In this document: one piece after another, positions 1 to 64,000 of the stretch | Numbering within the stretch: the stretch's first letter is position 1 | How the letters are laid out: every line of letters starts with the position of its first letter | Source: Mycobacteriales bacterium | GTDB lineage: Bacteria > Actinomycetota > Actinomycetes > JADGOV01 | Reading direction: 5' to 3' | Assembly (NCBI GenBank): GCA_038232055.1 | Contig: JBBSIN010000001.1 | Span: 15,633 to 79,632, forward strand | Length of the DNA: 64,000 nt | Notes under the pieces: generated by a model | The model's database searches: none | Seen by the model: the letters and a program-made list of their open reading frames with translations, nothing else | Told to the model about the DNA's origin: nothing | Translations under genes and position numbers: made by a program

Positions 1-1
1 C

Positions 2-151
2 GAGGTCTGGCCGCTGATCGAGACCGGCGCCATCCGTCCGGTGATCGACCGGGTGCTTCCGCTCTCCGAGGCGGCCGAGGCGCACCGTGCCGTTGAAGCC
101 GGCGGGCACGTCGGCAAGATCGTGCTCACGGCGGGACGGCGGACACCGTGA
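2..151 (+). CDS. Zn-dependent quinone oxidoreductase / MDR-family alcohol dehydrogenase, C-terminal fragment (5' partial)
   Basis: Frame 2 translates to ...EVWPLIETGAIRPVIDRVLPLSEAAEAHRAVEAGGHVGKIVLTAGRRTP*, a typical MDR/Qor C-terminus. Stop TGA at 149-151. Confidence 0.5.
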   Translation, partial: EVWPLIETGAIRPVIDRVLPLSEAAEAHRAVEAGGHVGKIVLTAGRRTP

Positions 152-1058
152 GCTGGTAGCAGTCGTGCAGGAACTGGCGCCGCATGCCGACGGACTCGTA
201 GAGACGCAGCGCACCCGTCGAGTTCTCGATATCGACGCCGAGCGCGACCTGAGGGAACCCCAGGCCGGCGAACCGCGCGAACGACATCCGCAGCAGCAGC
301 CGGCCCAGCCCCCGACCACGGAAAGCGCGTCGTACGCCGAGCCCCTGGACCCATCCCAGACCCTCGAGCCGCCGGCCGATGAGGGCCGCCGCCAGTTCGC
401 CGTCGTACTCCGCCAGTAGCCACAGGCTGCGGTCGTAGCCGGCGCGCGCTTGCTGCCGCTCTCGCCAGCTCTCGAGCGTCTCGGCGGTGCTGCCGAAGTG
501 CTCGGCGAAGGCCTCGGTCAGGACGACGTGCACTGCGGTCTCGTCCGCGTCGGCCCCAGCGCGTACGACGACCCGATCCGGCGGGTCCGGGGCCACCGTC
601 CCCGGCCCGACGTCGGCGATCATCCTGGCGAACTGGCGCACGCCGTTCCAGCCGGCCGCCCGCAGCGCTCGCCCAGTCCGTTTGTCGCCTCCCGCCGGCG
701 CCCACACGGTAGCGACCGTCGATGCGGTGTCGTAGGCACGGGCGTGCTCCGCCGCGCGCACGCCGATCCTTGCCAGCAGGTCGGCGTAGAGCGCGTCCGG
801 CGCGTCCGGGTGCACGTAGACCTCCGCGTCGACGGAAGCCCCCGCCGAGCGGGTCGTCGCGGCGGCGTAGCCCACCGCACGGCCGCCGTTGGTGGCGAGC
901 CACGCGTCGGAGTCGAGGTCGATCCCCGGCCGGGTCAGCTCCTCCACCGCGTCGGCGAGCTCGTAGTCGACGACACCGATCTCGGCGAGGTCGTCGGCGG
1001 CGGCGAGGGCGAAGAGGGCCGGGGCGTCGGAGGGCCGCGGACGGCGGACGGCGTACAC
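126..1058 (-). CDS. GNAT-family N-acetyltransferase, two-domain
   Basis: 310-aa ORF with two acetyl-CoA binding motifs (VRRAFRGRGLGRLLL and a second R-x-x-G-x-G region). Convergent overlap with the upstream fragment. Not clearly MshD. Confidence 0.6.
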   Translation of the reverse strand: MYAVRRPRPSDAPALFALAAADDLAEIGVVDYELADAVEELTRPGIDLDSDAWLATNGGRAVGYAAATTRSAGASVDAEVYVHPDAPDALYADLLARIGVRAAEHARAYDTASTVATVWAPAGGDKRTGRALRAAGWNGVRQFARMIADVGPGTVAPDPPDRVVVRAGADADETAVHVVLTEAFAEHFGSTAETLESWRERQQARAGYDRSLWLLAEYDGELAAALIGRRLEGLGWVQGLGVRRAFRGRGLGRLLLRMSFARFAGLGFPQVALGVDIENSTGALRLYESVGMRRQFLHDCYQLTVSAVPP

Positions 1059-1120
1059 GGGTCGACACGGTGCCGGGAACCGGCAGGGGAGAGCAAGCCG
1101 TTTTCGGGGAGACTAGGAGG

Positions 1121-1669
1121 ATGCCCGAAGCCAACGAAGACAGTGCAGCACCGCAGTCCCGGCCGCAGGTCGTCGTCGTCGGCCCGAACGGGATGGCCAT
1201 GGGTGGTGGCGAACCAGACTCGGCCCAGTCCGGCGACCCCTCCCCGACCGACCTCGTCGAACAGCCGGCGAAGGTCATGCGGATCGGGACGATGATCAAG
1301 CAGCTGCTCGACGAGGTGCGGGCGGCACCCCTCGACGAGGCCGCCCGGGCTCGCCTGCGAGAGATCCACTCGCGGTCCATCCACGAGCTGGAGGAGGGGT
1401 TGGCCCCGGAGCTGCGGGAGGAGCTGGAGCGGCTGTCGCTGCCGTTTGCCGACGGCGGCGTGCCGAGCGAACCGGAGCTGCGGGTGGCCCAGGCCCAGCT
1501 CGTCGGCTGGCTGGAGGGTCTCTTCCATGGCATCCAGACCGCGCTGTTCGCGCAGCAGATGGCCGCGCGGGCCCAGCTGGAGGAGATGCGCCGGCGTGCG
1601 TTGCCGCCTGGCGTGTCGCCGGACGCGGCGCAGGGTCCCGCGTTCGGCGGCTCCGGGCCCTATCTGTAG
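1121..1669 (+). CDS. bpa: Bacterial proteasome activator Bpa/PafE
   Basis: AGGAGG 5 nt upstream of ATG 1121. Protein ...LVEQPAKVMRIGTMIKQLLDEVRAAPLDEA...LVGWLEGLFHGIQTALFAQQMAARAQL... ending GSGPYL matches the recalled M. tuberculosis Rv3780 Bpa (C-terminal GQYL-type motif). The long Arg-rich upstream extension in the ORF track (722..) is rejected. Confidence 0.85.
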   Translation: MPEANEDSAAPQSRPQVVVVGPNGMAMGGGEPDSAQSGDPSPTDLVEQPAKVMRIGTMIKQLLDEVRAAPLDEAARARLREIHSRSIHELEEGLAPELREELERLSLPFADGGVPSEPELRVAQAQLVGWLEGLFHGIQTALFAQQMAARAQLEEMRRRALPPGVSPDAAQGPAFGGSGPYL

Positions 1670-2457
1670 GGCAGCAGTCGCTCCAGCACCTGGGCGACCC
1701 CGTCGTCGTCGTTGCTGTCGGTGTGCTCCGGTACGGCGTCGAGGACGCTGGCATGCGCGTTCGCCACCGCGACCGCCCGACCGGCCCAGGCCAGCATCGG
1801 CAGGTCGTTCGGCATGTCGCCGAACGCGAGCACGTCGGCGGCGCCGACGCCACGCTCGGTGCAGAGCAGCTCGAGGGTCGACGCCTTGCTCACGCCGCTG
1901 GCGCTGATCTCGATCAGGCCCTCGCGGCTGGAGTGGGTCAGCTCGGCGAGGTCTCCCACGACGTCGCGGGCGGCGGCGAGAAGGGCGTCGGCGTCGAGTC
2001 CGCCGTGGCGCACGAGGAGCTTTGCGGCCGGTTCGGCGACGAGCTCGTCCACCGCAGCGCCGACCGCATCGTCGGGGAGCGGCCAGCGGGGCCGGTAGCC
2101 GGGGCCGTAGCCGAACCCGGCGGCGCGCTCGACGGCGAAGGCTGCCTCCGGGAAGGCGTCCCGCACCACCCGGACGACCGCGGCCGCCGCCGCCGGTGCG
2201 AGCAGGTGCTCCTCGACCACTCGACGCGCACCGAGGTCGTAGACCAGAGCGCCGTTCGCGCAGATCGCAAGGCCGCGCTGGCCCGTGGCGTCGGCAATCG
2301 GGTCCAGCCAGCGGGGCGGCCGACCGGTCACGAAGACGACGAGCACGCCGGCGTCCTCCATGGCGGAGAGCGCGTCGGTCGTACGCCGCGAGATCGTGCC
2401 GTCGCTGCGCACGATGGTCCCGTCGAGATCGGTCGCGACGACCCGGGGAAGCGTCAC
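1660..2457 (-). CDS. HAD-IIB (Cof-type) hydrolase
   Basis: [10 protein letters not shown]...VTGRP...[10 protein letters not shown] motifs. GTG start at 2457 overlaps the serS stop (GTGA). Confidence 0.7.
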
Positions 2458-3716
2458 CGGAGGGGCTCGAGCACCTCGCGTCCGAGGTACGGCCGCAGCG
2501 CCGTCGGCAATCGCACCGACCCGTCGGCCTGCTGGTGCACCTCGAGCAGCACGACGATCGTGCGGGCGACCGCGCACAGGGTGCCGTTGAGGGTCGCCAG
2601 CGGCTCGACCGTGTCGGCGTTGCGCATCCGGATCCCGAGCCGACGGGCCTGGAAGGTCGTGCAGTTCGACGCCGACGTCACCTCCAGCCACCGCTGCTGG
2701 GAGGGCAGCCAGGCCTCGCAGTCGAACTTGCGTGCCGCGCTGCCGCCGAGGTCCCCGGCCGCGATGTCCAGGACCCGGTAGGGCAACTCCAGCTTGGCGA
2801 GGAACTCCTTCTCCCAGCCGAGCAGCCGACGGTGCTCGTCGACGGCCTCCGCAGGTCGGCAGAAGGAGAACATCTCGACCTTGTCGAACTGGTGCACCCG
2901 GATGATGCCGCGGGTGTCGCGGCCGTGCGATCCTGCCTCGCGGCGAAAGCACGTGGAGAACCCGGCGTAGCGGCGCGGCAGCGTGTCGCCGTCGAGAATC
3001 TCCTCCGAGTGGTACGCCGCGAGCGGCACCTCGCTGGTGCCCACGAGGTAGAGCTCGTCCTCCGCCGTCCGGTAGACCTCGCTGGCGTGCGCGCCGAGGT
3101 AGCCGGTGCCCTCCATCGCCGCCGGCCGCACGAGGGCCGGCGCGATCACCGGCACGAAACCGGCCTCGACGGCCTGCGCGACGGCGAGGTTGACCAGAGC
3201 CAGTTCGAGCAGCGCGCCGACACCGGTGAGGAAGTAGAAGCGGGCGCCGGAAACCTTCGCTCCGCGCTCCATGTCGATCGCGCCGAGCATCTCCCCGAGC
3301 TCGAGGTGGTCGCGGACCGGGAAGTCGTATCCCGCCCGCACGCCGACCTCCTCCACCACGACGGAGTCCTCCTCGCCGCCCGGCGCCACGCCCTCGGCCA
3401 CGACGTTGGGGATGGCGAGCAACGCCTCGCGCAGCCGGGCGTCGACGTCGCCCTGCCGCGCCTCGGCCTCCTTGACCGCCCCGGCGAGGTTTCTGGCCTT
3501 GGCGAGCAGCGCCTGCTTGTCCGCCCCGCCGGCGCGGGCGACGTCCTTGCCGAGCGACTTCTGCTCGGCGCGCAGCTCGTCGAAGCGGCGTACGGCGGAC
3601 CGGCGGTGCTCGTCGGCGTCGAGCAAGGCGTCGACGAGCCCGGGATCGTCGCCCCGCGCGCGCTGTGAGGCGCGGACCCGCTCCGGGTCGTCCCGCACCA
3701 GCCGCAGGTCGATCAT
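2454..3716 (-). CDS. serS: Seryl-tRNA synthetase
   Basis: 420 aa with an N-terminal coiled coil and class II aaRS motifs ([16 protein letters not shown]...). Full-length SerS architecture. Confidence 0.9.
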
Positions 3717-3758
3717 GCGGCCGAGCCTAACCCGCGACCGCTGGCTAGGGTCCTAGCT

Positions 3759-4508
3759 GTGACCAGTGCGGACCAGGGCGCCGGCTACCTGGGTGCCGGC
3801 TACCTTGATCTGGGCTTCGCCAAGCTCGACACCGCTCGGGCCGAGCGCACCGGCGATCCGGAGGTCGTCTACGCCGAGGGCAAGACGGCCGAGGAGACGG
3901 TCGCCCTGCTACGCGCGCTGCGCGACACCGAGCCCGACCGGCCGGCGCTCGCCACCCGAGTTCCGGCGGCCGTCGCCGACGCGGTGCGAGCGGCGTTCCC
4001 GCCCGTCGTCATCGACGCCCAGGCCGGCTGTGTCGCAGTCGGCGACCTGCCGGAGCCGGCCGGCACGGTGTGCGTGGTGTCCGCCGGCACGAGCGACGGC
4101 CGGGTCGCTGCCGAGGCGGCTTTCGTCGCGAGAGCCTTTGGTGCTGGGGTGCAGCGGATCGCGGACGTGGGGGTGGCCGGTCTGCACCGGCTGCTCGACG
4201 TCCGCCCGGCACTCGCCGCCGCCGACTGCCTCGTCGTCGTGGCCGGGATGGAGGGCGCCCTGCCGAGCGTCGTCGGCGGCCGTGTCGGCACCCCACTCGT
4301 CGCCGTACCCACGAGTGTCGGCTACGGGGCCTCGTACGGCGGGCTGGCGGCGCTGCTCGCGATGCTGAACTCCTGCTCGCCGGGGGTGGTCGTCGTCAAT
4401 ATCGACAACGGGTTTGGTGCCGGGGTCTTCGCAGCCCGGGTCGCGCGCCGGGTGGCGGCGGGGGCGGCGGGAGCGGCGGGGCGGGTCGGGTCAGGTCGCG
4501 AGTCGTGA
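3759..4508 (+). CDS. larB: LarB-like PurE-family carboxylase/hydrolase (nickel-pincer nucleotide biosynthesis)
   Basis: 249 aa. PurE-like motif VVSAGTSD, followed by CLVVVAGMEGALP. GTG start. Sits directly upstream of a DUF111/LarC gene with a 4-nt overlap. Confidence 0.7.
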   Translation: MTSADQGAGYLGAGYLDLGFAKLDTARAERTGDPEVVYAEGKTAEETVALLRALRDTEPDRPALATRVPAAVADAVRAAFPPVVIDAQAGCVAVGDLPEPAGTVCVVSAGTSDGRVAAEAAFVARAFGAGVQRIADVGVAGLHRLLDVRPALAAADCLVVVAGMEGALPSVVGGRVGTPLVAVPTSVGYGASYGGLAALLAMLNSCSPGVVVVNIDNGFGAGVFAARVARRVAAGAAGAAGRVGSGRES

Positions 4509-5719
4509 CGCGACTCGGCTGGTGGGACTGCTCGGCCGGCGCGAGCGGCGACATGTGCCTCGGCGCGCTCGCCGACGCCGGCGTACCGCTCGATCTCATG
4601 CAGTCGGCCATCGACGCCGTCGGCACCGAGCGGGTCACCCTCACCGCATCCGAGGTGGAGCGGCACGGCGTGGCCGCGACCAAGGTCGACGTCCACGCGC
4701 CGCGCACGGCGGTCGTGCGAACTTGGGCCAACGTCCGCGACGTCCTCGAGCACGCGAACATCGAGGAGCCGGTGCGCGCGGTCGCGCTCGGCGCGTTCGC
4801 CCGGCTCGCAGAGGCCGAGGCGGTCGCGCACCGGACGTCTCCGGAACTCGTGCACTTCCACGAGGTCGGCGGGCTCGACGCGATCGCCGACATCGTCGGC
4901 GCGGCCGCGGGCCTGCACGCGCTCGCGCTGGACCGGATGACCGGCTCGGCGGTGACGCTCGGCGGTGGCATGGTCCGCGGGGAGCACGGGCTGCTGCCGG
5001 TGCCGGCTCCGGCGGTGCTCACGCTGCTCACCGCGGCCGGTGCGCCGGTCGTGGGCGGCCCGGCGCCGTACGAGATGTGTACGCCGACCGGCGCGGCCCT
5101 GCTCGCCGCCACGGTGACCCGATGGGGTCCGCTGCCGCCGATGCGGATCTCCGCCGTGGGCACCGGTGCGGGCGGCCGCGACGTGGACGAATTGCCGAAC
5201 GTGCTGCGGCTCGTCGTCGGGCTCGTCGTCGACCCGGCGGCCGGCGAGGAGGCCGCGACGGAGTCGAGCGCCGAGCCGCTGCTCATCGAGACGAATGTCG
5301 ACGACCTCGACCCGCGGCTGTGGCCGGCGGTGCTCGCTCGACTGCTCGACGCCGGGGCGGCCGACGCCTGGCTGACCCCGATCCTGATGAAGAAGGGCCG
5401 GCCGGCGCACACCCTCTCGGTACTCGTCGCGTCCGACCGGGCCGACGCCGCCCGCCGGGTGATGTTCACGGAGACGTCGACGATCGGGGTCCGGGAGCGG
5501 CGGGTGAGCAAGCGCGCGCTCGAGCGCGACGTCGTGGAGGTGCACCTCTCCGGGATCCGGATCCGGGTCAAGACGGCCCGGCTCGACGGCGAGATCGTCA
5601 ACGCCTCCCCCGAGTACGACGACGTGGCGGCGGCCGCCGTACAGCTCGGCCGGCCGATGAAGGCAGTCCTCGCCGCTGCGGTCGCGGCGGCCTCCGGAAT
5701 CCTCGACGGGGGCGCGTGA
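4505..5719 (+). CDS. larC: LarC-like nickel insertion protein (DUF111)
   Basis: N-terminus VTRLGWWDCSAGASGDMCLGALADAGV (the D-C-x-x-G-x-S-G-D-M signature) and C-terminal LTPILMKKGRP...TIGVRER. GTG 4505 overlaps the larB stop. Confidence 0.75.
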   Translation: MTRLGWWDCSAGASGDMCLGALADAGVPLDLMQSAIDAVGTERVTLTASEVERHGVAATKVDVHAPRTAVVRTWANVRDVLEHANIEEPVRAVALGAFARLAEAEAVAHRTSPELVHFHEVGGLDAIADIVGAAAGLHALALDRMTGSAVTLGGGMVRGEHGLLPVPAPAVLTLLTAAGAPVVGGPAPYEMCTPTGAALLAATVTRWGPLPPMRISAVGTGAGGRDVDELPNVLRLVVGLVVDPAAGEEAATESSAEPLLIETNVDDLDPRLWPAVLARLLDAGAADAWLTPILMKKGRPAHTLSVLVASDRADAARRVMFTETSTIGVRERRVSKRALERDVVEVHLSGIRIRVKTARLDGEIVNASPEYDDVAAAAVQLGRPMKAVLAAAVAAASGILDGGA

Positions 5720-6306
5720 ACCTCGTCGTCGCCGCTACCGCATTCGGCCTTCTGCTGCCTGCGGAGCTGCCGGACAAGACGCTCGTCGCGACGCTGGTCC
5801 TCGCGACCCGCTATCGGCCGCGGCCGGTCTGGGTGGGAGTGTCGCTCGCGTTTGCCGTGCAGAGCCTGACCGCTGTCGTCGCCGGCGGGCTGGTGTCGGC
5901 GCTGCCGCGCCGGCTCGTGTTGGCGGCCACGTCCGTCCTCTTCGCGGTCGGGTGCTACGTGCTGCTCTTTCGCTCCGAGTCGAAAGGAGTCGACGAGCCG
6001 GCGGCGGCCGTCGAGGGGCCGCCCACCGCCCGCCGGATCGCCGGGACCAGCTTCGGCGTCCTGTTCGTCGCCGAGTGGGGCGACTTCTCGCAGTTGCTCA
6101 CCGCCGGTCTAGCGGCACGCTTTCGCGACCCGGTCAGCGTCTTCGTCGGCTCGTGGGCCGCGCTCGCCGTCGTCGCCGCGGTGGCCGTGACCGCCGGTCG
6201 CGGGCTGCAGCGGGTGGTACCGCTCGAGAAGGTGCGCCGGGTTGCTGGAGTGCTCTTCGGCCTGCTCGCGGTGGTCACGGCCCTGCAGGCCGCCGGAGTG
6301 GGGTGA
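5716..6306 (+). CDS. UPF0016 / GDT1-TMEM165 family cation (Mn2+/Ca2+) transporter
   Basis: Two E-x-G-D-(KR)-(TS)-type motifs (ELPDKT, EWGDFSQ) in a 196-aa polytopic protein. GTG 5716 overlaps the larC stop. Confidence 0.7.
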   Translation: MNLVVAATAFGLLLPAELPDKTLVATLVLATRYRPRPVWVGVSLAFAVQSLTAVVAGGLVSALPRRLVLAATSVLFAVGCYVLLFRSESKGVDEPAAAVEGPPTARRIAGTSFGVLFVAEWGDFSQLLTAGLAARFRDPVSVFVGSWAALAVVAAVAVTAGRGLQRVVPLEKVRRVAGVLFGLLAVVTALQAAGVG

Positions 6307-6343
6307 GTGACCAGCGGAGTGGGGTAAGTGACCTGGGAAGATC

Positions 6344-6425
6344 GTCCGAGTGCCGGTCCGAGTGCCGGTCCGAGGAGATCATGCTCCTTGACCTGCGGAT
6401 ATATGACTGCTGCTCCTCGGACTGC
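6344..6425. repeat. Composite short tandem repeat element: (GTCCGAGTGCCG)x2.5, spacer containing ACCTGCGGA and ATATGA, then (TGCTCCTCGGAC)x2
   Basis: Read directly from the sequence. GTCCGAGGAG and CTCCTCGGAC are reverse complements, giving an inverted array. A sibling element lies at 17781-17910. Confidence 0.6.
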
Positions 6426-6490
6426 TCCTCGGACCGAGGCGGGCGGGGGGGCAGGGCGCGGGCAGGCCCCGGCGTGGGCAGGGCAGACGC

Positions 6491-6522
6491 CGACGGCCCC
6501 GCCGATTAGGGCGGGGCCGTCG
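6491..6522. terminator. GC-rich perfect hairpin (12-bp stem, 5-nt loop GATTA) between convergent genes
   Basis: GACGGCCCCGCC gatta GGGCGGGGCCGTC. Lies 32 nt beyond the stop of the minus-strand gene at 6553. No U-tract, which is common in high-GC actinobacteria. Confidence 0.5.
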
Positions 6523-6552
6523 GGTTGCTGCTGGAAGCCGTACCAGCCGGGA

Positions 6553-7434
6553 TCAGCGGGTGCGCTCCTCCGTGGCGGAGGTGGTGCCGCCATCCGGGTA
6601 GACGCCGCTGGTGCTCTCGCCGCCTTCGGTGTCGATCTGCTCCTTACGGACCTGCTCGCTCACCTCACGCTGGTCGGTGACGGTCTCCTTGTCGAGGCGT
6701 ACCCGCTCGACCGGGACGGTCTCCTTGTCGACGACCGGCCGCTCCTCGGTGAGGGTGATCTCGTGCTCCTCCTCGGACAGCCCGGGACCGGAGGTCGCCT
6801 GGCCGATGTTGGCATCGGTGATCGGCTCGCGCTCGACCCGCACCTCTTCCCGGCTGACCGGCACGGTCTGCGTGACGTTCTCGGTCACGACGTACTTCCG
6901 CAGCCGTGCGCGGCCGGTCTCGACCTGCTCCTTGCCGACGCTGAGCCGCTCCTCGGAGCGCGTCATCGCGTCGTCCGTCGTGGGCCCGCTGACGTCGCGG
7001 CCGACCGGTTCACGCCCGGTCGTGGTGCCCGTACCGGCAGTGCCGGAGGCGTAGGTTCCGGCGCCGGTGGCGCTCAGGTCGTCGCCGGTGGACATGCCCT
7101 CGGTCGTGGTCCGCGCGTGCGGGCCGGTGAGGCCGTAGTGCATGTACAGGCGGTCCTCCTCCTCGGGCGTGATCTCACCGTCCGGGTCGACGCCCGGCGC
7201 ATCCTTGACCAGGTCCTTGGGGTACGGGACCACGAGGTCGTCGTCGTCGACCCGTGCCTCGTCGAGCGGCACGAAGTTGGCCTTGCCGCCGAACATGCCG
7301 GTGTTGACCGTCACGAACGTCGGATGGCCGTCCTCGCGGTCGGCGTACATCTGGTCGATCTTGCCGATCTTCTGCCCGTCGTTGCCGACGACGGTGCGGC
7401 CGGCGAGGGTCTGGAAATCTTCCTGACCAAGCAT
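6553..7434 (-). CDS. PRC-barrel plus DUF2382 (YsnF/AvaK-like) stress-associated protein
   Basis: N-terminal PRC-barrel-like segment (TLAGRTVVGNDGQKIGKIDQMYAD...), a Gly/Thr-rich linker, and a C-terminal DUF2382-like repeat (LRKYVVTENVTQTVPVSREEVRVEREPI...). The first 290 codons of the track ORF are antisense to the epimerase gene and are rejected. Confidence 0.55.
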   Translation of the reverse strand: MLGQEDFQTLAGRTVVGNDGQKIGKIDQMYADREDGHPTFVTVNTGMFGGKANFVPLDEARVDDDDLVVPYPKDLVKDAPGVDPDGEITPEEEDRLYMHYGLTGPHARTTTEGMSTGDDLSATGAGTYASGTAGTGTTTGREPVGRDVSGPTTDDAMTRSEERLSVGKEQVETGRARLRKYVVTENVTQTVPVSREEVRVEREPITDANIGQATSGPGLSEEEHEITLTEERPVVDKETVPVERVRLDKETVTDQREVSEQVRKEQIDTEGGESTSGVYPDGGTTSATEERTR

Positions 7435-7545
7435 GCGGGCCCCTCCTTCTTCCATATGTTGGGGTTTGGTGCTGTCCCTGCCCCATCCCTGGGGTTGCGT
7501 AACCGTCGCACCGGCCTTTCCTGGGTGGCACGTACCGTCGCAGGC

Positions 7546-8637
7546 GTGCGCGTCCTCGTCACCGGCGGTGCCGGCTTCGTCGGCTCCCACGTCGTCGACG
7601 CACTGCTCGCCGGCGGAGACGCGGTCCGGGTCCTCGACGTGCTCCTGCCGGCGGCACACGGCATCGGTGAGGTGCCCGCGTACGTCGACCCGCGCGCCGA
7701 GATGGTCATCGGGGACGTCGGCGACGCCGATGTCGTACGCCGCGTGCTGACCGGCGTCGATGCGGTCTGCCACCAGGCGGCGATGGTCGGTCTCGGCGTC
7801 GACGTCGCCGACCTGCCCGCCTACGCCGCCAACAACGACCTCGGGACGGCGGTGCTGCTCGCCGGCATGGCCGAGGCCGGGGTGAAAAGCATGGTCCTGG
7901 CCTCCTCGATGGTCGTCTACGGCGAGGGCCGCTACACCTGCATCCACCACGGCGTGGTCCGTCCCGGACCGCGTGCCCGGGCCGACCTCGCGGCCGGACG
8001 CTTCGAGCCGCGGTGCCCGCGGTGCGGAGCCGACCTCGCCACGGCCGGCGTGCCGGAGGACGCGCCGCTCGACCCGCGCAACGCCTACGCCGCCACCAAG
8101 GTGGCGCAGGAGCATCTCGCCGCCGCCTGGTCGCTGTCCACGGGTGGCGCGGTCACGGCGCTGCGCTACCACAACGTCTACGGGCCGCGGATGCCGCGCG
8201 ACACGCCGTACGCCGGGGTCGCTTCGATCTTCCGGTCGGCGCTGGCGGCGGGCCGACCGCCGCAGGTATTCGAGGACGGTGGGCAGCGGCGCGACTTCGT
8301 CCACGTCCGCGACGTCGCGCGGGCGAACGTCGTCGCGCTGACCGCTCCGACGGCGCTAGCCGCGCCGCGGGACGGTTTCGCGGCCTACAACGTGGCGAGC
8401 GGCGAGCCACACACCGTGGCTGAGATGGCGGCGGCTCTCGCGGCGGAGTACGGCGGTCCGGCGCCGGTCGTGACCGGCGAGTACCGGCTGGGCGACGTCC
8501 GGCACGTGGTCGCGGACCCCGGTCGGGCGCAGCGCGAGCTGGGCTTGCGCGCCCGGGTCGACTTCGCCGAGGGGATGCGCGAGTTCGCGACCGCCCCGCT
8601 GCGCGGCGAGCCAGCGCCCGACCAAGCGCGCGGCTAA
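7546..8637 (+). CDS. NAD-dependent epimerase/dehydratase (SDR extended family) with a Cys-rich insertion
   Basis: [18 protein letters not shown] Rossmann N-terminus and a YAATK catalytic motif. Insertion CIHHG...CPRCG between the core strands. Confidence 0.75.
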
Positions 8638-9653
8638 CCGGGGACGGGAAGCGGCAGCCGTACGACGAACCGGCAACCGTTCTCAGTGTTCTCGACGGCG
8701 ATCTCGCCGTCGTGGGCCTCCACGATGCCCCGCGCGATAGCGAGCCCGAGGCCGGCGCCGCCGTCGTGCGGCGTCCGCGCGGCCGTGCCGCGGAAGGCGA
8801 CGTCGAAGACCCGGCCGAGGTCGGAGTCCGGGATGCCGCCGCACGCATCGGTCACCGCGACGTACGCGCGCGCGCCGTCGGCCGCGCCGACGACCTCGAC
8901 CGTGCCGTCGCTCGGCGTGTGCCGGATCGCGTTGACGAGTAGGTTGCGCAGCACCCGGCCGATCTCGTCGGCGTCGGCGGCGACCGGCAGGTCGGTCTCG
9001 GCGTGCCCCCGAAGCTGCACTCCCTTGGCCCGGGCCATCGGCTCGGCGCGCTCGAGCGCCTCGGCCACCAGGTCGGCGAGTGCCACCCGTTCGACCGAGA
9101 GCCGGAGCGCACCGGCCGAGATCCGCGAGAGCTCGAACAGGTCACCGACCATGTCGGCCAGCCGGTCGGTCTCCACCCGGATCCGCCGGCAGTAGCGCGT
9201 GACCGTCTCCGGGTCGTCGACCACGCCGTCCTCGATCGCCTCCGCCATGGCGCGTACGCCGGCGAGCGGGGTGCGCAGGTCGTGGCTCATCCAGGCGACC
9301 AGCTCTCGCCGGCTGCTCTCCAGCATCCGCTCGCGCTCCTGCTCGACGCCGAGGCGCTGGTGTCCCGCCTCGCTCCGCGCGAGGACGAGGGCGACCGGGA
9401 TGCCGGCCAGACCGGCGACGACGGCGACGAGCAGGACGACGTCGTACTGCGCCTGGGACGGGAACATCAGCAGTCCGCTGGCGACCGCCGCGGCCGCGAC
9501 CGTGATGGCCGGCACGAGCGCCACCACCGCGACGGACAGCGCGATCGAGCGTCGGCGGAACCGGCGGAGGACGACCAGGCCGACCGCGGCGACGGCGGCC
9601 GCGACGGCGGCCGCGACGCCCACCACTTCGACGATCTCCGAGGCCGGGATCAC
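8634..9653 (-). CDS. Sensor histidine kinase (two TM helices, no extracytoplasmic sensor domain)
   Basis: HisKA H-box [10 protein letters not shown] plus HATPase motifs ([24 protein letters not shown]). GTG 9653 lies immediately after the stop of the upstream response regulator. Confidence 0.75.
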
Positions 9654-10360
9654 GGCGCCTCCTCCACGGGCTCGTAGCGGTACCCGACGCCCCAGATCGT
9701 GACCAACCGAGCCGGTGCCGCCGGATCTTGCTCGATCTTCTCGCGAAGGCGGCGGACGTGCACGGTGACCGTGGCCACGTCGCCGAAGGTCCAGCCCCAC
9801 ACCAGCTCCAGCAGCTCGGTCCGGCTGAACGCGCACCGCGGATGGCGGAGCAGGAACACCAGCAGGTCGTACTCGCGCGCCGTGAGGGCCAGCGGCTCGC
9901 CGCGGAAGGTCGCCGAATGCGCGCCGGCATCGACGGCGAGGTCGCCGTCGACCATGCGGCCGCCCTCCGCGGCGGCGAGCGGCGTCGCGGCCCGCCGCAG
10001 GACCGAGCGCACCCGCAGCACGAGCTCCCGCGGGCTGAACGGCTTGGTGACGTAGTCGTCGGCGCCGACCTCGAGCCCGAGGATGCGGTCGGCCTCCTCC
10101 CCGAGCGCGGTGAGCATCACGACCGGGACGGGCGAGGTCGCCCGCAGCGCGCGGCACACCTCGAGCCCGTCGATGCCGGGCAGCATGAGGTCGAGGATGA
10201 CGAGGTCGGGCGGGCGCTCCCGCGCCGCTTCCAGCGCGGCGGCGCCGTCACCGACCGTCTCCACCACGAAGCCGTCACGTTGCAGGTAGCGCGTGACGAC
10301 CTCGGCGACGGTCGGGTCGTCGTCGACGACGAGGACGCGGCTCGGCCTACTCATCGGCAC
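9650..10360 (-). CDS. OmpR-family response regulator
   Basis: REC domain (VLVVDDDP...D...LMLPG..G) and a winged-helix C-terminus (...[11 protein letters not shown]). Confidence 0.8.
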
Positions 10361-10375
10361 GGCCTTTTCGTCGGA

Positions 10376-11725
10376 TCACCATGGCGACACCACGACGGCC
10401 TGTACGGCGAGGGCGACGACGGCCTGCGCGGCGAGCCACGACCGGCCGCGTCCCGGCAGCGCGGCCGTGGCGACGAGGATCCAGGGCGCGAACGGCAGCC
10501 AGATCCGCTCCACCTCGCCGCGGGAGAAGCCGCCGAGGTCACTTACCGCGACCGCCAGCAGGGCCGCGCCGACGAGCAGCCACAGTCGTCGGTCACGGAG
10601 CCGGCTCAGGCCCGCGGCCGCCGCTGGACCGACGAGCACGGCCAGCAGCGCGAGGTCGCCGAGCAGGAAGTACCAGTAGAGCCGCCCTGCGCCGTGCCCG
10701 CGCGACCACTCGACGGAGGTGGCGGCGACTCCGGCCGGCCACCAGAAGCCGGCGACGGCGAAGGCGACGAAAACGGCAGCGAGCCCGGCGGCGGCGACGG
10801 CGAGCACGCGTGGCCGTCGCAGGCCGACCGCGAGCGCCAGCGCCCCGAGCGGCAGCAGGCCGTAGGACAGGAACAGCATGCCGCCGAGCAGCAGTCCGGC
10901 CGCGACCGCCGGCGCCGCGGCCCGGCGGCCGGTCGCGTGCGCCGCCACCGCGAGCAGCGCAACTCCCCACGCCGAGACGCCGAGGAAGAGAGCGTCCATG
11001 CTCGTCGCCACCCAGAGCGCGGCGGGCGCCAGCACGAGGAAGGGCAGCGTGCGCCGCGCCGCCGCCTCCCCGTCGAGCGTGCGTACGGTCACCGCCACCG
11101 CGGCCGCGGCCGAGGCCCCCGCGGCGATCACCACGGCGGCCTGCCAACCCGGGCCGGGCAGCCCCAGCCACTCGAGCAGCTTCACGACGAGCACCGGTCC
11201 CGGCGGGTGCCCGCGGGTATGCGTGGAGTAGCTCGGCAGGTCGGTCACGAAGGTGCGCAAAAAGGCGCCGACGCCGGAATCGAGCGCCGGCAGGGTCGTC
11301 CGGTAGTCCTCCACCCGGGCCAGCGGAGCGCTGAGCCGGGCCCAGCCATCGCTCGCGGCGAGCGCCACCGCCCAGAGGGCCGTCGCGCCCCAGGACGCGG
11401 CGAGAAGCTGTCGCCAGCGCAGCCGCGCGGCGGCGACCGGGCCGAGACCCACGACGAGGGCGGCTACCGCGACCGCGGGAAGCAGCGACAGCCCGGGCCG
11501 CACGTCGACCTGACCGATGAACGGAGGAAGTGGCCCGACGAAGAGGTTCGTGCCCGGCTGGAGCAGCTGGCCCCATGCGACGGCAGCACCGATCAGCACC
11601 AGCCAGGCCGACACCGCAAGAACGACCGGACCACGCCGACGGGCGCCATCGCGGGCACGCGGAAACGTCGCGGCGTGCAGCGTCGCGACCATGGCGCGAG
11701 CGTAGGCGGAGATGGCGCCCGTCAC
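10376..11725 (-). CDS. Polytopic integral membrane protein, possibly a GT-C-type glycosyltransferase
   Basis: About 12 predicted TM segments, rich in Ala, Leu and Trp. Divergent neighbour of the GT2, DUF2064 and methyltransferase genes. The start codon is uncertain (GTG 11725 or ATG 11692). Confidence 0.45.
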   Translation of the reverse strand: MTGAISAYARAMVATLHAATFPRARDGARRRGPVVLAVSAWLVLIGAAVAWGQLLQPGTNLFVGPLPPFIGQVDVRPGLSLLPAVAVAALVVGLGPVAAARLRWRQLLAASWGATALWAVALAASDGWARLSAPLARVEDYRTTLPALDSGVGAFLRTFVTDLPSYSTHTRGHPPGPVLVVKLLEWLGLPGPGWQAAVVIAAGASAAAAVAVTVRTLDGEAAARRTLPFLVLAPAALWVATSMDALFLGVSAWGVALLAVAAHATGRRAAAPAVAAGLLLGGMLFLSYGLLPLGALALAVGLRRPRVLAVAAAGLAAVFVAFAVAGFWWPAGVAATSVEWSRGHGAGRLYWYFLLGDLALLAVLVGPAAAAGLSRLRDRRLWLLVGAALLAVAVSDLGGFSRGEVERIWLPFAPWILVATAALPGRGRSWLAAQAVVALAVQAVVVSPW

Positions 11726-11802
11726 GCCCTTCAGGATCTGCCGTTCTCGCTCTGTAAGGTCCCCGCGGCCGAGATGGAAACGCCGGCGGCTAGCGTTGGG
11801 AC

Positions 11803-12453
11803 GTGGAGATCGACGTCGTGCTGCCGTGCCTCGACGAGGCCGCCGCGCTGCCGTGGGTCCTCGGCCGGATGCCGGCCGGGTTCCGCGCGATCGTCGCCGA
11901 CAACGGCTCCACCGACGACTCGGCAGCCGTCGCGCGCGCGTACGGCGCCCACGTCGTCACCGTGCGACAGCGCGGCTTCGGCGCAGCCTGCGCCGGCGGG
12001 CTGGCCGTCGCCACCAACGAAATCGTCTGCTTCCTCGACGCCGACGCGTCGCTGGACCCGCGTCAGCTGCCCTGGGTCGTCGACCCGGTGGTCGCAGGCG
12101 AGGCCGACCTGGTCCTCGGCCGGCGGATGCCGCGCGGTCGCGGCGCATGGCCGGTCCACGCCCGGCTCCTCAACGCGCTGCTCGCCAGGCACCTGCGCCG
12201 ACGTACCGGCTACGCCCTGCACGACCTCGGCCCGATGCGCGCCGTACGCCGCGACGCCCTCCTCGCGCTCGCCCTCGTCGACCGGCGGTTCGGCTACCCG
12301 TTGGAGATGGTCACGCGGGCCGCTGGCGCAGGATGGCGGGTGACCGAGGTGCCGGTCGACTACCTGCCCCGCACCGGGCGGTCGAAGGTGAGCGGAACCG
12401 TCCGAGGCACCGTGCGGGCCGTCCGCGACATGCGGGCGGTGCTCGCCCAGTGA
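11803..12453 (+). CDS. GT2-family glycosyltransferase (polyprenyl-phosphate sugar synthase-like catalytic domain)
   Basis: IDVVLPCLDEAAAL...DNGSTDDS...FLDADAS (DxD) motifs. 216 aa. Confidence 0.75.
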   Translation: MEIDVVLPCLDEAAALPWVLGRMPAGFRAIVADNGSTDDSAAVARAYGAHVVTVRQRGFGAACAGGLAVATNEIVCFLDADASLDPRQLPWVVDPVVAGEADLVLGRRMPRGRGAWPVHARLLNALLARHLRRRTGYALHDLGPMRAVRRDALLALALVDRRFGYPLEMVTRAAGAGWRVTEVPVDYLPRTGRSKVSGTVRGTVRAVRDMRAVLAQ

Positions 12454-13115
12454 CACTCGCCGGCACCCTCGCGGCCCAGGTCCTGGTGCTCGCCAAGGCA
12501 CCGGTCCCCGGCCTCGTCAAGACGAGGCTGACGCCGCCGTACAGCTGCACGGAGGCGGCGGGGCTGGCCGCCGCGGCGCTGGAGGACACGCTCGACGCCG
12601 TGGCGGCGACCCGGGTGGCTCGGCGAGTGCTCGTCCTGGACGGCCCGTCCGGCGGCTGGCAGCGGCCGGGTCTCGACGTGGTGCCGCAGCGGGGCGGCCG
12701 CCTCGACGAGCGACTGGCTGCGGCGTACGACGACGCCTGGGCCGGCCGGGCGCTGCCGATGCTGCTGATCGGCATGGACACGCCGCAGGCCGGGTCGGAG
12801 CTACTCACCGCCGCCGTCCGGGAGCTGCTGGGCGACGGGGTGGACGCCGTCCTCGGACCGGCGGTCGACGGCGGCTTCTGGGCACTCGGGCTACGCCGCC
12901 CGGACGCCCGGTTGCTGCTCGGCGTACCGATGTCGCTGCCCGTCACCGGTGCCGCGCAGCAGGCCCGGCTGCGGTTCGCCGGCCTGCGCGTCGCCGCGCT
13001 GCCGATGCTCACCGACGTCGACACCCCGGAGAGCGCCGCGCGGGTCGCCGCCGCGCTGCCGGAGTCGCGGTTCGCCGCGCTGCACGGGCGGCTACGGCGG
13101 GAGGGAGCGGCATGA
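12450..13115 (+). CDS. DUF2064 / TIGR04282-like nucleotidyltransferase-fold protein
   Basis: GTG overlaps the GT2 stop. VLAKAPVPGLVKTRL...DGGFWALG motifs, typical of the GT2-associated transferase-1 family. Confidence 0.55.
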   Translation: MTLAGTLAAQVLVLAKAPVPGLVKTRLTPPYSCTEAAGLAAAALEDTLDAVAATRVARRVLVLDGPSGGWQRPGLDVVPQRGGRLDERLAAAYDDAWAGRALPMLLIGMDTPQAGSELLTAAVRELLGDGVDAVLGPAVDGGFWALGLRRPDARLLLGVPMSLPVTGAAQQARLRFAGLRVAALPMLTDVDTPESAARVAAALPESRFAALHGRLRREGAA

Positions 13116-13741
13116 CGGCGACCGCCCTCGACGTCTACGCGCACGGGCTCGGCGGCGGCGACGTGCTGGTCGAGTACGACGACGGCAGTGTGTGGACCCT
13201 GCCCGTCGCACGGTGGCGACAGCGACTCCTTCCAGGCGACGAAAGATTGCTCGCCCGCCTCACTGGCCCCGTGCTCGACGTCGGATGCGGCCCCGGCCGG
13301 CTCACCGCGGCGCTCACCGCTCGGGGCGTGCCAGCCCTCGGTATCGACATCTGCCCGGAGGCCGTCGCCCTCACCAAGGCGAACGGTGCCCTCGCCGTAC
13401 GCCGCGACGTCTTCTCCACGCTGCCGGGGGTCGGACGCTGGCCGACCGTGCTGCTCGCGGACGGCAACGTCGGCATCGGCGGTCGACCGGTTCTCCTGCT
13501 GCGCCGGATCGCGGAGCTGCTCGGGCCCGGCGGTTGCGTCCACGTGGAGACCGACCCGCCCGGGCGGGAGTCGCGTCCGGTGTGGGCGCGACTGCACGGC
13601 GGTGGCATGACGAGCAGGTGGTTCGCCTGGGCGCACGTCACCGCGGGTGACATCGCGGCGTTCGGCGTACGCGCGGGCTTGCGGCGTACCGACTGCTGGA
13701 CGGAGGCGGGCCGGTGGTTCTCGGTGCTCACCGGCTGCTGA
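13112..13741 (+). CDS. Class I SAM-dependent methyltransferase
   Basis: ATGA overlap with the upstream gene. SAM motif VLDVGCGPGRLTAAL. Confidence 0.65.
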   Translation: MTATALDVYAHGLGGGDVLVEYDDGSVWTLPVARWRQRLLPGDERLLARLTGPVLDVGCGPGRLTAALTARGVPALGIDICPEAVALTKANGALAVRRDVFSTLPGVGRWPTVLLADGNVGIGGRPVLLLRRIAELLGPGGCVHVETDPPGRESRPVWARLHGGGMTSRWFAWAHVTAGDIAAFGVRAGLRRTDCWTEAGRWFSVLTGC

Positions 13742-14946
13742 ACCGGCCGCTACCGCGGCCACCTGACCTGCTGAGGCAGGGGCCGCTGCGGGCCGGCGCG
13801 TTCACCAGCCGCCTGCACGACGAGCGGGTCGCCGCACGCCTCGGGGTCGCCCTCGGCATCTCGTTCAGCGTGTGCTTCCTCACCGGGCTGTTGAGCCACG
13901 CCATCCAGCAACCGCCCGGGTGGTTCCTCTGGCCGCCGCGGCCGGTCAACCTCTACCGCGTCACCCAAGGGCTGCACGTCCTGACCGGGCTGGCCTCGAT
14001 CCCGCTTCTCCTCGCGAAGCTGTGGACCGTCTACCCGAAGCTCTGGGAGTGGCCCCCGGTGCGCTCCATCGCGCACGCCGTCGAGCGGATCGCGCTCGCG
14101 GTGCTGGTCGGCGGCGCCACGCTCCAGCTGTTCACCGGCCTGGCCAACATCGCCTACTGGTATCCGTTCCGCTTCTTCTTCACGAGGACCCACTACTGGA
14201 CGGCGTGGATCACGATCGGCGCGCTGCTCATCCACGTCGGCACGAAGGTCTCCATCGCCCGCGCCGCCCTGGCTACGCCCCTCGACCAATCCCTCGACCA
14301 ACCCCTCGACCAGCCCGCAGAGCCGGAGCAACCCGACGAGCCGGACCCGCCCGGTCTCTCACGGCGTGGCTTCCTCACCTCCGTCGGCGTCGCCAGCGGC
14401 GTCGTCGTGGTGGCGACCGCCGGCCAGACCGTGCCGGGGCTCACCCGCCTCGACCTGCTCGGTGCGCGGCGACCGGACATCGGCTCGCAGGGGCTCCCGG
14501 TCAACAAGAGCGCCAAGGGCTCCGGAGTGACCAAGCTCGCCAGCGACCCGGCGTACCGGCTGCGGGTCGACGGCCCGCGCGGCTTCACGCTGTCGCTCGA
14601 CGAGTTGCGTGCTCTGCCGCAGCGCACGGTCGCGTTGCCGATCACCTGCGTCGAGGGCTGGAGCGTTGGGGCGCGCTGGAGTGGCGTGCCCATGGGCGAA
14701 CTCCTCGACCGTGCCGGGGCGCCGCGGGACGCACGGGTGCGCGTCGAGTCGCTGCAGAAGGGCGGCCTCTACCGGACGTCGGTCCTCGACCCGTCGCACG
14801 CGCGCGACCGGCTCACGCTGCTCGCCCTGCGGGTCAACGGCGAGGAGCTCGACCTCGACCACGGCTTCCCGTGCCGGCTCATCGCCCCGAACCGACCGGG
14901 GGTCCTGCAGACGAAGTGGGTGGCCCGCCTGGAGGTGCTGACATGA
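13714..14946 (+). CDS. Membrane-anchored molybdopterin-dependent (sulfite-oxidase-fold) oxidoreductase
   Basis: N-terminal block of about 190 aa with five or six TM helices. PLDQSLDQPLDQP repeat linker. Internal twin-arginine-like SRRGFLTSVGVASGVVVVATAG. C-terminal Moco domain (...ALPITCVEGWS...HGFPCRLIAPNRPG). Confidence 0.65.
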   Translation: MVLGAHRLLNRPLPRPPDLLRQGPLRAGAFTSRLHDERVAARLGVALGISFSVCFLTGLLSHAIQQPPGWFLWPPRPVNLYRVTQGLHVLTGLASIPLLLAKLWTVYPKLWEWPPVRSIAHAVERIALAVLVGGATLQLFTGLANIAYWYPFRFFFTRTHYWTAWITIGALLIHVGTKVSIARAALATPLDQSLDQPLDQPAEPEQPDEPDPPGLSRRGFLTSVGVASGVVVVATAGQTVPGLTRLDLLGARRPDIGSQGLPVNKSAKGSGVTKLASDPAYRLRVDGPRGFTLSLDELRALPQRTVALPITCVEGWSVGARWSGVPMGELLDRAGAPRDARVRVESLQKGGLYRTSVLDPSHARDRLTLLALRVNGEELDLDHGFPCRLIAPNRPGVLQTKWVARLEVLT

Positions 14947-15398
14947 CGACGCTCTCCGGGCGCGACGAGCCCCGCCCATGGCGCGGCCGCTTCCTGCTCT
15001 ACGGCGTCGGTGCGGCCGCGATCCTCTGGGGGCTGCGGGGCATCGTCGTCGACGCGGCCGTCACCCAGCCCGTCAACTGGGCGGTCTTCTTCGTCTTGGG
15101 AGTCCTCGGGCACGACGTCCTGCTGGCGCCCATCGTCTTCGTGGTGGCGCTCGTCGGCGTACGCCGCCTCCCGGCGAGATACCGCTCCCTCGTCCAGGCC
15201 GGCGTTGTCGTGAGCGGCCTCGTCACGCTCGTCGCGCTGCCCGTCGTACTCGGCTTCGGCCGACGACCGGACGTGCCGTCGCAGCTGCCGCTCCCCTACC
15301 TCCGCAACCTGCTGCTGATCCTCGCCCTGGTGTGGGCCGCCGTGGCCGTGCTTGTCGTACGCCGAAGGATTCAGCGTTCCCGTGCGGTCATGGAGTAG
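14943..15398 (+). CDS. Small membrane protein (4 TM), hypothetical
   Basis: ATGA overlap with the oxidoreductase stop. Hydrophobic 151-aa product. Confidence 0.45.
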   Translation: MTTLSGRDEPRPWRGRFLLYGVGAAAILWGLRGIVVDAAVTQPVNWAVFFVLGVLGHDVLLAPIVFVVALVGVRRLPARYRSLVQAGVVVSGLVTLVALPVVLGFGRRPDVPSQLPLPYLRNLLLILALVWAAVAVLVVRRRIQRSRAVME

Positions 15399-16273
15399 CG
15401 CAGCTTCGCCATCATGTTCTCGGCTCCGGGCACGATGCCGCTCTGCTCGAAGAGTTCCGGGACGCGCTCGGCAAGCTGCTCCGGCGTCCAGCGCTGCGAC
15501 TCGTTCTCGATAGCGGCGGCGCTGGTGAACGGCCGGTAGATCTCGACCGCGTCGCCCTGGACGCCGAGCACCTTGCCGCTGATGTGCGCCGCCTCGTCGC
15601 TGCACAGGTAGGCGACCAGCGGCGCCACGTTGTCCGGATGCCAGAAGTCGAACCCCTGCTGCTCGCCGGCCGGAATCGACCCGTAGGCGCCCTCCGTCAT
15701 CCGGGTCCGTGCCGCGGGCGCGATTGCGTTGCAGGTGACCCCGTAGCGGGCCATCTCCTGGGCGACGATCGTGGAGAACGCCGCGATGCCGGCCTTCGCC
15801 GCGCCGTAGTTGGCCTGCCCGAAGTTGCCGAGCAGTCCCGAGGTGCTGGCGGTGCAGACGATCCGACCGGGGCGGCCCTCGGCCTTCCAGTACTCACAGG
15901 CGAAGTGCGTCGGCGCGTAGTGTCCCCGCAGGTGCACCTTGATCACCGTGTCCCACTCGTCGGGCGTCATCTTCCCGACCGTGCGGTCGCGCAGGATGCC
16001 GGCGTTGTTGACCAGTGCGTCGAGCCCGCCATACTCCTCGATCGCCTGGCGGACCAGGTCACGCGCGTCGTCGAACTCGGAGCAGTCGCCGGAGTTGAGT
16101 ACGGCGCCGCCGCCAGTTCGCCTGATCTCGTCGACGACGGCGCGCCCGGCCTCGGCGTCGAGCTCGTTGACGACGACCCGGGCGCCGGCGCGGGCGAGCT
16201 CGATCGCCTCGCCCCGGCCAATGCCGCGGCCCGCTCCGGTGACGATCGCTACCTTGCCGTCGAGCAATCCCAT
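15371..16273 (-). CDS. SDR-family oxidoreductase (3-oxoacyl-ACP reductase-like)
   Basis: GKVAIVTGAGRGIG...NNAG...Y-x-x-x-K (YGAAKAG). 300 aa. Confidence 0.8.
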   Translation of the reverse strand: MGLLDGKVAIVTGAGRGIGRGEAIELARAGARVVVNELDAEAGRAVVDEIRRTGGGAVLNSGDCSEFDDARDLVRQAIEEYGGLDALVNNAGILRDRTVGKMTPDEWDTVIKVHLRGHYAPTHFACEYWKAEGRPGRIVCTASTSGLLGNFGQANYGAAKAGIAAFSTIVAQEMARYGVTCNAIAPAARTRMTEGAYGSIPAGEQQGFDFWHPDNVAPLVAYLCSDEAAHISGKVLGVQGDAVEIYRPFTSAAAIENESQRWTPEQLAERVPELFEQSGIVPGAENMMAKLRYSMTARER

Positions 16274-16324
16274 GAGCGCGAATCTAGCGACTGCCGACCA
16301 CCCGATTCCCGCTAGGCTTCCGCG

Positions 16325-17539
16325 GTGAGCGAAGCGCGGCATCGCGTCGACAGCGAGGTGGGGCGCCTGCGGACGGTGCTGCTGCACCGGCCCGGCGCGG
16401 AGCTCAAGCGGCTCACCCCGCGCAACAACGACGAGCTGCTCTTCGACGGCATCCCGTGGGTGGACCGTGCACAGGCCGAGCACGACGCCTTCGCGGCCCG
16501 GCTGCGCGACCGTGGCGTCGAGGTCCTCTACCTCGCCGAGCTGCTCGCCGAGACACTCCAGGAGGCGGCGGCTCGCGAGCACGTGCTCGACAGCGCGCTG
16601 GTCCCCGGTGCGATCGGGCCGACGCTGGCGCGGGAGCTGCGCGGCTACCTCGGGGAGCTCACGCCGTACGACCTGGCCGAGGTGGTCATGGCCGGGATGT
16701 CGCACGAGGAGCTGCCGTTTACCGGCGGGGTCGTCGATCGGATGACCGGGGTCGACGACTTCGTCATCCGGCCGCTCGCCAACCTGCTGTTCACCAGGGA
16801 CTCCAGCGTGTGGGTCGACGCCCAGGTCGCCGTCACCCAGCCGTCGATGCCGGCGCGGCGTCGGGAGAGCGCGGTGACCGGCACGATCTACACCTACCAT
16901 CCGCGTTTCGCGGGAACGCCGTTGCTCTACCGCGGGCATCCGGACGACGAGGCCTGGCTGGAAGGCGGTGACGTGCTCGTTCTCGCGCCGGGCGTCCTCG
17001 CGGTCGGCGTCGGGCAGCGGACGACGCCGGCTGGAGTCGAGTCGTTTACGCTCCGCGTCTTCGCCGCGGGCGTGGTCCACACGGTGCTCGCCGTGCCGAT
17101 CGAGCAGGGCCGCGCGACGATGCATCTCGACACCGTCTGCACGATGGTGGACCGTGACGCCGTCGTGATGTACCCGCCGGTCGCCGACACGCTCGCGGCG
17201 TACGTCCTCACGCCCGCCGGGGCCGGCGGCGTACGGGTCGACGGGCCGGAACCCTTCCTGGTGGCGGCCGCCAAGGCGATGGGGATCGACACGCTGCGGC
17301 TCATCGACACCGGGCTCGATCCGATCACCGCGGAGCGGGAGCAGTGGGACGACGGCAACAACACGCTGGCGATCGCGCCGGGTGTCGTCGTCGCGTACGA
17401 ACGAAACACCGAGACGAACGCTCGTCTCGCCGACGCCGGCATCGAGGTCATCGCGATCGCGGGCAGCGAGCTGGGCAGTGGGCGCGGTGGGCCGCGGTGC
17501 ATGTCGTGCCCGATCCTGCGCGACCCGCTAACCGACTGA
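16325..17539 (+). CDS. arcA: Arginine deiminase
   Basis: 404 aa. Conserved ADI blocks ([32 protein letters not shown]) and the catalytic Cys near the C-terminus ([10 protein letters not shown]). Confidence 0.85.
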
Positions 17540-17566
17540 GCCCCCGGTCAGGCAACCTGCCGACGA

Positions 17567-17660
17567 CGGTCCTGACGACCGGTCCTGGCGACCGGTCCTG
17601 GTGACCGCCGCCACTTGACCGCCGCCACTTGACCGCCGCCACTTGACCGCCGCCGAACCA
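17567..17660. repeat. Tandem repeats: (CGGTCCTGRCGAC)x3 followed by (CGCCGCCACTTGAC)x4
   Basis: Seen directly in the sequence, in the 640-bp non-coding gap between the convergent arcA and anti-sigma-factor genes. Confidence 0.7.
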
Positions 17661-17780
17661 GCGATCTCCTTCGCTCGCCGTGTGGTGGCTGGGGATCGGT
17701 TCTGGAGATCGTTAGGCGACAATGGCGCACGCGAAGGAGATCGTTCAGCCGCCGGAGGTCGTCGGAGGGCGCGTCCCAGT

Positions 17781-17910
17781 GATCGTCCGAGGAGCTGTCC
17801 GAGATCGTCCGAGTGATCGTCCGAGGAGACGGCGGCGTACCACCTGCGGAAACGGCCTCGAAATTCCTCGGACACGTGCTCGGACACGTGCTCGGACAAG
17901 TGCTCGGACA
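17781..17910. repeat. Composite element: four GTCCGAG copies, spacer containing ACCTGCGGA, then four CTCGGAC copies (as CACGTGCTCGGACA x3.5)
   Basis: Same inverted heptamer-array architecture and shared spacer motif as 6344-6425. Confidence 0.65.
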
Positions 17911-17949
17911 ATCTTGGTGACGGCCGGCGCCTGTCACCGGACTTCGAAC

Positions 17950-18020
17950 CGAGCGGCTGGCCGCTCAGAGAAACCGCTCAGAGAAGCCGCCCACAAGCCG
18001 CCCAGAAGCCGCCCAAAGAA
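17950..18020. repeat. Tandem repeats: (CCGCTCAGAGAA)x2 and (AAGCCGCCCA)x3
   Basis: Seen directly in the sequence. Confidence 0.6.
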
Positions 18021-18179
18021 AAGGCCCGAGCGCCACCGACGGGGGATGCGGCAGCGCTCGGGCACTTCTAGGGTAACCCGTCGGCGGGAAATGTAACCCC
18101 GCCATTCGGGTCACGCTGTGGTGTCGCATGACGGCGGCGCCGGATTCCGTGGGGTGTCGCGTGGCGACGTGGCGCCGGG

Positions 18180-18656
18180 TCAGACCGCGGCGGCGACTTT
18201 GTCGGCGGATGCTAGTTCCACGGTCGCCCAGACCGTCGTCTCGCGCCCACCGCGGTCGCGCTGGACTCCCCACTCGCCGCAGAGCGCCTCGACGATGGAC
18301 AGGCCGCGACCACCCGTGGCGGACTCGGACACGCTTCGGAGGGCCGGCATCGTGACACCGCCGCCGTCGGTGACGGCCACGGACAAGACTGATCCGCCGA
18401 GGCGCCATTCCACGCCGACCGTGCCGTCCGGCAGGGCGTGCGCGTGCCGCAGCGCGTTGCCCATCAGTTCGGAGAGCACGATCATGGCGTCGTCGACGAC
18501 GGGCGCCGGTACCCCGGTCCGGCCGAGTTGGCCGCAGACGAGCTGCCGGGCGAGCGACGCGCTGTCCAGCGCGTACGGCAGGGACAGGACGGCCATGAAC
18601 CGTTCCACCCCCGTCGGGCAGCCTGTCAGAGTCAGTGAGCCCAGGGTTCCCGGCAT
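18180..18656 (-). CDS. Anti-sigma regulatory factor (RsbW-like Ser/Thr kinase, HATPase_c)
   Basis: ...MIVLSELMGNALRHA...GGRGLSIVEAL... The start could also be ATG 18596. No cognate anti-anti-sigma or sigma gene is adjacent. Confidence 0.6.
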   Translation of the reverse strand: MPGTLGSLTLTGCPTGVERFMAVLSLPYALDSASLARQLVCGQLGRTGVPAPVVDDAMIVLSELMGNALRHAHALPDGTVGVEWRLGGSVLSVAVTDGGGVTMPALRSVSESATGGRGLSIVEALCGEWGVQRDRGGRETTVWATVELASADKVAAAV

Positions 18657-18681
18657 TTGCTTTCTCAAAACGGTCTTTACG

Positions 18682-19476
18682 TCAGCGCCGTAGGCGCCGC
18701 AGTACACGCCGGGGGCGGTTCGTGATGATTGCGTCCACGCCCAGCGAGAGGCAGAGCTCCACGTCGTCGGGATCGTCGACAGTCCACACGTGTACGGCGC
18801 CGCCTCGGGCATGAACCCGGTCGACGTAGTGCGGATGACGGCGTACGACGGCGATCGACGGCCCGGCGATCGGCACCCGTGCCGGCAGCGAACCGTCGCG
18901 GTGGCGCACCGGCACCCAGCGCATGAGGAAGACGGTGGGCAACTCGGGCGCGAGCAGGTGTATTCGGCGCAGGCTCGTCGAGGAGAAGCTCATCACCCGG
19001 ACGTTGGCGCGGCCCGGCCGGGGACGATCCATCCCGAACTCCGCGAGCACGTCGACCAGCGCCCGCTCGACGAGGCCGGCGTACCGCGTCGGGTGCTTGG
19101 TTTCGATCGCCAGTTCCACCGGCCGCGCCGCCTCTTCGACGAGGCGCAGCAGCCGCTGGAGCGTCAGCACCTGCGTCCGGTCGCGGTCCGGCTCCTCCGG
19201 CTCGTCGTCTCGCGAGACCAAGCCCTCGGCATACCAGGACCCGAAGTCCAGCTCGGCGAGGTCGGCCAGCTCGAGTGTCGACACGACACCGCGCCCGTTG
19301 GACGTTCGGTCGATGCGCCGGTCATGGACGCACACGAGTACGCCGTCGCGGGTGAGCCGGACGTCGCACTCGAGCGCGCCGGAGCCCACGTCGATGGCCT
19401 GCCGGAAAGCGGCGAGCGTGTGCTCGGGCACCGCCTCGGAGGCCCCGCGATGCGCCACGACCTGCGGCACCGCCAT
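18682..19476 (-). CDS. glpQ: Glycerophosphodiester phosphodiesterase
   Basis: VVAHRGASEAVPEHTLAAF...ECDVRLTRDG..VCVHD (GP-PDE motifs). 264 aa. Confidence 0.75.
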   Translation of the reverse strand: MAVPQVVAHRGASEAVPEHTLAAFRQAIDVGSGALECDVRLTRDGVLVCVHDRRIDRTSNGRGVVSTLELADLAELDFGSWYAEGLVSRDDEPEEPDRDRTQVLTLQRLLRLVEEAARPVELAIETKHPTRYAGLVERALVDVLAEFGMDRPRPGRANVRVMSFSSTSLRRIHLLAPELPTVFLMRWVPVRHRDGSLPARVPIAGPSIAVVRRHPHYVDRVHARGGAVHVWTVDDPDDVELCLSLGVDAIITNRPRRVLRRLRR

Positions 19477-19532
19477 GACCGGTGAGTTCAGGACCGGCAC
19501 TGCTGCCCCCGTATGGGCAACGTCACGGGAAT

Positions 19533-20198
19533 CTACGGTAGTCGCCACTCCTCGCGGCCGTACGCCATGTCCCAGAAAAGAAGCTCGTAGCGGGCCGTCA
19601 GCCGAAAGTGCTCGTGCATGCGGTCCTCCTGGGGCGCCGAGACCGTAGACCCCACCTCGTCGGTCAGGCAGAGCACGTCGGCGACGACGTAGGCGAACTC
19701 CTCGCCGCTGTAGGTGTCGATCCAGCGTTGGTAGCGGGCGTCGGTCGAGCCGCGGCCGACCAGCTCGGCGCCGACCCGCTGGTAGATCCAGTAGCACGGC
19801 AAGACCGCGGCGAGCCCGTCCTCGAAGGAGCCGCCGTACGCCGTCGCGAGCAGATAGCTCGTGTATGCCCGGTTGGTCGGTGCGACCGGAGTGCGCTCGA
19901 CGTCCGCCGGGTCGAGCCCGAGCTCGGGCAGCAGCGACTCGTGCAGGGGCCGCTCGACGTCGAGCGCGCCCGCGGCGTGCCGGGCGAACATCGCCACCTG
20001 CCGCGGCTGGTAGGCCTTGGCGCCGACGACGGCCAGCGCGCGCGCGTAGTCGACGAGGTAGCGGGCGTCCTGCGCGACGTAGAACCCGAACGCGGCCGGG
20101 TCGAGGGTGCCGTCGCTCAGCCCGGTGAGGAACGGGTGCTCGAGGATCGCGGCGTACGTCGGCTCAATGCCGGCCCAGAGCCGCTGGGTCAGCGTCAC
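19533..20198 (-). CDS. tenA: TenA-family thiaminase II / aminopyrimidine aminohydrolase
   Basis: HPFLTGLSDGTLDPAAFGFYVAQDARYLVDYARALA. GTG 20198 overlaps the cytX stop. Confidence 0.8.
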   Translation of the reverse strand: MTLTQRLWAGIEPTYAAILEHPFLTGLSDGTLDPAAFGFYVAQDARYLVDYARALAVVGAKAYQPRQVAMFARHAAGALDVERPLHESLLPELGLDPADVERTPVAPTNRAYTSYLLATAYGGSFEDGLAAVLPCYWIYQRVGAELVGRGSTDARYQRWIDTYSGEEFAYVVADVLCLTDEVGSTVSAPQEDRMHEHFRLTARYELLFWDMAYGREEWRLP

Positions 20199-21562
20199 CT
20201 GGTGCGTCGTTCCAGCGGTGCCAGGGCGACCGTCGCGGCAGCCGCCACCATGAAGGAGAGCAGCGAGGCGCTCATCCAGGTCGCCGGGGCGAAGCCGACG
20301 GCGTCCGCCAGGCCGGTCCACCGGTCCCGCCACCATCCGATGTAGCCGGGGTTGACGAGCTGGTACGCCGCGAAGCCGAGCGCCCACGGCAAGATCATCA
20401 GCCAACGGGAGGGGGCGTGCTCGGAGACGTCCCACGAGCCGCTGCGGCGCAGCAGGTAGTAGTCGACGACGAAGACGGCGAACATCGGCACGAACACCGA
20501 GCCGAGCAGGACGAGGGAGTTGTAGTAGTCGCCGATGTCGAGGGTGAGCGCGGCCAGTGTGGCGAGCCCGCCGACCACCACGGCGAGCAGCCGGCGGTCG
20601 AGCAGCGGGCGCAGGTTCTGCACGGATACGACGGTCGAGTACGTGTCGGCAAAGCACTGGTCCAGCTCGCGCAGGACAAGGACGCCGAACGCCAGCCAGC
20701 CGACCGGCACGGCGATGAACGCGGCAAACACGTCGTGCTGCAGCACCCCGGCGTCGGCGCTCGCGCTGACCACCGTGGACAGCGCGATGAGCCCGAGCGC
20801 GTAGTAGGCGACCTGCGTGACGGCGTAGCCGCCGACCGCGCCGAGAAAGGCCGACCGCACGGTGCGCGAGTGTCGCGAGTAGTCGCTGGCGAGCGGGACC
20901 CAGGAGACCGCGACCGCGATCGCGAAGTCGGCAGCGAGCCAGAAGTCGCCCCAGGACCCCCTGGTCAGCGACGGCAGCGGGTTGCGGAGCAGCTGAACGT
21001 AGAGGTACGCCGTCGCGACGAGCACGGCACCCAGCGCGTACCGGCGGAGCACCCGGACCGCGCCGAGGGGTCGCAGCGCCATCAGCGTCGCGAGCGTCCC
21101 GGCCGCCACGACGTAGGGCCAGCGAGCGCCGTGCCACGGCAGCAGCTGCTGGGCCGCCGAGGTGATCACGACGATCTCGAAGATGGTCCAGCCGACGAGC
21201 TGCAGCACGTTGAGGACGGTCGGCAGGTACGACGCGCGCACCCCGAGCAGCCCCCGCAGCAGCACCATGGACGGTGCGCCGGTGCGCGCCCCCGGCACCG
21301 CGGCCAGCCCGATCAGCAGCGAGCCGAGGAGCGTGCCGACGACGAGCGCGACGAACGCCGCCACGAGTGAGAGCTGCGCGCCACCGGTCGGGGCGAGCAG
21401 GTAGATCGCGCCGACCGGCCCCAGCAGGCTGACCCCGAGGTTGCCCCAGAGCCCGAGCTGGTCGAGCAGGCTCAGCGTCCGCGGGGCCGGCTCGGCGAGG
21501 GTGTGCGGCGCCTCGGCGGCGCTGCGTCGGTTCCGGGTGTCCTGCTCGACGACAGTCGACAT
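20195..21562 (-). CDS. cytX: NCS1-family permease, putative hydroxymethylpyrimidine transporter CytX
   Basis: 455-aa protein with 12 TM segments, of the cytosine/purine permease type. Sits between a TPP riboswitch and tenA. Confidence 0.7.
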   Translation of the reverse strand: MSTVVEQDTRNRRSAAEAPHTLAEPAPRTLSLLDQLGLWGNLGVSLLGPVGAIYLLAPTGGAQLSLVAAFVALVVGTLLGSLLIGLAAVPGARTGAPSMVLLRGLLGVRASYLPTVLNVLQLVGWTIFEIVVITSAAQQLLPWHGARWPYVVAAGTLATLMALRPLGAVRVLRRYALGAVLVATAYLYVQLLRNPLPSLTRGSWGDFWLAADFAIAVAVSWVPLASDYSRHSRTVRSAFLGAVGGYAVTQVAYYALGLIALSTVVSASADAGVLQHDVFAAFIAVPVGWLAFGVLVLRELDQCFADTYSTVVSVQNLRPLLDRRLLAVVVGGLATLAALTLDIGDYYNSLVLLGSVFVPMFAVFVVDYYLLRRSGSWDVSEHAPSRWLMILPWALGFAAYQLVNPGYIGWWRDRWTGLADAVGFAPATWMSASLLSFMVAAAATVALAPLERRTR

Positions 21563-21563
21563 G

Positions 21564-21656
21564 CGCGCTCCCTACGCCGGCATTACCCGGACAGGTTCGG
21601 CGGTCGGCGACCCGGTCAATCGCCCTCTCAGCCCGGTCGGTCCGAGCTCCCGCGAA
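21564..21656 (-). promoter_or_regulatory. TPP (THI-box) riboswitch
   Basis: Minus-strand RNA ...ACCGGGCUGAGAGGGCGAUUGACCGGGUCGCCGACCGCCGAACCUGUCCGGGUAAUGCCGGCGUAGGGAGCGCGCAUG carries the canonical CUGAGA and ACCUG..CCGGGUAAUGCC..GGGA blocks. The SD-like GGGAG sits inside the closing helix, 7 nt from the AUG. Confidence 0.8.
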
Positions 21657-21681
21657 TGTCAGCCAGCGTACGCCGCGCCGG

Positions 21682-22578
21682 TCACGACCGGGTGACGCGG
21701 CGCAGCGCCCGAAGCCGCCCGTCCGCCACCGCGATGCCGACGACGACTACCCCGGCGCCGACGAAGTCGTTCCAGCCGATGTGCTCGCTGAGGACGGCGA
21801 CGCCCAGCGCCACCGCGACGAGCGGGACGACGTAGGTGACCGTCGACGCGCTGGTGGCGCCGATCTCGCCGATGAGCCCGTAGAAGATGATGTACGCGAT
21901 GCCGGTGCCCAGCGCGCCGAGGGCGAGTACCGCGAGGATGACCCGCAGCGAGAGCGTCGGCGCGCGCGTCGTCCAGAGCGGCACGGCGACGAGCAGCACC
22001 ACGGTCGCGCAGATCAGCTGGCCGAACGCGAGGGTGAGCGGCGAGTGACCCCGGCCGGACAGGAACCGCCGGGCATAGACGATGGCCACACCGTACGACG
22101 CGCCGGCCGCGAGGCAGGCCAGCTGCCCGAAGAGCGACGACCCGCCGACGCCGCGCCATGGCGCGATGACGACGACCACGCCGAGGAAACCGAGGACGAG
22201 CCCGGCGAGACGCCGGCGCGTCGGTCGCTCCTCCGGCAGCGCGGCCATCGCGACGAGCAGCGTGAACAGCGGTGTCGTCGCGTTGTAGATACCGGCGAGG
22301 CTCGACGCCACGCGCTGCTCGCCCCATGCGAACAGGAAGAACGGCAGCAGGTTGGCGACCAGGCTGACGACGGTGAGGTGCAGCCAGGTGCCGGCGTCTC
22401 GCGGCAGGCTTCCCCTGCGCGCGGCGACGATCGCGCCGAGGGCCGCCGTACCCAGCGCGATCCGGCCGAGCACGACCTGCATGGGCGCGAGACCCTCGAT
22501 CGAGACCTTGATCAGCAGGAAGCTGCAACCCCAGATCGCCGCGAGCAGCAGCAGTCGCAGCAGCGCGTTGACCGACAT
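21682..22578 (-). CDS. EamA/DMT-superfamily transporter
   Basis: 10-TM protein with duplicated EamA halves (LLAAIWGCSFLLIK...). The 5' extension of the track ORF is rejected. Confidence 0.7.
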   Translation of the reverse strand: MSVNALLRLLLLAAIWGCSFLLIKVSIEGLAPMQVVLGRIALGTAALGAIVAARRGSLPRDAGTWLHLTVVSLVANLLPFFLFAWGEQRVASSLAGIYNATTPLFTLLVAMAALPEERPTRRRLAGLVLGFLGVVVVIAPWRGVGGSSLFGQLACLAAGASYGVAIVYARRFLSGRGHSPLTLAFGQLICATVVLLVAVPLWTTRAPTLSLRVILAVLALGALGTGIAYIIFYGLIGEIGATSASTVTYVVPLVAVALGVAVLSEHIGWNDFVGAGVVVVGIAVADGRLRALRRVTRS

Positions 22579-22621
22579 CCGGCTCGGCGCCACAGCGCTG
22601 CGGGCCTCGGTCGCGGTCACG

Positions 22622-24208
22622 ATGTGGGACAACTCCGGTCTTCGGGGGCACCATTCCCCTGTGCCGGATGCTGTGATCGTCGGTGGTGGCCACAACGGGC
22701 TGGTCTGCGCCTGCTATCTGGCCCGTGCGGGCCTCGACGTGCTCGTGCTCGAGCAGTCCGGCAAGCTCGGCGGCGGCAGCCGCACCGACGAGTCCGTCCC
22801 CGGCTACCGCTTCGACACGCACTCGGTGGCTCACAACATTCTCAACATGACCGACATCCCGGCCGAGCTCCGGCTCGCCGCGGCTGGCCTGGAGTACGTC
22901 GAGATGGACCCCTTCTCGATCTCCGTCGGCGCCGACGGCGCCATCGTGCGGTTCTTCCGGTCGGTCGAGGCGACCGTCGAGTCGATCCGCGAGGTGGAGC
23001 CGGCCGACGCCGACCGCTACGCCGCCTGGATGCGCGACGCCCTGCCGCTGATCCGCTCGGTGGTCACCGGCGTCGAGGCGGGAGCGTCCCGCCGGCGCGC
23101 GCTCTCGCAGCTGCCGGGCCGGGCCGTCGCGGCGGCCCGGTCGCTTGCCCGATTCGGCGGCCCGCAGGGGCTCGGAGCAGCGCTCGCTGCGCCGTACGCC
23201 CGGGTGCTGGCAGAACGTCTCGGGTCGGAGCGGGTACGGGCGCCGGTGGCCGCGTTCGCGGCGCACACCTCGGCGTCGCCGGCCGCCGCGGGGAGTGCGC
23301 TGTTCGCCTACTGGCAGGCGGCCTATCACCTGTTCGGACAGTGGCACGCCCGCGGTGGCGCCCAAGGCCTGACCGACGCGCTGGCCAGGCGGCTCACGTC
23401 GTACGGCGGCTCCTGGCGGGTCGACGCCCCCGTGGCGCGGATCTGCCGGACCGGCGACCGGGTGACCGGTGTCGAACTGGAGTCCGGCGAGCGGGTTCTC
23501 GCGTCCACGGTCGTGACCGCGCTCGACCCTCGGACAGCGCTCCTCGACCTGCTCGACCCGCCGCTTGCCGGCGCGCCGGCCGACGAGCTGCGGGCGACGC
23601 ACTCCGGCAACGCGGTGCAGATGCTCGTGCACCTCGCGGTAGACCGGCTGCCGGCGTATCCCGGCGCCCGGCCCGGTGACTGGCACGGCCTGCAGTCCTA
23701 CGTCGACTCGGTCGACGGGCTCGCGGCCGGGTTCGCCGCAGCCGAGGACCGCCGGCTGCCCGAGGACCCGGTGCCGGCGTACGCGTTCACGACCTCCTCG
23801 CTCGACGACACGCTTGCACCGCCCGGCGGCCACACCGTCTACCTGGCGTGCCCGTGCGCGCCGTACCACGTGCGCGGCGGTTGGCCGGCGCAGGCCGAGC
23901 GCTTCGCGGCGCGGATGATCGACGTCGTGGAGTCGCGGGCTCCCGGTTTCCGGGCCTCGATCCAGGGCGGGGTCATCCGCACGCCGGCCGACATGGCCGC
24001 CGAGCTGCGCTGGCCGGGCGCACACCCGATGTACCTCGACATCTCGCTCGACCAGCTCGGCTTCCTCCGGCCGACCCGCTCCCTCGGCGGGCACGACACC
24101 CCCGTGGGGGGCCTGTTCGTCAGCGGCGCGGGCACCGCTCCGGTCGGCGGCATCGCCGGGTCGCCAGGGCGGGCCGCCGCGAAGGCGGTGCTGAAGCGCC
24201 GCGCGTAG
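22622..24208 (+). CDS. FAD-dependent oxidoreductase, phytoene-desaturase (CrtI/amine-oxidase) family
   Basis: DAVIVGGGHNGLVCACYLARAG dinucleotide-binding motif. C-terminal block ...VGGLFVSGAGTAPVGGIAGSPG. Confidence 0.65.
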   Translation: MWDNSGLRGHHSPVPDAVIVGGGHNGLVCACYLARAGLDVLVLEQSGKLGGGSRTDESVPGYRFDTHSVAHNILNMTDIPAELRLAAAGLEYVEMDPFSISVGADGAIVRFFRSVEATVESIREVEPADADRYAAWMRDALPLIRSVVTGVEAGASRRRALSQLPGRAVAAARSLARFGGPQGLGAALAAPYARVLAERLGSERVRAPVAAFAAHTSASPAAAGSALFAYWQAAYHLFGQWHARGGAQGLTDALARRLTSYGGSWRVDAPVARICRTGDRVTGVELESGERVLASTVVTALDPRTALLDLLDPPLAGAPADELRATHSGNAVQMLVHLAVDRLPAYPGARPGDWHGLQSYVDSVDGLAAGFAAAEDRRLPEDPVPAYAFTTSSLDDTLAPPGGHTVYLACPCAPYHVRGGWPAQAERFAARMIDVVESRAPGFRASIQGGVIRTPADMAAELRWPGAHPMYLDISLDQLGFLRPTRSLGGHDTPVGGLFVSGAGTAPVGGIAGSPGRAAAKAVLKRRA

Positions 24209-24227
24209 TGCTGCGAGACTCCCCGGC

Positions 24228-25667
24228 ATGACGACGCACTACGACATCATCGTCGTCGGTGCCGGCGCTGCCGGGCTGGCGGCGGCGCGGGCCGCGAAGA
24301 GCGCCGGCCGGTCGGTGGCGCTCGTGGAGGAGGCTCGCCCGGGAGGTGACTGCACGCACTACGGCTGCGTCCCGAGCAAGACCCTGATCGAGTCGGCGCG
24401 CCGCGTGCACGCCGCGTGCAGCGGCGAGGAGTACGGCTTCCGGGCCGACGTCGAGGTCGACTTCCCGGCGGTGATGTCCCGCGTGCGCGCGGCGATCGAC
24501 GCCATCGAGCAGGACGAGTCGCCGGCGCTGCTCGCGCGCCAGGGCATCGACCTCATCCGGGAGCACGCCCGCTTCGTCACCCCGGCCGCGGTCGAGGTCG
24601 ACGGCCGGCGGGTCTCGGCGGAGCGGTTCGTCCTCGCCACCGGCGGGGCCGCGACCGTCCCGCCCATCCCGGGGCTGCGCGAGTCGGCGTATCTCACCAA
24701 CCGCACGATCTTCGACCTGACCGAGCGACCGGAGCATCTCGTCGTCCTCGGCGGCGGACCGATCGGCAGCGAGCTCGCACAGGCCTTCCGCCGGCTGGGT
24801 TCCCGGGTGACGATCGTGCAGAGCGGGTCGCGGCTGGTCCCCAAGGACGAGCCGGAGGCGTCGCGCGTGCTGCGAACCGTGTTCGAGCGCGAGGGCGTGA
24901 CAGTGCTGACCGGCGCCGAGGCGGCCCGCGTATCGGCCGGACCGACCGTGCACCTCGCCGGGGGCGGGACGGTCACCGGGAGCCACCTCCTCGTCGCGCT
25001 CGGCCGGCACCCGGTCACCGACCGGCTCGAGCTCGACGTGGCCGGCGTCGAGCGTACGGAGCGAGGTCTCGTCCGGGTCGACGACTACCTCCGGACCACC
25101 GCGGAGCACATCTACGCGGTGGGTGACTGCGCCGCGCCGATGCAGTTCACGCACCTCGGTGACGAGCAGGGCCGCTTGGCGGCGCGCAACGCCTTCGCCC
25201 CCTCCGGCCGGCCGGGACTGCTCGGCGGCCGGACGAAGTGGCGGGCGGTCATCCCGTGGGTCACCTTCACCGAGCCCGAGGTCGCGCACGTGGGATGCAC
25301 CGAGGCCGAGGCATACCGGGCGTACGGCGACGACGCGCTCGTCTCGTACGTGCCGATGGCGTCGCAGGATCGGGCTCGGTGCGCCGGCGAGACCGACGGC
25401 TTCGTCAAGATGATCGCCGCGCCCCGCGCGCCGTACGTGTCGGCGCGGGCCCTCTACAAGCTGGTCGGCATGACCGCGGTCACGCCGGTGGCCGGCGAGA
25501 TGATTGCCGAGGGGGCACTCGCGGTGGCGACCGGCATGCTGGCCGGTCGCATCGCGCAGACCGTCCACGCCTACCCGACGTGGTCGCTCGCGACCAGGCT
25601 GGCCGCCGCGCAGCTCTTCGGCACGTGGGGCGGGCACACCGCCCGCCCCGCCCGACCCGACCGCTGA
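24228..25667 (+). CDS. Pyridine nucleotide-disulfide oxidoreductase (class I, redox-active CxxxxC)
   Basis: YDIIVVGAGAAG, GGDCTHYGCVPSK, a second Rossmann motif (VVLGGGPIGSE), and a C-terminal dimerisation domain. Confidence 0.75.
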   Translation: MTTHYDIIVVGAGAAGLAAARAAKSAGRSVALVEEARPGGDCTHYGCVPSKTLIESARRVHAACSGEEYGFRADVEVDFPAVMSRVRAAIDAIEQDESPALLARQGIDLIREHARFVTPAAVEVDGRRVSAERFVLATGGAATVPPIPGLRESAYLTNRTIFDLTERPEHLVVLGGGPIGSELAQAFRRLGSRVTIVQSGSRLVPKDEPEASRVLRTVFEREGVTVLTGAEAARVSAGPTVHLAGGGTVTGSHLLVALGRHPVTDRLELDVAGVERTERGLVRVDDYLRTTAEHIYAVGDCAAPMQFTHLGDEQGRLAARNAFAPSGRPGLLGGRTKWRAVIPWVTFTEPEVAHVGCTEAEAYRAYGDDALVSYVPMASQDRARCAGETDGFVKMIAAPRAPYVSARALYKLVGMTAVTPVAGEMIAEGALAVATGMLAGRIAQTVHAYPTWSLATRLAAAQLFGTWGGHTARPARPDR

Positions 25668-25689
25668 CCGAGGCCTGGGAGTAGCCCGC

Positions 25690-26553
25690 TTACTTGAGCA
25701 GGCGGGAAAGGCGGCGGTCGGCGAGCGGCTTGCCACCGGTCTGGCAGGTCGGGCAGTACTGGAGCGACTTGTCGGCGAACGACACCTCGCGGATCACGTC
25801 TGCGCAGACCGGGCACGGCTGGCCGGTACGGCCGTGCACCCGCAGCCCGACCTTCTTCTCCGCCTTGAGGTCGCCAGCCGCGAGCCCGCGCGCCCGCTCG
25901 ACCGCGTCTTCGAGCGACCCGACGAGGGCGGCGTGCAGCCGGCGTATGTCCTCGGTGCCGAGTGCGGTCGCGGGCTTGAACGGCGACAGCCGCGCCGCGT
26001 GCAGCACCTCGTCGGAGTACGCGTTGCCCACGCCGGCCAGCACCGACTGGTCGGTCAGCACGCCTTTCAGCTGGGCTCGCCCGGCCGCCGCGAGCAGCGC
26101 GGCGAGCGCGTCGACCGTGAACGCCGGGTCGAGCGGGTCGGTGCCGAGCCGCGCCACCCCCGGGACGATTCTGGGGTCGCGGACGACGTACGCGGCGAGC
26201 CGCTTCTGGGTGCCCGCTTCGGTGAGGTCGAAGCCGGAGCCGTCGTCGAGGTGCACCCGCAGCGCGAGCGGGCCCTTCCCGGGCCGCGGCGGGGCAGGTG
26301 CAAGCGCCTCCCGCCAGCGCAGCCAGCCGGCTCGGGCGAGGTGGAGCACGAGGTGTACGCCGTCGACGTCGAGATCGAGGAACTTCCCGTAGCGCGCCAC
26401 CCCGGTGACTATGAGGCCGTGCAGTGCCGTCACGGGCGGGTCGAAGGTCTTCAGCACGCTGATGGCCGCGACATCGACGCGTGCGACGACCCGCCCGACC
26501 AGGCGCTCCCGCAGGAACGCGGCGAGCGCCTCCACCTCGGGCAGCTCCGGCAT
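25690..26553 (-). CDS. Formamidopyrimidine/endonuclease VIII-family DNA glycosylase
   Basis: MPELPEVE N-terminus and a C-terminal zinc finger (CPVCADVI...CPTCQ). Confidence 0.8.
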   Translation of the reverse strand: MPELPEVEALAAFLRERLVGRVVARVDVAAISVLKTFDPPVTALHGLIVTGVARYGKFLDLDVDGVHLVLHLARAGWLRWREALAPAPPRPGKGPLALRVHLDDGSGFDLTEAGTQKRLAAYVVRDPRIVPGVARLGTDPLDPAFTVDALAALLAAAGRAQLKGVLTDQSVLAGVGNAYSDEVLHAARLSPFKPATALGTEDIRRLHAALVGSLEDAVERARGLAAGDLKAEKKVGLRVHGRTGQPCPVCADVIREVSFADKSLQYCPTCQTGGKPLADRRLSRLLK

Positions 26554-26640
26554 GGGTCCATTGTCGCGTGCCCTGCCCCGGAAACGGGCCGGGCCCGCCG
26601 CGAAGATCCGCGGCGGGCCCAGCTCCGGTGTGACTGTCGG

Positions 26641-28314
26641 CTATCGCAGCTCGACGTTGGTGAAGATGTCGGTTTCACCGATGCCGGTGCGGTTGATGGC
26701 CGTGAAGCGACCGTCGGTCCACACCGGGTAGACGTGGGTCCGGCTCACCGCGAGACCGTTGTAGTCCCCGATGAAGGCGCCGCTGGTGAAGAAGCCCCGG
26801 TCGGGGTTCCATGACGCCGTGCTGATCCGCCGGCTGCTCCAGGTCCGGCCGTTGTTGACCGAGTGGGCCTGCCACGTGTTGATGTTGTGGTTGGCCCGGT
26901 CCTGGCGCCGGTCGAACCAGATCGCGTAGAGGTGGCGGTTGCCGCCGCTCGCGATCCACGGGAAGAACTGGTCGTTACGGGCGGCCCCGTTCGGGGTCCG
27001 CGAGAGGACCCGCGAGTCCGACCAGTGCAGGCCGCCGTCTCGGGACTGCTGGTAGGAGATGTCGGCCTTCGAGCGCCGACGGTTGATGTTGTTCTGGTAG
27101 ACGTAGGTCAGCACGCCCGAGTCGTACGCCATGGAGATCGTGTTCGGCGCCCGGAAGGACGTCGGGGGCAGCGTGTCGTCGAGGCCGGCGTCGCGGAAGT
27201 CGCGGTACTGGCCACGCTTGTCGATCTGCACGGCATGCGGCAGGAACGTCCGACCGCCGTCCGACGACCGCTGGAAGAGCAGGTGCGGGTCGAAGGAGTC
27301 GTTGCAGTTCTCCGAGACGAACCCGACGTTCAACGTGCCGTCCGGTCCCACCACGGGGGTCGAGAACTGGTTGGCCGACGTACCGGTGCCATTGCCGCCC
27401 GGTCGGTCCGGCTGGATCTTGGTCTGCTGGAACGTGGTGAGGCTCGGGTTCGCCATGTTGACGGTGTCGGTGTAGCTCAGCTGGAGCGGGCAGTAGTCGC
27501 TGAAGCCGCTCGGCTGGACGTGGAACTTCGTGTAGGTGACGTAGAGCCGGCCGTAGTGCGGGCTAGTGGGCGTGTTGTCGACCGCAATGAGCTCCTTGTC
27601 ATTGAAGATCGAGTCGTCCTCCTCGCCCGTCGTGTAGTTGTAGTTCGACGCGGCAATCGCGGCCGCCCGGCCCGGCGTCCAGGTTCGGCCGTTGTCCTTG
27701 GACGCGTAGACCTGGACCTCAGAGTGCGCCAGCTCGCGGAAGAAACAGAGCTGGCTGAGGTAAAAGACGCGGTCCCGCTTGCTGTAGGCCAGCGCCGGGT
27801 CGCCGCCGCTGCAGAAGTCGCGTGTCGGGGCGAACTGCGGGATGACCGTCGTCGTGAGCCAGGTGTGGCCGCCGTCGAGCGTGCGCATGACCCGCACGCC
27901 ACCGCTCACGTAGTCGTTGGCGCCGGCCACCGCCACGTTCGGGTTGTCCAGGCTCGCGGCGACCGACGTCTCGTTCTGCGGCAGCGGCGGGTCGGAGTCG
28001 GTGTTCATCTGCACGTTCGACCCGAGGCCGGGGTGCGGCGCCGCCACGGACCCGCCTCCCGCCGCTGTGCCCCTCGACGATGTGCCAACGAGCGATGCGC
28101 GGTGGGCCGCCTGGGCGCGGGCCACCTCGGGCTGCGCCTGGGCGCGTACGCCGTTCGAGATGCCGCCCGGAAACTTCTGTACGTGCGTGAGCCAGCGCGG
28201 TGTGCTGGCGCTGCCGCCAGCCGGCGCGTTCGCGCCGGAGGCCTGCGGCGCCGTGGCGCCGACCAGGCCCGCGGCGGTCGTCGCCGCTGCTACCGCTACC
28301 ACCATTTTTCTCAT
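26641..28314 (-). CDS. Secreted BNR/Asp-box repeat protein (exo-alpha-sialidase-like beta-propeller)
   Basis: Signal peptide MRKMVVAVAAATTAAGLVGATAPQASG. Five S/T-x-D-x-G-x-T-W Asp-boxes (LDGGHTW, SKDNGRTW, SSDGGRTF, SRDGGLHW, VNNGRTW). Confidence 0.55.
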   Translation of the reverse strand: MRKMVVAVAAATTAAGLVGATAPQASGANAPAGGSASTPRWLTHVQKFPGGISNGVRAQAQPEVARAQAAHRASLVGTSSRGTAAGGGSVAAPHPGLGSNVQMNTDSDPPLPQNETSVAASLDNPNVAVAGANDYVSGGVRVMRTLDGGHTWLTTTVIPQFAPTRDFCSGGDPALAYSKRDRVFYLSQLCFFRELAHSEVQVYASKDNGRTWTPGRAAAIAASNYNYTTGEEDDSIFNDKELIAVDNTPTSPHYGRLYVTYTKFHVQPSGFSDYCPLQLSYTDTVNMANPSLTTFQQTKIQPDRPGGNGTGTSANQFSTPVVGPDGTLNVGFVSENCNDSFDPHLLFQRSSDGGRTFLPHAVQIDKRGQYRDFRDAGLDDTLPPTSFRAPNTISMAYDSGVLTYVYQNNINRRRSKADISYQQSRDGGLHWSDSRVLSRTPNGAARNDQFFPWIASGGNRHLYAIWFDRRQDRANHNINTWQAHSVNNGRTWSSRRISTASWNPDRGFFTSGAFIGDYNGLAVSRTHVYPVWTDGRFTAINRTGIGETDIFTNVELR

Positions 28315-28420
28315 TCGGCCACCCCTTCGGGCCTCGGACAGAGTGGCTCAAACCCTAGAACGTCCGAAACGTCCTGGCTAGGGGGGTGGCTAGGGGGTTG
28401 GGGCCATTTTGGCCGTGGAC

Positions 28421-29596
28421 TTAGAACGGCGCGGTGCCGAGCGTCACCGTCGCCGTGTGCGAGCTGCCGCCTCGGGTGTACTGGATCGAGATGGTGTCGC
28501 CCGGGCGCTGTGAGCGTACGGCGGCGACGAGTGCGTCGGCGGAGGTGACCGGTCGCTGGCCCACGGCGGTGACCACGTCGCCCTGCCGGAGGCCCGCCTT
28601 GGCGGCCGGACCGCCGGCGACGATCTGGCCGAGCACCGCGCCGTCCTTGGCGCCGTTCGCCACGTCGGTCACCTGCACCCCGGCGTAGGCGTGCTTGGCG
28701 TGACCGGTACGGATCAGCTCGTCGGCGATCGGCTTCGCCTGGTCAACCGGTATCGCGAAGCCGAGACCGATGCTGCCCGACTGCCCGTCCACGGACCCGC
28801 CGAGCGTCGCGATCGCCGAGTTGATGGCGACGACCTCACCGCGCATGTTGACGAGCGGGCCGCCGGAGTTGCCCGGATTGATCGCGGCATCGGTCTGGAT
28901 GGCGTCGAGCACGGTGCTCGTGGTGTCGCTGCCGTTTCCGGCGCCGCCCGTGCGCACCGGCCGGTTCAGCGCGCTCACGATGCCCGAGGTGACGGTGCTC
29001 GTCAGGCCGAGGGGCGAGCCGAACGCGACGACCGGGTCGCCCACCGCGAGAACGCCGGACCGACCGATGGCGGCCGGGGTGAGGCCCTGCGAGTTCTTCA
29101 CCTGGATGACGGCGAGGTCCGACACCGGGTCGCGGCCGACGATCGTGGCCGGCCGGTCACTGCCGTCCGAGAGCCGTACCGTGACCGTCCCGCCATCGGC
29201 ACCTGGCGCCACGACGTGGTTGTTGGTGACGATGTGGCCGGCGCCGTCGAAGACGAATCCGGTGCCCACCCCGCTGCCCTGCGCGCCGCGTACGGAGATC
29301 GAGACGACGCTCGGCAGGACCTTGGCGGCGACGGCGGCGACCGACCCGCTGGGCGCGACTGCCGAAACCGGTACCGCCGTCCCGGCCGTGCTGGTCGCGG
29401 CGGCGGGAGCGGTGTTGTCGTCGAGGGTGGCGGTGACCGCCGCACCGGCACCGCCGCCGACAAGGGCACTGGCGAGGGCGAGCGCGAGGAGGCCGGCCGC
29501 CGGGCGGCGCCGCCGCTTCGGGGGGGAGGGCGGCGCCGCCCAGTTGGTGGGGGGCGTGCTCGGCAGTGGTTCGGTGGGGTATCCCGGCTCGGTCAT
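28421..29596 (-). CDS. pepD: HtrA/DegP-family serine protease with a PDZ domain
   Basis: Pro-rich N-terminus with a TM anchor, GNSGGPL catalytic motif, and a PDZ domain. Lies downstream of mprAB, as in mycobacteria. Confidence 0.8.
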   Translation of the reverse strand: MTEPGYPTEPLPSTPPTNWAAPPSPPKRRRRPAAGLLALALASALVGGGAGAAVTATLDDNTAPAAATSTAGTAVPVSAVAPSGSVAAVAAKVLPSVVSISVRGAQGSGVGTGFVFDGAGHIVTNNHVVAPGADGGTVTVRLSDGSDRPATIVGRDPVSDLAVIQVKNSQGLTPAAIGRSGVLAVGDPVVAFGSPLGLTSTVTSGIVSALNRPVRTGGAGNGSDTTSTVLDAIQTDAAINPGNSGGPLVNMRGEVVAINSAIATLGGSVDGQSGSIGLGFAIPVDQAKPIADELIRTGHAKHAYAGVQVTDVANGAKDGAVLGQIVAGGPAAKAGLRQGDVVTAVGQRPVTSADALVAAVRSQRPGDTISIQYTRGGSSHTATVTLGTAPF

Positions 29597-29678
29597 GACT
29601 CGAGGTTGCCTCGTGGGGCTGAGAGAACCCTGAGCGCCGGCCGAGAGTTCGGAAAGGATCCGGTCGACGCCGACCGCC

Positions 29679-31058
29679 TCACCCGTTCCGCGCCGGTTCC
29701 AGCTCAGCAGCCTGCCGATCGGGGCCGCCCGGTAGCCGCAGCGTGAGCAGCGCGCCGCCGCCGTACGCCGTACCGGCATCCACCGCTCCGCCGTGCTGCT
29801 CGGCGACCTGCCGGACGATGGCGAGACCGAGCCCCGATCCGGGCAGTGTGCGGGCGTCGGCCGCGCGGTAGAACCGGTCGAAGACGTGCGGCCGGTCCTG
29901 GTCGCTGATGCCGGGTCCCTCGTCGGCGACGGAGACCAGGCCGTCGTGCAGCGCGACGCGCACCGTCGCGTTGGGCGGGCTCCACTTCGTCGCGTTGTCC
30001 AGCAGGTTGGTCACTGCGCGTTCGAGGAGGCGACGGTCACCGCGGACAACCCACGGTTGCACGTCGACCTCGAAGCGCAGCCCGCCACCTCGTCGTCGCG
30101 CCCGCTCGACAGCGTCCTGGACGACCACGACAAGATCGACGTCGCTGATCTCCTCGGGACGCGCGTTGTCCCGCGCCAGCTCGACGAGGTCGGTGACCAG
30201 GCCGGAAAGCTCGACGACCTGGCCGCGCACATCGCTGAGCAGCTGCCGTCGGTCCTCCGGCGACAGCCCGGCGCCGCCGTCGGTCTGTGCCAGCAGGTCG
30301 AGGTTTGTGCGCAGGCTGGTCAGTGGTGTACGCAGCTCGTGACCGGCGTCGGCGACGAGACGTCGCTGCCGGTCGCGTGAGTCGGCCAGGGCGGCGAGCA
30401 TCGCGTTGAACGCGAGGGCCAGCCGGGCCAGCTCGTCGTCGCCGCGCACCTCGATCGGCTCCAGCTCCTCGGTGCGGGCCACGTGCTCTGCCGCGGCCGT
30501 CAGCCGCTCAACGGGAGCGAGACCGGCCCGGGCCACGGCCATGCCGGCGCTGGCGGCCACGACGATGCCGACCAGCCCGACGGCGAGCAGGACAAACGTC
30601 AGTCGGCGCAGGACCCGCTCCGACTCGGCGAGCGAGCGGGCGACGACGAGGGCGTAGCCGTTCGGTGTCCGTACGGCGACGACGCGGTAGCGCTGGCCGT
30701 TGAATGACGTGGTCCGCAGCGACCGGTCGCGCCGGCCGGCGGCGACCTGGAGCTCGCCCCGGCCGGGCGGTAGGGCGGTCTCTCCGAAGGCACCGATGCT
30801 GAGCCCGTCGCTGCGCACCAGGGCGATCCGCACGTCGGCGGCACCGAGCGCGGCGGCGGGAATCCGGGACAGCAGGCTGGGGTCACCCAGTGGCCCGGTG
30901 GCGGCCCCTCTGGCTCGCGCGACGAGGGAGGCGTCGACCTGGTGCACCAGCTCGTGCCGCAGCGTGACGTACGCCGCCCCGGCCGCGAGCGCGACCGCGA
31001 TTCCCACGGCGGCTGCAGCGAGCAGGGCCACCCGCGCCCGCAGGGACAGCCCGGTCAC
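29679..31058 (-). CDS. mprB: Two-component sensor histidine kinase MprB-like
   Basis: TM, periplasmic loop, TM, HAMP, HisKA ([12 protein letters not shown]), HATPase (GSGLGLAIV). GTGA overlap with the response regulator. Confidence 0.75.
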
Positions 31059-31735
31059 GGCGGCGACTCGCGGAGGACATAACCCACCCCGCGCACGGTG
31101 TGGACCAGGCGCGCCTCGTCGCCGGCCTCCGTCTTGCGCCGCAGGTAGCCGATGTAGACCTCAAGGGAGTTGGCGGTGGTCGGGAAGTCGTAGCCCCAGA
31201 CATCCTCGAGGATCCGCTCCCGGGTGAGCACCTGGCGCGGATGTCGCAGGAGCAGCTCGAGCAGCGCGAACTCCGTGCGAGTGAGCCGGATGTCACGGTC
31301 GCCGCGGCGTACCTCCCGCGTTCCCGGGTCGAGCGAGAGGTCCGCGAAGCTCAGCACCCCGGCCGGCTCGTCCCGGCGCGCGCGTCGCAGCAACGCCCGC
31401 AGCCGGGCCAGCAGCTCCTCCAGCGCGAACGGCTTCGGCAGGTAGTCGTCGGCGCCGGCGTCGAGGCCCGCGACGCGGTCCGCCACCGAGTCGCGCGCGG
31501 TGAGGACCAGCACCGGCAGGTCGTCGCCGGCGGCCCGCAGCCGGCGGCACGCCTCCAGCCCATCGACTCTCGGCATCATCACATCGAGCACCAGTGCGTC
31601 GGGCCGTCGCTGGGCCACGGCGTCGAGCGCCGCCGCGCCGTCGTTGGCCAGTTCGACGCGGTAGCCGTTGTAGATCAGCGACCGGCGCAGCGACTCCCGT
31701 ACCGCGGCGTCGTCGTCGACGACGAGGATGCGCAT
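31055..31735 (-). CDS. mprA: OmpR-family response regulator MprA-like
   Basis: [16 protein letters not shown]...D..VMMP REC domain plus a winged helix (VRGVGYVL). Confidence 0.8.
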
Positions 31736-31822
31736 GACGATCAGTGTGCGGCGTACAGCTGAGAACCGGCTAAGGACCCGCGGCCGACGCCGCTTCCGGT
31801 GCGAAGCAGTAGCGTCGCTGTC

Positions 31823-33289
31823 ATGGCGACGAGCGACCAGGAACGTCGGGTTCTCGATCGGGTGCCGAAGGGCCTCTACATCGGTGGCGAGTGGCGGAAC
31901 GCGAGCGGTGGCCGAACCCTGTCGGTCGAGGATCCGGCGACGACCGAGTCGCTCTGCGAGGTCGCCGACGCAACGCCGGAGGACGCCATCGCCGCCCTCG
32001 ATGCGGCGTGCAAAGCACAGGCTTCGTGGGCGGTGACCGCGCCCAGGGAGCGCAGTGAGATCCTGCGCCGCTCGTACGAGCTGCTCAACGAGCGGGCCGA
32101 CGAGTTCGCCCTGCTCATGACACTGGAGATGGGCAAGAACGTCACCGAGTCAAAGGCCGAGATCGTCTACGCCGCGGAGTTCTTCCGGTGGTTCGGGGAG
32201 CAGGCGGTGCGGATCGACGGCCGCTGGTCGCGTGAGCCGGGCGGCAAGGGCCGGCTGCTGACGATGCAGCAGCCGGTGGGACCGTGCCTGCTGATCACCC
32301 CATGGAACTTCCCGATGGCGATGGGCACTCGCAAGATCGGTCCGGCGATCGCTGCCGGCTGCACCATGGTCGCCAAGCCCGCCCAGCTGACGCCGCTGTC
32401 GATGAACATGCTCGCCGACGTGCTCGCCGAAGCCGGGCTGCCGGCCGGCGTTCTCAACGTGGTCACCGCCTCCTCGGCCGGGAAGACCGTCGGGCCGTTG
32501 CTGGCCGACCAGCGGCTGCGCAAGATGTCCTTCACCGGCTCGACCCCGGTCGGGAAAAGGCTGATGGAGCAGGCGGCGGGCAACCTGCTCCGGATATCGA
32601 TGGAACTCGGCGGCAATGCGCCGTACCTCGTCTTCGACGACGCCGACCTCGAAGCCGCGGTCGAGCAGGCGATGGTCGCGAAGATGCGCAACATGGGCGA
32701 ATCCTGCGTCGCCGCCAACCGGTTCCACGTGCATGAGTCGATCTCGGAGGAGTTCGCCGCCCGGCTCGCCGAGAAGATGTCCTCGCTCAGGGTGGGCCGC
32801 GGCACCGAGCCGGATACCGACGTCGGGCCGCTCATCGACGACGCCCAGCGGGGCAAGGTGCGCGAGTTGGTCGACGACGCAGTCGAACACGGCGCGAAGG
32901 TGGTGGTCGGCGGCTCGGCGCCGGACCGTCGCGGTTACTTCTTCGACCCGACCGTGATCAGCGGCGTGGAGGAGGACGCGCGGATGTACCGGGAAGAGAT
33001 CTTCGGCCCGGTCGCGCCGGTCTACTCCTTCCGTACCGACGAGGAGGCGCTGGCCGCCGCCAACGGCACCGAGTACGGGCTCGTGGCCTACGTCTTCACC
33101 CGCGACCTCGGCCGGGCGCTGCGCGTCGTCGAGGGGCTCGAGACGGGCATGGTCGGCCTCAACAAGGGGCTGGTGTCCAACCCGGCGGCACCGTTCGGTG
33201 GCGTGAAGTGGTCCGGTTTCGGCCGCGAGGGCGGCTCGGAGGGCATCGAGGAGTACCTCTCGACGAAGTACGTCGCCATCGACGCCTGA
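31823..33289 (+). CDS. gabD: Succinate-semialdehyde dehydrogenase (NAD(P)+)
   Basis: ALDH family with [16 protein letters not shown] and GQ-C-x-A-type motifs ([10 protein letters not shown]). The start could also be ATG 31799. Confidence 0.85.
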
Positions 33290-33375
33290 ACGCTTTCCCC
33301 CCGGGCGCTGGCTAGGAAGCGGCCGACCTGCTGCCGGTATCCTGCCCCTCGGCGGGTCGGGCTTCGACTCGTCGA

Positions 33376-33469
33376 GGAGGCTTCGCCTAGTCCGGTCTAT
33401 GGCGCCGCACTGCTAATGCGGTTGGGGGCTTCAACCCCCTCCCGGGTTCAAATCCCGGAGCCTCCGCCA
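33376..33469 (+). tRNA. tRNA-Ser (anticodon GCU), long variable arm, encoded CCA
   Basis: Manually folded. Acceptor GGAGGCT/AGCCTCC, anticodon loop CUGCUAA, variable arm of 20 nt, T-loop TTCAAAT. Confidence 0.85.
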
Positions 33470-33516
33470 CCCTTCGGTCTGCCGGGGTGAACCCGCCGGC
33501 GCCGAAGGGTTATTTG
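33470..33516 (+). terminator. Intrinsic terminator after tRNA-Ser
   Basis: Hairpin ACCCTTCGG...CCGAAGGGT followed by TATTTG. Confidence 0.5.
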
Positions 33517-33633
33517 CTAGTGCAGAGGACGACATGACGTTCGTAGGGCAGGGCGGCTTGGAATCGCAAGTCTTGCCGATGCTGGACGAGTACCCCGCCG
33601 TCGTCGCAATGGAGGCACCTGCGGAGTCCGACG

Positions 33634-33951
33634 GTGGCTAACTTCGCGCTGAGCCTGGTGCATGGGTCAGGCTGGGACGACTCGCTCGGCATCCGTGAGC
33701 AGGCCGGCTGGGCAGAGCACGCCGCGTTCATGGACGGCTTGGTTGCCGGTGGCTTCATCCTGCTCGGCGGCCCGGTCGGTGACGGTCGGCAGACGCTGCA
33801 CGTGGTCGAAGCGGAGGACGAGCACCAGGTCCGCCTGCGTGTTGCCGAGGATCCGTGGGCGCGCGCCGGACTGCTGCAGGTCGGTTCGATTCAACCTTGG
33901 GCCCTCTGGCTTGACGTCAGAAACGACACGAGCTGGAGAACTGGCAACTGA
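33634..33951 (+). CDS. YciI-like (Dabb/stress-responsive alpha-beta barrel) protein
   Basis: 105-aa product ...GPVGDGRQTLHVVEAEDEHQVRLRVAEDPW..., a typical YCII family member. Local GC looks lower just upstream. Confidence 0.55.
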   Translation: MANFALSLVHGSGWDDSLGIREQAGWAEHAAFMDGLVAGGFILLGGPVGDGRQTLHVVEAEDEHQVRLRVAEDPWARAGLLQVGSIQPWALWLDVRNDTSWRTGN

Positions 33952-34039
33952 CAGGCAGCGGGGCGGGCGACTGCCAGGCCAGCTCGAAGCACCGTGGTGG
34001 CGTTTGCCAGGAGCGCTGACACCGGCGCGTCATCCCCCA

Positions 34040-34225
34040 ATCACGGGATCTCTGCAGCCAACCAGGACAGCACAGCGCCTGACGGGAACCAGCGAGAAAA
34101 GCGCGCTGGTTCGCCAGGCCCTGCGGGCGTTGATCGAGCGCGAGAGCGCACGGCGCCTGTCTCAACTAGCCGGTAGCGAACCTGGCGCGAAGGCGATCCC
34201 GAGACGGCGAACCACGGCTGCGTGA
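34040..34225 (+). pseudogene. vapB: vapB-type RHH antitoxin, 5'-truncated or degenerate (no canonical start codon)
   Basis: The in-frame product ...AQRLTGTSEKSALVRQALRALIERESARRLSQLAGSEPGAKAIPRRRTTAA* matches the C-terminal two-thirds of actinobacterial VapB antitoxins. There is no in-frame ATG, GTG or TTG between the upstream stop and the conserved LTG block. The stop overlaps the vapC GTG. Confidence 0.5.
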
Positions 34226-34599
34226 TCCTCGTCGACACCTCCATCTGGATCGACCACCTCCGCGTCGGCGATCGGAAGCTCTCTGCACTTCTCTGGGACG
34301 GCCACGTACTGTCCCACCCGTTGGTGGTAGGCGAACTCGCACTTGGCCCACTCAGTCGTCGCAGCGAGATCCTCGGGCTCCTCCGCAACCTTCCGCAAGC
34401 GAAGGGTGCGACGGACGCCGAGGTGCTGAACCTCGTCGAGAATCAGCAGCTGTTTGGGCTCGGCATCGGTTACGTCGACGCGCACCTGCTGGCCGCGACG
34501 ATGCTGACAGCAGGTGCAGGCTTGTGGACGCGCAACAAGAAACTCGCGGCGGTCGCCACTCACCTCGGGCTCACCAGCCACCAGGCGCCGAGGGTTTGA
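34222..34599 (+). CDS. vapC: VapC toxin (PIN-domain RNase)
   Basis: MILVDTSIWIDHLR...GELALG...DAHLLAATM. The PIN acidic residues are present. GTGA overlap with the vapB stop. Confidence 0.8.
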   Translation: MILVDTSIWIDHLRVGDRKLSALLWDGHVLSHPLVVGELALGPLSRRSEILGLLRNLPQAKGATDAEVLNLVENQQLFGLGIGYVDAHLLAATMLTAGAGLWTRNKKLAAVATHLGLTSHQAPRV

Positions 34600-34764
34600 G
34601 CGAGATACGCCCTCGTCCTGCAGGTGCAGCGACTACTCGCCGGGCGCAGCCAGCGCGGACGCAAAATCCCTGACCTGTTGGTGGCCGCCGCCGTCACTGG
34701 CCAGGCTGCACGTGGGTGGTGCCAGCGGGCACCGTCGAGTAGCGCCGCCAGCGGTCGCTGCGAA

Positions 34765-34923
34765 CTACCCCTGAGGCTCCGGCGCCGTGTCGTCGCCCTC
34801 GTTGGCGCCGACGGCCTCCTCGGCCGCCTCGCCACCGGTGCTCTCGTCGCCGAGACTGGTGTCGAAGCCGGCGCTGTCGAGGTCGCGGCCGGGGGTGTCG
34901 TTGCCCTCGGTCGGTGTGGTCAT
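34765..34923 (-). CDS. Small acidic protein (52 aa), hypothetical
   Basis: Perfect SD AAGGAGG 7 nt upstream of ATG 34923. Product MTTPTEGNDTPGRDLDSAGFDTSLGDESTGGEAAEEAVGANEGDDTAPEPQG with strongly GC-biased third positions. A + strand ORF also overlaps this region and was not chosen. Confidence 0.4.
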   Translation of the reverse strand: MTTPTEGNDTPGRDLDSAGFDTSLGDESTGGEAAEEAVGANEGDDTAPEPQG

Positions 34924-35031
34924 TGATGCCTCCTTGCTAGGAACGCTCGAGTTGGCAGGAACGCTCGCGCTTGGCAGGAACGCTCGCGGCTAGTGTTCAC
35001 CCCGTCGACAGCACACGCCGCGGGAGGGTGC

Positions 35032-36117
35032 ATGGCACAGGAGGTACGCGGGGTAGTCGCGTCCGAGAAGGGCGCTCCGGTGACCGTGGACACGATCGTC
35101 GTACCGGACCCGGGGCCGGGGGAGGCCGTCGTACGGGTGCAGGCCTGCGGGGTCTGCCACACCGACCTGCACTACCGCGAAGGCGGTATCAACGACGAGT
35201 TCCCCTTCCTCTTGGGTCACGAGGCCGCCGGCATCGTCGAGCAGGTGGGCGACGGCGTGGGCAATGTCGCCGAGGGCGACTACGTGATCCTGGCCTGGCG
35301 TGCGCCGTGCGGCACCTGCCGCGCGTGCCGGCGCGGCGAGCCGTGGTACTGCTTCGGGAGCCTCAACGCGGCGCAGCCCATGACGCTCGCCGACGGGACG
35401 CCGCTCTCGCCGGCGCTCGGCATCGGGGCGTTCGCCGAGAAGACGTTGGTGTCGGCTGCGCAATGCGTGCCAGTGGACCGGCGCGCCGATCCCGCCGCCG
35501 CCGGCCTCGTCGGCTGCGGCGTCATGGCCGGCTTCGGTGCAGCGGCGAACACCGGCGCCGTCCAGCGTGGCGACACGGTCGCGGTCATCGGCTGCGGCGG
35601 CGTCGGCAACGGCGCGGTGGCGGCGGCCGCGCTCGCCGGTGCCCGCAAGGTCATCGCGGTGGACGTTGACCGGCGCAAGCTCGACTGGGCGACCCGCTTC
35701 GGCGCCACCGACACCGTCGACGCGCGCAGCGAGGACGTCGTCGCGCGCATCCGCGAGCTGACCGACGGCTTCGGCGCCAACCTCGTCATCGATGCGGTCG
35801 GGCGGCCCGAGACCTACCGCCAGGCTTTCTACGCCCGCGACCTTGCCGGCACCGTGGTCCTCGTCGGCGTACCGACGCCGGACATGACGATCGACCTGCC
35901 ACTGATCGATGTCTTCGGCCGCGGGGGGGCGCTGAAGTCGTCCTGGTACGGCGACTGCCTTCCGACCCGTGATTTTCCGGCGCTCATCGACCTTTACCTG
36001 CGCGGCAAGCTGGACCTCGACGGGTTCGTGAGCGAGACGATTTCGCTCGACGGCGTCGAGGAGGCGTTCCACAAGATGGAGCGCGGAGAGGTGCTGCGCT
36101 CGGTGGTCATGCTGTGA
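35032..36117 (+). CDS. mscR: S-(hydroxymethyl)mycothiol / S-nitrosomycothiol dehydrogenase (class III ADH)
   Basis: Zn-ADH motifs ([13 protein letters not shown]-x-x-C-x-x-C at CGTCRAC) and a Rossmann motif (GCGGVG). Followed by an MBL-fold hydrolase, the conserved mycobacterial pair. Confidence 0.8.
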
Positions 36118-36737
36118 GGATCGGCCACCTCGTCACGAGCGGCGTCTTCAGCCTCGACGGGCAGGACTTCGACGTCGACAACAACGTCTGGCTCTTCGGC
36201 GATGATCGCGAGGTCCTCGTCGTCGATGCCCCGCACGATGCCGCGGCCATCGCCCGTGCCGCTGGCGACCGCCTGGTCGTCGCGATCGCATGCACCCATG
36301 CGCACAGCGACCACGTCGACGCCGCGCTCGAGCTGGCCGACCGGACCGGCGCGCCGGTGCTGCTGCACCCCGACGACCGCGTGCTGTGGGACCAGACCCA
36401 TCCCGATCGCGGACCCGACGGGTCGCTCGCCGACGGGCAAGTGCTCTCCGTTGGCGGGACCGACGTGCACGTGCTGCACACGCCGGGGCATGCACCCGGG
36501 GCCGTCTGCTTCTACGTTCCTGGCGAGGGCGTGCTCTTCAGTGGCGACACGCTGTTCCAGGGCGGCCCCGGCGCCACCGGACGGTCATACAGCGACTTCC
36601 CGACCATCCTGCGGTCGATCCGTGAGCGGCTGCTTCCCCTGCCGCCGGACACCGTCGTGCACACCGGGCACGGCGACGACACGACGATCGGCGCCGAGGC
36701 CCCGTCGTACGACGACTGGGTCCGGAGAGGTCACTAG
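36114..36737 (+). CDS. MBL-fold metallo-hydrolase (S-formylmycothiol hydrolase-like)
   Basis: THAHSDH motif and ...[12 protein letters not shown] overlap with the mscR stop. Confidence 0.75.
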
Positions 36738-37283
36738 GTGGCGGTTCGGCTCAGCAGCGGCGCTGAGGCAGACGAGATCGCCGTACGCAACCTGATGACG
36801 GCGTACTTCTACGAGATGGCGACCTGGGATCCGGGCATCGCGATCAACCGCTTCGGGCTGCCGGTGTGGGCCGCCAACGGGCCGGGGCCTGCCACGATCG
36901 ACGCGTGCACGCCGCACAACTGGTGGATCCGCGGCGAGTGCCACCGCTACGTGTTCCGCACGGACGATGACGCTGCCGCGGGGTACGCCGTTGTCTGCGA
37001 CAACCGCGGCCACGTGCCGGCGGGCGCCGACTCCTACCTGCTCGACTTCTACGTGACCGGAAAGTACCGGCGGGCCGGGATCGGCAGGCAGGCCGCGACG
37101 ATGCTGCTGGAGCGCCACCCTGGCAGGTGGGCGCTGTACACCCTCGCCGACAACACGACGGCACAGGCATTCTGGCGGACCGTACTCGCGGCAGCCGCGG
37201 ACGACGTGACCGAAGCGGAGGGCGGCACGGAGTTCCGCTTCCGCACCATGAGCGGCACCGTGAGACGGGGGAGTCCATCTTGA
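36738..37283 (+). CDS. GNAT-like acetyltransferase-fold protein
   Basis: 181 aa, ...GKYRRAGIGRQAATMLLE... GTG start directly after the MBL hydrolase stop. Confidence 0.5.
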   Translation: MAVRLSSGAEADEIAVRNLMTAYFYEMATWDPGIAINRFGLPVWAANGPGPATIDACTPHNWWIRGECHRYVFRTDDDAAAGYAVVCDNRGHVPAGADSYLLDFYVTGKYRRAGIGRQAATMLLERHPGRWALYTLADNTTAQAFWRTVLAAAADDVTEAEGGTEFRFRTMSGTVRRGSPS

Positions 37284-39124
37284 GCTCGGTGCCCATCGCC
37301 GACCACGCGTTGCTGTCCGACTGTCATTCGGCGGCACTGGTCAACACGGCTGGGTCGGTGGAGTGGCTCTGCTTCCCGCGGTTCGACAGCCCCTCCGTGT
37401 TCGCCCGGCTTCTCGACGACGACGCCGGTCACTGGTCGATCCGGCCGGTTGAGAAGTACGACGCCAGCCGGCGCTACCTCGACCGGACGATGGTCCTCGA
37501 GACCACGTTCCGCAGCGGCGGCGGGGTCGTCGTGCTGGTCGACGCTCTCGCGGTCGGTCCGGAGAACACCGGGCACCGGCTCGGCGTCGGGTCGCCGCAT
37601 CTGCTCATCCGCGACCTGCGCTGCACCGAGGGCGAGATCGAGCTGGAGATCTCCTACGCGCCGCGCCCGGAGTACGCCCGGGTTTCGCCGCTGCTGCGCG
37701 ACTGCGACGGCGGCATCACGGCCCGCGGCGGCGCGGACTGGCTGGTGCTCACCTCTCCGGTGGAGCTTCGTCGCGACGGGTCGACCGCGACCGGCCGGGT
37801 GCGGCTGCGCGCCGGGGAGTCGCTGACCTTTGCGCTGCACCGCTCGACACTGGAGCAGGAGCCCGCGCACGTCTGGTCGCAGGAGGACCTTGCGGCCCGT
37901 CTCGCCGCGACGGTCGAGGGATGGCGCTCCTGGTCGGCGCTGCACCAGAGCTACGAAGGGCCTTGGCAGGACCTGGTGCACCACGGCGGGCGGGTGCTGC
38001 AGGCGCTGACCTTCCAGCCGAGCGGGGCCATCGTGGCCGCGGCGACGACCTCCCTCCCCGAGGCGGTCGGCGGCGAACGCAACTGGGACTACCGCTACGC
38101 GTGGGTGCGCGATGCCAGCTTCACGATGAAGGCGCTATGGGTCGCGGCTTGCCCCGACGAGGCCGGCGACTTCTTCGCCTTCATGGCCACCGCGGCCGCC
38201 GCCTCGCTCGGGCCGGAGTCGATGCTGCAGATCATGTTCGGGGTCGGCGGCGAGCATGACCTGTCCGAGCGCAGCCTCGAGCACCTGAGTGGCTGGCGGA
38301 ATAGCGCGCCGGTACGCGTCGGCAACGGTGCGTGGAACCAGCAGCAGATCGACGTGTACGGCGAGCTCCTCGACGCCGCGGGACGCCTCGCCGACCAGCT
38401 GGGCGACGTCGACGACGACGTACGGGCGTTCCTCGTCGCGTGTGCCGACACCGCGGCGTCGCGCTGGCACGACACCGACCAGGGCATCTGGGAGGTCCGC
38501 GGCGAGCCAAGGCACTACCTGTACTCCAAGGTCATGTGCTGGGTCGCCCTCGACCGCGCGGTGTCGCTCGCGGAGCGGCTCGGTGCAACGGACAAGGTCG
38601 CCGGCTGGAAGCGCGTTCAGCAGGAGATCCACCAGACCGTGCTTCGCGACGGGTGGAGCGAGCGGGCCGGCGCCTTCACCCAGTACTTCGGCACCGAGAA
38701 CCTCGACGCCTCGGCCCTCATGCTGCCGATCGTCGGCTTCCTGCCGGCCGACGACCCGCGGATGGTTTCGACGATCGACGCGATCGAAAAGCGGCTCAGC
38801 GACGACAACGGGCTCGTCTACCGGTACCGGACCTCCGGTGACGGCGGCGGCGACGGTGACGGGCTGGCCGGCGAGGAGGGCACCTTCTTGCTCTGCACGT
38901 TCTGGCTCGCGCAGGCACTCGCGTTGGCTGGCAACGTCGACCGGGCGAGGACCGTCTTCGAGCGGGCGATCGGCTACGCCAACGACGTCGGGCTGCTGGC
39001 GGAGGAGGTCGACGAGACGACCGGCGAGCTGCTCGGCAACTTCCCGCAGGCGTTCAGCCACATCGGCCTGGTGAACGCGGCGTGGGTGATCAGCGAGGCC
39101 GAGCGTACGGCGGCCGGGGACTGA
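37280..39124 (+). CDS. Glycoside hydrolase family 15 (glucoamylase/trehalase-like (alpha/alpha)6 barrel)
   Basis: TTG start overlapping the upstream stop. ...WDYRYAWVRDASFT... and ...CTFWLAQALALAG... GH15 signatures. Confidence 0.7.
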   Translation: MSSVPIADHALLSDCHSAALVNTAGSVEWLCFPRFDSPSVFARLLDDDAGHWSIRPVEKYDASRRYLDRTMVLETTFRSGGGVVVLVDALAVGPENTGHRLGVGSPHLLIRDLRCTEGEIELEISYAPRPEYARVSPLLRDCDGGITARGGADWLVLTSPVELRRDGSTATGRVRLRAGESLTFALHRSTLEQEPAHVWSQEDLAARLAATVEGWRSWSALHQSYEGPWQDLVHHGGRVLQALTFQPSGAIVAAATTSLPEAVGGERNWDYRYAWVRDASFTMKALWVAACPDEAGDFFAFMATAAAASLGPESMLQIMFGVGGEHDLSERSLEHLSGWRNSAPVRVGNGAWNQQQIDVYGELLDAAGRLADQLGDVDDDVRAFLVACADTAASRWHDTDQGIWEVRGEPRHYLYSKVMCWVALDRAVSLAERLGATDKVAGWKRVQQEIHQTVLRDGWSERAGAFTQYFGTENLDASALMLPIVGFLPADDPRMVSTIDAIEKRLSDDNGLVYRYRTSGDGGGDGDGLAGEEGTFLLCTFWLAQALALAGNVDRARTVFERAIGYANDVGLLAEEVDETTGELLGNFPQAFSHIGLVNAAWVISEAERTAAGD

Positions 39125-39157
39125 CCGGCCAACCGGCCGGGCACGCGGCCGCCTCCG

Positions 39158-40570
39158 CTACAGCCCGTAGGCCTCGAGCAGTCGCAGCCACACCTCACTG
39201 ACCGTGGGAAACGACGGCACCGCGTGCCAGAGCCGGTCGACCGGGACCTCACCGACGATCGCGATCGTCGCCGAGTGCAGCAGCTCCTGCATTCCCGGGC
39301 CGGTGAACGTCGCCCCGACGACGACGCGGCGCGCTTCGTCGACGACGAGCTGGCTGGTTCCGGCGATGCCGTTGCCGAGCGTGTAGGCGCCGGCCACACC
39401 GCCGGTGGGGGTGGTGACCACGCGGACCTCGAGGCCGCTGTCCCGGGCCGACGCTTCGGTGTGCCCCACCGCGCAGACCTGCGGGTCGGTGAACGTGACC
39501 CGCGGGATGGCGCCGTGGTCGGCCCGGTCGGCGGCGTCCTTGCCGAGGATGACGTCGGCGGCGAGTCGCGCCTGGTACTTGCCCATGTGGGTCAGCAGTG
39601 CTCGGCCGTTGCAGTCACCGACGGCGTAGAGCCAACCGCCGTCGACACCCGTCACCCGCAACCTGTCGTCGACGTCGACATATGTTCCGGTCGGTACGCC
39701 GACGCTGTCGAGCCCGATGTCGGCGGTCTTCGGCCGCCGGCCCACCGCGACGAGGATCTCGTCGCCCCTCAGCTCGCGTCCGTCGTCCAGTACGCCGACG
39801 ACCGTGCCGTTCTCCCGCCGGGCGCCGGTCATCCGGACCCCGATGAGGACCGTGATGCCCTCGGCCTCGAACGCCTGGCGCACCTCGTCACCGGCGAACG
39901 GCTCCTCCCGGGCCAGCAACCGCTCGCCGCCCTCGACGACGGTGACCTCGTCGCAGCCCAGGCGCCGGTAGGCCTGCGCCATCTCGGTGCCGACGGTGCC
40001 GCCGCCGAGTACGAGCAGCCGCCGCGGGAGTTTCTTCGCCTCGGTGACGGTGCGGTTGTCCCAGGGCCCGACGTCGGCCAGCCCGGGGATCGGCGGGACC
40101 GCCGGGCCGGTGCCGGTGGCGAGTACGACGGCCCTGCGGGCGGTGACCTGCCGCGTGGGACCGGCGGCTGCAACCACCTCGACGGTCCGCTCGGCCGCGA
40201 GCCGACCGTGGCCGCGGAGCAGCGCGATGCCCTCTCCCTCCAGCCAGGCGACCTGGCCGTCGTCCTTCCAGTCGCTGACCATGTAGTCGCGCTGCGCCAA
40301 CGCGGCGTCGGTGTCCACCTCGCCGGTGACGGCTTCGGCCGCGCCCGGGACCCGACGGGCGGCGGCCAGCACGTCGCCCGGTCGGATCATCGTCTTGCTC
40401 GGGATGCACCCCCAGTACGAGCACTCACCGCCGACCAACTCGACCTCCACCAACGCCACCGAGAGGCCGCCGGCGGCGCACCGGCCGGCTGCGTTCTCCC
40501 CGGCCGGGCCGCCGCCGATCACGACGACGTCGTACTCGCTCACCGCAGTCTCGCCCGCCGTCGCGTTCAC
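39158..40570 (-). CDS. Pyridine nucleotide-disulfide oxidoreductase (class I, CxxxxC)
   Basis: YDVVVIGGGPAG, GGECSYWGCIPSK, and a second NAD motif. Paralogue of the 24228-25667 gene. The start could also be GTG 40543. Confidence 0.7.
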   Translation of the reverse strand: MNATAGETAVSEYDVVVIGGGPAGENAAGRCAAGGLSVALVEVELVGGECSYWGCIPSKTMIRPGDVLAAARRVPGAAEAVTGEVDTDAALAQRDYMVSDWKDDGQVAWLEGEGIALLRGHGRLAAERTVEVVAAAGPTRQVTARRAVVLATGTGPAVPPIPGLADVGPWDNRTVTEAKKLPRRLLVLGGGTVGTEMAQAYRRLGCDEVTVVEGGERLLAREEPFAGDEVRQAFEAEGITVLIGVRMTGARRENGTVVGVLDDGRELRGDEILVAVGRRPKTADIGLDSVGVPTGTYVDVDDRLRVTGVDGGWLYAVGDCNGRALLTHMGKYQARLAADVILGKDAADRADHGAIPRVTFTDPQVCAVGHTEASARDSGLEVRVVTTPTGGVAGAYTLGNGIAGTSQLVVDEARRVVVGATFTGPGMQELLHSATIAIVGEVPVDRLWHAVPSFPTVSEVWLRLLEAYGL

Positions 40571-40578
40571 CGTCGGGC

Positions 40579-42348
40579 TCAGCGCACGCCTGCCGCGCGT
40601 AGCGCGCTGCGCAGGTCGCTCACGTGGGCGTCGCGTTCGGTCAGTGGTGCCAGGCCGTACGCCCGCTCGATCGTCGCCATGATCGAGAGCGTGTCGTGCG
40701 ACGTCGAGTCGACGCCGTCGTGCGGGAGCGAGGAGCCGACCACCAGCGCCGGGACGCGCGTACCGGGGCCGTACTCGTCGTGCGGCCCGCCCGTCGCGCT
40801 CCCCTGTCCGGGCGGCGACACGTGGTCCCACTGCCCGCCGAACTCGTCGTAGGTGACGACGACGAGCGTGTCCTTCGCCTGCGGGCCGCGGGTGACCGCC
40901 TTGAGTAGGTCGACGAGGTGGCTGCTGCCGCTGCTCTCGCTCGCGTAGCCGGGGTGCTCGTTCTCCGCGCCGATCGGCTTGACGAAGCTGACCCTCGGCA
41001 AGTGACCGCCGCGCACGGCGGCGAGGAAGTCCTTCTCGTCCCTGAGGTGGTTGGCGCGGGCCGGCGTACCGGGGGCGTAGCGCGCGAAGTAGTTGAACGG
41101 CTGGTGGTGGTACTGGAAGAGCGCGTTCGGGCAGTACGGGTACGTCGCGCCGCTCGCCGTCTGCGGGTCCTCACAGGTGCCCGGGTCGGAACCGTTCGTC
41201 CAGCCCCGGCCGTCGACCTTGCCGGCCGCGTTGTCCCAGCCGCCGGCGTACCAGGCCCAGCTCACCCGGGCGTGCGAGAGCTCGTCGCCGATCGTCTTGG
41301 GCGAGTGCCGGTCGTCGACCGGCGGCAGGCGCAGCGCGTCGGGAGTGCCGGGCGCGTAGGGCTGGAACCATGGCTGGATCGTGTTGACCGCATAGTTGCC
41401 GCAGGCGAAGCCGGGCTGCGTCGTCGGCTTGTCACAGGACTGGGTCAGCGCGCCGTCGTGCGCTGCCGCCACCGTGGGGGTGTAGAGCGGATAGGTCGAC
41501 GGGAAGCCGTTCGTGTCGAGCACGGCGTGCAGGTCGTCGGTCGAGCGGTCGTCCACCGCCCCCGGGAAGGGCGGCGCGGCCGCGGCGACGAGGTACTGGT
41601 GGTTGAGGAACGAGCCGCCGAACGCGGCCTGGAAGAAGCGCTCCGCGACGACGTAGTTGGGCGCTCCGGCGCTGTGCAGGTACTTGTAGATCGGCAGCTG
41701 GCGGGTGCGGTAATAGCCCTGGGTCAGGCCGGCCGCGTCGCTGCCAGTGCTGTAACGGTCCTGCTTGCCGCCGTCGAGCTGGTACTGCTCCTGGTAGAAG
41801 CGGTGCACGAGATCGCGGGTGCAGCCGCCAGGCTGGCCCTCCCCCTTCCGGACCCCGTTGGGGTAGTAGGCACCGGGCGCCGGGCAGGTCGTGTCGGTCG
41901 GCTTGATGTAGTCGTCGATCGCGAACGGCCGGTTGGCGAAGTGGCTCCCGAACAGCATGCCGTTGGCGTCGTCCGTGCAGGTTGTCCCGAGCGGGTCGGG
42001 CGCTGCCAGGTTGACATCGTCCTGGAGCAGGCAGGCGTAGGTCCGGCCGTCCTGCTTGACCTGGAGCGTGTGACCGAGGCTGGCCGCGCGGCGGCCTTCG
42101 ACCTGCTTGCCGCGGATCGCGCCCCAGTCGCCGTAGAGGTTGTCGAAGCTGTGGTTCTCCTCGTAGACCACGACGAGGTGCTTGTAGTGGCCCAGCACGC
42201 CACTCGACCCGGTGGGAGCTGCGGGAGCTGCGGCAGCGCGAGCCGGGGCAGCGGACGGTGCGGCCGACGCGCCGGGCGAGAGCCCGAGCGTGCCGAGCGC
42301 CGCCGCCGAGACCGCTGCCCCTACGCCGAGTGCCAGCCGATGCCTCAT
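40579..42348 (-). CDS. Secreted phosphoesterase-family protein (non-haemolytic phospholipase C / acid phosphatase AcpA-like)
   Basis: Signal peptide, then HLVVVYEENHSFDNLYG near the N-terminus and ...VVVTYDEFGGQWDHV.. near the C-terminus. Confidence 0.7.
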   Translation of the reverse strand: MRHRLALGVGAAVSAAALGTLGLSPGASAAPSAAPARAAAAPAAPTGSSGVLGHYKHLVVVYEENHSFDNLYGDWGAIRGKQVEGRRAASLGHTLQVKQDGRTYACLLQDDVNLAAPDPLGTTCTDDANGMLFGSHFANRPFAIDDYIKPTDTTCPAPGAYYPNGVRKGEGQPGGCTRDLVHRFYQEQYQLDGGKQDRYSTGSDAAGLTQGYYRTRQLPIYKYLHSAGAPNYVVAERFFQAAFGGSFLNHQYLVAAAAPPFPGAVDDRSTDDLHAVLDTNGFPSTYPLYTPTVAAAHDGALTQSCDKPTTQPGFACGNYAVNTIQPWFQPYAPGTPDALRLPPVDDRHSPKTIGDELSHARVSWAWYAGGWDNAAGKVDGRGWTNGSDPGTCEDPQTASGATYPYCPNALFQYHHQPFNYFARYAPGTPARANHLRDEKDFLAAVRGGHLPRVSFVKPIGAENEHPGYASESSGSSHLVDLLKAVTRGPQAKDTLVVVTYDEFGGQWDHVSPPGQGSATGGPHDEYGPGTRVPALVVGSSLPHDGVDSTSHDTLSIMATIERAYGLAPLTERDAHVSDLRSALRAAGVR

Positions 42349-42462
42349 GACGCCCTCCTCATCGGTGCGGGTCCGATCGTTCCCGGAGGTTCCGGGCGGG
42401 AGGGACGGTACGCCGGTCGCGGCCGTTGCGGGGAGCCCGGGGTGTCGGTCGACACCGAGTCG

Positions 42463-43395
42463 CTAGATCTGGGCGGCCAGATCGCCGCCGAGCAGCTCGA
42501 CGTGGTCGAGGTCGCCGAGATCGAGCACCTGGCAGTAGACCCGGCTCACGCCGAGCTCGGCGAACGGCCCCAGTTGGTCGACGACCTCGCTCACCGTGCC
42601 GACGACGCCGTGCCCGTCGCGCAGGTCGTCGGCGCTGCTGCCGGTCGCCTCGAGGCGGCGACGTGCCTCGGCGTCGTCCCGGCCGACCGCCACGGTCTGC
42701 GCCACCGAGAACGTCAGGCTCCTCGGGTCGCGTCCGCTCTCCTCGCACGCCGCGCGTACCCGGTCGAACTGTCGCCGGCAGACCTCCGGTCCCTCGAACG
42801 CGACGTTGTACTCGTCGGCGAAGCGGGCGGCGAGCATCGGCGTACGCCGCGCGCCTTTGCCGCCGACGATCAGTGGCGGACGCGGCTGCTGAACCGGCTT
42901 CGGCAGCGCCGGCGCGTCGGTGAGCGTGTAGTGCTGACCGTTGAAGGAGTACCTCGTCCCCGGCGGCGTGGACCACAGCCCGGTGACGATCTCGAACTGC
43001 TCCTCCAGCCGGTCGAAGCGTTCGCCGACCGAGGGGAAGGGGACGCCGTACGCCTCGTGCTCGCGCTCGTACCAGCCGGACCCGAGGCCGAGCTCCACCC
43101 GGCCGCCGCTCATCTGGTCGACCTGCGCCACCGCGATGGCGAGTAGGCCCGGGAGCCGGAACGTCGCGGAGGTGACCAGCGTCCCGAGGCGGATGCGGCT
43201 GGTCTCCCTGGCGATGCCGCCGAGGGTGAGCCACGCCTCCGTCGAGCCGGGTCCGGGGTCGCCGGCGCCGATCCGGGCCAGGTGGTCGGAGCGGAAGAAG
43301 GCGTCGAAACCCGCGTCCTCCGCTGTACGCGCGACGCGGAGCAGGTCGTCATAGGTCGCACCCTGCTGTGGTTCGGTGAAGACGCGCAGTTGCAT
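42463..43395 (-). CDS. LLM-class (luciferase-like) F420-dependent oxidoreductase
   Basis: TIM-barrel LLM motifs (FDAFFRSDHL, LGLGSGW). Confidence 0.7.
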   Translation of the reverse strand: MQLRVFTEPQQGATYDDLLRVARTAEDAGFDAFFRSDHLARIGAGDPGPGSTEAWLTLGGIARETSRIRLGTLVTSATFRLPGLLAIAVAQVDQMSGGRVELGLGSGWYEREHEAYGVPFPSVGERFDRLEEQFEIVTGLWSTPPGTRYSFNGQHYTLTDAPALPKPVQQPRPPLIVGGKGARRTPMLAARFADEYNVAFEGPEVCRRQFDRVRAACEESGRDPRSLTFSVAQTVAVGRDDAEARRRLEATGSSADDLRDGHGVVGTVSEVVDQLGPFAELGVSRVYCQVLDLGDLDHVELLGGDLAAQI

Positions 43396-43421
43396 CCCGC
43401 GATTCGACCACGCGCTGCTGC

Positions 43422-44534
43422 TCAGCGCACGACCCGGCCACGCAACACGATCCGCTGCGGCTCGGCGAGCACCCCCAGGTCGGCGAGTGGGTCGGCGGCG
43501 TAGACCACGAAGTCGGCCGGCGCGCCCTCCTCCAGCCGGCCGGGGAGTCCCAGCCACTCCCGGGCGCGCCAGGAGGCGGCACCGAGGGCGTCCTCGGCGG
43601 AGAGGCCGGCGCCGTGCAGGGCGCGTACCTCGTCGGCGATGAGCCCGTGCGGCAGGCTGCCGCCGGCGTCGGTGCCCGCGAAGATCGGCACGCCGGCGTC
43701 GTACGCCGTCCGCACCATGTCACGCGAGCGGGCGTGCAACCGGCGCATGTGGTCGGCGTACGCCGGGAACCGGCTGGCGCGCTCGGCGATCGCCGGGAAC
43801 GTGTCGATGTTGACCAGTGTCGGGACGAGCCCGACCCCACGTCGTGCCATGGTGGCGATCGCCTCGTCGTCGAGCCCGCTGCCGTGCTCGATGCAGTCGA
43901 CGCCGGCGGCGAGCAGCTCGTGCACCGTCTCCTGGTCGAAGGTGTGGGTGGTGACCCTGGCGCCGGCCTGGTGCGCCCGGTCGACCGCCCGCTTGACGGC
44001 GTCGAACGGCCAGCAGGGCGCGAGGTCACCGCTGTCCCGGTCGAGCCAGTCGCCGACGATCTTCACCCAGCCGTCGCCGCGCCGGGCCTGCTCCTCGGCG
44101 GCGTCCGGCAGCGCGTCGGGCTCCAGCTCGATGCCGAAGTTGCGCAGGTAGCGCCGGGTGCGGGCCAGGTGCCGGCCGGCGCGGATGATGCGCGGGAGGT
44201 CGACCCGGTCGTCGATCCAGCGGGTGTCGGCCGCCACTCCGCAGTCGCGCGCGAGCAGCGCGCCGGCATCGCGGTCGGTGCTCGCCTGCCGCTCCTGCTC
44301 GGCCTCGTCGACGGCGCCGTCCGGGCCGAGCCCGATATGGCAGTGCGCGTCGACGAGTCCGGGGACGATCCAGCCTTCAGCGACGGTCTCGGCCGCTGCC
44401 GGCTCGTACGTGACGCGCCCGTCGACGACGTAGAGGTCTCTCTGCTCGCCGTCGGGCAGCACGACGCCGCGGACGTGCAGGACTTCGGGGGCGGGTGCCG
44501 TCACCCGACGTATCTTGCCGTCAGCCTTCTCCAT
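43422..44534 (-). CDS. Amidohydrolase-family metal-dependent hydrolase
   Basis: GLVDAHCHIG (H-x-H) and later His/Asp ligands (...GTDAGG...). Confidence 0.7.
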   Translation of the reverse strand: MEKADGKIRRVTAPAPEVLHVRGVVLPDGEQRDLYVVDGRVTYEPAAAETVAEGWIVPGLVDAHCHIGLGPDGAVDEAEQERQASTDRDAGALLARDCGVAADTRWIDDRVDLPRIIRAGRHLARTRRYLRNFGIELEPDALPDAAEEQARRGDGWVKIVGDWLDRDSGDLAPCWPFDAVKRAVDRAHQAGARVTTHTFDQETVHELLAAGVDCIEHGSGLDDEAIATMARRGVGLVPTLVNIDTFPAIAERASRFPAYADHMRRLHARSRDMVRTAYDAGVPIFAGTDAGGSLPHGLIADEVRALHGAGLSAEDALGAASWRAREWLGLPGRLEEGAPADFVVYAADPLADLGVLAEPQRIVLRGRVVR

Positions 44535-44557
44535 CCCCGACGAGTACCGTCTCGGCG

Positions 44558-45439
44558 ATGGAGATCCGCCGCCACCACGTGCCGACGCCCGACGGGCGCA
44601 CCCTGGACGTCGTCGACGCCGGCGCGGTCGGCGACCCGGCGATCGTCGTACATTCCGGGACGCCGTCGGCGCACACGTTCTACGGGAACCACCTCGCCGA
44701 CGCGGAGCGGCGCGACGCCCGCCTGGTGTCCTACGCCCGGCCGGGCTACCTTTCCTCGACCCGGGCCCCGGGCCGAACCGTCGCCGACGCGGCCACTGAC
44801 GTCGCCACGGTGACGGACTTCCTCGGCGTCGAGCGGTTCGCGACGTGGGGCATCTCGGGCGGTGGGCCGCATGCGCTGGCCTGCGCGGCGCTGTTGCCGA
44901 CGCGAGTCGTCGCGGCGGCGAGCCTCGCCTCGATCGCCCCCTGGCGCGCCGAGGGCCTGGACTTCCTGGGCGGGATGGGGGAGGACAACGTCGTCGAGTT
45001 CACCGCCGCCATGTCGGGTGAGGACGAGCTGCGTCCGCTGCTCGAGACCTTCCGCCAGGGCATGCTGGGCGAGGACGAGGGTGCGCTCGTCGAGCAGATG
45101 CGGACGCTGCTGTCACCGGTCGACGCGGCGGTCTTCACCGACGCGCTCGGCGTCGAGGTGGCACGGTCGCTGCGGGACGGTGTGGCCAGTGGGATCGACG
45201 GCTGGCTCGACGACGACCTGGCATTCGCCCGGCCGTGGGGCTTCGACCTGACCGCGATCTCGGGACCCGTGCAGCTGTGGCAGGGAGAGCAGGACCTCAT
45301 GGTGCCGTTCGCGCACGGACGATGGCTCGCCGCGCACATCCCCGGCGTCGACGCGCACCTCTCGTCGGAGGAGGGGCACCTCACGCTGCTCTCCACACGC
45401 GTGCCGGCCGTGCACGAGTGGCTGCTCGGGCACTTCTGA
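44558..45439 (+). CDS. Alpha/beta-fold hydrolase
   Basis: G-x-S-x-G nucleophile elbow (WGISGGG). 293 aa. Confidence 0.7.
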   Translation: MEIRRHHVPTPDGRTLDVVDAGAVGDPAIVVHSGTPSAHTFYGNHLADAERRDARLVSYARPGYLSSTRAPGRTVADAATDVATVTDFLGVERFATWGISGGGPHALACAALLPTRVVAAASLASIAPWRAEGLDFLGGMGEDNVVEFTAAMSGEDELRPLLETFRQGMLGEDEGALVEQMRTLLSPVDAAVFTDALGVEVARSLRDGVASGIDGWLDDDLAFARPWGFDLTAISGPVQLWQGEQDLMVPFAHGRWLAAHIPGVDAHLSSEEGHLTLLSTRVPAVHEWLLGHF

Positions 45440-45442
45440 GGC

Positions 45443-46348
45443 GTGGTACGCGAGCTGGTCGTCCTCGGCACTGCGGCGCAGGCGCCGACCCGTGACCGCA
45501 ACCACAATGGCTACCTGCTGCGCTGGGACGACGAGGCGATCCTCTTCGATCCTGGTGAGGGGACGCAGCGCCAGCTGCTCCTCGCCGGCGTGCCGAGTAC
45601 GGCGATCACCCGGATCTGCCTGACCCACCTGCACGGGGACCACTGTCTCGGACTGCCCGGCGTACTGGCGCGCATGGCGCTCGACGACGTCCCGCACGTC
45701 GTCCCGCTCTACTTTCCCGCCGAGGGTGCCGAGGTGGTGTCGCACCTGCTTGCCCTGGGCACCGGCCGGCCGGAGGTGCGGTTGCATCCGCTGTCGGCGG
45801 ACGGTGAGATCGGGACCGGCGCGTCGTTCTCGTTGGTGGCGCGCGCTCTGGACCACCGCGTTTCGGCGTACGGGTATCGGGTGTCGGAGCCAGCCGGCCG
45901 GCGGATGCTGCCGGACCGGCTGGCCGCTTCCGGCATCGGCGGCACCGCGGTCGGCGAGCTGCAACGGGCGGGTTCGCTGCTGGTCGGCGACCGGATCGTG
46001 CAGCTGACCGAGGTTTCGGCACCGCGGCGTGGACAGGTGTTCGCGTTCGTGATGGACACCCGCGTTTGCTCCGGCGCTGCGGCCCTGGCGGAGGAAGCGG
46101 ACCTGCTGGTGTGCGAGTCGACGTACGCCTCGACCGAGGAGTCGCTGGCGGAGGCGCACCGGCATCTGACGGCGGCGCAGGCCGGCCGGATCGCCCGCGC
46201 CGCCGGTGCCCGTCGGCTGGTTCTGACCCACTTCTCGCAGCGCTACCGCGACGTCGAGGTGCTGCTGGCCGAGGCTGCGGCGCTCTTCCCCGACGTGGTC
46301 GCGGCCCATGACCTGATGCGGATTCCGATTGGGCGTTCTGACGCGTGA
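45443..46348 (+). CDS. rnz: Ribonuclease Z (tRNA 3'-processing endoribonuclease)
   Basis: LTHLHGDHCLGLPG MBL motif. About 300 aa, with the short-form RNase Z layout. Confidence 0.8.
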   Translation: MVRELVVLGTAAQAPTRDRNHNGYLLRWDDEAILFDPGEGTQRQLLLAGVPSTAITRICLTHLHGDHCLGLPGVLARMALDDVPHVVPLYFPAEGAEVVSHLLALGTGRPEVRLHPLSADGEIGTGASFSLVARALDHRVSAYGYRVSEPAGRRMLPDRLAASGIGGTAVGELQRAGSLLVGDRIVQLTEVSAPRRGQVFAFVMDTRVCSGAAALAEEADLLVCESTYASTEESLAEAHRHLTAAQAGRIARAAGARRLVLTHFSQRYRDVEVLLAEAAALFPDVVAAHDLMRIPIGRSDA

Positions 46349-46424
46349 TGGCCTGTCTCGGCGCGGTACGGGCGACGTCCGTTCCGGTACCCTTGCAGGG
46401 TCGGTGCGCCACGGCGCGCGGCAT

Positions 46425-46497
46425 GCGCTCGTAGCTCAACGGATAGAGCATCTGACTACGGATCAGAAGGTTGGGGGTTCGAGTCCCTCCGAGCGCG
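46425..46497 (+). tRNA. tRNA-Arg (anticodon ACG), no encoded CCA
   Basis: Manually folded. Acceptor GCGCTCG/CGAGCGC, anticodon loop CUACGGA, T-loop TTCGAGT. Confidence 0.85.
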
Positions 46498-46658
46498 CTG
46501 AGTAAGTCCAGGTCACAGCGTTGCAGCGTTGCGCTCCGGTCACCGAGAGCCGCTCGCTTCTACCGGATCTTCTACCGGATGACGCGAGACGAGCCGGTAT
46601 GAAGCAGTAGAGAACTAGACGGAGCCCCCGCTCCGCTGTCTCGCAGGCCCCGAGCGAA

Positions 46659-48607
46659 ATGCAAGTGCGCATACGTGTGTCGCAGCCGGCGTGTACAACC
46701 GATGGCGTGCCTTGGGAGCCCACACCCGAGCAGCAGGCCATCATCGAACACGATTTGGGTCGTCACGCGCGCGTGCTCGCCGGGCCCGGCACGGGCAAGA
46801 GCGCCACCGTCATCAGGATGATGCTCCGAGCGGCCGAGCAGCTCGGTCGCCGAGGCAAGCTCCTCACGTTCACGCGGGCGGCCACAAACGAGCTCCGCGA
46901 GAAGGTCGCAGAGCATCCAGAGCACCTGGCGACGCCGAGCACGGTGCACTCGTTCTCGATCGCAACCCTTCTCGCCAACGAAGGAACCAGCGGCCTGCCG
47001 GAGCCGATTCGGCTTGCCGACGATTGGGAGTGGTCGGAGCTGATCCGCCAGCACCTCAAGGTCTTGGTGGACTGCGACGTCCGAATGATCGACCGGGCGC
47101 GGGCAGAGATGGCGTCGAACTGGGAGTCCCTCGAGCCAGCCGAAGACCCAGACCTGCCCGAGGACGTGCGCAACCGATTCGCCGGGATCTGGGAGCACCA
47201 CCGTCGGGTCTTCGGCTACGCGTTGCTCGCCGAGCTGCCGTTTCGACTTCTTCGCGCGCTCGAAGACCATCCCGATCTCAACATCGGGGACTGGGAGTAC
47301 CTGGTCGTGGACGAGTACCAGGACCTCAACCAGTGCGATCTGTCTGTCCTGAGGCAGATCACCCACCGCGGCCGAGTCCTGGTGGCCACGGGCGACGACG
47401 ACCAGTCGATCTACTCGTTCAGGCGGGCGCACCCAATCGGCATCCGGCGCTTCGTTACCGACGACTATCCGACGGCGGCTGATCTCACGCTCACGATCAG
47501 CCAGCGATGCGCAACACAAGCGCTCGCATGGGCTCGACACGTCATCGAAGGGCTACCCGGGAGACCGCCACGGCCGGCCCTGAACCCCGCGCCGCATTGC
47601 GTGGAGGGCGTGGCCCGCTACCTTTGCTTCCCGAGCTGGCCACGGGAAGCGGACGGAGTGGCGCGCCTCGCCAAGTGGCTCATCGACAACCAGGGATCGC
47701 CCCCGAAGACATCGCGGTGATGTTCCGAAGCAACTTCAACAACGCTTGGTCGACGCCGTTGACGGAGCGACTGGAGCACTACGGCGTGCCAGTCATCAAC
47801 GCCGGAGCGGTCGCCGAGATGCTTGCCGATCCCGAGAATCGGCGATTGCTCGCCCTGGCACGACTCGTCGTTAACCGCGCGGACTCCCTGGCGTGGTGGA
47901 CACTTCTTCACCTAACACCGGGCGTCGGGCCCGTGGTCCGTGACCACTTCTACGACGGCGCCGAGCAGCACGGGCGCACCTTCGCGGGCCAACTCCTCAC
48001 CGAGCACGCGGATGACTTCCAGGGCCTCGGCGGAGCTTCGGCAACTCGGGTTCGCACCACCGTCAACGCGGCCATGGCGGTGACCGAAGCGGTCGACATC
48101 GAGGGAGCTGACCTTGGCGACGCGGGGTGGGGAGAGTGGCTGGTCGGCAATGCTGACGTGTTCGGCGGATGCAACGAGGACTTCGCCGAGCTCTTGCGGG
48201 ATCTTGATGGCTTGGTCGACAGGACGGAAGGTCTCGGGCGATTTCTCGGTCAGATCCAGCCCGTCGGCACGGACCTTCGCTCCGGTCGAGCCGCGGGCGC
48301 GGTCCGCCTCATGACTATGGCGAGCTCAAAGGGGCTCACTGTGAAGGCGGCGATCATCGTGGGCGTCGAGGAAGGCGTTGTGCCGCTCGCTGACCGCGAT
48401 CCCGGTGAAGAACGTCGCCTTCTCTACGTCGCGATGACCCGTGCCACTGACAACCTCTACGCAACTTGGTCGGGCCAGCGCACCGGCCCCACCGCTCGAA
48501 CCGGGGCTCCCCGTGTCGGCGCCGGACGCAATCGATCGCCCCTGCTTACGCATGGGCCGGTCCAGTCTGAGCACGGCAACGCCTACCTGGATGCCCTCGG
48601 CGCTTAG
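46659..48607 (+). pseudogene. UvrD/Rep-like SF1 helicase, frameshifted at a C5 run (~47700-47704)
   Basis: Frame A carries the Walker A (AGPGTGKSAT) and the LVVDEYQDLN motif. Frame B continues with GIAPEDIAVMFRSN and a UvrD_C block (...VGVEEGVVPL...LLYVAMTRA). The switch sits at GGGATCGCCCCCGAAG. Confidence 0.6.
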
Positions 48608-48650
48608 ACCCTCGGAAGGTCAGCGGACTGCGGGTTGACCGGCCCGTACA

Positions 48651-49583
48651 TCAGCAGCTGGCCGCTTGGTCCCCCGCCCGGCCTCTCAGGAGCCTCCAGA
48701 TCGGATTCGTGACGCTTCCAAAGACGTAGCGCTGCGCCTTCAGGAAGTTGAGGTTCTGGAAGCACTCGAGCGACGGCGTGCCATCGGCGTTTCGGAACCA
48801 CCCGTCCACGCCGCCGCGACTCGCCGTGGTCGTGCCGCCTCTGCCCGATTGGAGAATCAACACGTGCGAGTCATCGACAGGCACGTCGGCGAAGACGCTG
48901 ACTCGCCCGAACCGGTCGCGCTCGGCCATGGCCTTGACGGGCGTGTCGCTGGTGATCAGTTCGTCTCGGTCGAAATCCAACAGGGTCCACGCGAAGTCGT
49001 TGAGGAGTTCGGCGGTGTGTTGGCGGAGCGCGAGGACGACGCCGCCACCGACGATGCCTCTCGGCTCGCTACCGCCCAAGCGTGGTCCCCGAATGAGGTC
49101 GATCTGTTCGCGCGTGAGCGCTTGAACCTCGTCGTCCGTGAGTTCGGCGCGGACCCGGTCCAGAGTGGACGAGACGAAGCGCCGGAGGGCGTCGCCATGG
49201 CTCGGCACGCGCAACTGCTGGGCTGCCACGAACGCAGCAACGTCCTCGCGTCGCTCGTCAGTGAGCGCATCGACCCCTTGGGTGGCGAGAAGACGGAAGG
49301 CCGGCGCAGCGCAACTCTCGATGTTGGACAGAAGCCGTTCGACTGCTGTCCGGGCGAGGATCGGGTGGTCAAGGTCGTAGAGCCCCTCGGCGTAGGCGAC
49401 GTCCTTCGGCCTTGCCGTGACGTACTCGCCGGTCGTCTTGTCGAACACCCCGATCTGGCGCTTCGAGCCGAACTGGCGCAGGTACCACTGTGGAACGAAG
49501 TGATGCTTGCGCGGCTCCTGAATGACCGGGGCTTGAGGACGCTCTCCCGGTTGTGAGCGCCGTGCGGAGCGATCAGTGCTCAC
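48651..49583 (-). CDS. DUF4238-like protein (paralogue 1)
   Basis: Conserved N-terminal HHFVPQWYLRQF motif. The GTG at 49583 is the only in-frame start before the motif and overlaps the upstream stop (GTGA). The Arg-rich 5' extension in the track ORF is rejected. Confidence 0.5.
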   Translation of the reverse strand: MSTDRSARRSQPGERPQAPVIQEPRKHHFVPQWYLRQFGSKRQIGVFDKTTGEYVTARPKDVAYAEGLYDLDHPILARTAVERLLSNIESCAAPAFRLLATQGVDALTDERREDVAAFVAAQQLRVPSHGDALRRFVSSTLDRVRAELTDDEVQALTREQIDLIRGPRLGGSEPRGIVGGGVVLALRQHTAELLNDFAWTLLDFDRDELITSDTPVKAMAERDRFGRVSVFADVPVDDSHVLILQSGRGGTTTASRGGVDGWFRNADGTPSLECFQNLNFLKAQRYVFGSVTNPIWRLLRGRAGDQAASC

Positions 49584-50563
49584 GCGGGCTGACGACCTTG
49601 CTGCCGAACGACCCGCTTCTGCACACGAATCTCGTCGCCCTCGGCCAGGGCACCGAGCGTCTCGACGCCCCACCTCGGCCGCTCGAGGAGGTCTCCGATC
49701 TCGATCGGCGGGTCGTCGGGGTGCTGGAAGATCCATCGGTGAGCGCCGCTTGCGACGAAGCGATTGATGATCTCGGCCCGCTTGGGCTTGGCATCTACGA
49801 CCCGTTCGTCTCCGGAGAGGAGCAGGGCGATCGCGCGTTGCCTGTCGATCGGCATGTAGATGGCATCTGCGCTCGCAATGCCGAGAGGGTGCGTCTCGAG
49901 GTCTCGATCTGGGCGGACCCATAGCGCGACGGGCTGGTCGCTGACGAGGAGGGCAGGCTCGTCGAATCGCAGTAGGCGGACCCGGCGACGGAAGTAGAGG
50001 TCGGGATGGATGCCGTTGAGTGCAAGCAGACCCATCTGCTGCACCGCCGCCGACTGCGAGGGCACGACCTTCCAGTCCGAGGTCAGGAGTTGCTCACGCC
50101 ATGCTGCGACCGCCGCGTCATCGAATGCCCGTCCGTCCTTCTTGAGTTGAGGCCGCAGGCGTTCCGTCGTCAGCCGGGGCCGTAGCTCCTCCTTCGCCAT
50201 CAGGGTGGCGAGCTCGGAGATCTCCTCGCGAAACGACCATCCACGAACTGCCTGAAAGGCAACGAAGAGCATCAGGTCGAACCGATCCTGGTCGGTCAGG
50301 TTGAGTTCGTCCCGTGCGAACCTATCGAACAACCGCGAGGCTCGACCCTCGAAGTCCGCCAGCGAGATCTCGATCTGATTGCTGGGAGCAAGGTGGCTGA
50401 AGGCGGGATCAATGTCGACGTCGTAGAAGCCGGCCTCTCGGCACGCGCGCGTGACCGTCATCGGGATGCGAACTCCGCCGGCGCGCGGAGTGGCCAGCAG
50501 GCGCTCGCGCTCGCCGGCGAACCGACGGAGCAGCATCTGCGGGACGATGTGATCGCGGGCCAT
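49580..50563 (-). CDS. DUF4238-like protein (paralogue 2)
   Basis: N-terminus MARDHIVPQMLLRRFA. 327 aa. Translationally coupled to paralogue 1. Confidence 0.55.
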   Translation of the reverse strand: MARDHIVPQMLLRRFAGERERLLATPRAGGVRIPMTVTRACREAGFYDVDIDPAFSHLAPSNQIEISLADFEGRASRLFDRFARDELNLTDQDRFDLMLFVAFQAVRGWSFREEISELATLMAKEELRPRLTTERLRPQLKKDGRAFDDAAVAAWREQLLTSDWKVVPSQSAAVQQMGLLALNGIHPDLYFRRRVRLLRFDEPALLVSDQPVALWVRPDRDLETHPLGIASADAIYMPIDRQRAIALLLSGDERVVDAKPKRAEIINRFVASGAHRWIFQHPDDPPIEIGDLLERPRWGVETLGALAEGDEIRVQKRVVRQQGRQPA

Positions 50564-50636
50564 CCGTCGTCAGTGTGCCGCGGAGTTCACCGCGCTCACC
50601 CGATGATTTCGTGTGTTCCCGGAGCCTCGGCGTTGC

Positions 50637-51845
50637 TCAGGCCGGACCCGGAGCTGAAGCGCCTCGACCGGGGTCGTCGTTAGGTGCCGCCATCAGCCTC
50701 GAGAACACCGCTGCGGCTTCGGCCTGCATCCCGGGGAGCACCCAGCCGTAGACGTCGAGGGTGAAGCTCGCCGTCGCGTGGCCGAGCCGCTCACTCACGA
50801 CCTTGATCGGCACGCCGGCCTTGAGCAGCAGCGTCGCGTGGGTGTGGCGGACGTCGTGGAAGCGGACCCTGGGCAGCCCGCTGCGGGCGACGATGCGCTC
50901 GAACGTGGAGCTGAGTAGTTCGGGGTGCGTGAGCGTGCCATCAGCGCGGGCGAAGACGAGGCCGTGGTCGTCGTAGCCGGCGCCGAGCAGAAGGCGCTCT
51001 TCGGCCTGCTTGCGACGCCACCCCTGCAGCGCGCGCACAACGTCGTCGTTGACGTCGATGGTGCGCCTCCCGTGCGAGGTCTTCACGTCCGTGAGCCGAA
51101 CGTCGTAGTTGACCACCACAGCGTTCTGCCGAACGTGGATGAGTTTGGCGTCGAGGTCGACGTCGGCCCAGCGCAGCCCGGCCACCTCGCCGCGTCGCAT
51201 GCCGGTGTGCGCGGCGAGCACGAACGCCGGCGCCAGGCGCACGCCGTCGAGGGAGGCCAGGAAGGTCTGGAGCTGCGCGCTCGTCCACACATGCATCTCG
51301 CCTTCGCGCTTCGTGCTGGTGCTCCGCTTCGGCGGGTCGGCGAGGGACGCCGGGTTCCGGTTGAGCGCTCCCTTGCGCACCGCGTCACCGAGCGCCTTGC
51401 GCAGGATGCGGTGCACATAGCGAACGCTGCCTGAGCTCAGCCCCGGTCCGTCGCCGCTCTTGTTGCGGCGCCCGGACTCGAGCAGCCGGCCGTAGAGCGC
51501 GTCGAGATCCTCCGGGGCGAGTCGGCCGAGCGGCACCTTGCCGAGCGTCGGCAGGACGTGGAGCCGGATGTTGCTCTCGTAAGAGTGGAACGTCGTCGCC
51601 TTGAGCTGGCTGCGCTGCGCGGGTAACCACCGCTCGGTGAGGTACTCACCGAGGGTGACCTTGTCGGGAGCGCGGTACTCGCCGTCGTTGTGGCGCTTGA
51701 CCAGGTCGGTGACGAGCTTGTCGGCGTCGGCCTTGCGGGTCCCCGCCGGGTACCAGCGGCGACGCTCCTTGCCGGTGGCTGGGTCGACGCCTTCGTAGAT
51801 GACGGCGTAGTAGCGGTTGCCCTTCTTCGCTGTGTAGCCGCGCAC
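50637..51845 (-). CDS. int: Tyrosine site-specific integrase (phage-integrase family)
   Basis: AAGGAGG 6 nt upstream of GTG 51845. N-terminal SAM-like/AP2 domain (GNRYYAVIYEG..) and a catalytic C-terminus with R...HDVRHTHATLLL...LGHATASFTLDVYGWV (R-H-R-Y). Confidence 0.85.
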   Translation of the reverse strand: MRGYTAKKGNRYYAVIYEGVDPATGKERRRWYPAGTRKADADKLVTDLVKRHNDGEYRAPDKVTLGEYLTERWLPAQRSQLKATTFHSYESNIRLHVLPTLGKVPLGRLAPEDLDALYGRLLESGRRNKSGDGPGLSSGSVRYVHRILRKALGDAVRKGALNRNPASLADPPKRSTSTKREGEMHVWTSAQLQTFLASLDGVRLAPAFVLAAHTGMRRGEVAGLRWADVDLDAKLIHVRQNAVVVNYDVRLTDVKTSHGRRTIDVNDDVVRALQGWRRKQAEERLLLGAGYDDHGLVFARADGTLTHPELLSSTFERIVARSGLPRVRFHDVRHTHATLLLKAGVPIKVVSERLGHATASFTLDVYGWVLPGMQAEAAAVFSRLMAAPNDDPGRGASAPGPA

Positions 51846-51862
51846 CTGCGGCCTCCTTAGCG

Positions 51863-52612
51863 TCAGCGCTTGTCGCGCGTCTGCTTGCGGGGAGCGTCCG
51901 CTCCCGATCCGGCTCGTGCCGGCTCGTCCGCCGTGCCGGCTCGTGCCGCCTTGTCCGCCGACCGCTTGCCTGGCGGCTTTGCGAAGTCGCTGTCGTTGGT
52001 GTGCTCGGCCAGGAACCCGCGGATGCCGACCTGGCGGAGGTGGTCGACCCAGCGACCGAGTTCGTCGACGGCGGTGTCGAGGCTGTCGGCGTGCTGGTCG
52101 ACCAGCGCCAGCAGGAGCTCCTTGCGGCGGTCCCTGTAGTTCCACCGCTTCACGTGTGAGGCGATGCCGGTGACCTTCTCCGCGGCCTCGTCGGCGTCGG
52201 AGGGATCGACGATGCCGTGCTCCCGCAGCCGCTCGTAGACCGGCGGGAGCATCTCGGGGGAGCCCATCAGCCACATGTAGAGCTCGTTGGACTGGCTGTT
52301 GGTGCCGCGCAGGAACCGCCGCTCGCCCGGTGGCGGGAGCAAGAACCAGATGATCGGCAGGTCGAAGACCATGGCGAACACGAGCAGCTCGTGGGCGTCG
52401 AACTCCCGCCGACGGTCGCCGTCCCAAGCCCGCTCAATCGATGAGACGCCGGCCTGCGTCATGCGCTGGCCCATGTACGGCTCGAGCTCGGCCGCGAACT
52501 GGTCCTGGGTCCATCCCCGCAGCTCGCGGGCGGCACGCACGTTGTAGGCGACGATCTGGTTGAGGTCGACCTCGGGACGCGGGGGCGGCGTGTTCTTGGA
52601 CCGTCGTGCCAC
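51863..52612 (-). CDS. XRE-family HTH transcriptional regulator with an uncharacterised C-terminal domain
   Basis: HTH QIVAYNVRAARELRGWTQDQFAAEL...VSSIERA. Start set at the in-frame GTG. Confidence 0.6.
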   Translation of the reverse strand: MARRSKNTPPPRPEVDLNQIVAYNVRAARELRGWTQDQFAAELEPYMGQRMTQAGVSSIERAWDGDRRREFDAHELLVFAMVFDLPIIWFLLPPPGERRFLRGTNSQSNELYMWLMGSPEMLPPVYERLREHGIVDPSDADEAAEKVTGIASHVKRWNYRDRRKELLLALVDQHADSLDTAVDELGRWVDHLRQVGIRGFLAEHTNDSDFAKPPGKRSADKAARAGTADEPARAGSGADAPRKQTRDKR

Positions 52613-52752
52613 GCTTCTGACTCTACACGGTCTACCGCTTGTGTCGCCACTAGCCAGACATCGTGGATGCGGGTACAGTCCACGCGCCGTTCTCCGAGCG
52701 GAGAGCACGAGCCGGAGGTTGTTCCGTGGCAGGACGCAGATCGCTACCGCTG

Positions 52753-53139
52753 ATGACGGTCAGCGTGGTGGAGGCCGCAGACCTCCTGGGCGTCGGCCGC
52801 ACGAAGGCGTACGACATGACCCGCGAGTGGCGTGCGAACGGCGGCGAATCAGGGCTGCCGGTCATCGACTGCAGCAACACCCTGCGGGTCCCCCTCTACC
52901 CGCTCGCCGAGATGCTCGGCGTCGAGGTGTCCCACCTCGTGGCGGTGCTGCGCGACGCGACCGCAGCCGAACCAGCGGCGACGGCTGAACCCGCAGTCTC
53001 GGCCGAGCCTCCAACGCCGGCCGCACCGTCGACCCTCGAGCCCGTCCCGACCGCGACGCCGAAGGCCGCGCGCAACCGGCGCAAGCCCGCCATCCCGAGC
53101 AACCAGCTCGACCTCTTCGAGCACCCAACCGCGAGCTGA
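52753..53139 (+). CDS. Excisionase/MerR-like HTH DNA-binding protein with a Pro/Ala-rich tail
   Basis: MTVSVVEAADLLGVGRTKAYDMTREW. Divergent from the integrase-regulator pair. Confidence 0.5.
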   Translation: MTVSVVEAADLLGVGRTKAYDMTREWRANGGESGLPVIDCSNTLRVPLYPLAEMLGVEVSHLVAVLRDATAAEPAATAEPAVSAEPPTPAAPSTLEPVPTATPKAARNRRKPAIPSNQLDLFEHPTAS

Positions 53140-53220
53140 CGCCGTGACCGACCACCTCTCCCACCCGGACGACCCACTGCCAAACAGACAAGTGCCCGCA
53201 AGCGGGAACGTGAGCGCGCC

Positions 53221-56170
53221 GTGCTGCGCGTGACCACCATCCTCGCCCACAGCGCGCCGGCATCGGCGCGCTACTACACCCGCTACCTGACCGGCGACGG
53301 GCCCGACGCCGAAGGCCACTGGCTCGGCCGGCGAGCCACCACCTTGGGCCTCTCCGGACGAGTCGAGACCGACGACCTCGAAGCCATCCTCTCCGGGCAC
53401 GACCCGACCACCGGACGACAGCTCGGGTACCCGCTCGTCGACCGCGTCGACAGCAAGGGCCGCATCATCCGTGCCGTCGCCGGCTTCGACGCCACGTTCT
53501 CGGCGCCCAAGTCGCTGTCGGTGTGGTGGGGCCTCACCGGGACCCCGGGCTGCTCGAGGCGCACAACCTCGCCGTCGGAGCCGTCCTCGACCACATCGAG
53601 CAGTACGGCGCCACAACCCGCATCCGCGTGGATGACGCCCGCCAGCACCCGGATGTCGACGGGCTCATCATGGCCGCCTTCCCGCAGGCCACGTCCCGGG
53701 AGGACGATCCCCAGCTGCACACCCACGTGGTGATCTCCGCCAAGGTGCTCGCACCCGACGGGCGATGGCTGGCGCTCGACGGCCGCTACCTCAAGCGCAA
53801 GCAGCGCGCCCTCGGCGGCCTCTACCAGTCGGTGCTGCGCGTCGAGCTGACCAGCCGTTACGGCGTCGCCTGGGGACCAATCGAAAAGGGGCAGGCCGAG
53901 ATTGCCGGGATGCCGAAGGAGTTGCTCGACGCGTTCTCCAAGCGAACCGCCCAGGTCGACGCAGCCCTCGCCGACAAGATCACCGAGTTCCGCGAGCGTG
54001 AGGGACGCGACCCGACCCGCTGGGAACGAGCAGCGCTCACCCGCGAGGCGTCCGAGGACACTCGCGCCAAGAAGACGCACGCGTCACCCGGCGACCTCGG
54101 GAGCCACTGGCGCGACCAGGCCGAGGCGCTCGGCTGGAGCCCGGCCCGGCTCCTGGAGCGCATGTGGGACTCGGCGCGCACGCACCCGACGCCGGAGCCG
54201 CCAACCGTGGTCGACGTCATCGAGCAGCTCTCCGCCGCCGGCTCGGCTTGGAACCGTGCCGACGTCCTCCAGGCCGTCTGCGACCTGACGCCGCCAGTCG
54301 CAGGAGTGCACGGGCAGCGGTGGGCAGCAGCGGTCGAGCGCGCCTGTGACCGTGTGATCGAGACCTGCACCACCCTCGACCCGCCGTCGGAACGCTCACC
54401 GCGGCGAGCTTCGGACGGCCGGTCCATCTGGATCGCCCCCATCGAACCGCACCTGACCACTGAGGCTGTCCTCGCCCAGGAGGAACGGATCCTGCTCTTC
54501 GCCATCGACGCCCACGACACGCCCGCTCGCCGTCGCCCACTCTGGACAGGAGCGGTCTCGACGTCCTCCAGGCCGACGCCTCAGCCGCAGTCGCCGGCGA
54601 TGACCCGCTCGTCCTCGTCGTCGGTCCCGCCGGCACCGGCAAGACAACCACGCTCCGGCGGGCCGCCGCCGCCCTCGGCGCCCAAGGCTGCCATGTCTTC
54701 GCCGTCGCACCCACCGCCAAGGCGGCCAAGGTCCTCCGGGACGAGACCGGGATCCAGTCCGCCACGGTCGCCAAGCTGCTCCACGAGTGGCGCAACCGGC
54801 AGCCCCACGACGAGTACCGGCTCCCGCCGGGCACCACGCTGATCGTCGACGAGGCAGGGATGCTGGGGACCGGAAACCTCGACGCCCTCACACAGCTGGC
54901 CGCGTCCCAGAGGTGGCGATTGGTGCTCGTCGGCGACCCCCGCCAACTCCAAGCCGTCGGACGAGGCGGCATGTTCGACGAGCTGTGCCGCACCGCGCGC
55001 GTCCACGAGCTCGCAACGATCCACCGCTTCCGCCACCGCTGGGAGCAAGCAGCCTCGCTACGGCTCCGCGCCGGCAGCTCCGCGGCCCTGGACGCCTACT
55101 TCCGGCACGGGCGAGTCGGCACCGGCACGTTCGAGGCGCTCAGCGCCGACATCGCCTGCCAGTGGATGGACCACCGCGCCGCCGGTCGATCCGTCGCCGT
55201 CGTCGCCGAGACCAACGAACACGTCGACGCGCTCAACCACGCCATCCAGGAACTCCGGCGGGAGCACGGCCAGCTCGGCGAGCGCGCAGCCCGCATCGCC
55301 GGCGGCGAGTCAGCCGCAGTCGGAGACGTCGTCGTGACCCGCCGCAACAACCGCGAGCTGCGGACGAGCAGCGGCGAACCGGTCCGCAACCGCGACCGCT
55401 GGACCGTCACCGCCATCGGACGCGACGGAAGCCTCACTGCGTCCCACGAACACGGACACGGGCAGCTCGCCCTCCCCACCGACTATGCGCGCGAGCACGT
55501 TCGGCTCGGCTACGCCGCCACCGCCCACGGCCACCAAGGCGACACCGTCGACGTCAGCTTGACCGTCGTCACCGCCGCCACCACCCATCGCAGCCTCTAC
55601 GTCGGCGCCACCCGAGGCCGCGATCTCAACCGTCTCCTCGTCGTGACGGAGGATCCCAACCTGGCACGCGACGTCCTCGAAGAGGTACTGACGAACGACC
55701 GGGCCGACCTTCCCGCCGTCGCCCAGCGCCGTCACCTCGCGAGCCAGGAGCCGCGGTACGGCCGTGAGACCGAAGACCGAGTGGCTGCCGCTCGTCGGGC
55801 TCTTGCCGAGGTGGAAGAACGGACGGAGCCACACCTCCGCCCTTTTCGGGAGGCGGAGCATGCCGTCGAGGAGGCACAGCGCGACGTATGGGCCGCTCGC
55901 CGGGCTGCAGACGACGCGCCTGTCCTGCGGCGGCGAGCTGCCAACCGCGACCTCACAGCGGCCGAGTCACGACTCGGTGGCGCACGGGAGCAGCTCGACC
56001 ACGCCCTCGGACGCGCAGCACCACTCCTGGCCGAGCAGCACGCCGTCGAGGACGAACTGCGAGACGCAGAACGCGATCTGTCGTCGGCGCGGCTGCGTGA
56101 GCGGATGGACGCGCTCACCCGTCCGGCACCGGAGCGTTCCCTCGATCGAGGAATGGAGATCGAGCGATGA
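53221..56170 (+). pseudogene. MobF (TrwC/TraA-type) relaxase fused to a RecD-like helicase, with at least two frameshifts
   Basis: Relaxase motifs (YYTRYL, SAPKSLSVWW, LHTHVVISAKV) sit in frames A and B. P-loop helicase motifs (VVGPAGTGKTT, LIVDEAGML, ...VGDPRQLQAV) sit in frame C. Frame changes occur near 53535-53560 (G/C runs) and near 54538-54545 (CACTCTGG, a CT dinucleotide). Confidence 0.65.
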
Positions 56171-56222
56171 CGACGCGAGGCCGGTCGTTTCACGGCTGCC
56201 GCCGGGGGGCAGGCCGCTCGCC

Positions 56223-59200
56223 CTACCGCGCTGACGCGGTGAAGTCCTCCAGCGTGGCGAAGATGGTTTCGAGGTCGGCCTCGACGAAGATGGCTTCAGG
56301 TCCCTGAGGTGCAACCCCGTCGTACGGCGTTTCGTACACGCGACCCGGTTCGACCATTCCACGCTGAGTGAGCTCGTTGATGATCAGGTTCACAAACTCG
56401 ATCTGATTCTTGCTGTAGCGCTTGTCGTCGAGGAAGTCCGCAAACGCCGCCTTAGCTGCCGCCCGGTCCAGCCCGACGAGTGACCTTGCGAAGAGACCGA
56501 AGCTCCCCGTCCGCTTCGCCGCCTCGGCGAACGTTTCGTCGTCTCCGATCCCGGCCGCAATCAGGATCCGCTGCAGGTCCGCGATGTCCTGCGCCGTCAG
56601 CGGCGCGCCGGAGCGGACCTTCGCTACCGCTGCTTCGGCAAGGTGCTCCTTGAGAAAATGCTCCGCCTTCTTGCGGAACTGCAGGAACTCGGTACTGCCG
56701 GCCGCCGAGCCGGCACCTGGCAGCACGATCTCGCCGGCTTCGCCGATCTCGTCGACGAAGTCGGAGTAGATGACCTTCCGCTTCAAGCGCTCGATCAACG
56801 GCACGAGCAGCCGCAGCCTCTTGCGCACCTCTTCGAGCATCGGGTAGCTGACGTCCGTCCACCACTCGTCGGTCTGCACGTCCTGAATGAGCTCGAGGTG
56901 CGCTGCGATAGCAGGGATGACCTGCTGGTCTTCGAGCGCGCTTGCGATCTGCATGACCTTGCGTCGCTCGCCCTCGAACGGCCGGCCCTGCAGGAGCGCG
57001 AGCTGTGCGCTCAGGAGGAGGACGTCGAACCGCTTGGCTTCCTCATGCTCAGGGTCGAGCTGCGCCGGCAGCCTTGCGACCCGATCCGCCAGCGCAGCAA
57101 GGTCTCCGACCGACAGGCTCTCCCACGGCTCCTCTTCGCGGAAGCGCTCGACGAGCTGGAGGTGTGGCCGAACGAGGAAGTTGTCCGGGTTCATCGACGC
57201 GATGGCGTCGCGCAACGTTGCCGCGACGGTCGCGCGTTCGTCACCGTGCGAGTGGATCTCATCGAAGGTCTGGATGAGTTCGAGCCGTGACTTGAAGATC
57301 TGCTCGCTCAAGGGCACCGAGTCAGACGGCTCTGCCGGCGGGAGCTCTTGGCTGAAGTACTCGAGGTTCTGACAGAAGTCGAAGACCTTGAACTCGGTCT
57401 TGTCGTCGCCGGGCCCGAAGAGGTCCGGTCGCAGCCGCGTGCCTCGGCCGATCATCTGCCAGAACTTAGTCTTCGAGCGGAGGAGCTTGAAGAACACGAG
57501 GTTGACGATCTCGGGCACGTCGATTCCGGTGTCGAGCATGTCGACCGAGATGGCGATGTGCGCCGCCTTCTCCGGCGTCGAGAAGTCGTCGATCAGGCTC
57601 TGTGCGTACTTAACGCTGTGGGTGACGACGCGGGCGAAGTTGCCGTTGTCGAGATGCGGGTAGTTGGCGACGAACCGCTCGTAGATGTAGTCAGCGTGCC
57701 GCTGGTTCTTGGCGAAGATGATCGTCTTGCCGAGCCGATCCCCACCGGCGACGCGGATGCCCTGGGTCATGAGGTGCTCGAGCACCTTGTCGACCGTGTC
57801 CTCGTTGAAGAGGAACTTGTTCAGGGCGGCAGGGTCCACCTCGTCGGGAGGATCGAGCGGGTTGCCCTCCTCGTCCTCGCCCCACTCGAACTCGTCCCAG
57901 TCGTCCTTCTCGTCGTCCGACAGGTTCTTGTACTTGATGCCCTCGCGGATGAACTTGACCGGCACCGACACACCTTTCGGCGGGACGAGGTAGCCGTCGC
58001 CGATGGCCTCCTCCAATGAGTACGCATCCGTGGGAACACCTGTCTCGAGATCGAAGAGGTCGTAGGTGTTCTTGTCGACCTCGTCCTTGGGAGTCGCCGT
58101 CAGCCCGACGAGCAGCGAGTCGAAGTACTCGAAGATGCCGCGGTACTTCCGGTACACCGAGCGGTGCGCCTCGTCGATCACGACGAGGTCGAAGTGGCCC
58201 ACCCCGAATCGACGCGTTCCGTCGTTGCGGTACTCGTCGATCTTGCCGACCATCGTCTGATAGGTGGACACGTAGACCCTGCCGTCCTCGCCGCCCTCCG
58301 ATACGAGGTTCACGGGCGCCGACTGCGGCAGGTGCTCCTTGAAGGCGTTCACGGCCTGCTTGACGAGCGCAGTCCGATCGGCGAGGAACAGGACGCGCTT
58401 CGCCACGTTGGCGCGCATCAACAGGTCAGTGAGAGCGATGACGGTCCGGGTCTTGCCAGCGCCGGTTGCCATGACGAGGAGCGCCTTTCGCTGCTTGTCG
58501 ACCTCGAATCGCTCGGAGATGGCTCGGATGGCTCGCTCCTGGTAGAAGCGCTCAACGATCGCGCCGTTCGTGTCGAGCGTCACGAGCGAACGCCGCGTCG
58601 TCCGCCGCTGCATCGCGAGCTGCAGCTCGTCCTTTGTCAGGAACCCCTGGACCGACCGCGGCGGGTACTGCGTGTCGTCCCACAGCCAGTGCTCGTAGCC
58701 GTTCGAGTAGAAGATCACCGGCCGCTGGCCGGTCGCCGCTTCGAGACAGTCCGCGTAGAGCTTCGCCTGCTGCTGGCCCGTCTGGGGCGACACCAGCGTC
58801 TTCTTCGCTTCGACGATCGCGTGTGGCAGCCCGTCGTCGCCCCACAGCACATAGTCGACGTAGCCGACGCCGGAGCCGGAGGGCATGCCGTGCACCTCGA
58901 ACTCCCGGTCGCGGCCCTCTGTCAACGTCCAACCCGCCTCGGCGAGGAGCGCGTCGATCTTGAACCGACGAGTCTCGAGTTCGGACCAGTCGTACGACTC
59001 GATGGGGATCGCTTCGGCGGCCTTCTTTGCTGCCGCGACCTCAGCGATCAACGCGGCGCGCTCAGCCTCGAGCTGCTCGACCGTCTTGGCCAGCTCCGCG
59101 ACACGCGCCCGAGCGAGCGCAGTGTCCTCGGCCTCTCGGGCAAGACGCTCTTCAAGTTCGAGCCGCTCGGTGAGCGATGCCGGCTCGTGCCGCTCGAACG

Positions 59201-59630
59201 ACGCCAGCTTCTTCGGATCGAACTTGAGGCTGAGGTCGGGTTTCGATGAGCGCCCGTAGGTGTAGGCGAGCCAGAAGCAGAACTGGAACAGCGCCGAGAT
59301 GACCTCGACTGCCTCGAGCTGTGTTGGTGGCTTCGCCTCGTGGACCGCGCGATTGCCGGCGCGCTGGATCTTCTTGGCGACGTTGTAGACGAGGCCGCTC
59401 GCCAGCGCCTTGAAAGCCGGCTCGTTCAGGTAAGCGTTGAGCTGGTCCTCGTACGGCTGCGACAGCGACCGGTCGTAGCGGTAGACCCACTTGACGCCTG
59501 ACTCAAGCGCCTTGCGAGCGTAAATCATCGCCGGTCCCGGATCGGAGAGCGCGTGGCTCTCGGCCCACGATGCCGTGGCGAACTCGTCGCGGAACTCCGC
59601 TTCGAGGAAGAAGAACTGTGACTCGCTCAC
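56223..59630 (-). CDS. hsdR: Type I restriction enzyme R subunit
   Basis: 1135 aa. Nuclease region, DEAD-box SF2 motors (MATGAGKT, VVIDEAHRS) and a C-terminal helical domain. Stop overlaps the hsdS start. Confidence 0.85.
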   Translation of the reverse strand: MSESQFFFLEAEFRDEFATASWAESHALSDPGPAMIYARKALESGVKWVYRYDRSLSQPYEDQLNAYLNEPAFKALASGLVYNVAKKIQRAGNRAVHEAKPPTQLEAVEVISALFQFCFWLAYTYGRSSKPDLSLKFDPKKLASFERHEPASLTERLELEERLAREAEDTALARARVAELAKTVEQLEAERAALIAEVAAAKKAAEAIPIESYDWSELETRRFKIDALLAEAGWTLTEGRDREFEVHGMPSGSGVGYVDYVLWGDDGLPHAIVEAKKTLVSPQTGQQQAKLYADCLEAATGQRPVIFYSNGYEHWLWDDTQYPPRSVQGFLTKDELQLAMQRRTTRRSLVTLDTNGAIVERFYQERAIRAISERFEVDKQRKALLVMATGAGKTRTVIALTDLLMRANVAKRVLFLADRTALVKQAVNAFKEHLPQSAPVNLVSEGGEDGRVYVSTYQTMVGKIDEYRNDGTRRFGVGHFDLVVIDEAHRSVYRKYRGIFEYFDSLLVGLTATPKDEVDKNTYDLFDLETGVPTDAYSLEEAIGDGYLVPPKGVSVPVKFIREGIKYKNLSDDEKDDWDEFEWGEDEEGNPLDPPDEVDPAALNKFLFNEDTVDKVLEHLMTQGIRVAGGDRLGKTIIFAKNQRHADYIYERFVANYPHLDNGNFARVVTHSVKYAQSLIDDFSTPEKAAHIAISVDMLDTGIDVPEIVNLVFFKLLRSKTKFWQMIGRGTRLRPDLFGPGDDKTEFKVFDFCQNLEYFSQELPPAEPSDSVPLSEQIFKSRLELIQTFDEIHSHGDERATVAATLRDAIASMNPDNFLVRPHLQLVERFREEEPWESLSVGDLAALADRVARLPAQLDPEHEEAKRFDVLLLSAQLALLQGRPFEGERRKVMQIASALEDQQVIPAIAAHLELIQDVQTDEWWTDVSYPMLEEVRKRLRLLVPLIERLKRKVIYSDFVDEIGEAGEIVLPGAGSAAGSTEFLQFRKKAEHFLKEHLAEAAVAKVRSGAPLTAQDIADLQRILIAAGIGDDETFAEAAKRTGSFGLFARSLVGLDRAAAKAAFADFLDDKRYSKNQIEFVNLIINELTQRGMVEPGRVYETPYDGVAPQGPEAIFVEADLETIFATLEDFTASAR

Positions 59631-60226
59631 AGCTCGCCTCTGAAAGCGCGCTGCTGAAGCGCTCCCAGCAGCGTGTTGAGCGTCTCGAGACTACGGCGAC
59701 GCTCGGTTCGAAGATCGACGACCGAGTCGAGAACGGCGGCGATTCTGTGTTGCTCAGTGAGGGCCGGCGCCGGTATCGGAAACTGGCGCAACTGCGAGAG
59801 GTTGATCCGAGGGCGCGTCTGTCCGTGCGCCAATGACGCTGCGTGCGATTGCGCTCGGCCCGAGTTCAAGTAGTGGACGAGGTAGCGCGCTGAGGCTTGT
59901 TCGGGATTACATCGCAGCTGGATGTAGTCCGCCTTGTTCAGCGCGAGCGGTATGAAGTCGGGCAGAACAGCCGCCCGCAAGATCGGATCGCCGAGCGTCG
60001 CGATGAGGACATCTCCAGGACGGCACTCATGTTTGCTGAGCTTCGCGAAGTGATCCGTCGAGATGAACGCGCGATCGCGATCGTCAAACTCTCCGACCGC
60101 GATGTTCTGCAGGCGAACCACCCGAACTCCGCCCTCGACGTAGTGCTCGCTCTTGAGATTCGAACCAAACGGCCCATCCTGCAGCTTCAATGCCAGATCG
60201 CCGAGGGGCACCATGGGAACGCTCAC
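59627..60226 (-). CDS. hsdS: Type I RM specificity subunit, half-size (single target-recognition domain)
   Basis: 199 aa with one TRD plus one conserved coiled-coil region (...LTEQHRIAAVLDSVDL...). 4-nt overlaps with both hsdM (upstream) and hsdR (downstream). Confidence 0.7.
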   Translation of the reverse strand: MSVPMVPLGDLALKLQDGPFGSNLKSEHYVEGGVRVVRLQNIAVGEFDDRDRAFISTDHFAKLSKHECRPGDVLIATLGDPILRAAVLPDFIPLALNKADYIQLRCNPEQASARYLVHYLNSGRAQSHAASLAHGQTRPRINLSQLRQFPIPAPALTEQHRIAAVLDSVVDLRTERRRSLETLNTLLGALQQRAFRGEL

Positions 60227-61767
60227 TTGAGCATGGCCTTCAGCTCGTCCAAGCCCTTCTGGATTCGCTCCTCGATCGCTGTCAGCTCATCGATGAGTTC
60301 TAGAGGCTGCGGGAACTCGACCTCGCGGTACGGCGTCTCCTGGTAGCGGTTGATCGAGAGGTCGTAGCCAGCTGATGCCACTTCGGACTTGGGAACACAG
60401 AACGATTGATCGTCGCGTCTCCGGCCGCGTTCGTTCCCATCTCGCTTCCGCCACCGTGCGAGCACGTCGGGAAGGTTGTTCTTCGCACGCTCGTCCTCAG
60501 TGAGGACTGCGGTGGCGCCGAGCTTGGACTCTGGGAGGAGCGGGGTTCGCTTGTCGTCGAGGCTTCGGCCATCGGCGTGCAGGTCGTAGAACCAGATGTG
60601 GTCGGTGCCTCCCGAGTTCGTCTTGGTGAACAGCAGGATCGCCGTCGAGACGCCCGCGTACGGCTTGAACACGCCAGACGGCAGCGAGACGATCCCATCG
60701 AGCTTCTGATCCTCGACGAGCATCCGCCGGAGTGCCTTGTGAGCGTTCGTAGATCCGAAGAGAACGCCATCCGGGACGATGACAGCCGCGCGCCCGCCGG
60801 GCTTGAGAAGTCGTAGAAACAGGGCGAGAAAGAGCAGCTCTGTCTTCTTCGTCTTCACGACTTGGAGCAGATCCTTCGCGGTCGACTCATAGTCGAGGCT
60901 GCCGGCGAAAGGCGGGTTGGCCAGGACGAGGCTGTAGGCCTCGATGTCGTTCGCATGGTCCTGGGCGAGGCTGTCGCGGTAGGCGATCGCGGGGTTCTCG
61001 ATGCCATGCAGCTGCATGTTCATCGACCCGATGCGGAGCATCGTGTTGTCGAAGTCATAGCCATGGAACATCGACTCGTGGAAGTGCTGGGCATGAGTCG
61101 CGTCGGCCAGCACCGTCGGGTGGTGGCGGCGGAGGTACTCGCCAGCACCGACCAGGAAGCCAGCGGTACCGACGGCTGGATCGCAGATGGTGTCCTTGGG
61201 AGTCGGCGCCATCATCTCGACCATCAGCTCGATGATGTGGCGCGGCGTTCGGAACTGGCCGTTCTGCCCTGCCGTGGCGATCTTGGCGAGCATGTACTCG
61301 TAGACGTCGCCCTTGGTGTCGCGGTCCTCCATCGGGATGGCGTCGAGACCATCGACCGCCTTCTGGAGGAGTCCGGGTGTCGGGATGGTGAACCGCGCAC
61401 CACGCATGTGCTTCCCATGCGTCGTCGTCGCCGTGCGCTCCTGGAGGAACGGGAAGACGTAGTTCTCGACGACGTCGTACATCTCGTTGGCCGGCATGTT
61501 CTTCAGCCGATCCCAGCGCAGGTCCGCGTACGGTCGACCCGTTGTCTGCCCCTCGGGCGTGAACGTGCCATCCGGGAAGATCGGGCGCTCGATGGCAGCG
61601 CCCGTGCGGTTCGCCTTCCGTTCGGCTCGGGTCTCTGCCTCGTCGAGGCCCTTGATGAACAGCAGGAGCGTCAGCTGTTCCATGACTTCGAGCGGATTAG
61701 AGATTCCGCCAGACCAGAAGTCGCTCCAGACCGCGTCGATCCTCGTCTTGAGCTCGCCGGTAATCAT
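60223..61767 (-). CDS. hsdM: Type I RM N6-adenine DNA methyltransferase subunit
   Basis: N-terminal HsdM_N, an N6_Mtase domain with LANPPFAGS (NPPF motif) and a SAM-binding (F/Y)xDPAxGTAGFL. ATG 61767. Confidence 0.85.
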   Translation of the reverse strand: MITGELKTRIDAVWSDFWSGGISNPLEVMEQLTLLLFIKGLDEAETRAERKANRTGAAIERPIFPDGTFTPEGQTTGRPYADLRWDRLKNMPANEMYDVVENYVFPFLQERTATTTHGKHMRGARFTIPTPGLLQKAVDGLDAIPMEDRDTKGDVYEYMLAKIATAGQNGQFRTPRHIIELMVEMMAPTPKDTICDPAVGTAGFLVGAGEYLRRHHPTVLADATHAQHFHESMFHGYDFDNTMLRIGSMNMQLHGIENPAIAYRDSLAQDHANDIEAYSLVLANPPFAGSLDYESTAKDLLQVVKTKKTELLFLALFLRLLKPGGRAAVIVPDGVLFGSTNAHKALRRMLVEDQKLDGIVSLPSGVFKPYAGVSTAILLFTKTNSGGTDHIWFYDLHADGRSLDDKRTPLLPESKLGATAVLTEDERAKNNLPDVLARWRKRDGNERGRRRDDQSFCVPKSEVASAGYDLSINRYQETPYREVEFPQPLELIDELTAIEERIQKGLDELKAMLK

Positions 61768-61777
61768 CGAACGTCGC

Positions 61778-62029
61778 CTACCGCGTACGCCCACCGGCCG
61801 CGCGCCACCGCTCCATCTCGGCTCGGCAGTTCGAACCCGCGGGACCGAAGCCATGCTCGACGAGAAACTCCCCGACGCTGCCGTACCGGAGGTTGATTAC
61901 AGCAGCCTCGGCGAACTTGTCGTGACCCGGGACGAAGAAGTTTCCAGTTGTCGTCTCAGCGCCACACCCGCACCAGCAGTCACCCGTCGGCAGCAGCCGC
62001 CCGGCGCGGTCCCTGATCGTCTCAGCCAT
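61778..62029 (-). CDS. Small Cys-rich protein (83 aa), hypothetical
   Basis: GGAGG 6 nt upstream of ATG 62029. MAETIRDRAGRLLPTGDCWCGCGAE...GHDKF...C... Sits 10 nt upstream of hsdM. Confidence 0.4.
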   Translation of the reverse strand: MAETIRDRAGRLLPTGDCWCGCGAETTTGNFFVPGHDKFAEAAVINLRYGSVGEFLVEHGFGPAGSNCRAEMERWRAAGGRTR

Positions 62030-62155
62030 GCAAGGCCTCCATCCAAGAACTGATGTCTTGGAGTTTGGCCTTGGCGGCCCCTCCAAAGGAAGACCACTGA
62101 AGGCATGACTACATCGAGCTACGGCTTGACTTCGGCGGAGGCCAGGCGGCGCGGC

Positions 62156-62827
62156 CTACCCGAGCTGGAGGCCGTGGAGCGCGAGCGCGGCGCGAAGGTC
62201 CTCGTCATCGCCCCCGAACTCGGTGACGTCGATGACGCCTGGAGCCGCTGGCTCGAAGATCGTCCAGTTCTGCAGATCGTCGCCGTGCTTCGAGAGGTAC
62301 GCGAGTCCGTTCCAACGTCTCGCGCCGCCGGACGTCTGCCCGAACACGTAACGCGAGACGTGCTGCGTGAACGCGCGCGGCGCGGTGAGTCGGAGAGTTG
62401 CAGCATCCAGATCGTGCAGACCGTGGTGGACGACCCGCGCAGCCAGCGCGGTCCGTAGTTCCGCGAGCGACTCGTGGTGTCCGACATCGGCGTAGTCGCC
62501 GACGAGGGTGGCCCGTCCGACGCGGCGCTGGTCGACCCAGGCTGCTGGGACGATCCCGGGTGCCGGCGGCTCCTCGTCGCCTTCCTCGCCGACGATGGCT
62601 TGCAGCTCCGCGACGACCTCGATGTCCGGGCGGTAGTAGGCGAGACACTCGACGAAGGTCGCGACGCGTTGCGTCGAGGCGTACAGGACTCTGTAGATGC
62701 CTTGCGGGTCGTCGTAGCGGTTGCCGAACGTGCCGTCAGCCTCGGCGTAGGCCCAGTCCGGCCACGCCCACGGGTCTGGCCGGCGCCCGAGACGGAAGAC
62801 CTCCGCGGGTACGTCGGCCTGTCTCAC
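62156..62827 (-). CDS. RES-domain toxin
   Basis: ...GNRYDDPQGIYRVLYASTQRVATFVECLA... (R...E...S-type core). Lies downstream of the antitoxin and overlaps it by 4 nt. Confidence 0.65.
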   Translation of the reverse strand: MRQADVPAEVFRLGRRPDPWAWPDWAYAEADGTFGNRYDDPQGIYRVLYASTQRVATFVECLAYYRPDIEVVAELQAIVGEEGDEEPPAPGIVPAAWVDQRRVGRATLVGDYADVGHHESLAELRTALAARVVHHGLHDLDAATLRLTAPRAFTQHVSRYVFGQTSGGARRWNGLAYLSKHGDDLQNWTIFEPAAPGVIDVTEFGGDDEDLRAALALHGLQLG

Positions 62828-63237
62828 CCGCCGACGAGGAAGGCTCGCGCCGCAGCGAGAACGAGCAGACCGACCTCGTCGAGATCACCGTCGCGGAGGA
62901 GTCGAGCCGGCGAGCGGTCCTCGAGGTGAGGATTCAACCCCTGGAACCATGCCTGGACGACGCGTGGCGCGTCGTGCTCGCTTAACAAGAGCGCTACCTG
63001 GAGCGCGAAGCGGAGACGGTCCTCGACCTCGCCCGACTTCGCCTCGCGAGTCCCGTCGGCCCACTGGTGGACCGCTCGCGTCTCGCGAACTCCGCCGATG
63101 TATGCAACGAGCCGAGGGGTGAGCAGATCTCTCAGTTCCTTCGCCGCTGTCGCGAAGGGCACCCGCATCGCGTGCTCATGGGCCTGCAACTCCGGCCTGC
63201 TCATCGTGGCTCCGGCCATGTCACCACCATACAGCAC
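62824..63237 (-). CDS. Xre-like antitoxin of the RES-Xre system (DUF2384/MbcA-ParS family)
   Basis: 137 aa, ...LVAYIGGVRETRAVHQWADG...WFQGLNPHL..., characteristic of MbcA/ParS antitoxins. Confidence 0.6.
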   Translation of the reverse strand: MLYGGDMAGATMSRPELQAHEHAMRVPFATAAKELRDLLTPRLVAYIGGVRETRAVHQWADGTREAKSGEVEDRLRFALQVALLLSEHDAPRVVQAWFQGLNPHLEDRSPARLLRDGDLDEVGLLVLAAARAFLVGG

Positions 63238-63436
63238 CCGAAATCACAGTACAATCACATTCCGAACCACAGCCTAACGCTCGGACCCGCACGGTCATCC
63301 AGCGTGCGACCCACCCAGGGGAACGCGCCGCCGCCTCCCGGCCACTCCAGGCGAAGCCGTCCGGAAGGGGCGACAGCACCGCCCACGAGGTGGCACGTGT
63401 GCGAATACTGGTCGGGTTATGCAGGACGAGACCTCA

Positions 63437-63466
63437 CGGTGGTCTGCGGCGCGGTGGTCTGCGGCG
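63437..63466. repeat. Perfect 15-bp tandem duplication (GGTGGTCTGCGGCGC x2)
   Basis: Seen directly in the sequence, in the AT-richer promoter region upstream of the terminal partial gene. Confidence 0.6.
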
Positions 63467-63507
63467 CGCCGACCCCGGCACGACACGAGACCCCGAGCGC
63501 GCGTCTA

Positions 63508-64000
63508 ATGCCCCCGGACAGACTGAACTCGGGCTTCGATGCAATTCGCCCCTGGCGAGGCTCGACCGCTCGCGGATTCGAGGAACTCTGCTACCAGCTG
63601 TTCAAGTCGGACGCTCCGGAGGGCGTACGAGCGATTCGCACGGGCAACCCGGACGGCGGCGTTGAGTGGTACGCGACCCTTGCCGACGGCGCAGAGTGGG
63701 GGTGGCAAGCCAAGCACGTACACGACGTCGATTCCCTTCTTGACGGCATGACCGAGAGCGTCAGGGCCGTCGTGCGTGATCGGCCGAAGGTCACCAAGCT
63801 GACGTTTCTCATCTCGTCCAACCTCGACACTGCCGTCGGACGTGGTCGCCGCAAGTCCCAGCGCCAGAAGTACGACGACAAGGTGGAGTTCTGGCACACG
63901 TCGATCGCGGGTGCGGCCGACATCGACTTCGAGCTGGTCCAAGAGAGCGACATCCTCAACCGCTTGGCGCTTCCCGAACACGAGGGAAGGCGGTGGTTCT
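63508..64000 (+). CDS. Hypothetical protein, 3' partial; possible N-terminal Mrr-like PD-(D/E)xK nuclease motif
   Basis: Open frame with no stop before the window end, so it is absent from the ORF track. MPPDRLNSGFDAIRPWRGSTARGFEELCYQLF...NPDGGVEWYATLADGAEWGWQAKHV (D..E.. then QAK). Confidence 0.45.
   Translation, partial: MPPDRLNSGFDAIRPWRGSTARGFEELCYQLFKSDAPEGVRAIRTGNPDGGVEWYATLADGAEWGWQAKHVHDVDSLLDGMTESVRAVVRDRPKVTKLTFLISSNLDTAVGRGRRKSQRQKYDDKVEFWHTSIAGAADIDFELVQESDILNRLALPEHEGRRWF

What the first reader, a model, noticed from the sequence alone, without database searches (positions are those of the whole stretch)
48651..50563. Tandem, translationally coupled pair of DUF4238-like genes on a defence island
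Both proteins start with the H-(H/I)-V-P-Q-x-x-L-R-x-F signature that I associate with DUF4238 (PF14022). To my recollection, a single-gene DUF4238 anti-phage system (Rst_DUF4238) was reported from phage-satellite hotspot screens. Here two divergent paralogues are fused into one operon by a GTGA overlap, next to a UvrD-like helicase, an integrase, a type I RM system and a RES-Xre pair. A two-component DUF4238 arrangement in an actinobacterium would be a variant that I do not recall being described.
Basis: partly seen in the sequence, partly recalled or inferred. Interest (0 to 1): 0.7.

Follow-up and report, generated by a model that had tools for sequence, protein, structure and literature searches.

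The report
Mobile two-gene DUF4238 paralogue cassette
Two distantly related genes of a poorly understood family (DUF4238, one distant member of which is known to block a phage) sit stop-to-start in one small operon that moves as a unit between mobile islands of high-GC soil bacteria; it is a real but narrowly distributed variant of a known kind, and nothing yet shows the two proteins need each other.

Summary
Gene A (49580-50563, minus strand, 327 aa) and gene B (48651-49583, minus strand, 310 aa) overlap by GTGA. Both match Pfam PF14022 (DUF4238) far above threshold, and they are 27% identical to each other.

The A-then-B cassette, with an ATGA or GTGA junction, recurs in four unrelated genomic contexts. 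Only the two genes and at most about 100 nt upstream are shared. Synonymous divergence is congruent between A and B, and dN/dS is 0.13-0.28, so the cassette is real, mobile and under selection.

The pairing is young and narrow. It is seen only where A is at least 84% identical to the window's copy. The next relatives of A (79, 71, 65, 43, 37%) and of B (56%) are solo genes. Almost all other DUF4238 genes surveyed are solo too: 9 genomes, 18 metagenome loci and about 400 plasmids.

The two subfamilies were joined by recombination, not by local duplication. Both keep every family-invariant residue. The fold has no solved homologue, and the mechanism is unknown in the literature. PADLOC's DUF4238 model does not recognise either protein.

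The context is a lower-GC island next to tRNA-Arg. It carries an integrase, a broken relaxase, a type I restriction-modification (RM) system and a frameshifted UvrD-like gene. RES is not confirmed.

Verdict: a probable defence cargo cassette and a new variant of a known kind, of modest interest.

The parts
49580..50563 (-). Gene A: DUF4238 protein, 327 aa, ATG start. It belongs to the 'A' subfamily, which has a C-terminal beta-hairpin extension.
   Evidence: ORF and translation. PF14022 E=6.3e-33, full-length match. AF2 model pLDDT 88, pTM 0.84. dN/dS 0.13-0.20 against orthologues. Keeps all family-invariant residues: H5, V7, P8, L12, Y47, E65, E72, Q104, R107, D209, P211.
48651..49583 (-). 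Gene B: DUF4238 protein, 310 aa, GTG start. It belongs to the 'B' subfamily. It has a roughly 25-aa disordered N-terminal extension that solo B-like relatives lack. It has also lost the C-terminal 'HP' motif (reads S290-V291).
   Evidence: Translation. PF14022 E=2.2e-28. AF2 model pLDDT 79, pTM 0.76, residues 1-27 below 50. dN/dS 0.22-0.28. Invariant residues H28, V30, P31, L35, Y69, E82, E89, Q122, R125, D213, P215 retained. HP motif loss.
49580..49583 (-). 4-nt stop/start overlap (GTGA) joining A and B.
   Evidence: Sequence. The same junction is GTGA in L010 and L027 and ATGA in L013, so the start codon changes while the overlap is kept.
50564..50611 (-). Short upstream leader of A that travels with the cassette. 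This is the limit of nucleotide homology to other loci. It presumably carries the ribosome-binding site and possibly a promoter.
   Evidence: blastn homology ends at window 50586 (L013), 50611 (L027) and 50660 (L010) upstream, and at 48674/48694 downstream. The consensus scan found no sigma-70-like promoter, but that scan is not tuned for actinobacteria.
46425..46498 (+). Context: tRNA-Arg (ACG), at the boundary between core genes (about 72% GC) and the lower-GC island (about 66% GC). Probable integration site.
   Evidence: ARAGORN. GC profile. No second copy of the tRNA 3' end lies inside the window.
46659..48607 (+). Context: UvrD/PcrA-like (GajB-like) helicase gene, convergent to the pair and split into two ORFs (46659-47720 and 47507-48607) by a frameshift near 47.6 kb.
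   Evidence: Pfam UvrD-helicase and UvrD_C hits on separate ORFs. NCBIfam positions 4-291 and 346-613 of Rep/PcrA. GC3 switches frame at about 47600-47640. PADLOC gives generic GajB hits. It is not an orthologue of the L010 helicase, and no OLD/GajA partner was found.
50637..52427 (-). Context: tyrosine integrase directly upstream of A on the same strand (73-nt gap). The listed ORF is the longest one; the true start is probably further downstream.
   Evidence: Phage_integrase E=5.9e-24 and SAM-like N-terminal domain. XerC/D-like hits.
53221..56170 (+). Context: TrwC-type relaxase/helicase broken into three ORFs (53221-53733, 53523-54842, 54860-56170).
   Evidence: TrwC profile positions 14-94, then 95-285, then AAA_30 positions 99-189, each on a separate ORF.
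56223..61854 (-). Context: type I restriction-modification operon. hsdR is at 56223-59630, a half-size hsdS at 59630-60226, and hsdM at 60223-61854.
   Evidence: Pfam. PADLOC REase_I 1.1e-170, MTase_I 5.6e-184, Specificity_I 2.8e-42.

Best explanation
Shown. Genes A and B form a compact two-gene cassette of about 1.95 kb. It encodes two anciently diverged DUF4238 proteins transcribed together and joined by a stop/start overlap. The cassette is cargo of a lower-GC integrative element inserted next to tRNA-Arg, lying between the tRNA and the element's integrase. It has moved as a unit between at least four unrelated contexts, and both genes are under purifying selection.

Inferred. The cassette arose when a B-type gene was recombined downstream of an A-type gene. 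It was not a local duplication. B's start was recruited upstream to A's stop codon, which added a disordered N-terminal extension of about 25 aa.

Most likely function (inferred from one distant validated family member and from neighbourhoods rich in defence genes and mobile-element genes): anti-phage or anti-mobile-element defence. I favour the reading that each protein is a complete DUF4238 unit, because both keep the whole invariant set (His, Tyr, two Glu, Gln, Arg, Asp-x-Pro). That set looks like an enzymatic or ligand-binding centre. Co-expressing the two would then widen or layer the range of invaders recognised, much as Thoeris loci carry several ThsB paralogues (from my own knowledge). 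The biochemical activity is unknown, and the fold has no solved relative.
For: Family membership.

Cassette conserved with an ATGA/GTGA junction in the window/L001, L010, L013 and L027, each with different neighbours: integrase and UvrD; OLD plus UvrD (Gabija-like); PIN, AAA_16 and DACNG/H; genes with no Pfam hit.

Nucleotide homology is confined to the two genes plus at most 50-100 nt upstream.

dS of A and B between the same loci is congruent (0.61/0.48, 0.58/0.58, 0.75/0.74). dN/dS is 0.13-0.20 for A and 0.22-0.28 for B.

Solo outgroups. A-like: L011 79%, L004 71%, L002 65%, L005 43%, L007 37%. B-like: L015 56%.

All invariant residues are kept in both proteins, checked across 39 distinct and then 197 family members.

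Defence link: Rousset 2022 single DUF4238 protein active against T7. The only viral fold match is a protein of Stenotrophomonas phage Smp131, which I recall as P2-like; that classification was not checked here (Foldseek E=8.6e-11).

Neighbourhoods of relatives carry RES, DndB and HNH (L005), NACHT and DUF5677 (L007), PycTM (L011), Gabija (L010), and Gabija plus type I RM plus a relaxase (L015).

Foreign origin: GC 65.5% and GC3 0.79-0.80, against 71% and 0.86-0.93 for flanking core genes.
Against: No experiment bears on these two proteins. The validated member is only distantly related: PADLOC DUF4238-Pers finds nothing for A and E=0.031 for B, and tblastn finds no phage match.

The pair is confined to a narrow clade. 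B is truncated in L010, so B may be dispensable.

B has lost the HP motif that 84% of the family keep and evolves faster than A. That fits a changed or partner-dependent role better than a fully autonomous one.

The surrounding island is decaying (frameshifted helicase and relaxase), so its cargo may not be in use.

Confidence: 0.45

Rival explanations
1. Obligate two-component system. A and B form a hetero-oligomer in which B is a derived, partner-dependent subunit (sensor or regulator) and A is the canonical active unit. Neither works alone.
For: The stop/start overlap is conserved even though the start codon changes between GTG and ATG. B's start appears to have been recruited to A's stop, creating a poorly conserved, disordered N-terminal extension of 25-26 aa that solo B-like proteins lack. 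Paired B proteins alone have lost the C-terminal HP motif (SV/NV/HV), while solo B-like relatives keep GHPxNP. In my locus set, HP-less proteins were seen only where a second DUF4238 gene lies nearby: the window clade, Rhodococcus plasmid L047 and L040. dS of the two genes is congruent.
Against: A's closest relatives (79%) and B's (56%) are solo, so each lineage was recently autonomous. A is intact next to a truncated B in L010. B keeps every invariant residue, so it is not an obvious dead paralogue. No A-B fusion protein appears among the best 150 representatives. Family-wide, the His of the HP motif is replaced in about 16% of members whose context is unknown, so the motif correlation is weak.
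Confidence: 0.2
2. Not a defence system. The DUF4238 proteins serve the mobile element itself (maintenance, exclusion of competing elements, regulation) or have some unrelated role, and the resemblance to Rst_DUF4238 does not transfer the function.
For: The family is large: 15,112 clusters at E<=1e-3. Only one distant member has been tested. Defence-specific models do not recognise A or B. The genes sit on integrative or conjugative elements and plasmids rather than in phages. In the window they are directly downstream of the integrase on the same strand.
Against: Neighbourhoods of relatives repeatedly contain bona fide defence genes: Gabija, type I RM, RES, DndB/HNH, NACHT, PycTM. The cassette lands next to different genes in each locus, which is typical of defence cargo and not of a core function of one element. 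A TIR-containing E. coli defence system also uses a DUF4238 domain (PMC11350192).
Confidence: 0.25
3. Decaying remnant. The pair is a chance juxtaposition on a degenerating island, with B on its way to becoming a pseudogene.
For: Two neighbouring island genes are frameshifted: UvrD-like and TrwC. B is truncated in L010. B has the higher dN/dS and has lost a conserved motif.
Against: B is intact in the window, L013, L027, P0030 and P0032. dN/dS of 0.22-0.28 shows purifying selection. The junction is conserved in four contexts. An independent assembly gives identical A and B. The truncated copies P0044 and P0048 look frameshifted; P0044 lies on a contig where most genes are fragmented, so these are probably assembly errors.
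Confidence: 0.1

Closest known systems
Rst_DUF4238 (DefenseFinder) / DUF4238 (PADLOC): single-gene anti-phage system from the E. coli P2-prophage hotspot (Rousset et al. 2022, PMC9122126)
   Same: Same Pfam family, PF14022. Same overall fold class: the only viral structural match is a protein of Stenotrophomonas phage Smp131, Foldseek E=8.6e-11; I recall Smp131 as P2-like, which was not checked here. It is carried as cargo of a mobile element. The mechanism is unknown in both cases.
   Different: Here there are two genes of two subfamilies in one operon rather than one gene. The host is a high-GC actinobacterium, not an enterobacterium. The carrier is a tRNA-Arg integrative/mobilisable island, not a P2 prophage. 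Sequence similarity is too low for the PADLOC model or for tblastn against phages. No activity data exist.
Solo actinobacterial and metagenomic DUF4238 genes of the same A and B subfamilies (L002, L004, L005, L007, L011, L015)
   Same: They are 37-79% (A) or 56-59% (B) identical to the window's proteins. They have the same invariant residues and the same kind of neighbourhood, rich in defence and mobile-element genes.
   Different: They stand alone. B-like solo proteins start directly at M-x-Q-E-P-R-K-H-H, without the N-terminal extension, and keep the GHPxNP motif.
Other multi-copy DUF4238 loci: L014 (a B-like gene followed by a third type, 90-nt gap), Rhodococcus erythropolis plasmid pMGMM8_1 (two copies separated by one gene), L040 (divergent pair)
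   Same: More than one DUF4238 paralogue is clustered in an actinobacterial or soil-metagenome locus.
   Different: The partners, gene order, spacing and orientation all differ, and none has the overlapping A-B junction. These are independent events, so there is no single conserved two-gene DUF4238 architecture across the family.
TIR-domain defence system of E. coli that includes a DUF4238 domain (Nat Commun 2024, PMC11350192)
   Same: It shows that a DUF4238 domain can work within a defence system that has more than one module.
   Different: The partner there is a TIR NADase. No TIR domain is present in A or B or in the two flanking genes.
Thoeris loci with several ThsB paralogues (functional analogy only; from my own knowledge, not tested here)
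   Same: Several divergent paralogues of one defence protein sit in a single locus, which is thought to broaden recognition.
   Different: The protein family is unrelated. In Thoeris a separate effector (ThsA) is shared, and no such third gene travels with the A-B cassette.

Membership tests
Pfam PF14022 (DUF4238) | Score above the curated gathering threshold (27 bits) for the family HMM | tested here: met
   A scores 114.8 bits (E=6.3e-33, profile 1-281/281). B scores 99.9 bits (E=2.2e-28, profile 1-211/281).
Pfam PF14022 (DUF4238) | Family-invariant residues: N-terminal H-x-V-P-x-x-x-L-[RK]-x-F, then Tyr, Glu, Glu, Gln, Arg and D-x-P | tested here: met
   H/V/P/L/Y/E are 100% conserved, the second E and D 97%, the P of D-x-P 95%, R 90% and Q 87% across 39 distinct proteins. 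All are present in A (H5, V7, P8, L12, Y47, E65, E72, Q104, R107, D209, P211) and in B (H28, V30, P31, L35, Y69, E82, E89, Q122, R125, D213, P215). H, E, E and D are kept in 197 proteins wherever the column is aligned.
Pfam PF14022 (DUF4238) | C-terminal [FWY]-x-H-P motif (His in about 84% of members, Pro in about 95%) | tested here: inconclusive
   A has F279-Q-H281-P282. B has G-S290-V291, so the motif is lost. The motif is not universal in the family.
Rst_DUF4238 / PADLOC 'DUF4238-Pers' defence system | Match to the defence-system HMM | tested here: not met
   PADLOC PDLC03000 gives no hit for A and E=0.031 (11.8 bits) for B. As a control, an E. coli IncI-plasmid DUF4238 protein scored only E=0.0055, so the model is narrow. 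The DefenseFinder HMM was not available.
Rst_DUF4238 / PADLOC 'DUF4238-Pers' defence system | Single-gene architecture | tested here: not met
   Two DUF4238 genes lie in an overlapping operon.
Rst_DUF4238 / PADLOC 'DUF4238-Pers' defence system | Carried in the variable hotspot of a P2-like prophage | tested here: not met
   The neighbours are tRNA-Arg, an integrase, a TrwC relaxase and a type I RM system. tblastn finds no match to 50,697 phage records. IMG/VR scans gave one distant hit.
Rst_DUF4238 / PADLOC 'DUF4238-Pers' defence system | Demonstrated protection against phage (T7 in the original work) | not testable with these tools
   This needs cloning and plaque assays. One search shows it only for the E. 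coli protein.
Gabija (considered because of the adjacent UvrD/GajB-like gene and the Gabija-DUF4238 adjacency in L010 and L015) | GajA (OLD-family ATPase-TOPRIM nuclease) next to an intact GajB helicase | tested here: not met
   The window's helicase is frameshifted. tblastn with the L010 OLD and UvrD proteins finds no orthologue in the window. The tRNA gene lies directly upstream of the helicase.
TIR-DUF4238 system (PMC11350192) | TIR-domain partner or fusion | tested here: not met
   A and B carry only PF14022. The flanking genes are an integrase and a UvrD-like helicase.
   The pair is seen only where A is at least 84% identical. The nearest outgroups of A (79-37%) and of B (56%) are solo.
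   No multimer prediction or experiment was available. No A-B fusion protein appears among the top 150 representatives.

The most novel reading that the evidence does not exclude
The A-B cassette is a true heteromeric DUF4238 system caught early in its evolution. A recently captured B-type paralogue has been locked to A by translational coupling, through a recruited upstream start and a new N-terminal linker. B has begun to specialise (loss of the HP motif, faster evolution) into a partner-dependent sensor or regulator of A. If so, comparing it with the still-solo sister genes (79% for A, 56% for B) would offer a natural experiment on how single-gene defence proteins become multi-subunit systems. 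It would also give a handle on the unknown DUF4238 mechanism and on a fold without solved relatives.
Probability: 0.2. Interest if true: 0.55.

Novelty: new variant of a known kind. Interest (0 to 1): 0.35.

Why it matters
DUF4238 is a listed anti-phage family whose mechanism is unknown, and, as shown here, its fold has no solved relative. A naturally coupled pair of two subfamilies, with close solo relatives of each, is a convenient test set: A alone, B alone, A+B, and the solo sisters. These would show whether DUF4238 proteins act alone or as oligomers, and which residues matter. The finding also shows that current defence-finder models miss the actinobacterial branches of the family. Beyond that it is a modest result. 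The arrangement is confined to a narrow clade, is one of several independent ways in which DUF4238 genes cluster, and no function has been shown.

Tried and rejected

2. PHROGs and NCBIfam gave no meaningful hits for A or B.

3. Idea that the neighbouring UvrD-like gene is a functional partner, as in L010 where Gabija precedes the pair. Rejected: the window's helicase is not orthologous to L010's, it is convergent and frameshifted, and it is not part of the shared cassette.

4. Idea that A and B are a local tandem duplication. Rejected: they are 27% identical, while the solo outgroups are 56-79% identical to one or the other.

5. Rosetta-stone fusion test. No double-domain DUF4238 protein appears among the best 150 of 15,112 clusters. 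One 781-aa protein has an unknown N-terminal 470 aa with no Pfam hit.

6. attL/attR search. No repeat of the tRNA-Arg 3' end lies within the window, so the far end of the island is not defined.

7. HP-motif correlation with multi-copy loci. It looked significant in my locus set (roughly p=0.003). I downgraded it after finding that the His is replaced in about 16% of the wider family, whose contexts are unknown.

8. Truncated B copies P0044 and P0048 as evidence of decay. Discounted, because P0044 lies on an error-ridden contig where most genes are fragmented.

9. Organism identification.

10. The promoter/terminator consensus scan found nothing around the operon. It is not informative for actinobacteria.
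Full report
**1. Observation**

The region holds two co-directional ORFs on the minus strand.
- Gene A is 49580-50563 (ATG start, 327 aa, beginning MARDHIVPQMLLRRF).
- Gene B is 48651-49583 (GTG start, 310 aa, containing ...RKHHFVPQWYLRQF).
- On the coding strand the junction reads GCGTGAGC, so B's GTG overlaps A's TGA by 4 nt.
- No other in-frame start lies between that GTG and B's invariant His28. The longer 423-aa ORF would overlap A by more than 300 nt.
- A public contig with identical sequence was called the same way by an independent gene caller.
- Both proteins match Pfam PF14022/DUF4238 far above the 27-bit threshold. A scores 114.8 bits over the full profile, and B scores 99.9 bits over profile positions 1-211.
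- A and B are 27% identical.
- GC3 of 0.79-0.80 supports the annotated strand and frame. GC of 65.5%, against about 71% for the flanking core genes, points to foreign origin.

The only slip is that B's motif reads H-H-F-V-P-Q, not H-H-V-P-Q.

**2. Context in the window**

- Core metabolic genes run up to 46348.
- A tRNA-Arg(ACG) gene lies at 46425-46498. From there GC falls from about 0.73 to about 0.66.
- After the tRNA comes a UvrD/PcrA-like helicase gene on the plus strand. It is split into two ORFs by a frameshift near 47.6 kb.
- Then come B and A, on the minus strand and convergent to the helicase.
- A tyrosine integrase lies 73 nt upstream of A on the same strand.
- Further on are a weak HTH ORF, a TrwC relaxase broken into three ORFs, and a complete type I RM operon with a half-size HsdS.
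- The RES-Xre pair is not confirmed. The 223-aa ORF has no Pfam or PADLOC hit, and the 137-aa ORF upstream has only a sub-threshold Xre_MbcA_ParS_C match, E=0.015.
- No repeat of the tRNA 3' end lies in the window, so the far end of the island is undefined.

The setting is a partly decayed integrative/mobilisable element with defence cargo.

**3. Is the pair conserved?**

Protein searches found 28 relatives of A and 21 of B. Their contigs showed the following.

Loci with the A-B pair:
- The A-then-B pair with a 4-nt overlap occurs in the window/L001, in L013 (A 85%, B 77% identical), in L027 (84%, 78%) and in L010 (A 87%; B truncated after residue 150).
- The junction is GTGA three times and ATGA once.
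- The neighbours differ completely: integrase and UvrD; OLD-ATPase plus UvrD (Gabija-like); PIN, AAA_16 and DACNG/H; genes with no Pfam hit.
- blastn shows that only the two genes and at most 50-100 nt upstream are shared.
- Between the same pairs of loci, dS is similar for A and B (0.61/0.48, 0.58/0.58, 0.75/0.74). dN/dS is 0.13-0.20 for A and 0.22-0.28 for B.

The cassette is therefore inherited and moved as a unit, under purifying selection.

Solo relatives:
- A-like genes at 79% (L011), 71% (L004), 65% (L002), 43% (L005) and 37% (L007-9) identity have no second DUF4238 gene.
- The same holds for the B-like gene at 56% (L015-17).

Wider surveys:
- Nine actinobacterial genome loci were all solo.
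- Eighteen metagenome loci were solo, except for one divergent pair, L040.
- About 360-430 plasmid records had essentially one copy each.

Other clustered arrangements exist but differ:
- L014 has a B-like gene followed 90 nt later by a third type of DUF4238 gene.
- A Rhodococcus plasmid has two copies separated by one gene.

The A-B cassette is thus a young, narrow-clade arrangement. It was made by bringing two old subfamilies together, and it is one of several independent clustering events.

**4. The proteins**

- Across 39 distinct DUF4238 proteins, and then 197, the N-terminal H-x-V-P...L-[RK]-x-F motif, a Tyr, two Glu, Gln, Arg and D-x-P are invariant or nearly so. A and B keep them all. 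Neither is an obvious dead paralogue.
- The AF2 models are confident: A has pLDDT 88 and pTM 0.84; B has pLDDT 79 and pTM 0.76.
- The two models share a topology: an N-terminal helix and hairpin, a long helical bundle, then a mixed beta/alpha C-terminal part.
- A has an extra C-terminal beta-hairpin (residues 297-321). B has a disordered N-terminal 27 residues. That extension is absent from solo B-like proteins, which start at M-x-Q-E-P-R-K-H-H. It is poorly conserved among paired B proteins, as expected if the start was moved upstream to reach A's stop codon.
- Paired B proteins have also lost the C-terminal [FWY]-x-H-P motif (SV/NV/HV in place of HP), which solo B-like proteins keep. In my loci, HP-less proteins occurred only where a second DUF4238 gene lay nearby. 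However, family-wide the His is replaced in about 16% of members whose context is unknown, so this is only a hint.

**5. Mechanism**

- A profile search of PDB sequences found nothing.
- BFVD gave a single true match, an uncharacterised protein of Stenotrophomonas phage Smp131 (E=8.6e-11). I recall Smp131 as a P2-like phage, which would fit the P2-hotspot origin of the validated system; that classification was not checked here.
- The literature I could search lists the DUF4238 mechanism as unknown.
- One E. coli TIR system includes a DUF4238 domain.
- The family has 15,112 clusters at E<=1e-3. No double-domain fusion appears among the best 150.

The defence role is therefore an inference. It rests on one distant tested member and on neighbourhoods rich in defence and mobile-element genes: RES, DndB and HNH; NACHT; PycTM; Gabija; type I RM.

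**6. Comparison with known systems**

A and B are members of Pfam DUF4238. They are not members of the narrowly defined Rst_DUF4238/PADLOC family.
- The PADLOC model gives no hit for A and E=0.031 for B. It is narrow even for an E. coli plasmid homologue.
- The architecture is two genes, not one.
- The carrier is not a P2-like prophage.
- There is no match to any phage record, and IMG/VR gave almost nothing.

**7. Verdict**

The cassette is real, conserved and mobile. Its function is probably defence. The claim that it is a two-component system is not supported beyond co-inheritance and the overlapping junction.

I favour two complete DUF4238 units co-expressed from one transcript (confidence 0.45). 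The rivals are an emerging obligate heteromer (0.2), a non-defence role (0.25) and decay (0.1).

Novelty: a new variant of a known kind. Interest: modest (0.35).

Noticed in passing
window 46659-48607 (+): A UvrD/PcrA-like (GajB-like) helicase gene is split into two overlapping ORFs. The coding-frame signal (GC3) switches at about 47600-47640. This is either a true pseudogene or an assembly indel. No OLD/GajA partner lies next to it.
   Followed up: partly
window 53221-56170 (+): A TrwC-type relaxase/helicase is broken into three consecutive ORFs (TrwC profile 14-94, then 95-285, then AAA_30 99-189). This suggests a decaying mobilisable or conjugative element, or several indel errors in this stretch.
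   Followed up: partly
window 56223-61854 (-): A complete type I RM operon. The HsdS is half-size (198 aa, one target-recognition domain). The HsdR carries an N-terminal DUF4145 domain, and the first 192 residues of HsdR also match PADLOC candidate PDC-M16A.
   Followed up: partly
The 223-aa protein has no Pfam or PADLOC hit, although by eye it has a GNRY...LYAS...E pattern reminiscent of RES. The 137-aa protein has only a sub-threshold Xre_MbcA_ParS_C match (E=0.015).
   Followed up: partly
window B residues 288-293; L013, L027, L047:3521-4615, L040: The C-terminal H-P motif is kept by all roughly 22 solo DUF4238 lineages I saw. It is lost in paired B proteins, in one of the two Rhodococcus plasmid copies, and in the copy of the divergent pair L040 that aligns there (the second L040 copy's alignment stops before the motif). 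Family-wide, the His is replaced in about 16% of members, so the link to multi-copy loci needs a proper census.
   Followed up: partly
L010:4298-7866 and L015:1-2395: Gabija-like gene pairs (OLD-family AAA_15/TOPRIM plus UvrD helicase) lie directly upstream of the DUF4238 genes in L010, and in the same island in L015. L015 also carries a type I RM system and an intact 1075-aa TrwC relaxase, so it looks like an intact counterpart of the window's element.
   Followed up: no
L014:408-2972 and L007:9598-11250: DUF5677 proteins recur next to or near DUF4238 genes in two unrelated loci. In L014 the order is DUF5677, then a B-like DUF4238, then a third-type DUF4238. This may be another recurring association.
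   Followed up: no
L005:6870-8972 (also L006): An A-like solo DUF4238 gene starts 16 nt after a RES-domain gene, which itself follows a 177-aa ORF. DndB and HNH_5 genes lie nearby. This may be a three-gene operon.
   Followed up: no
P0149 (781 aa): This is the only long protein among the top 150 family representatives. The DUF4238 domain occupies residues 474-769, behind a 470-aa N-terminal region with no Pfam match. It may be an informative fusion partner.
   Followed up: partly
window 33376-33469 and about 26000-35000: A second tRNA gene, tRNA-Ser(GCT), has lower-GC stretches (0.68-0.69) around 26-28 kb and 32-35 kb. This may be another insertion site.
   Followed up: no
L011:2248-2703: A PycTM-domain protein (the Pycsar effector type) lies about 1 kb downstream of the solo A-like gene that is the closest outgroup (79%) of the paired clade.
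   Followed up: no
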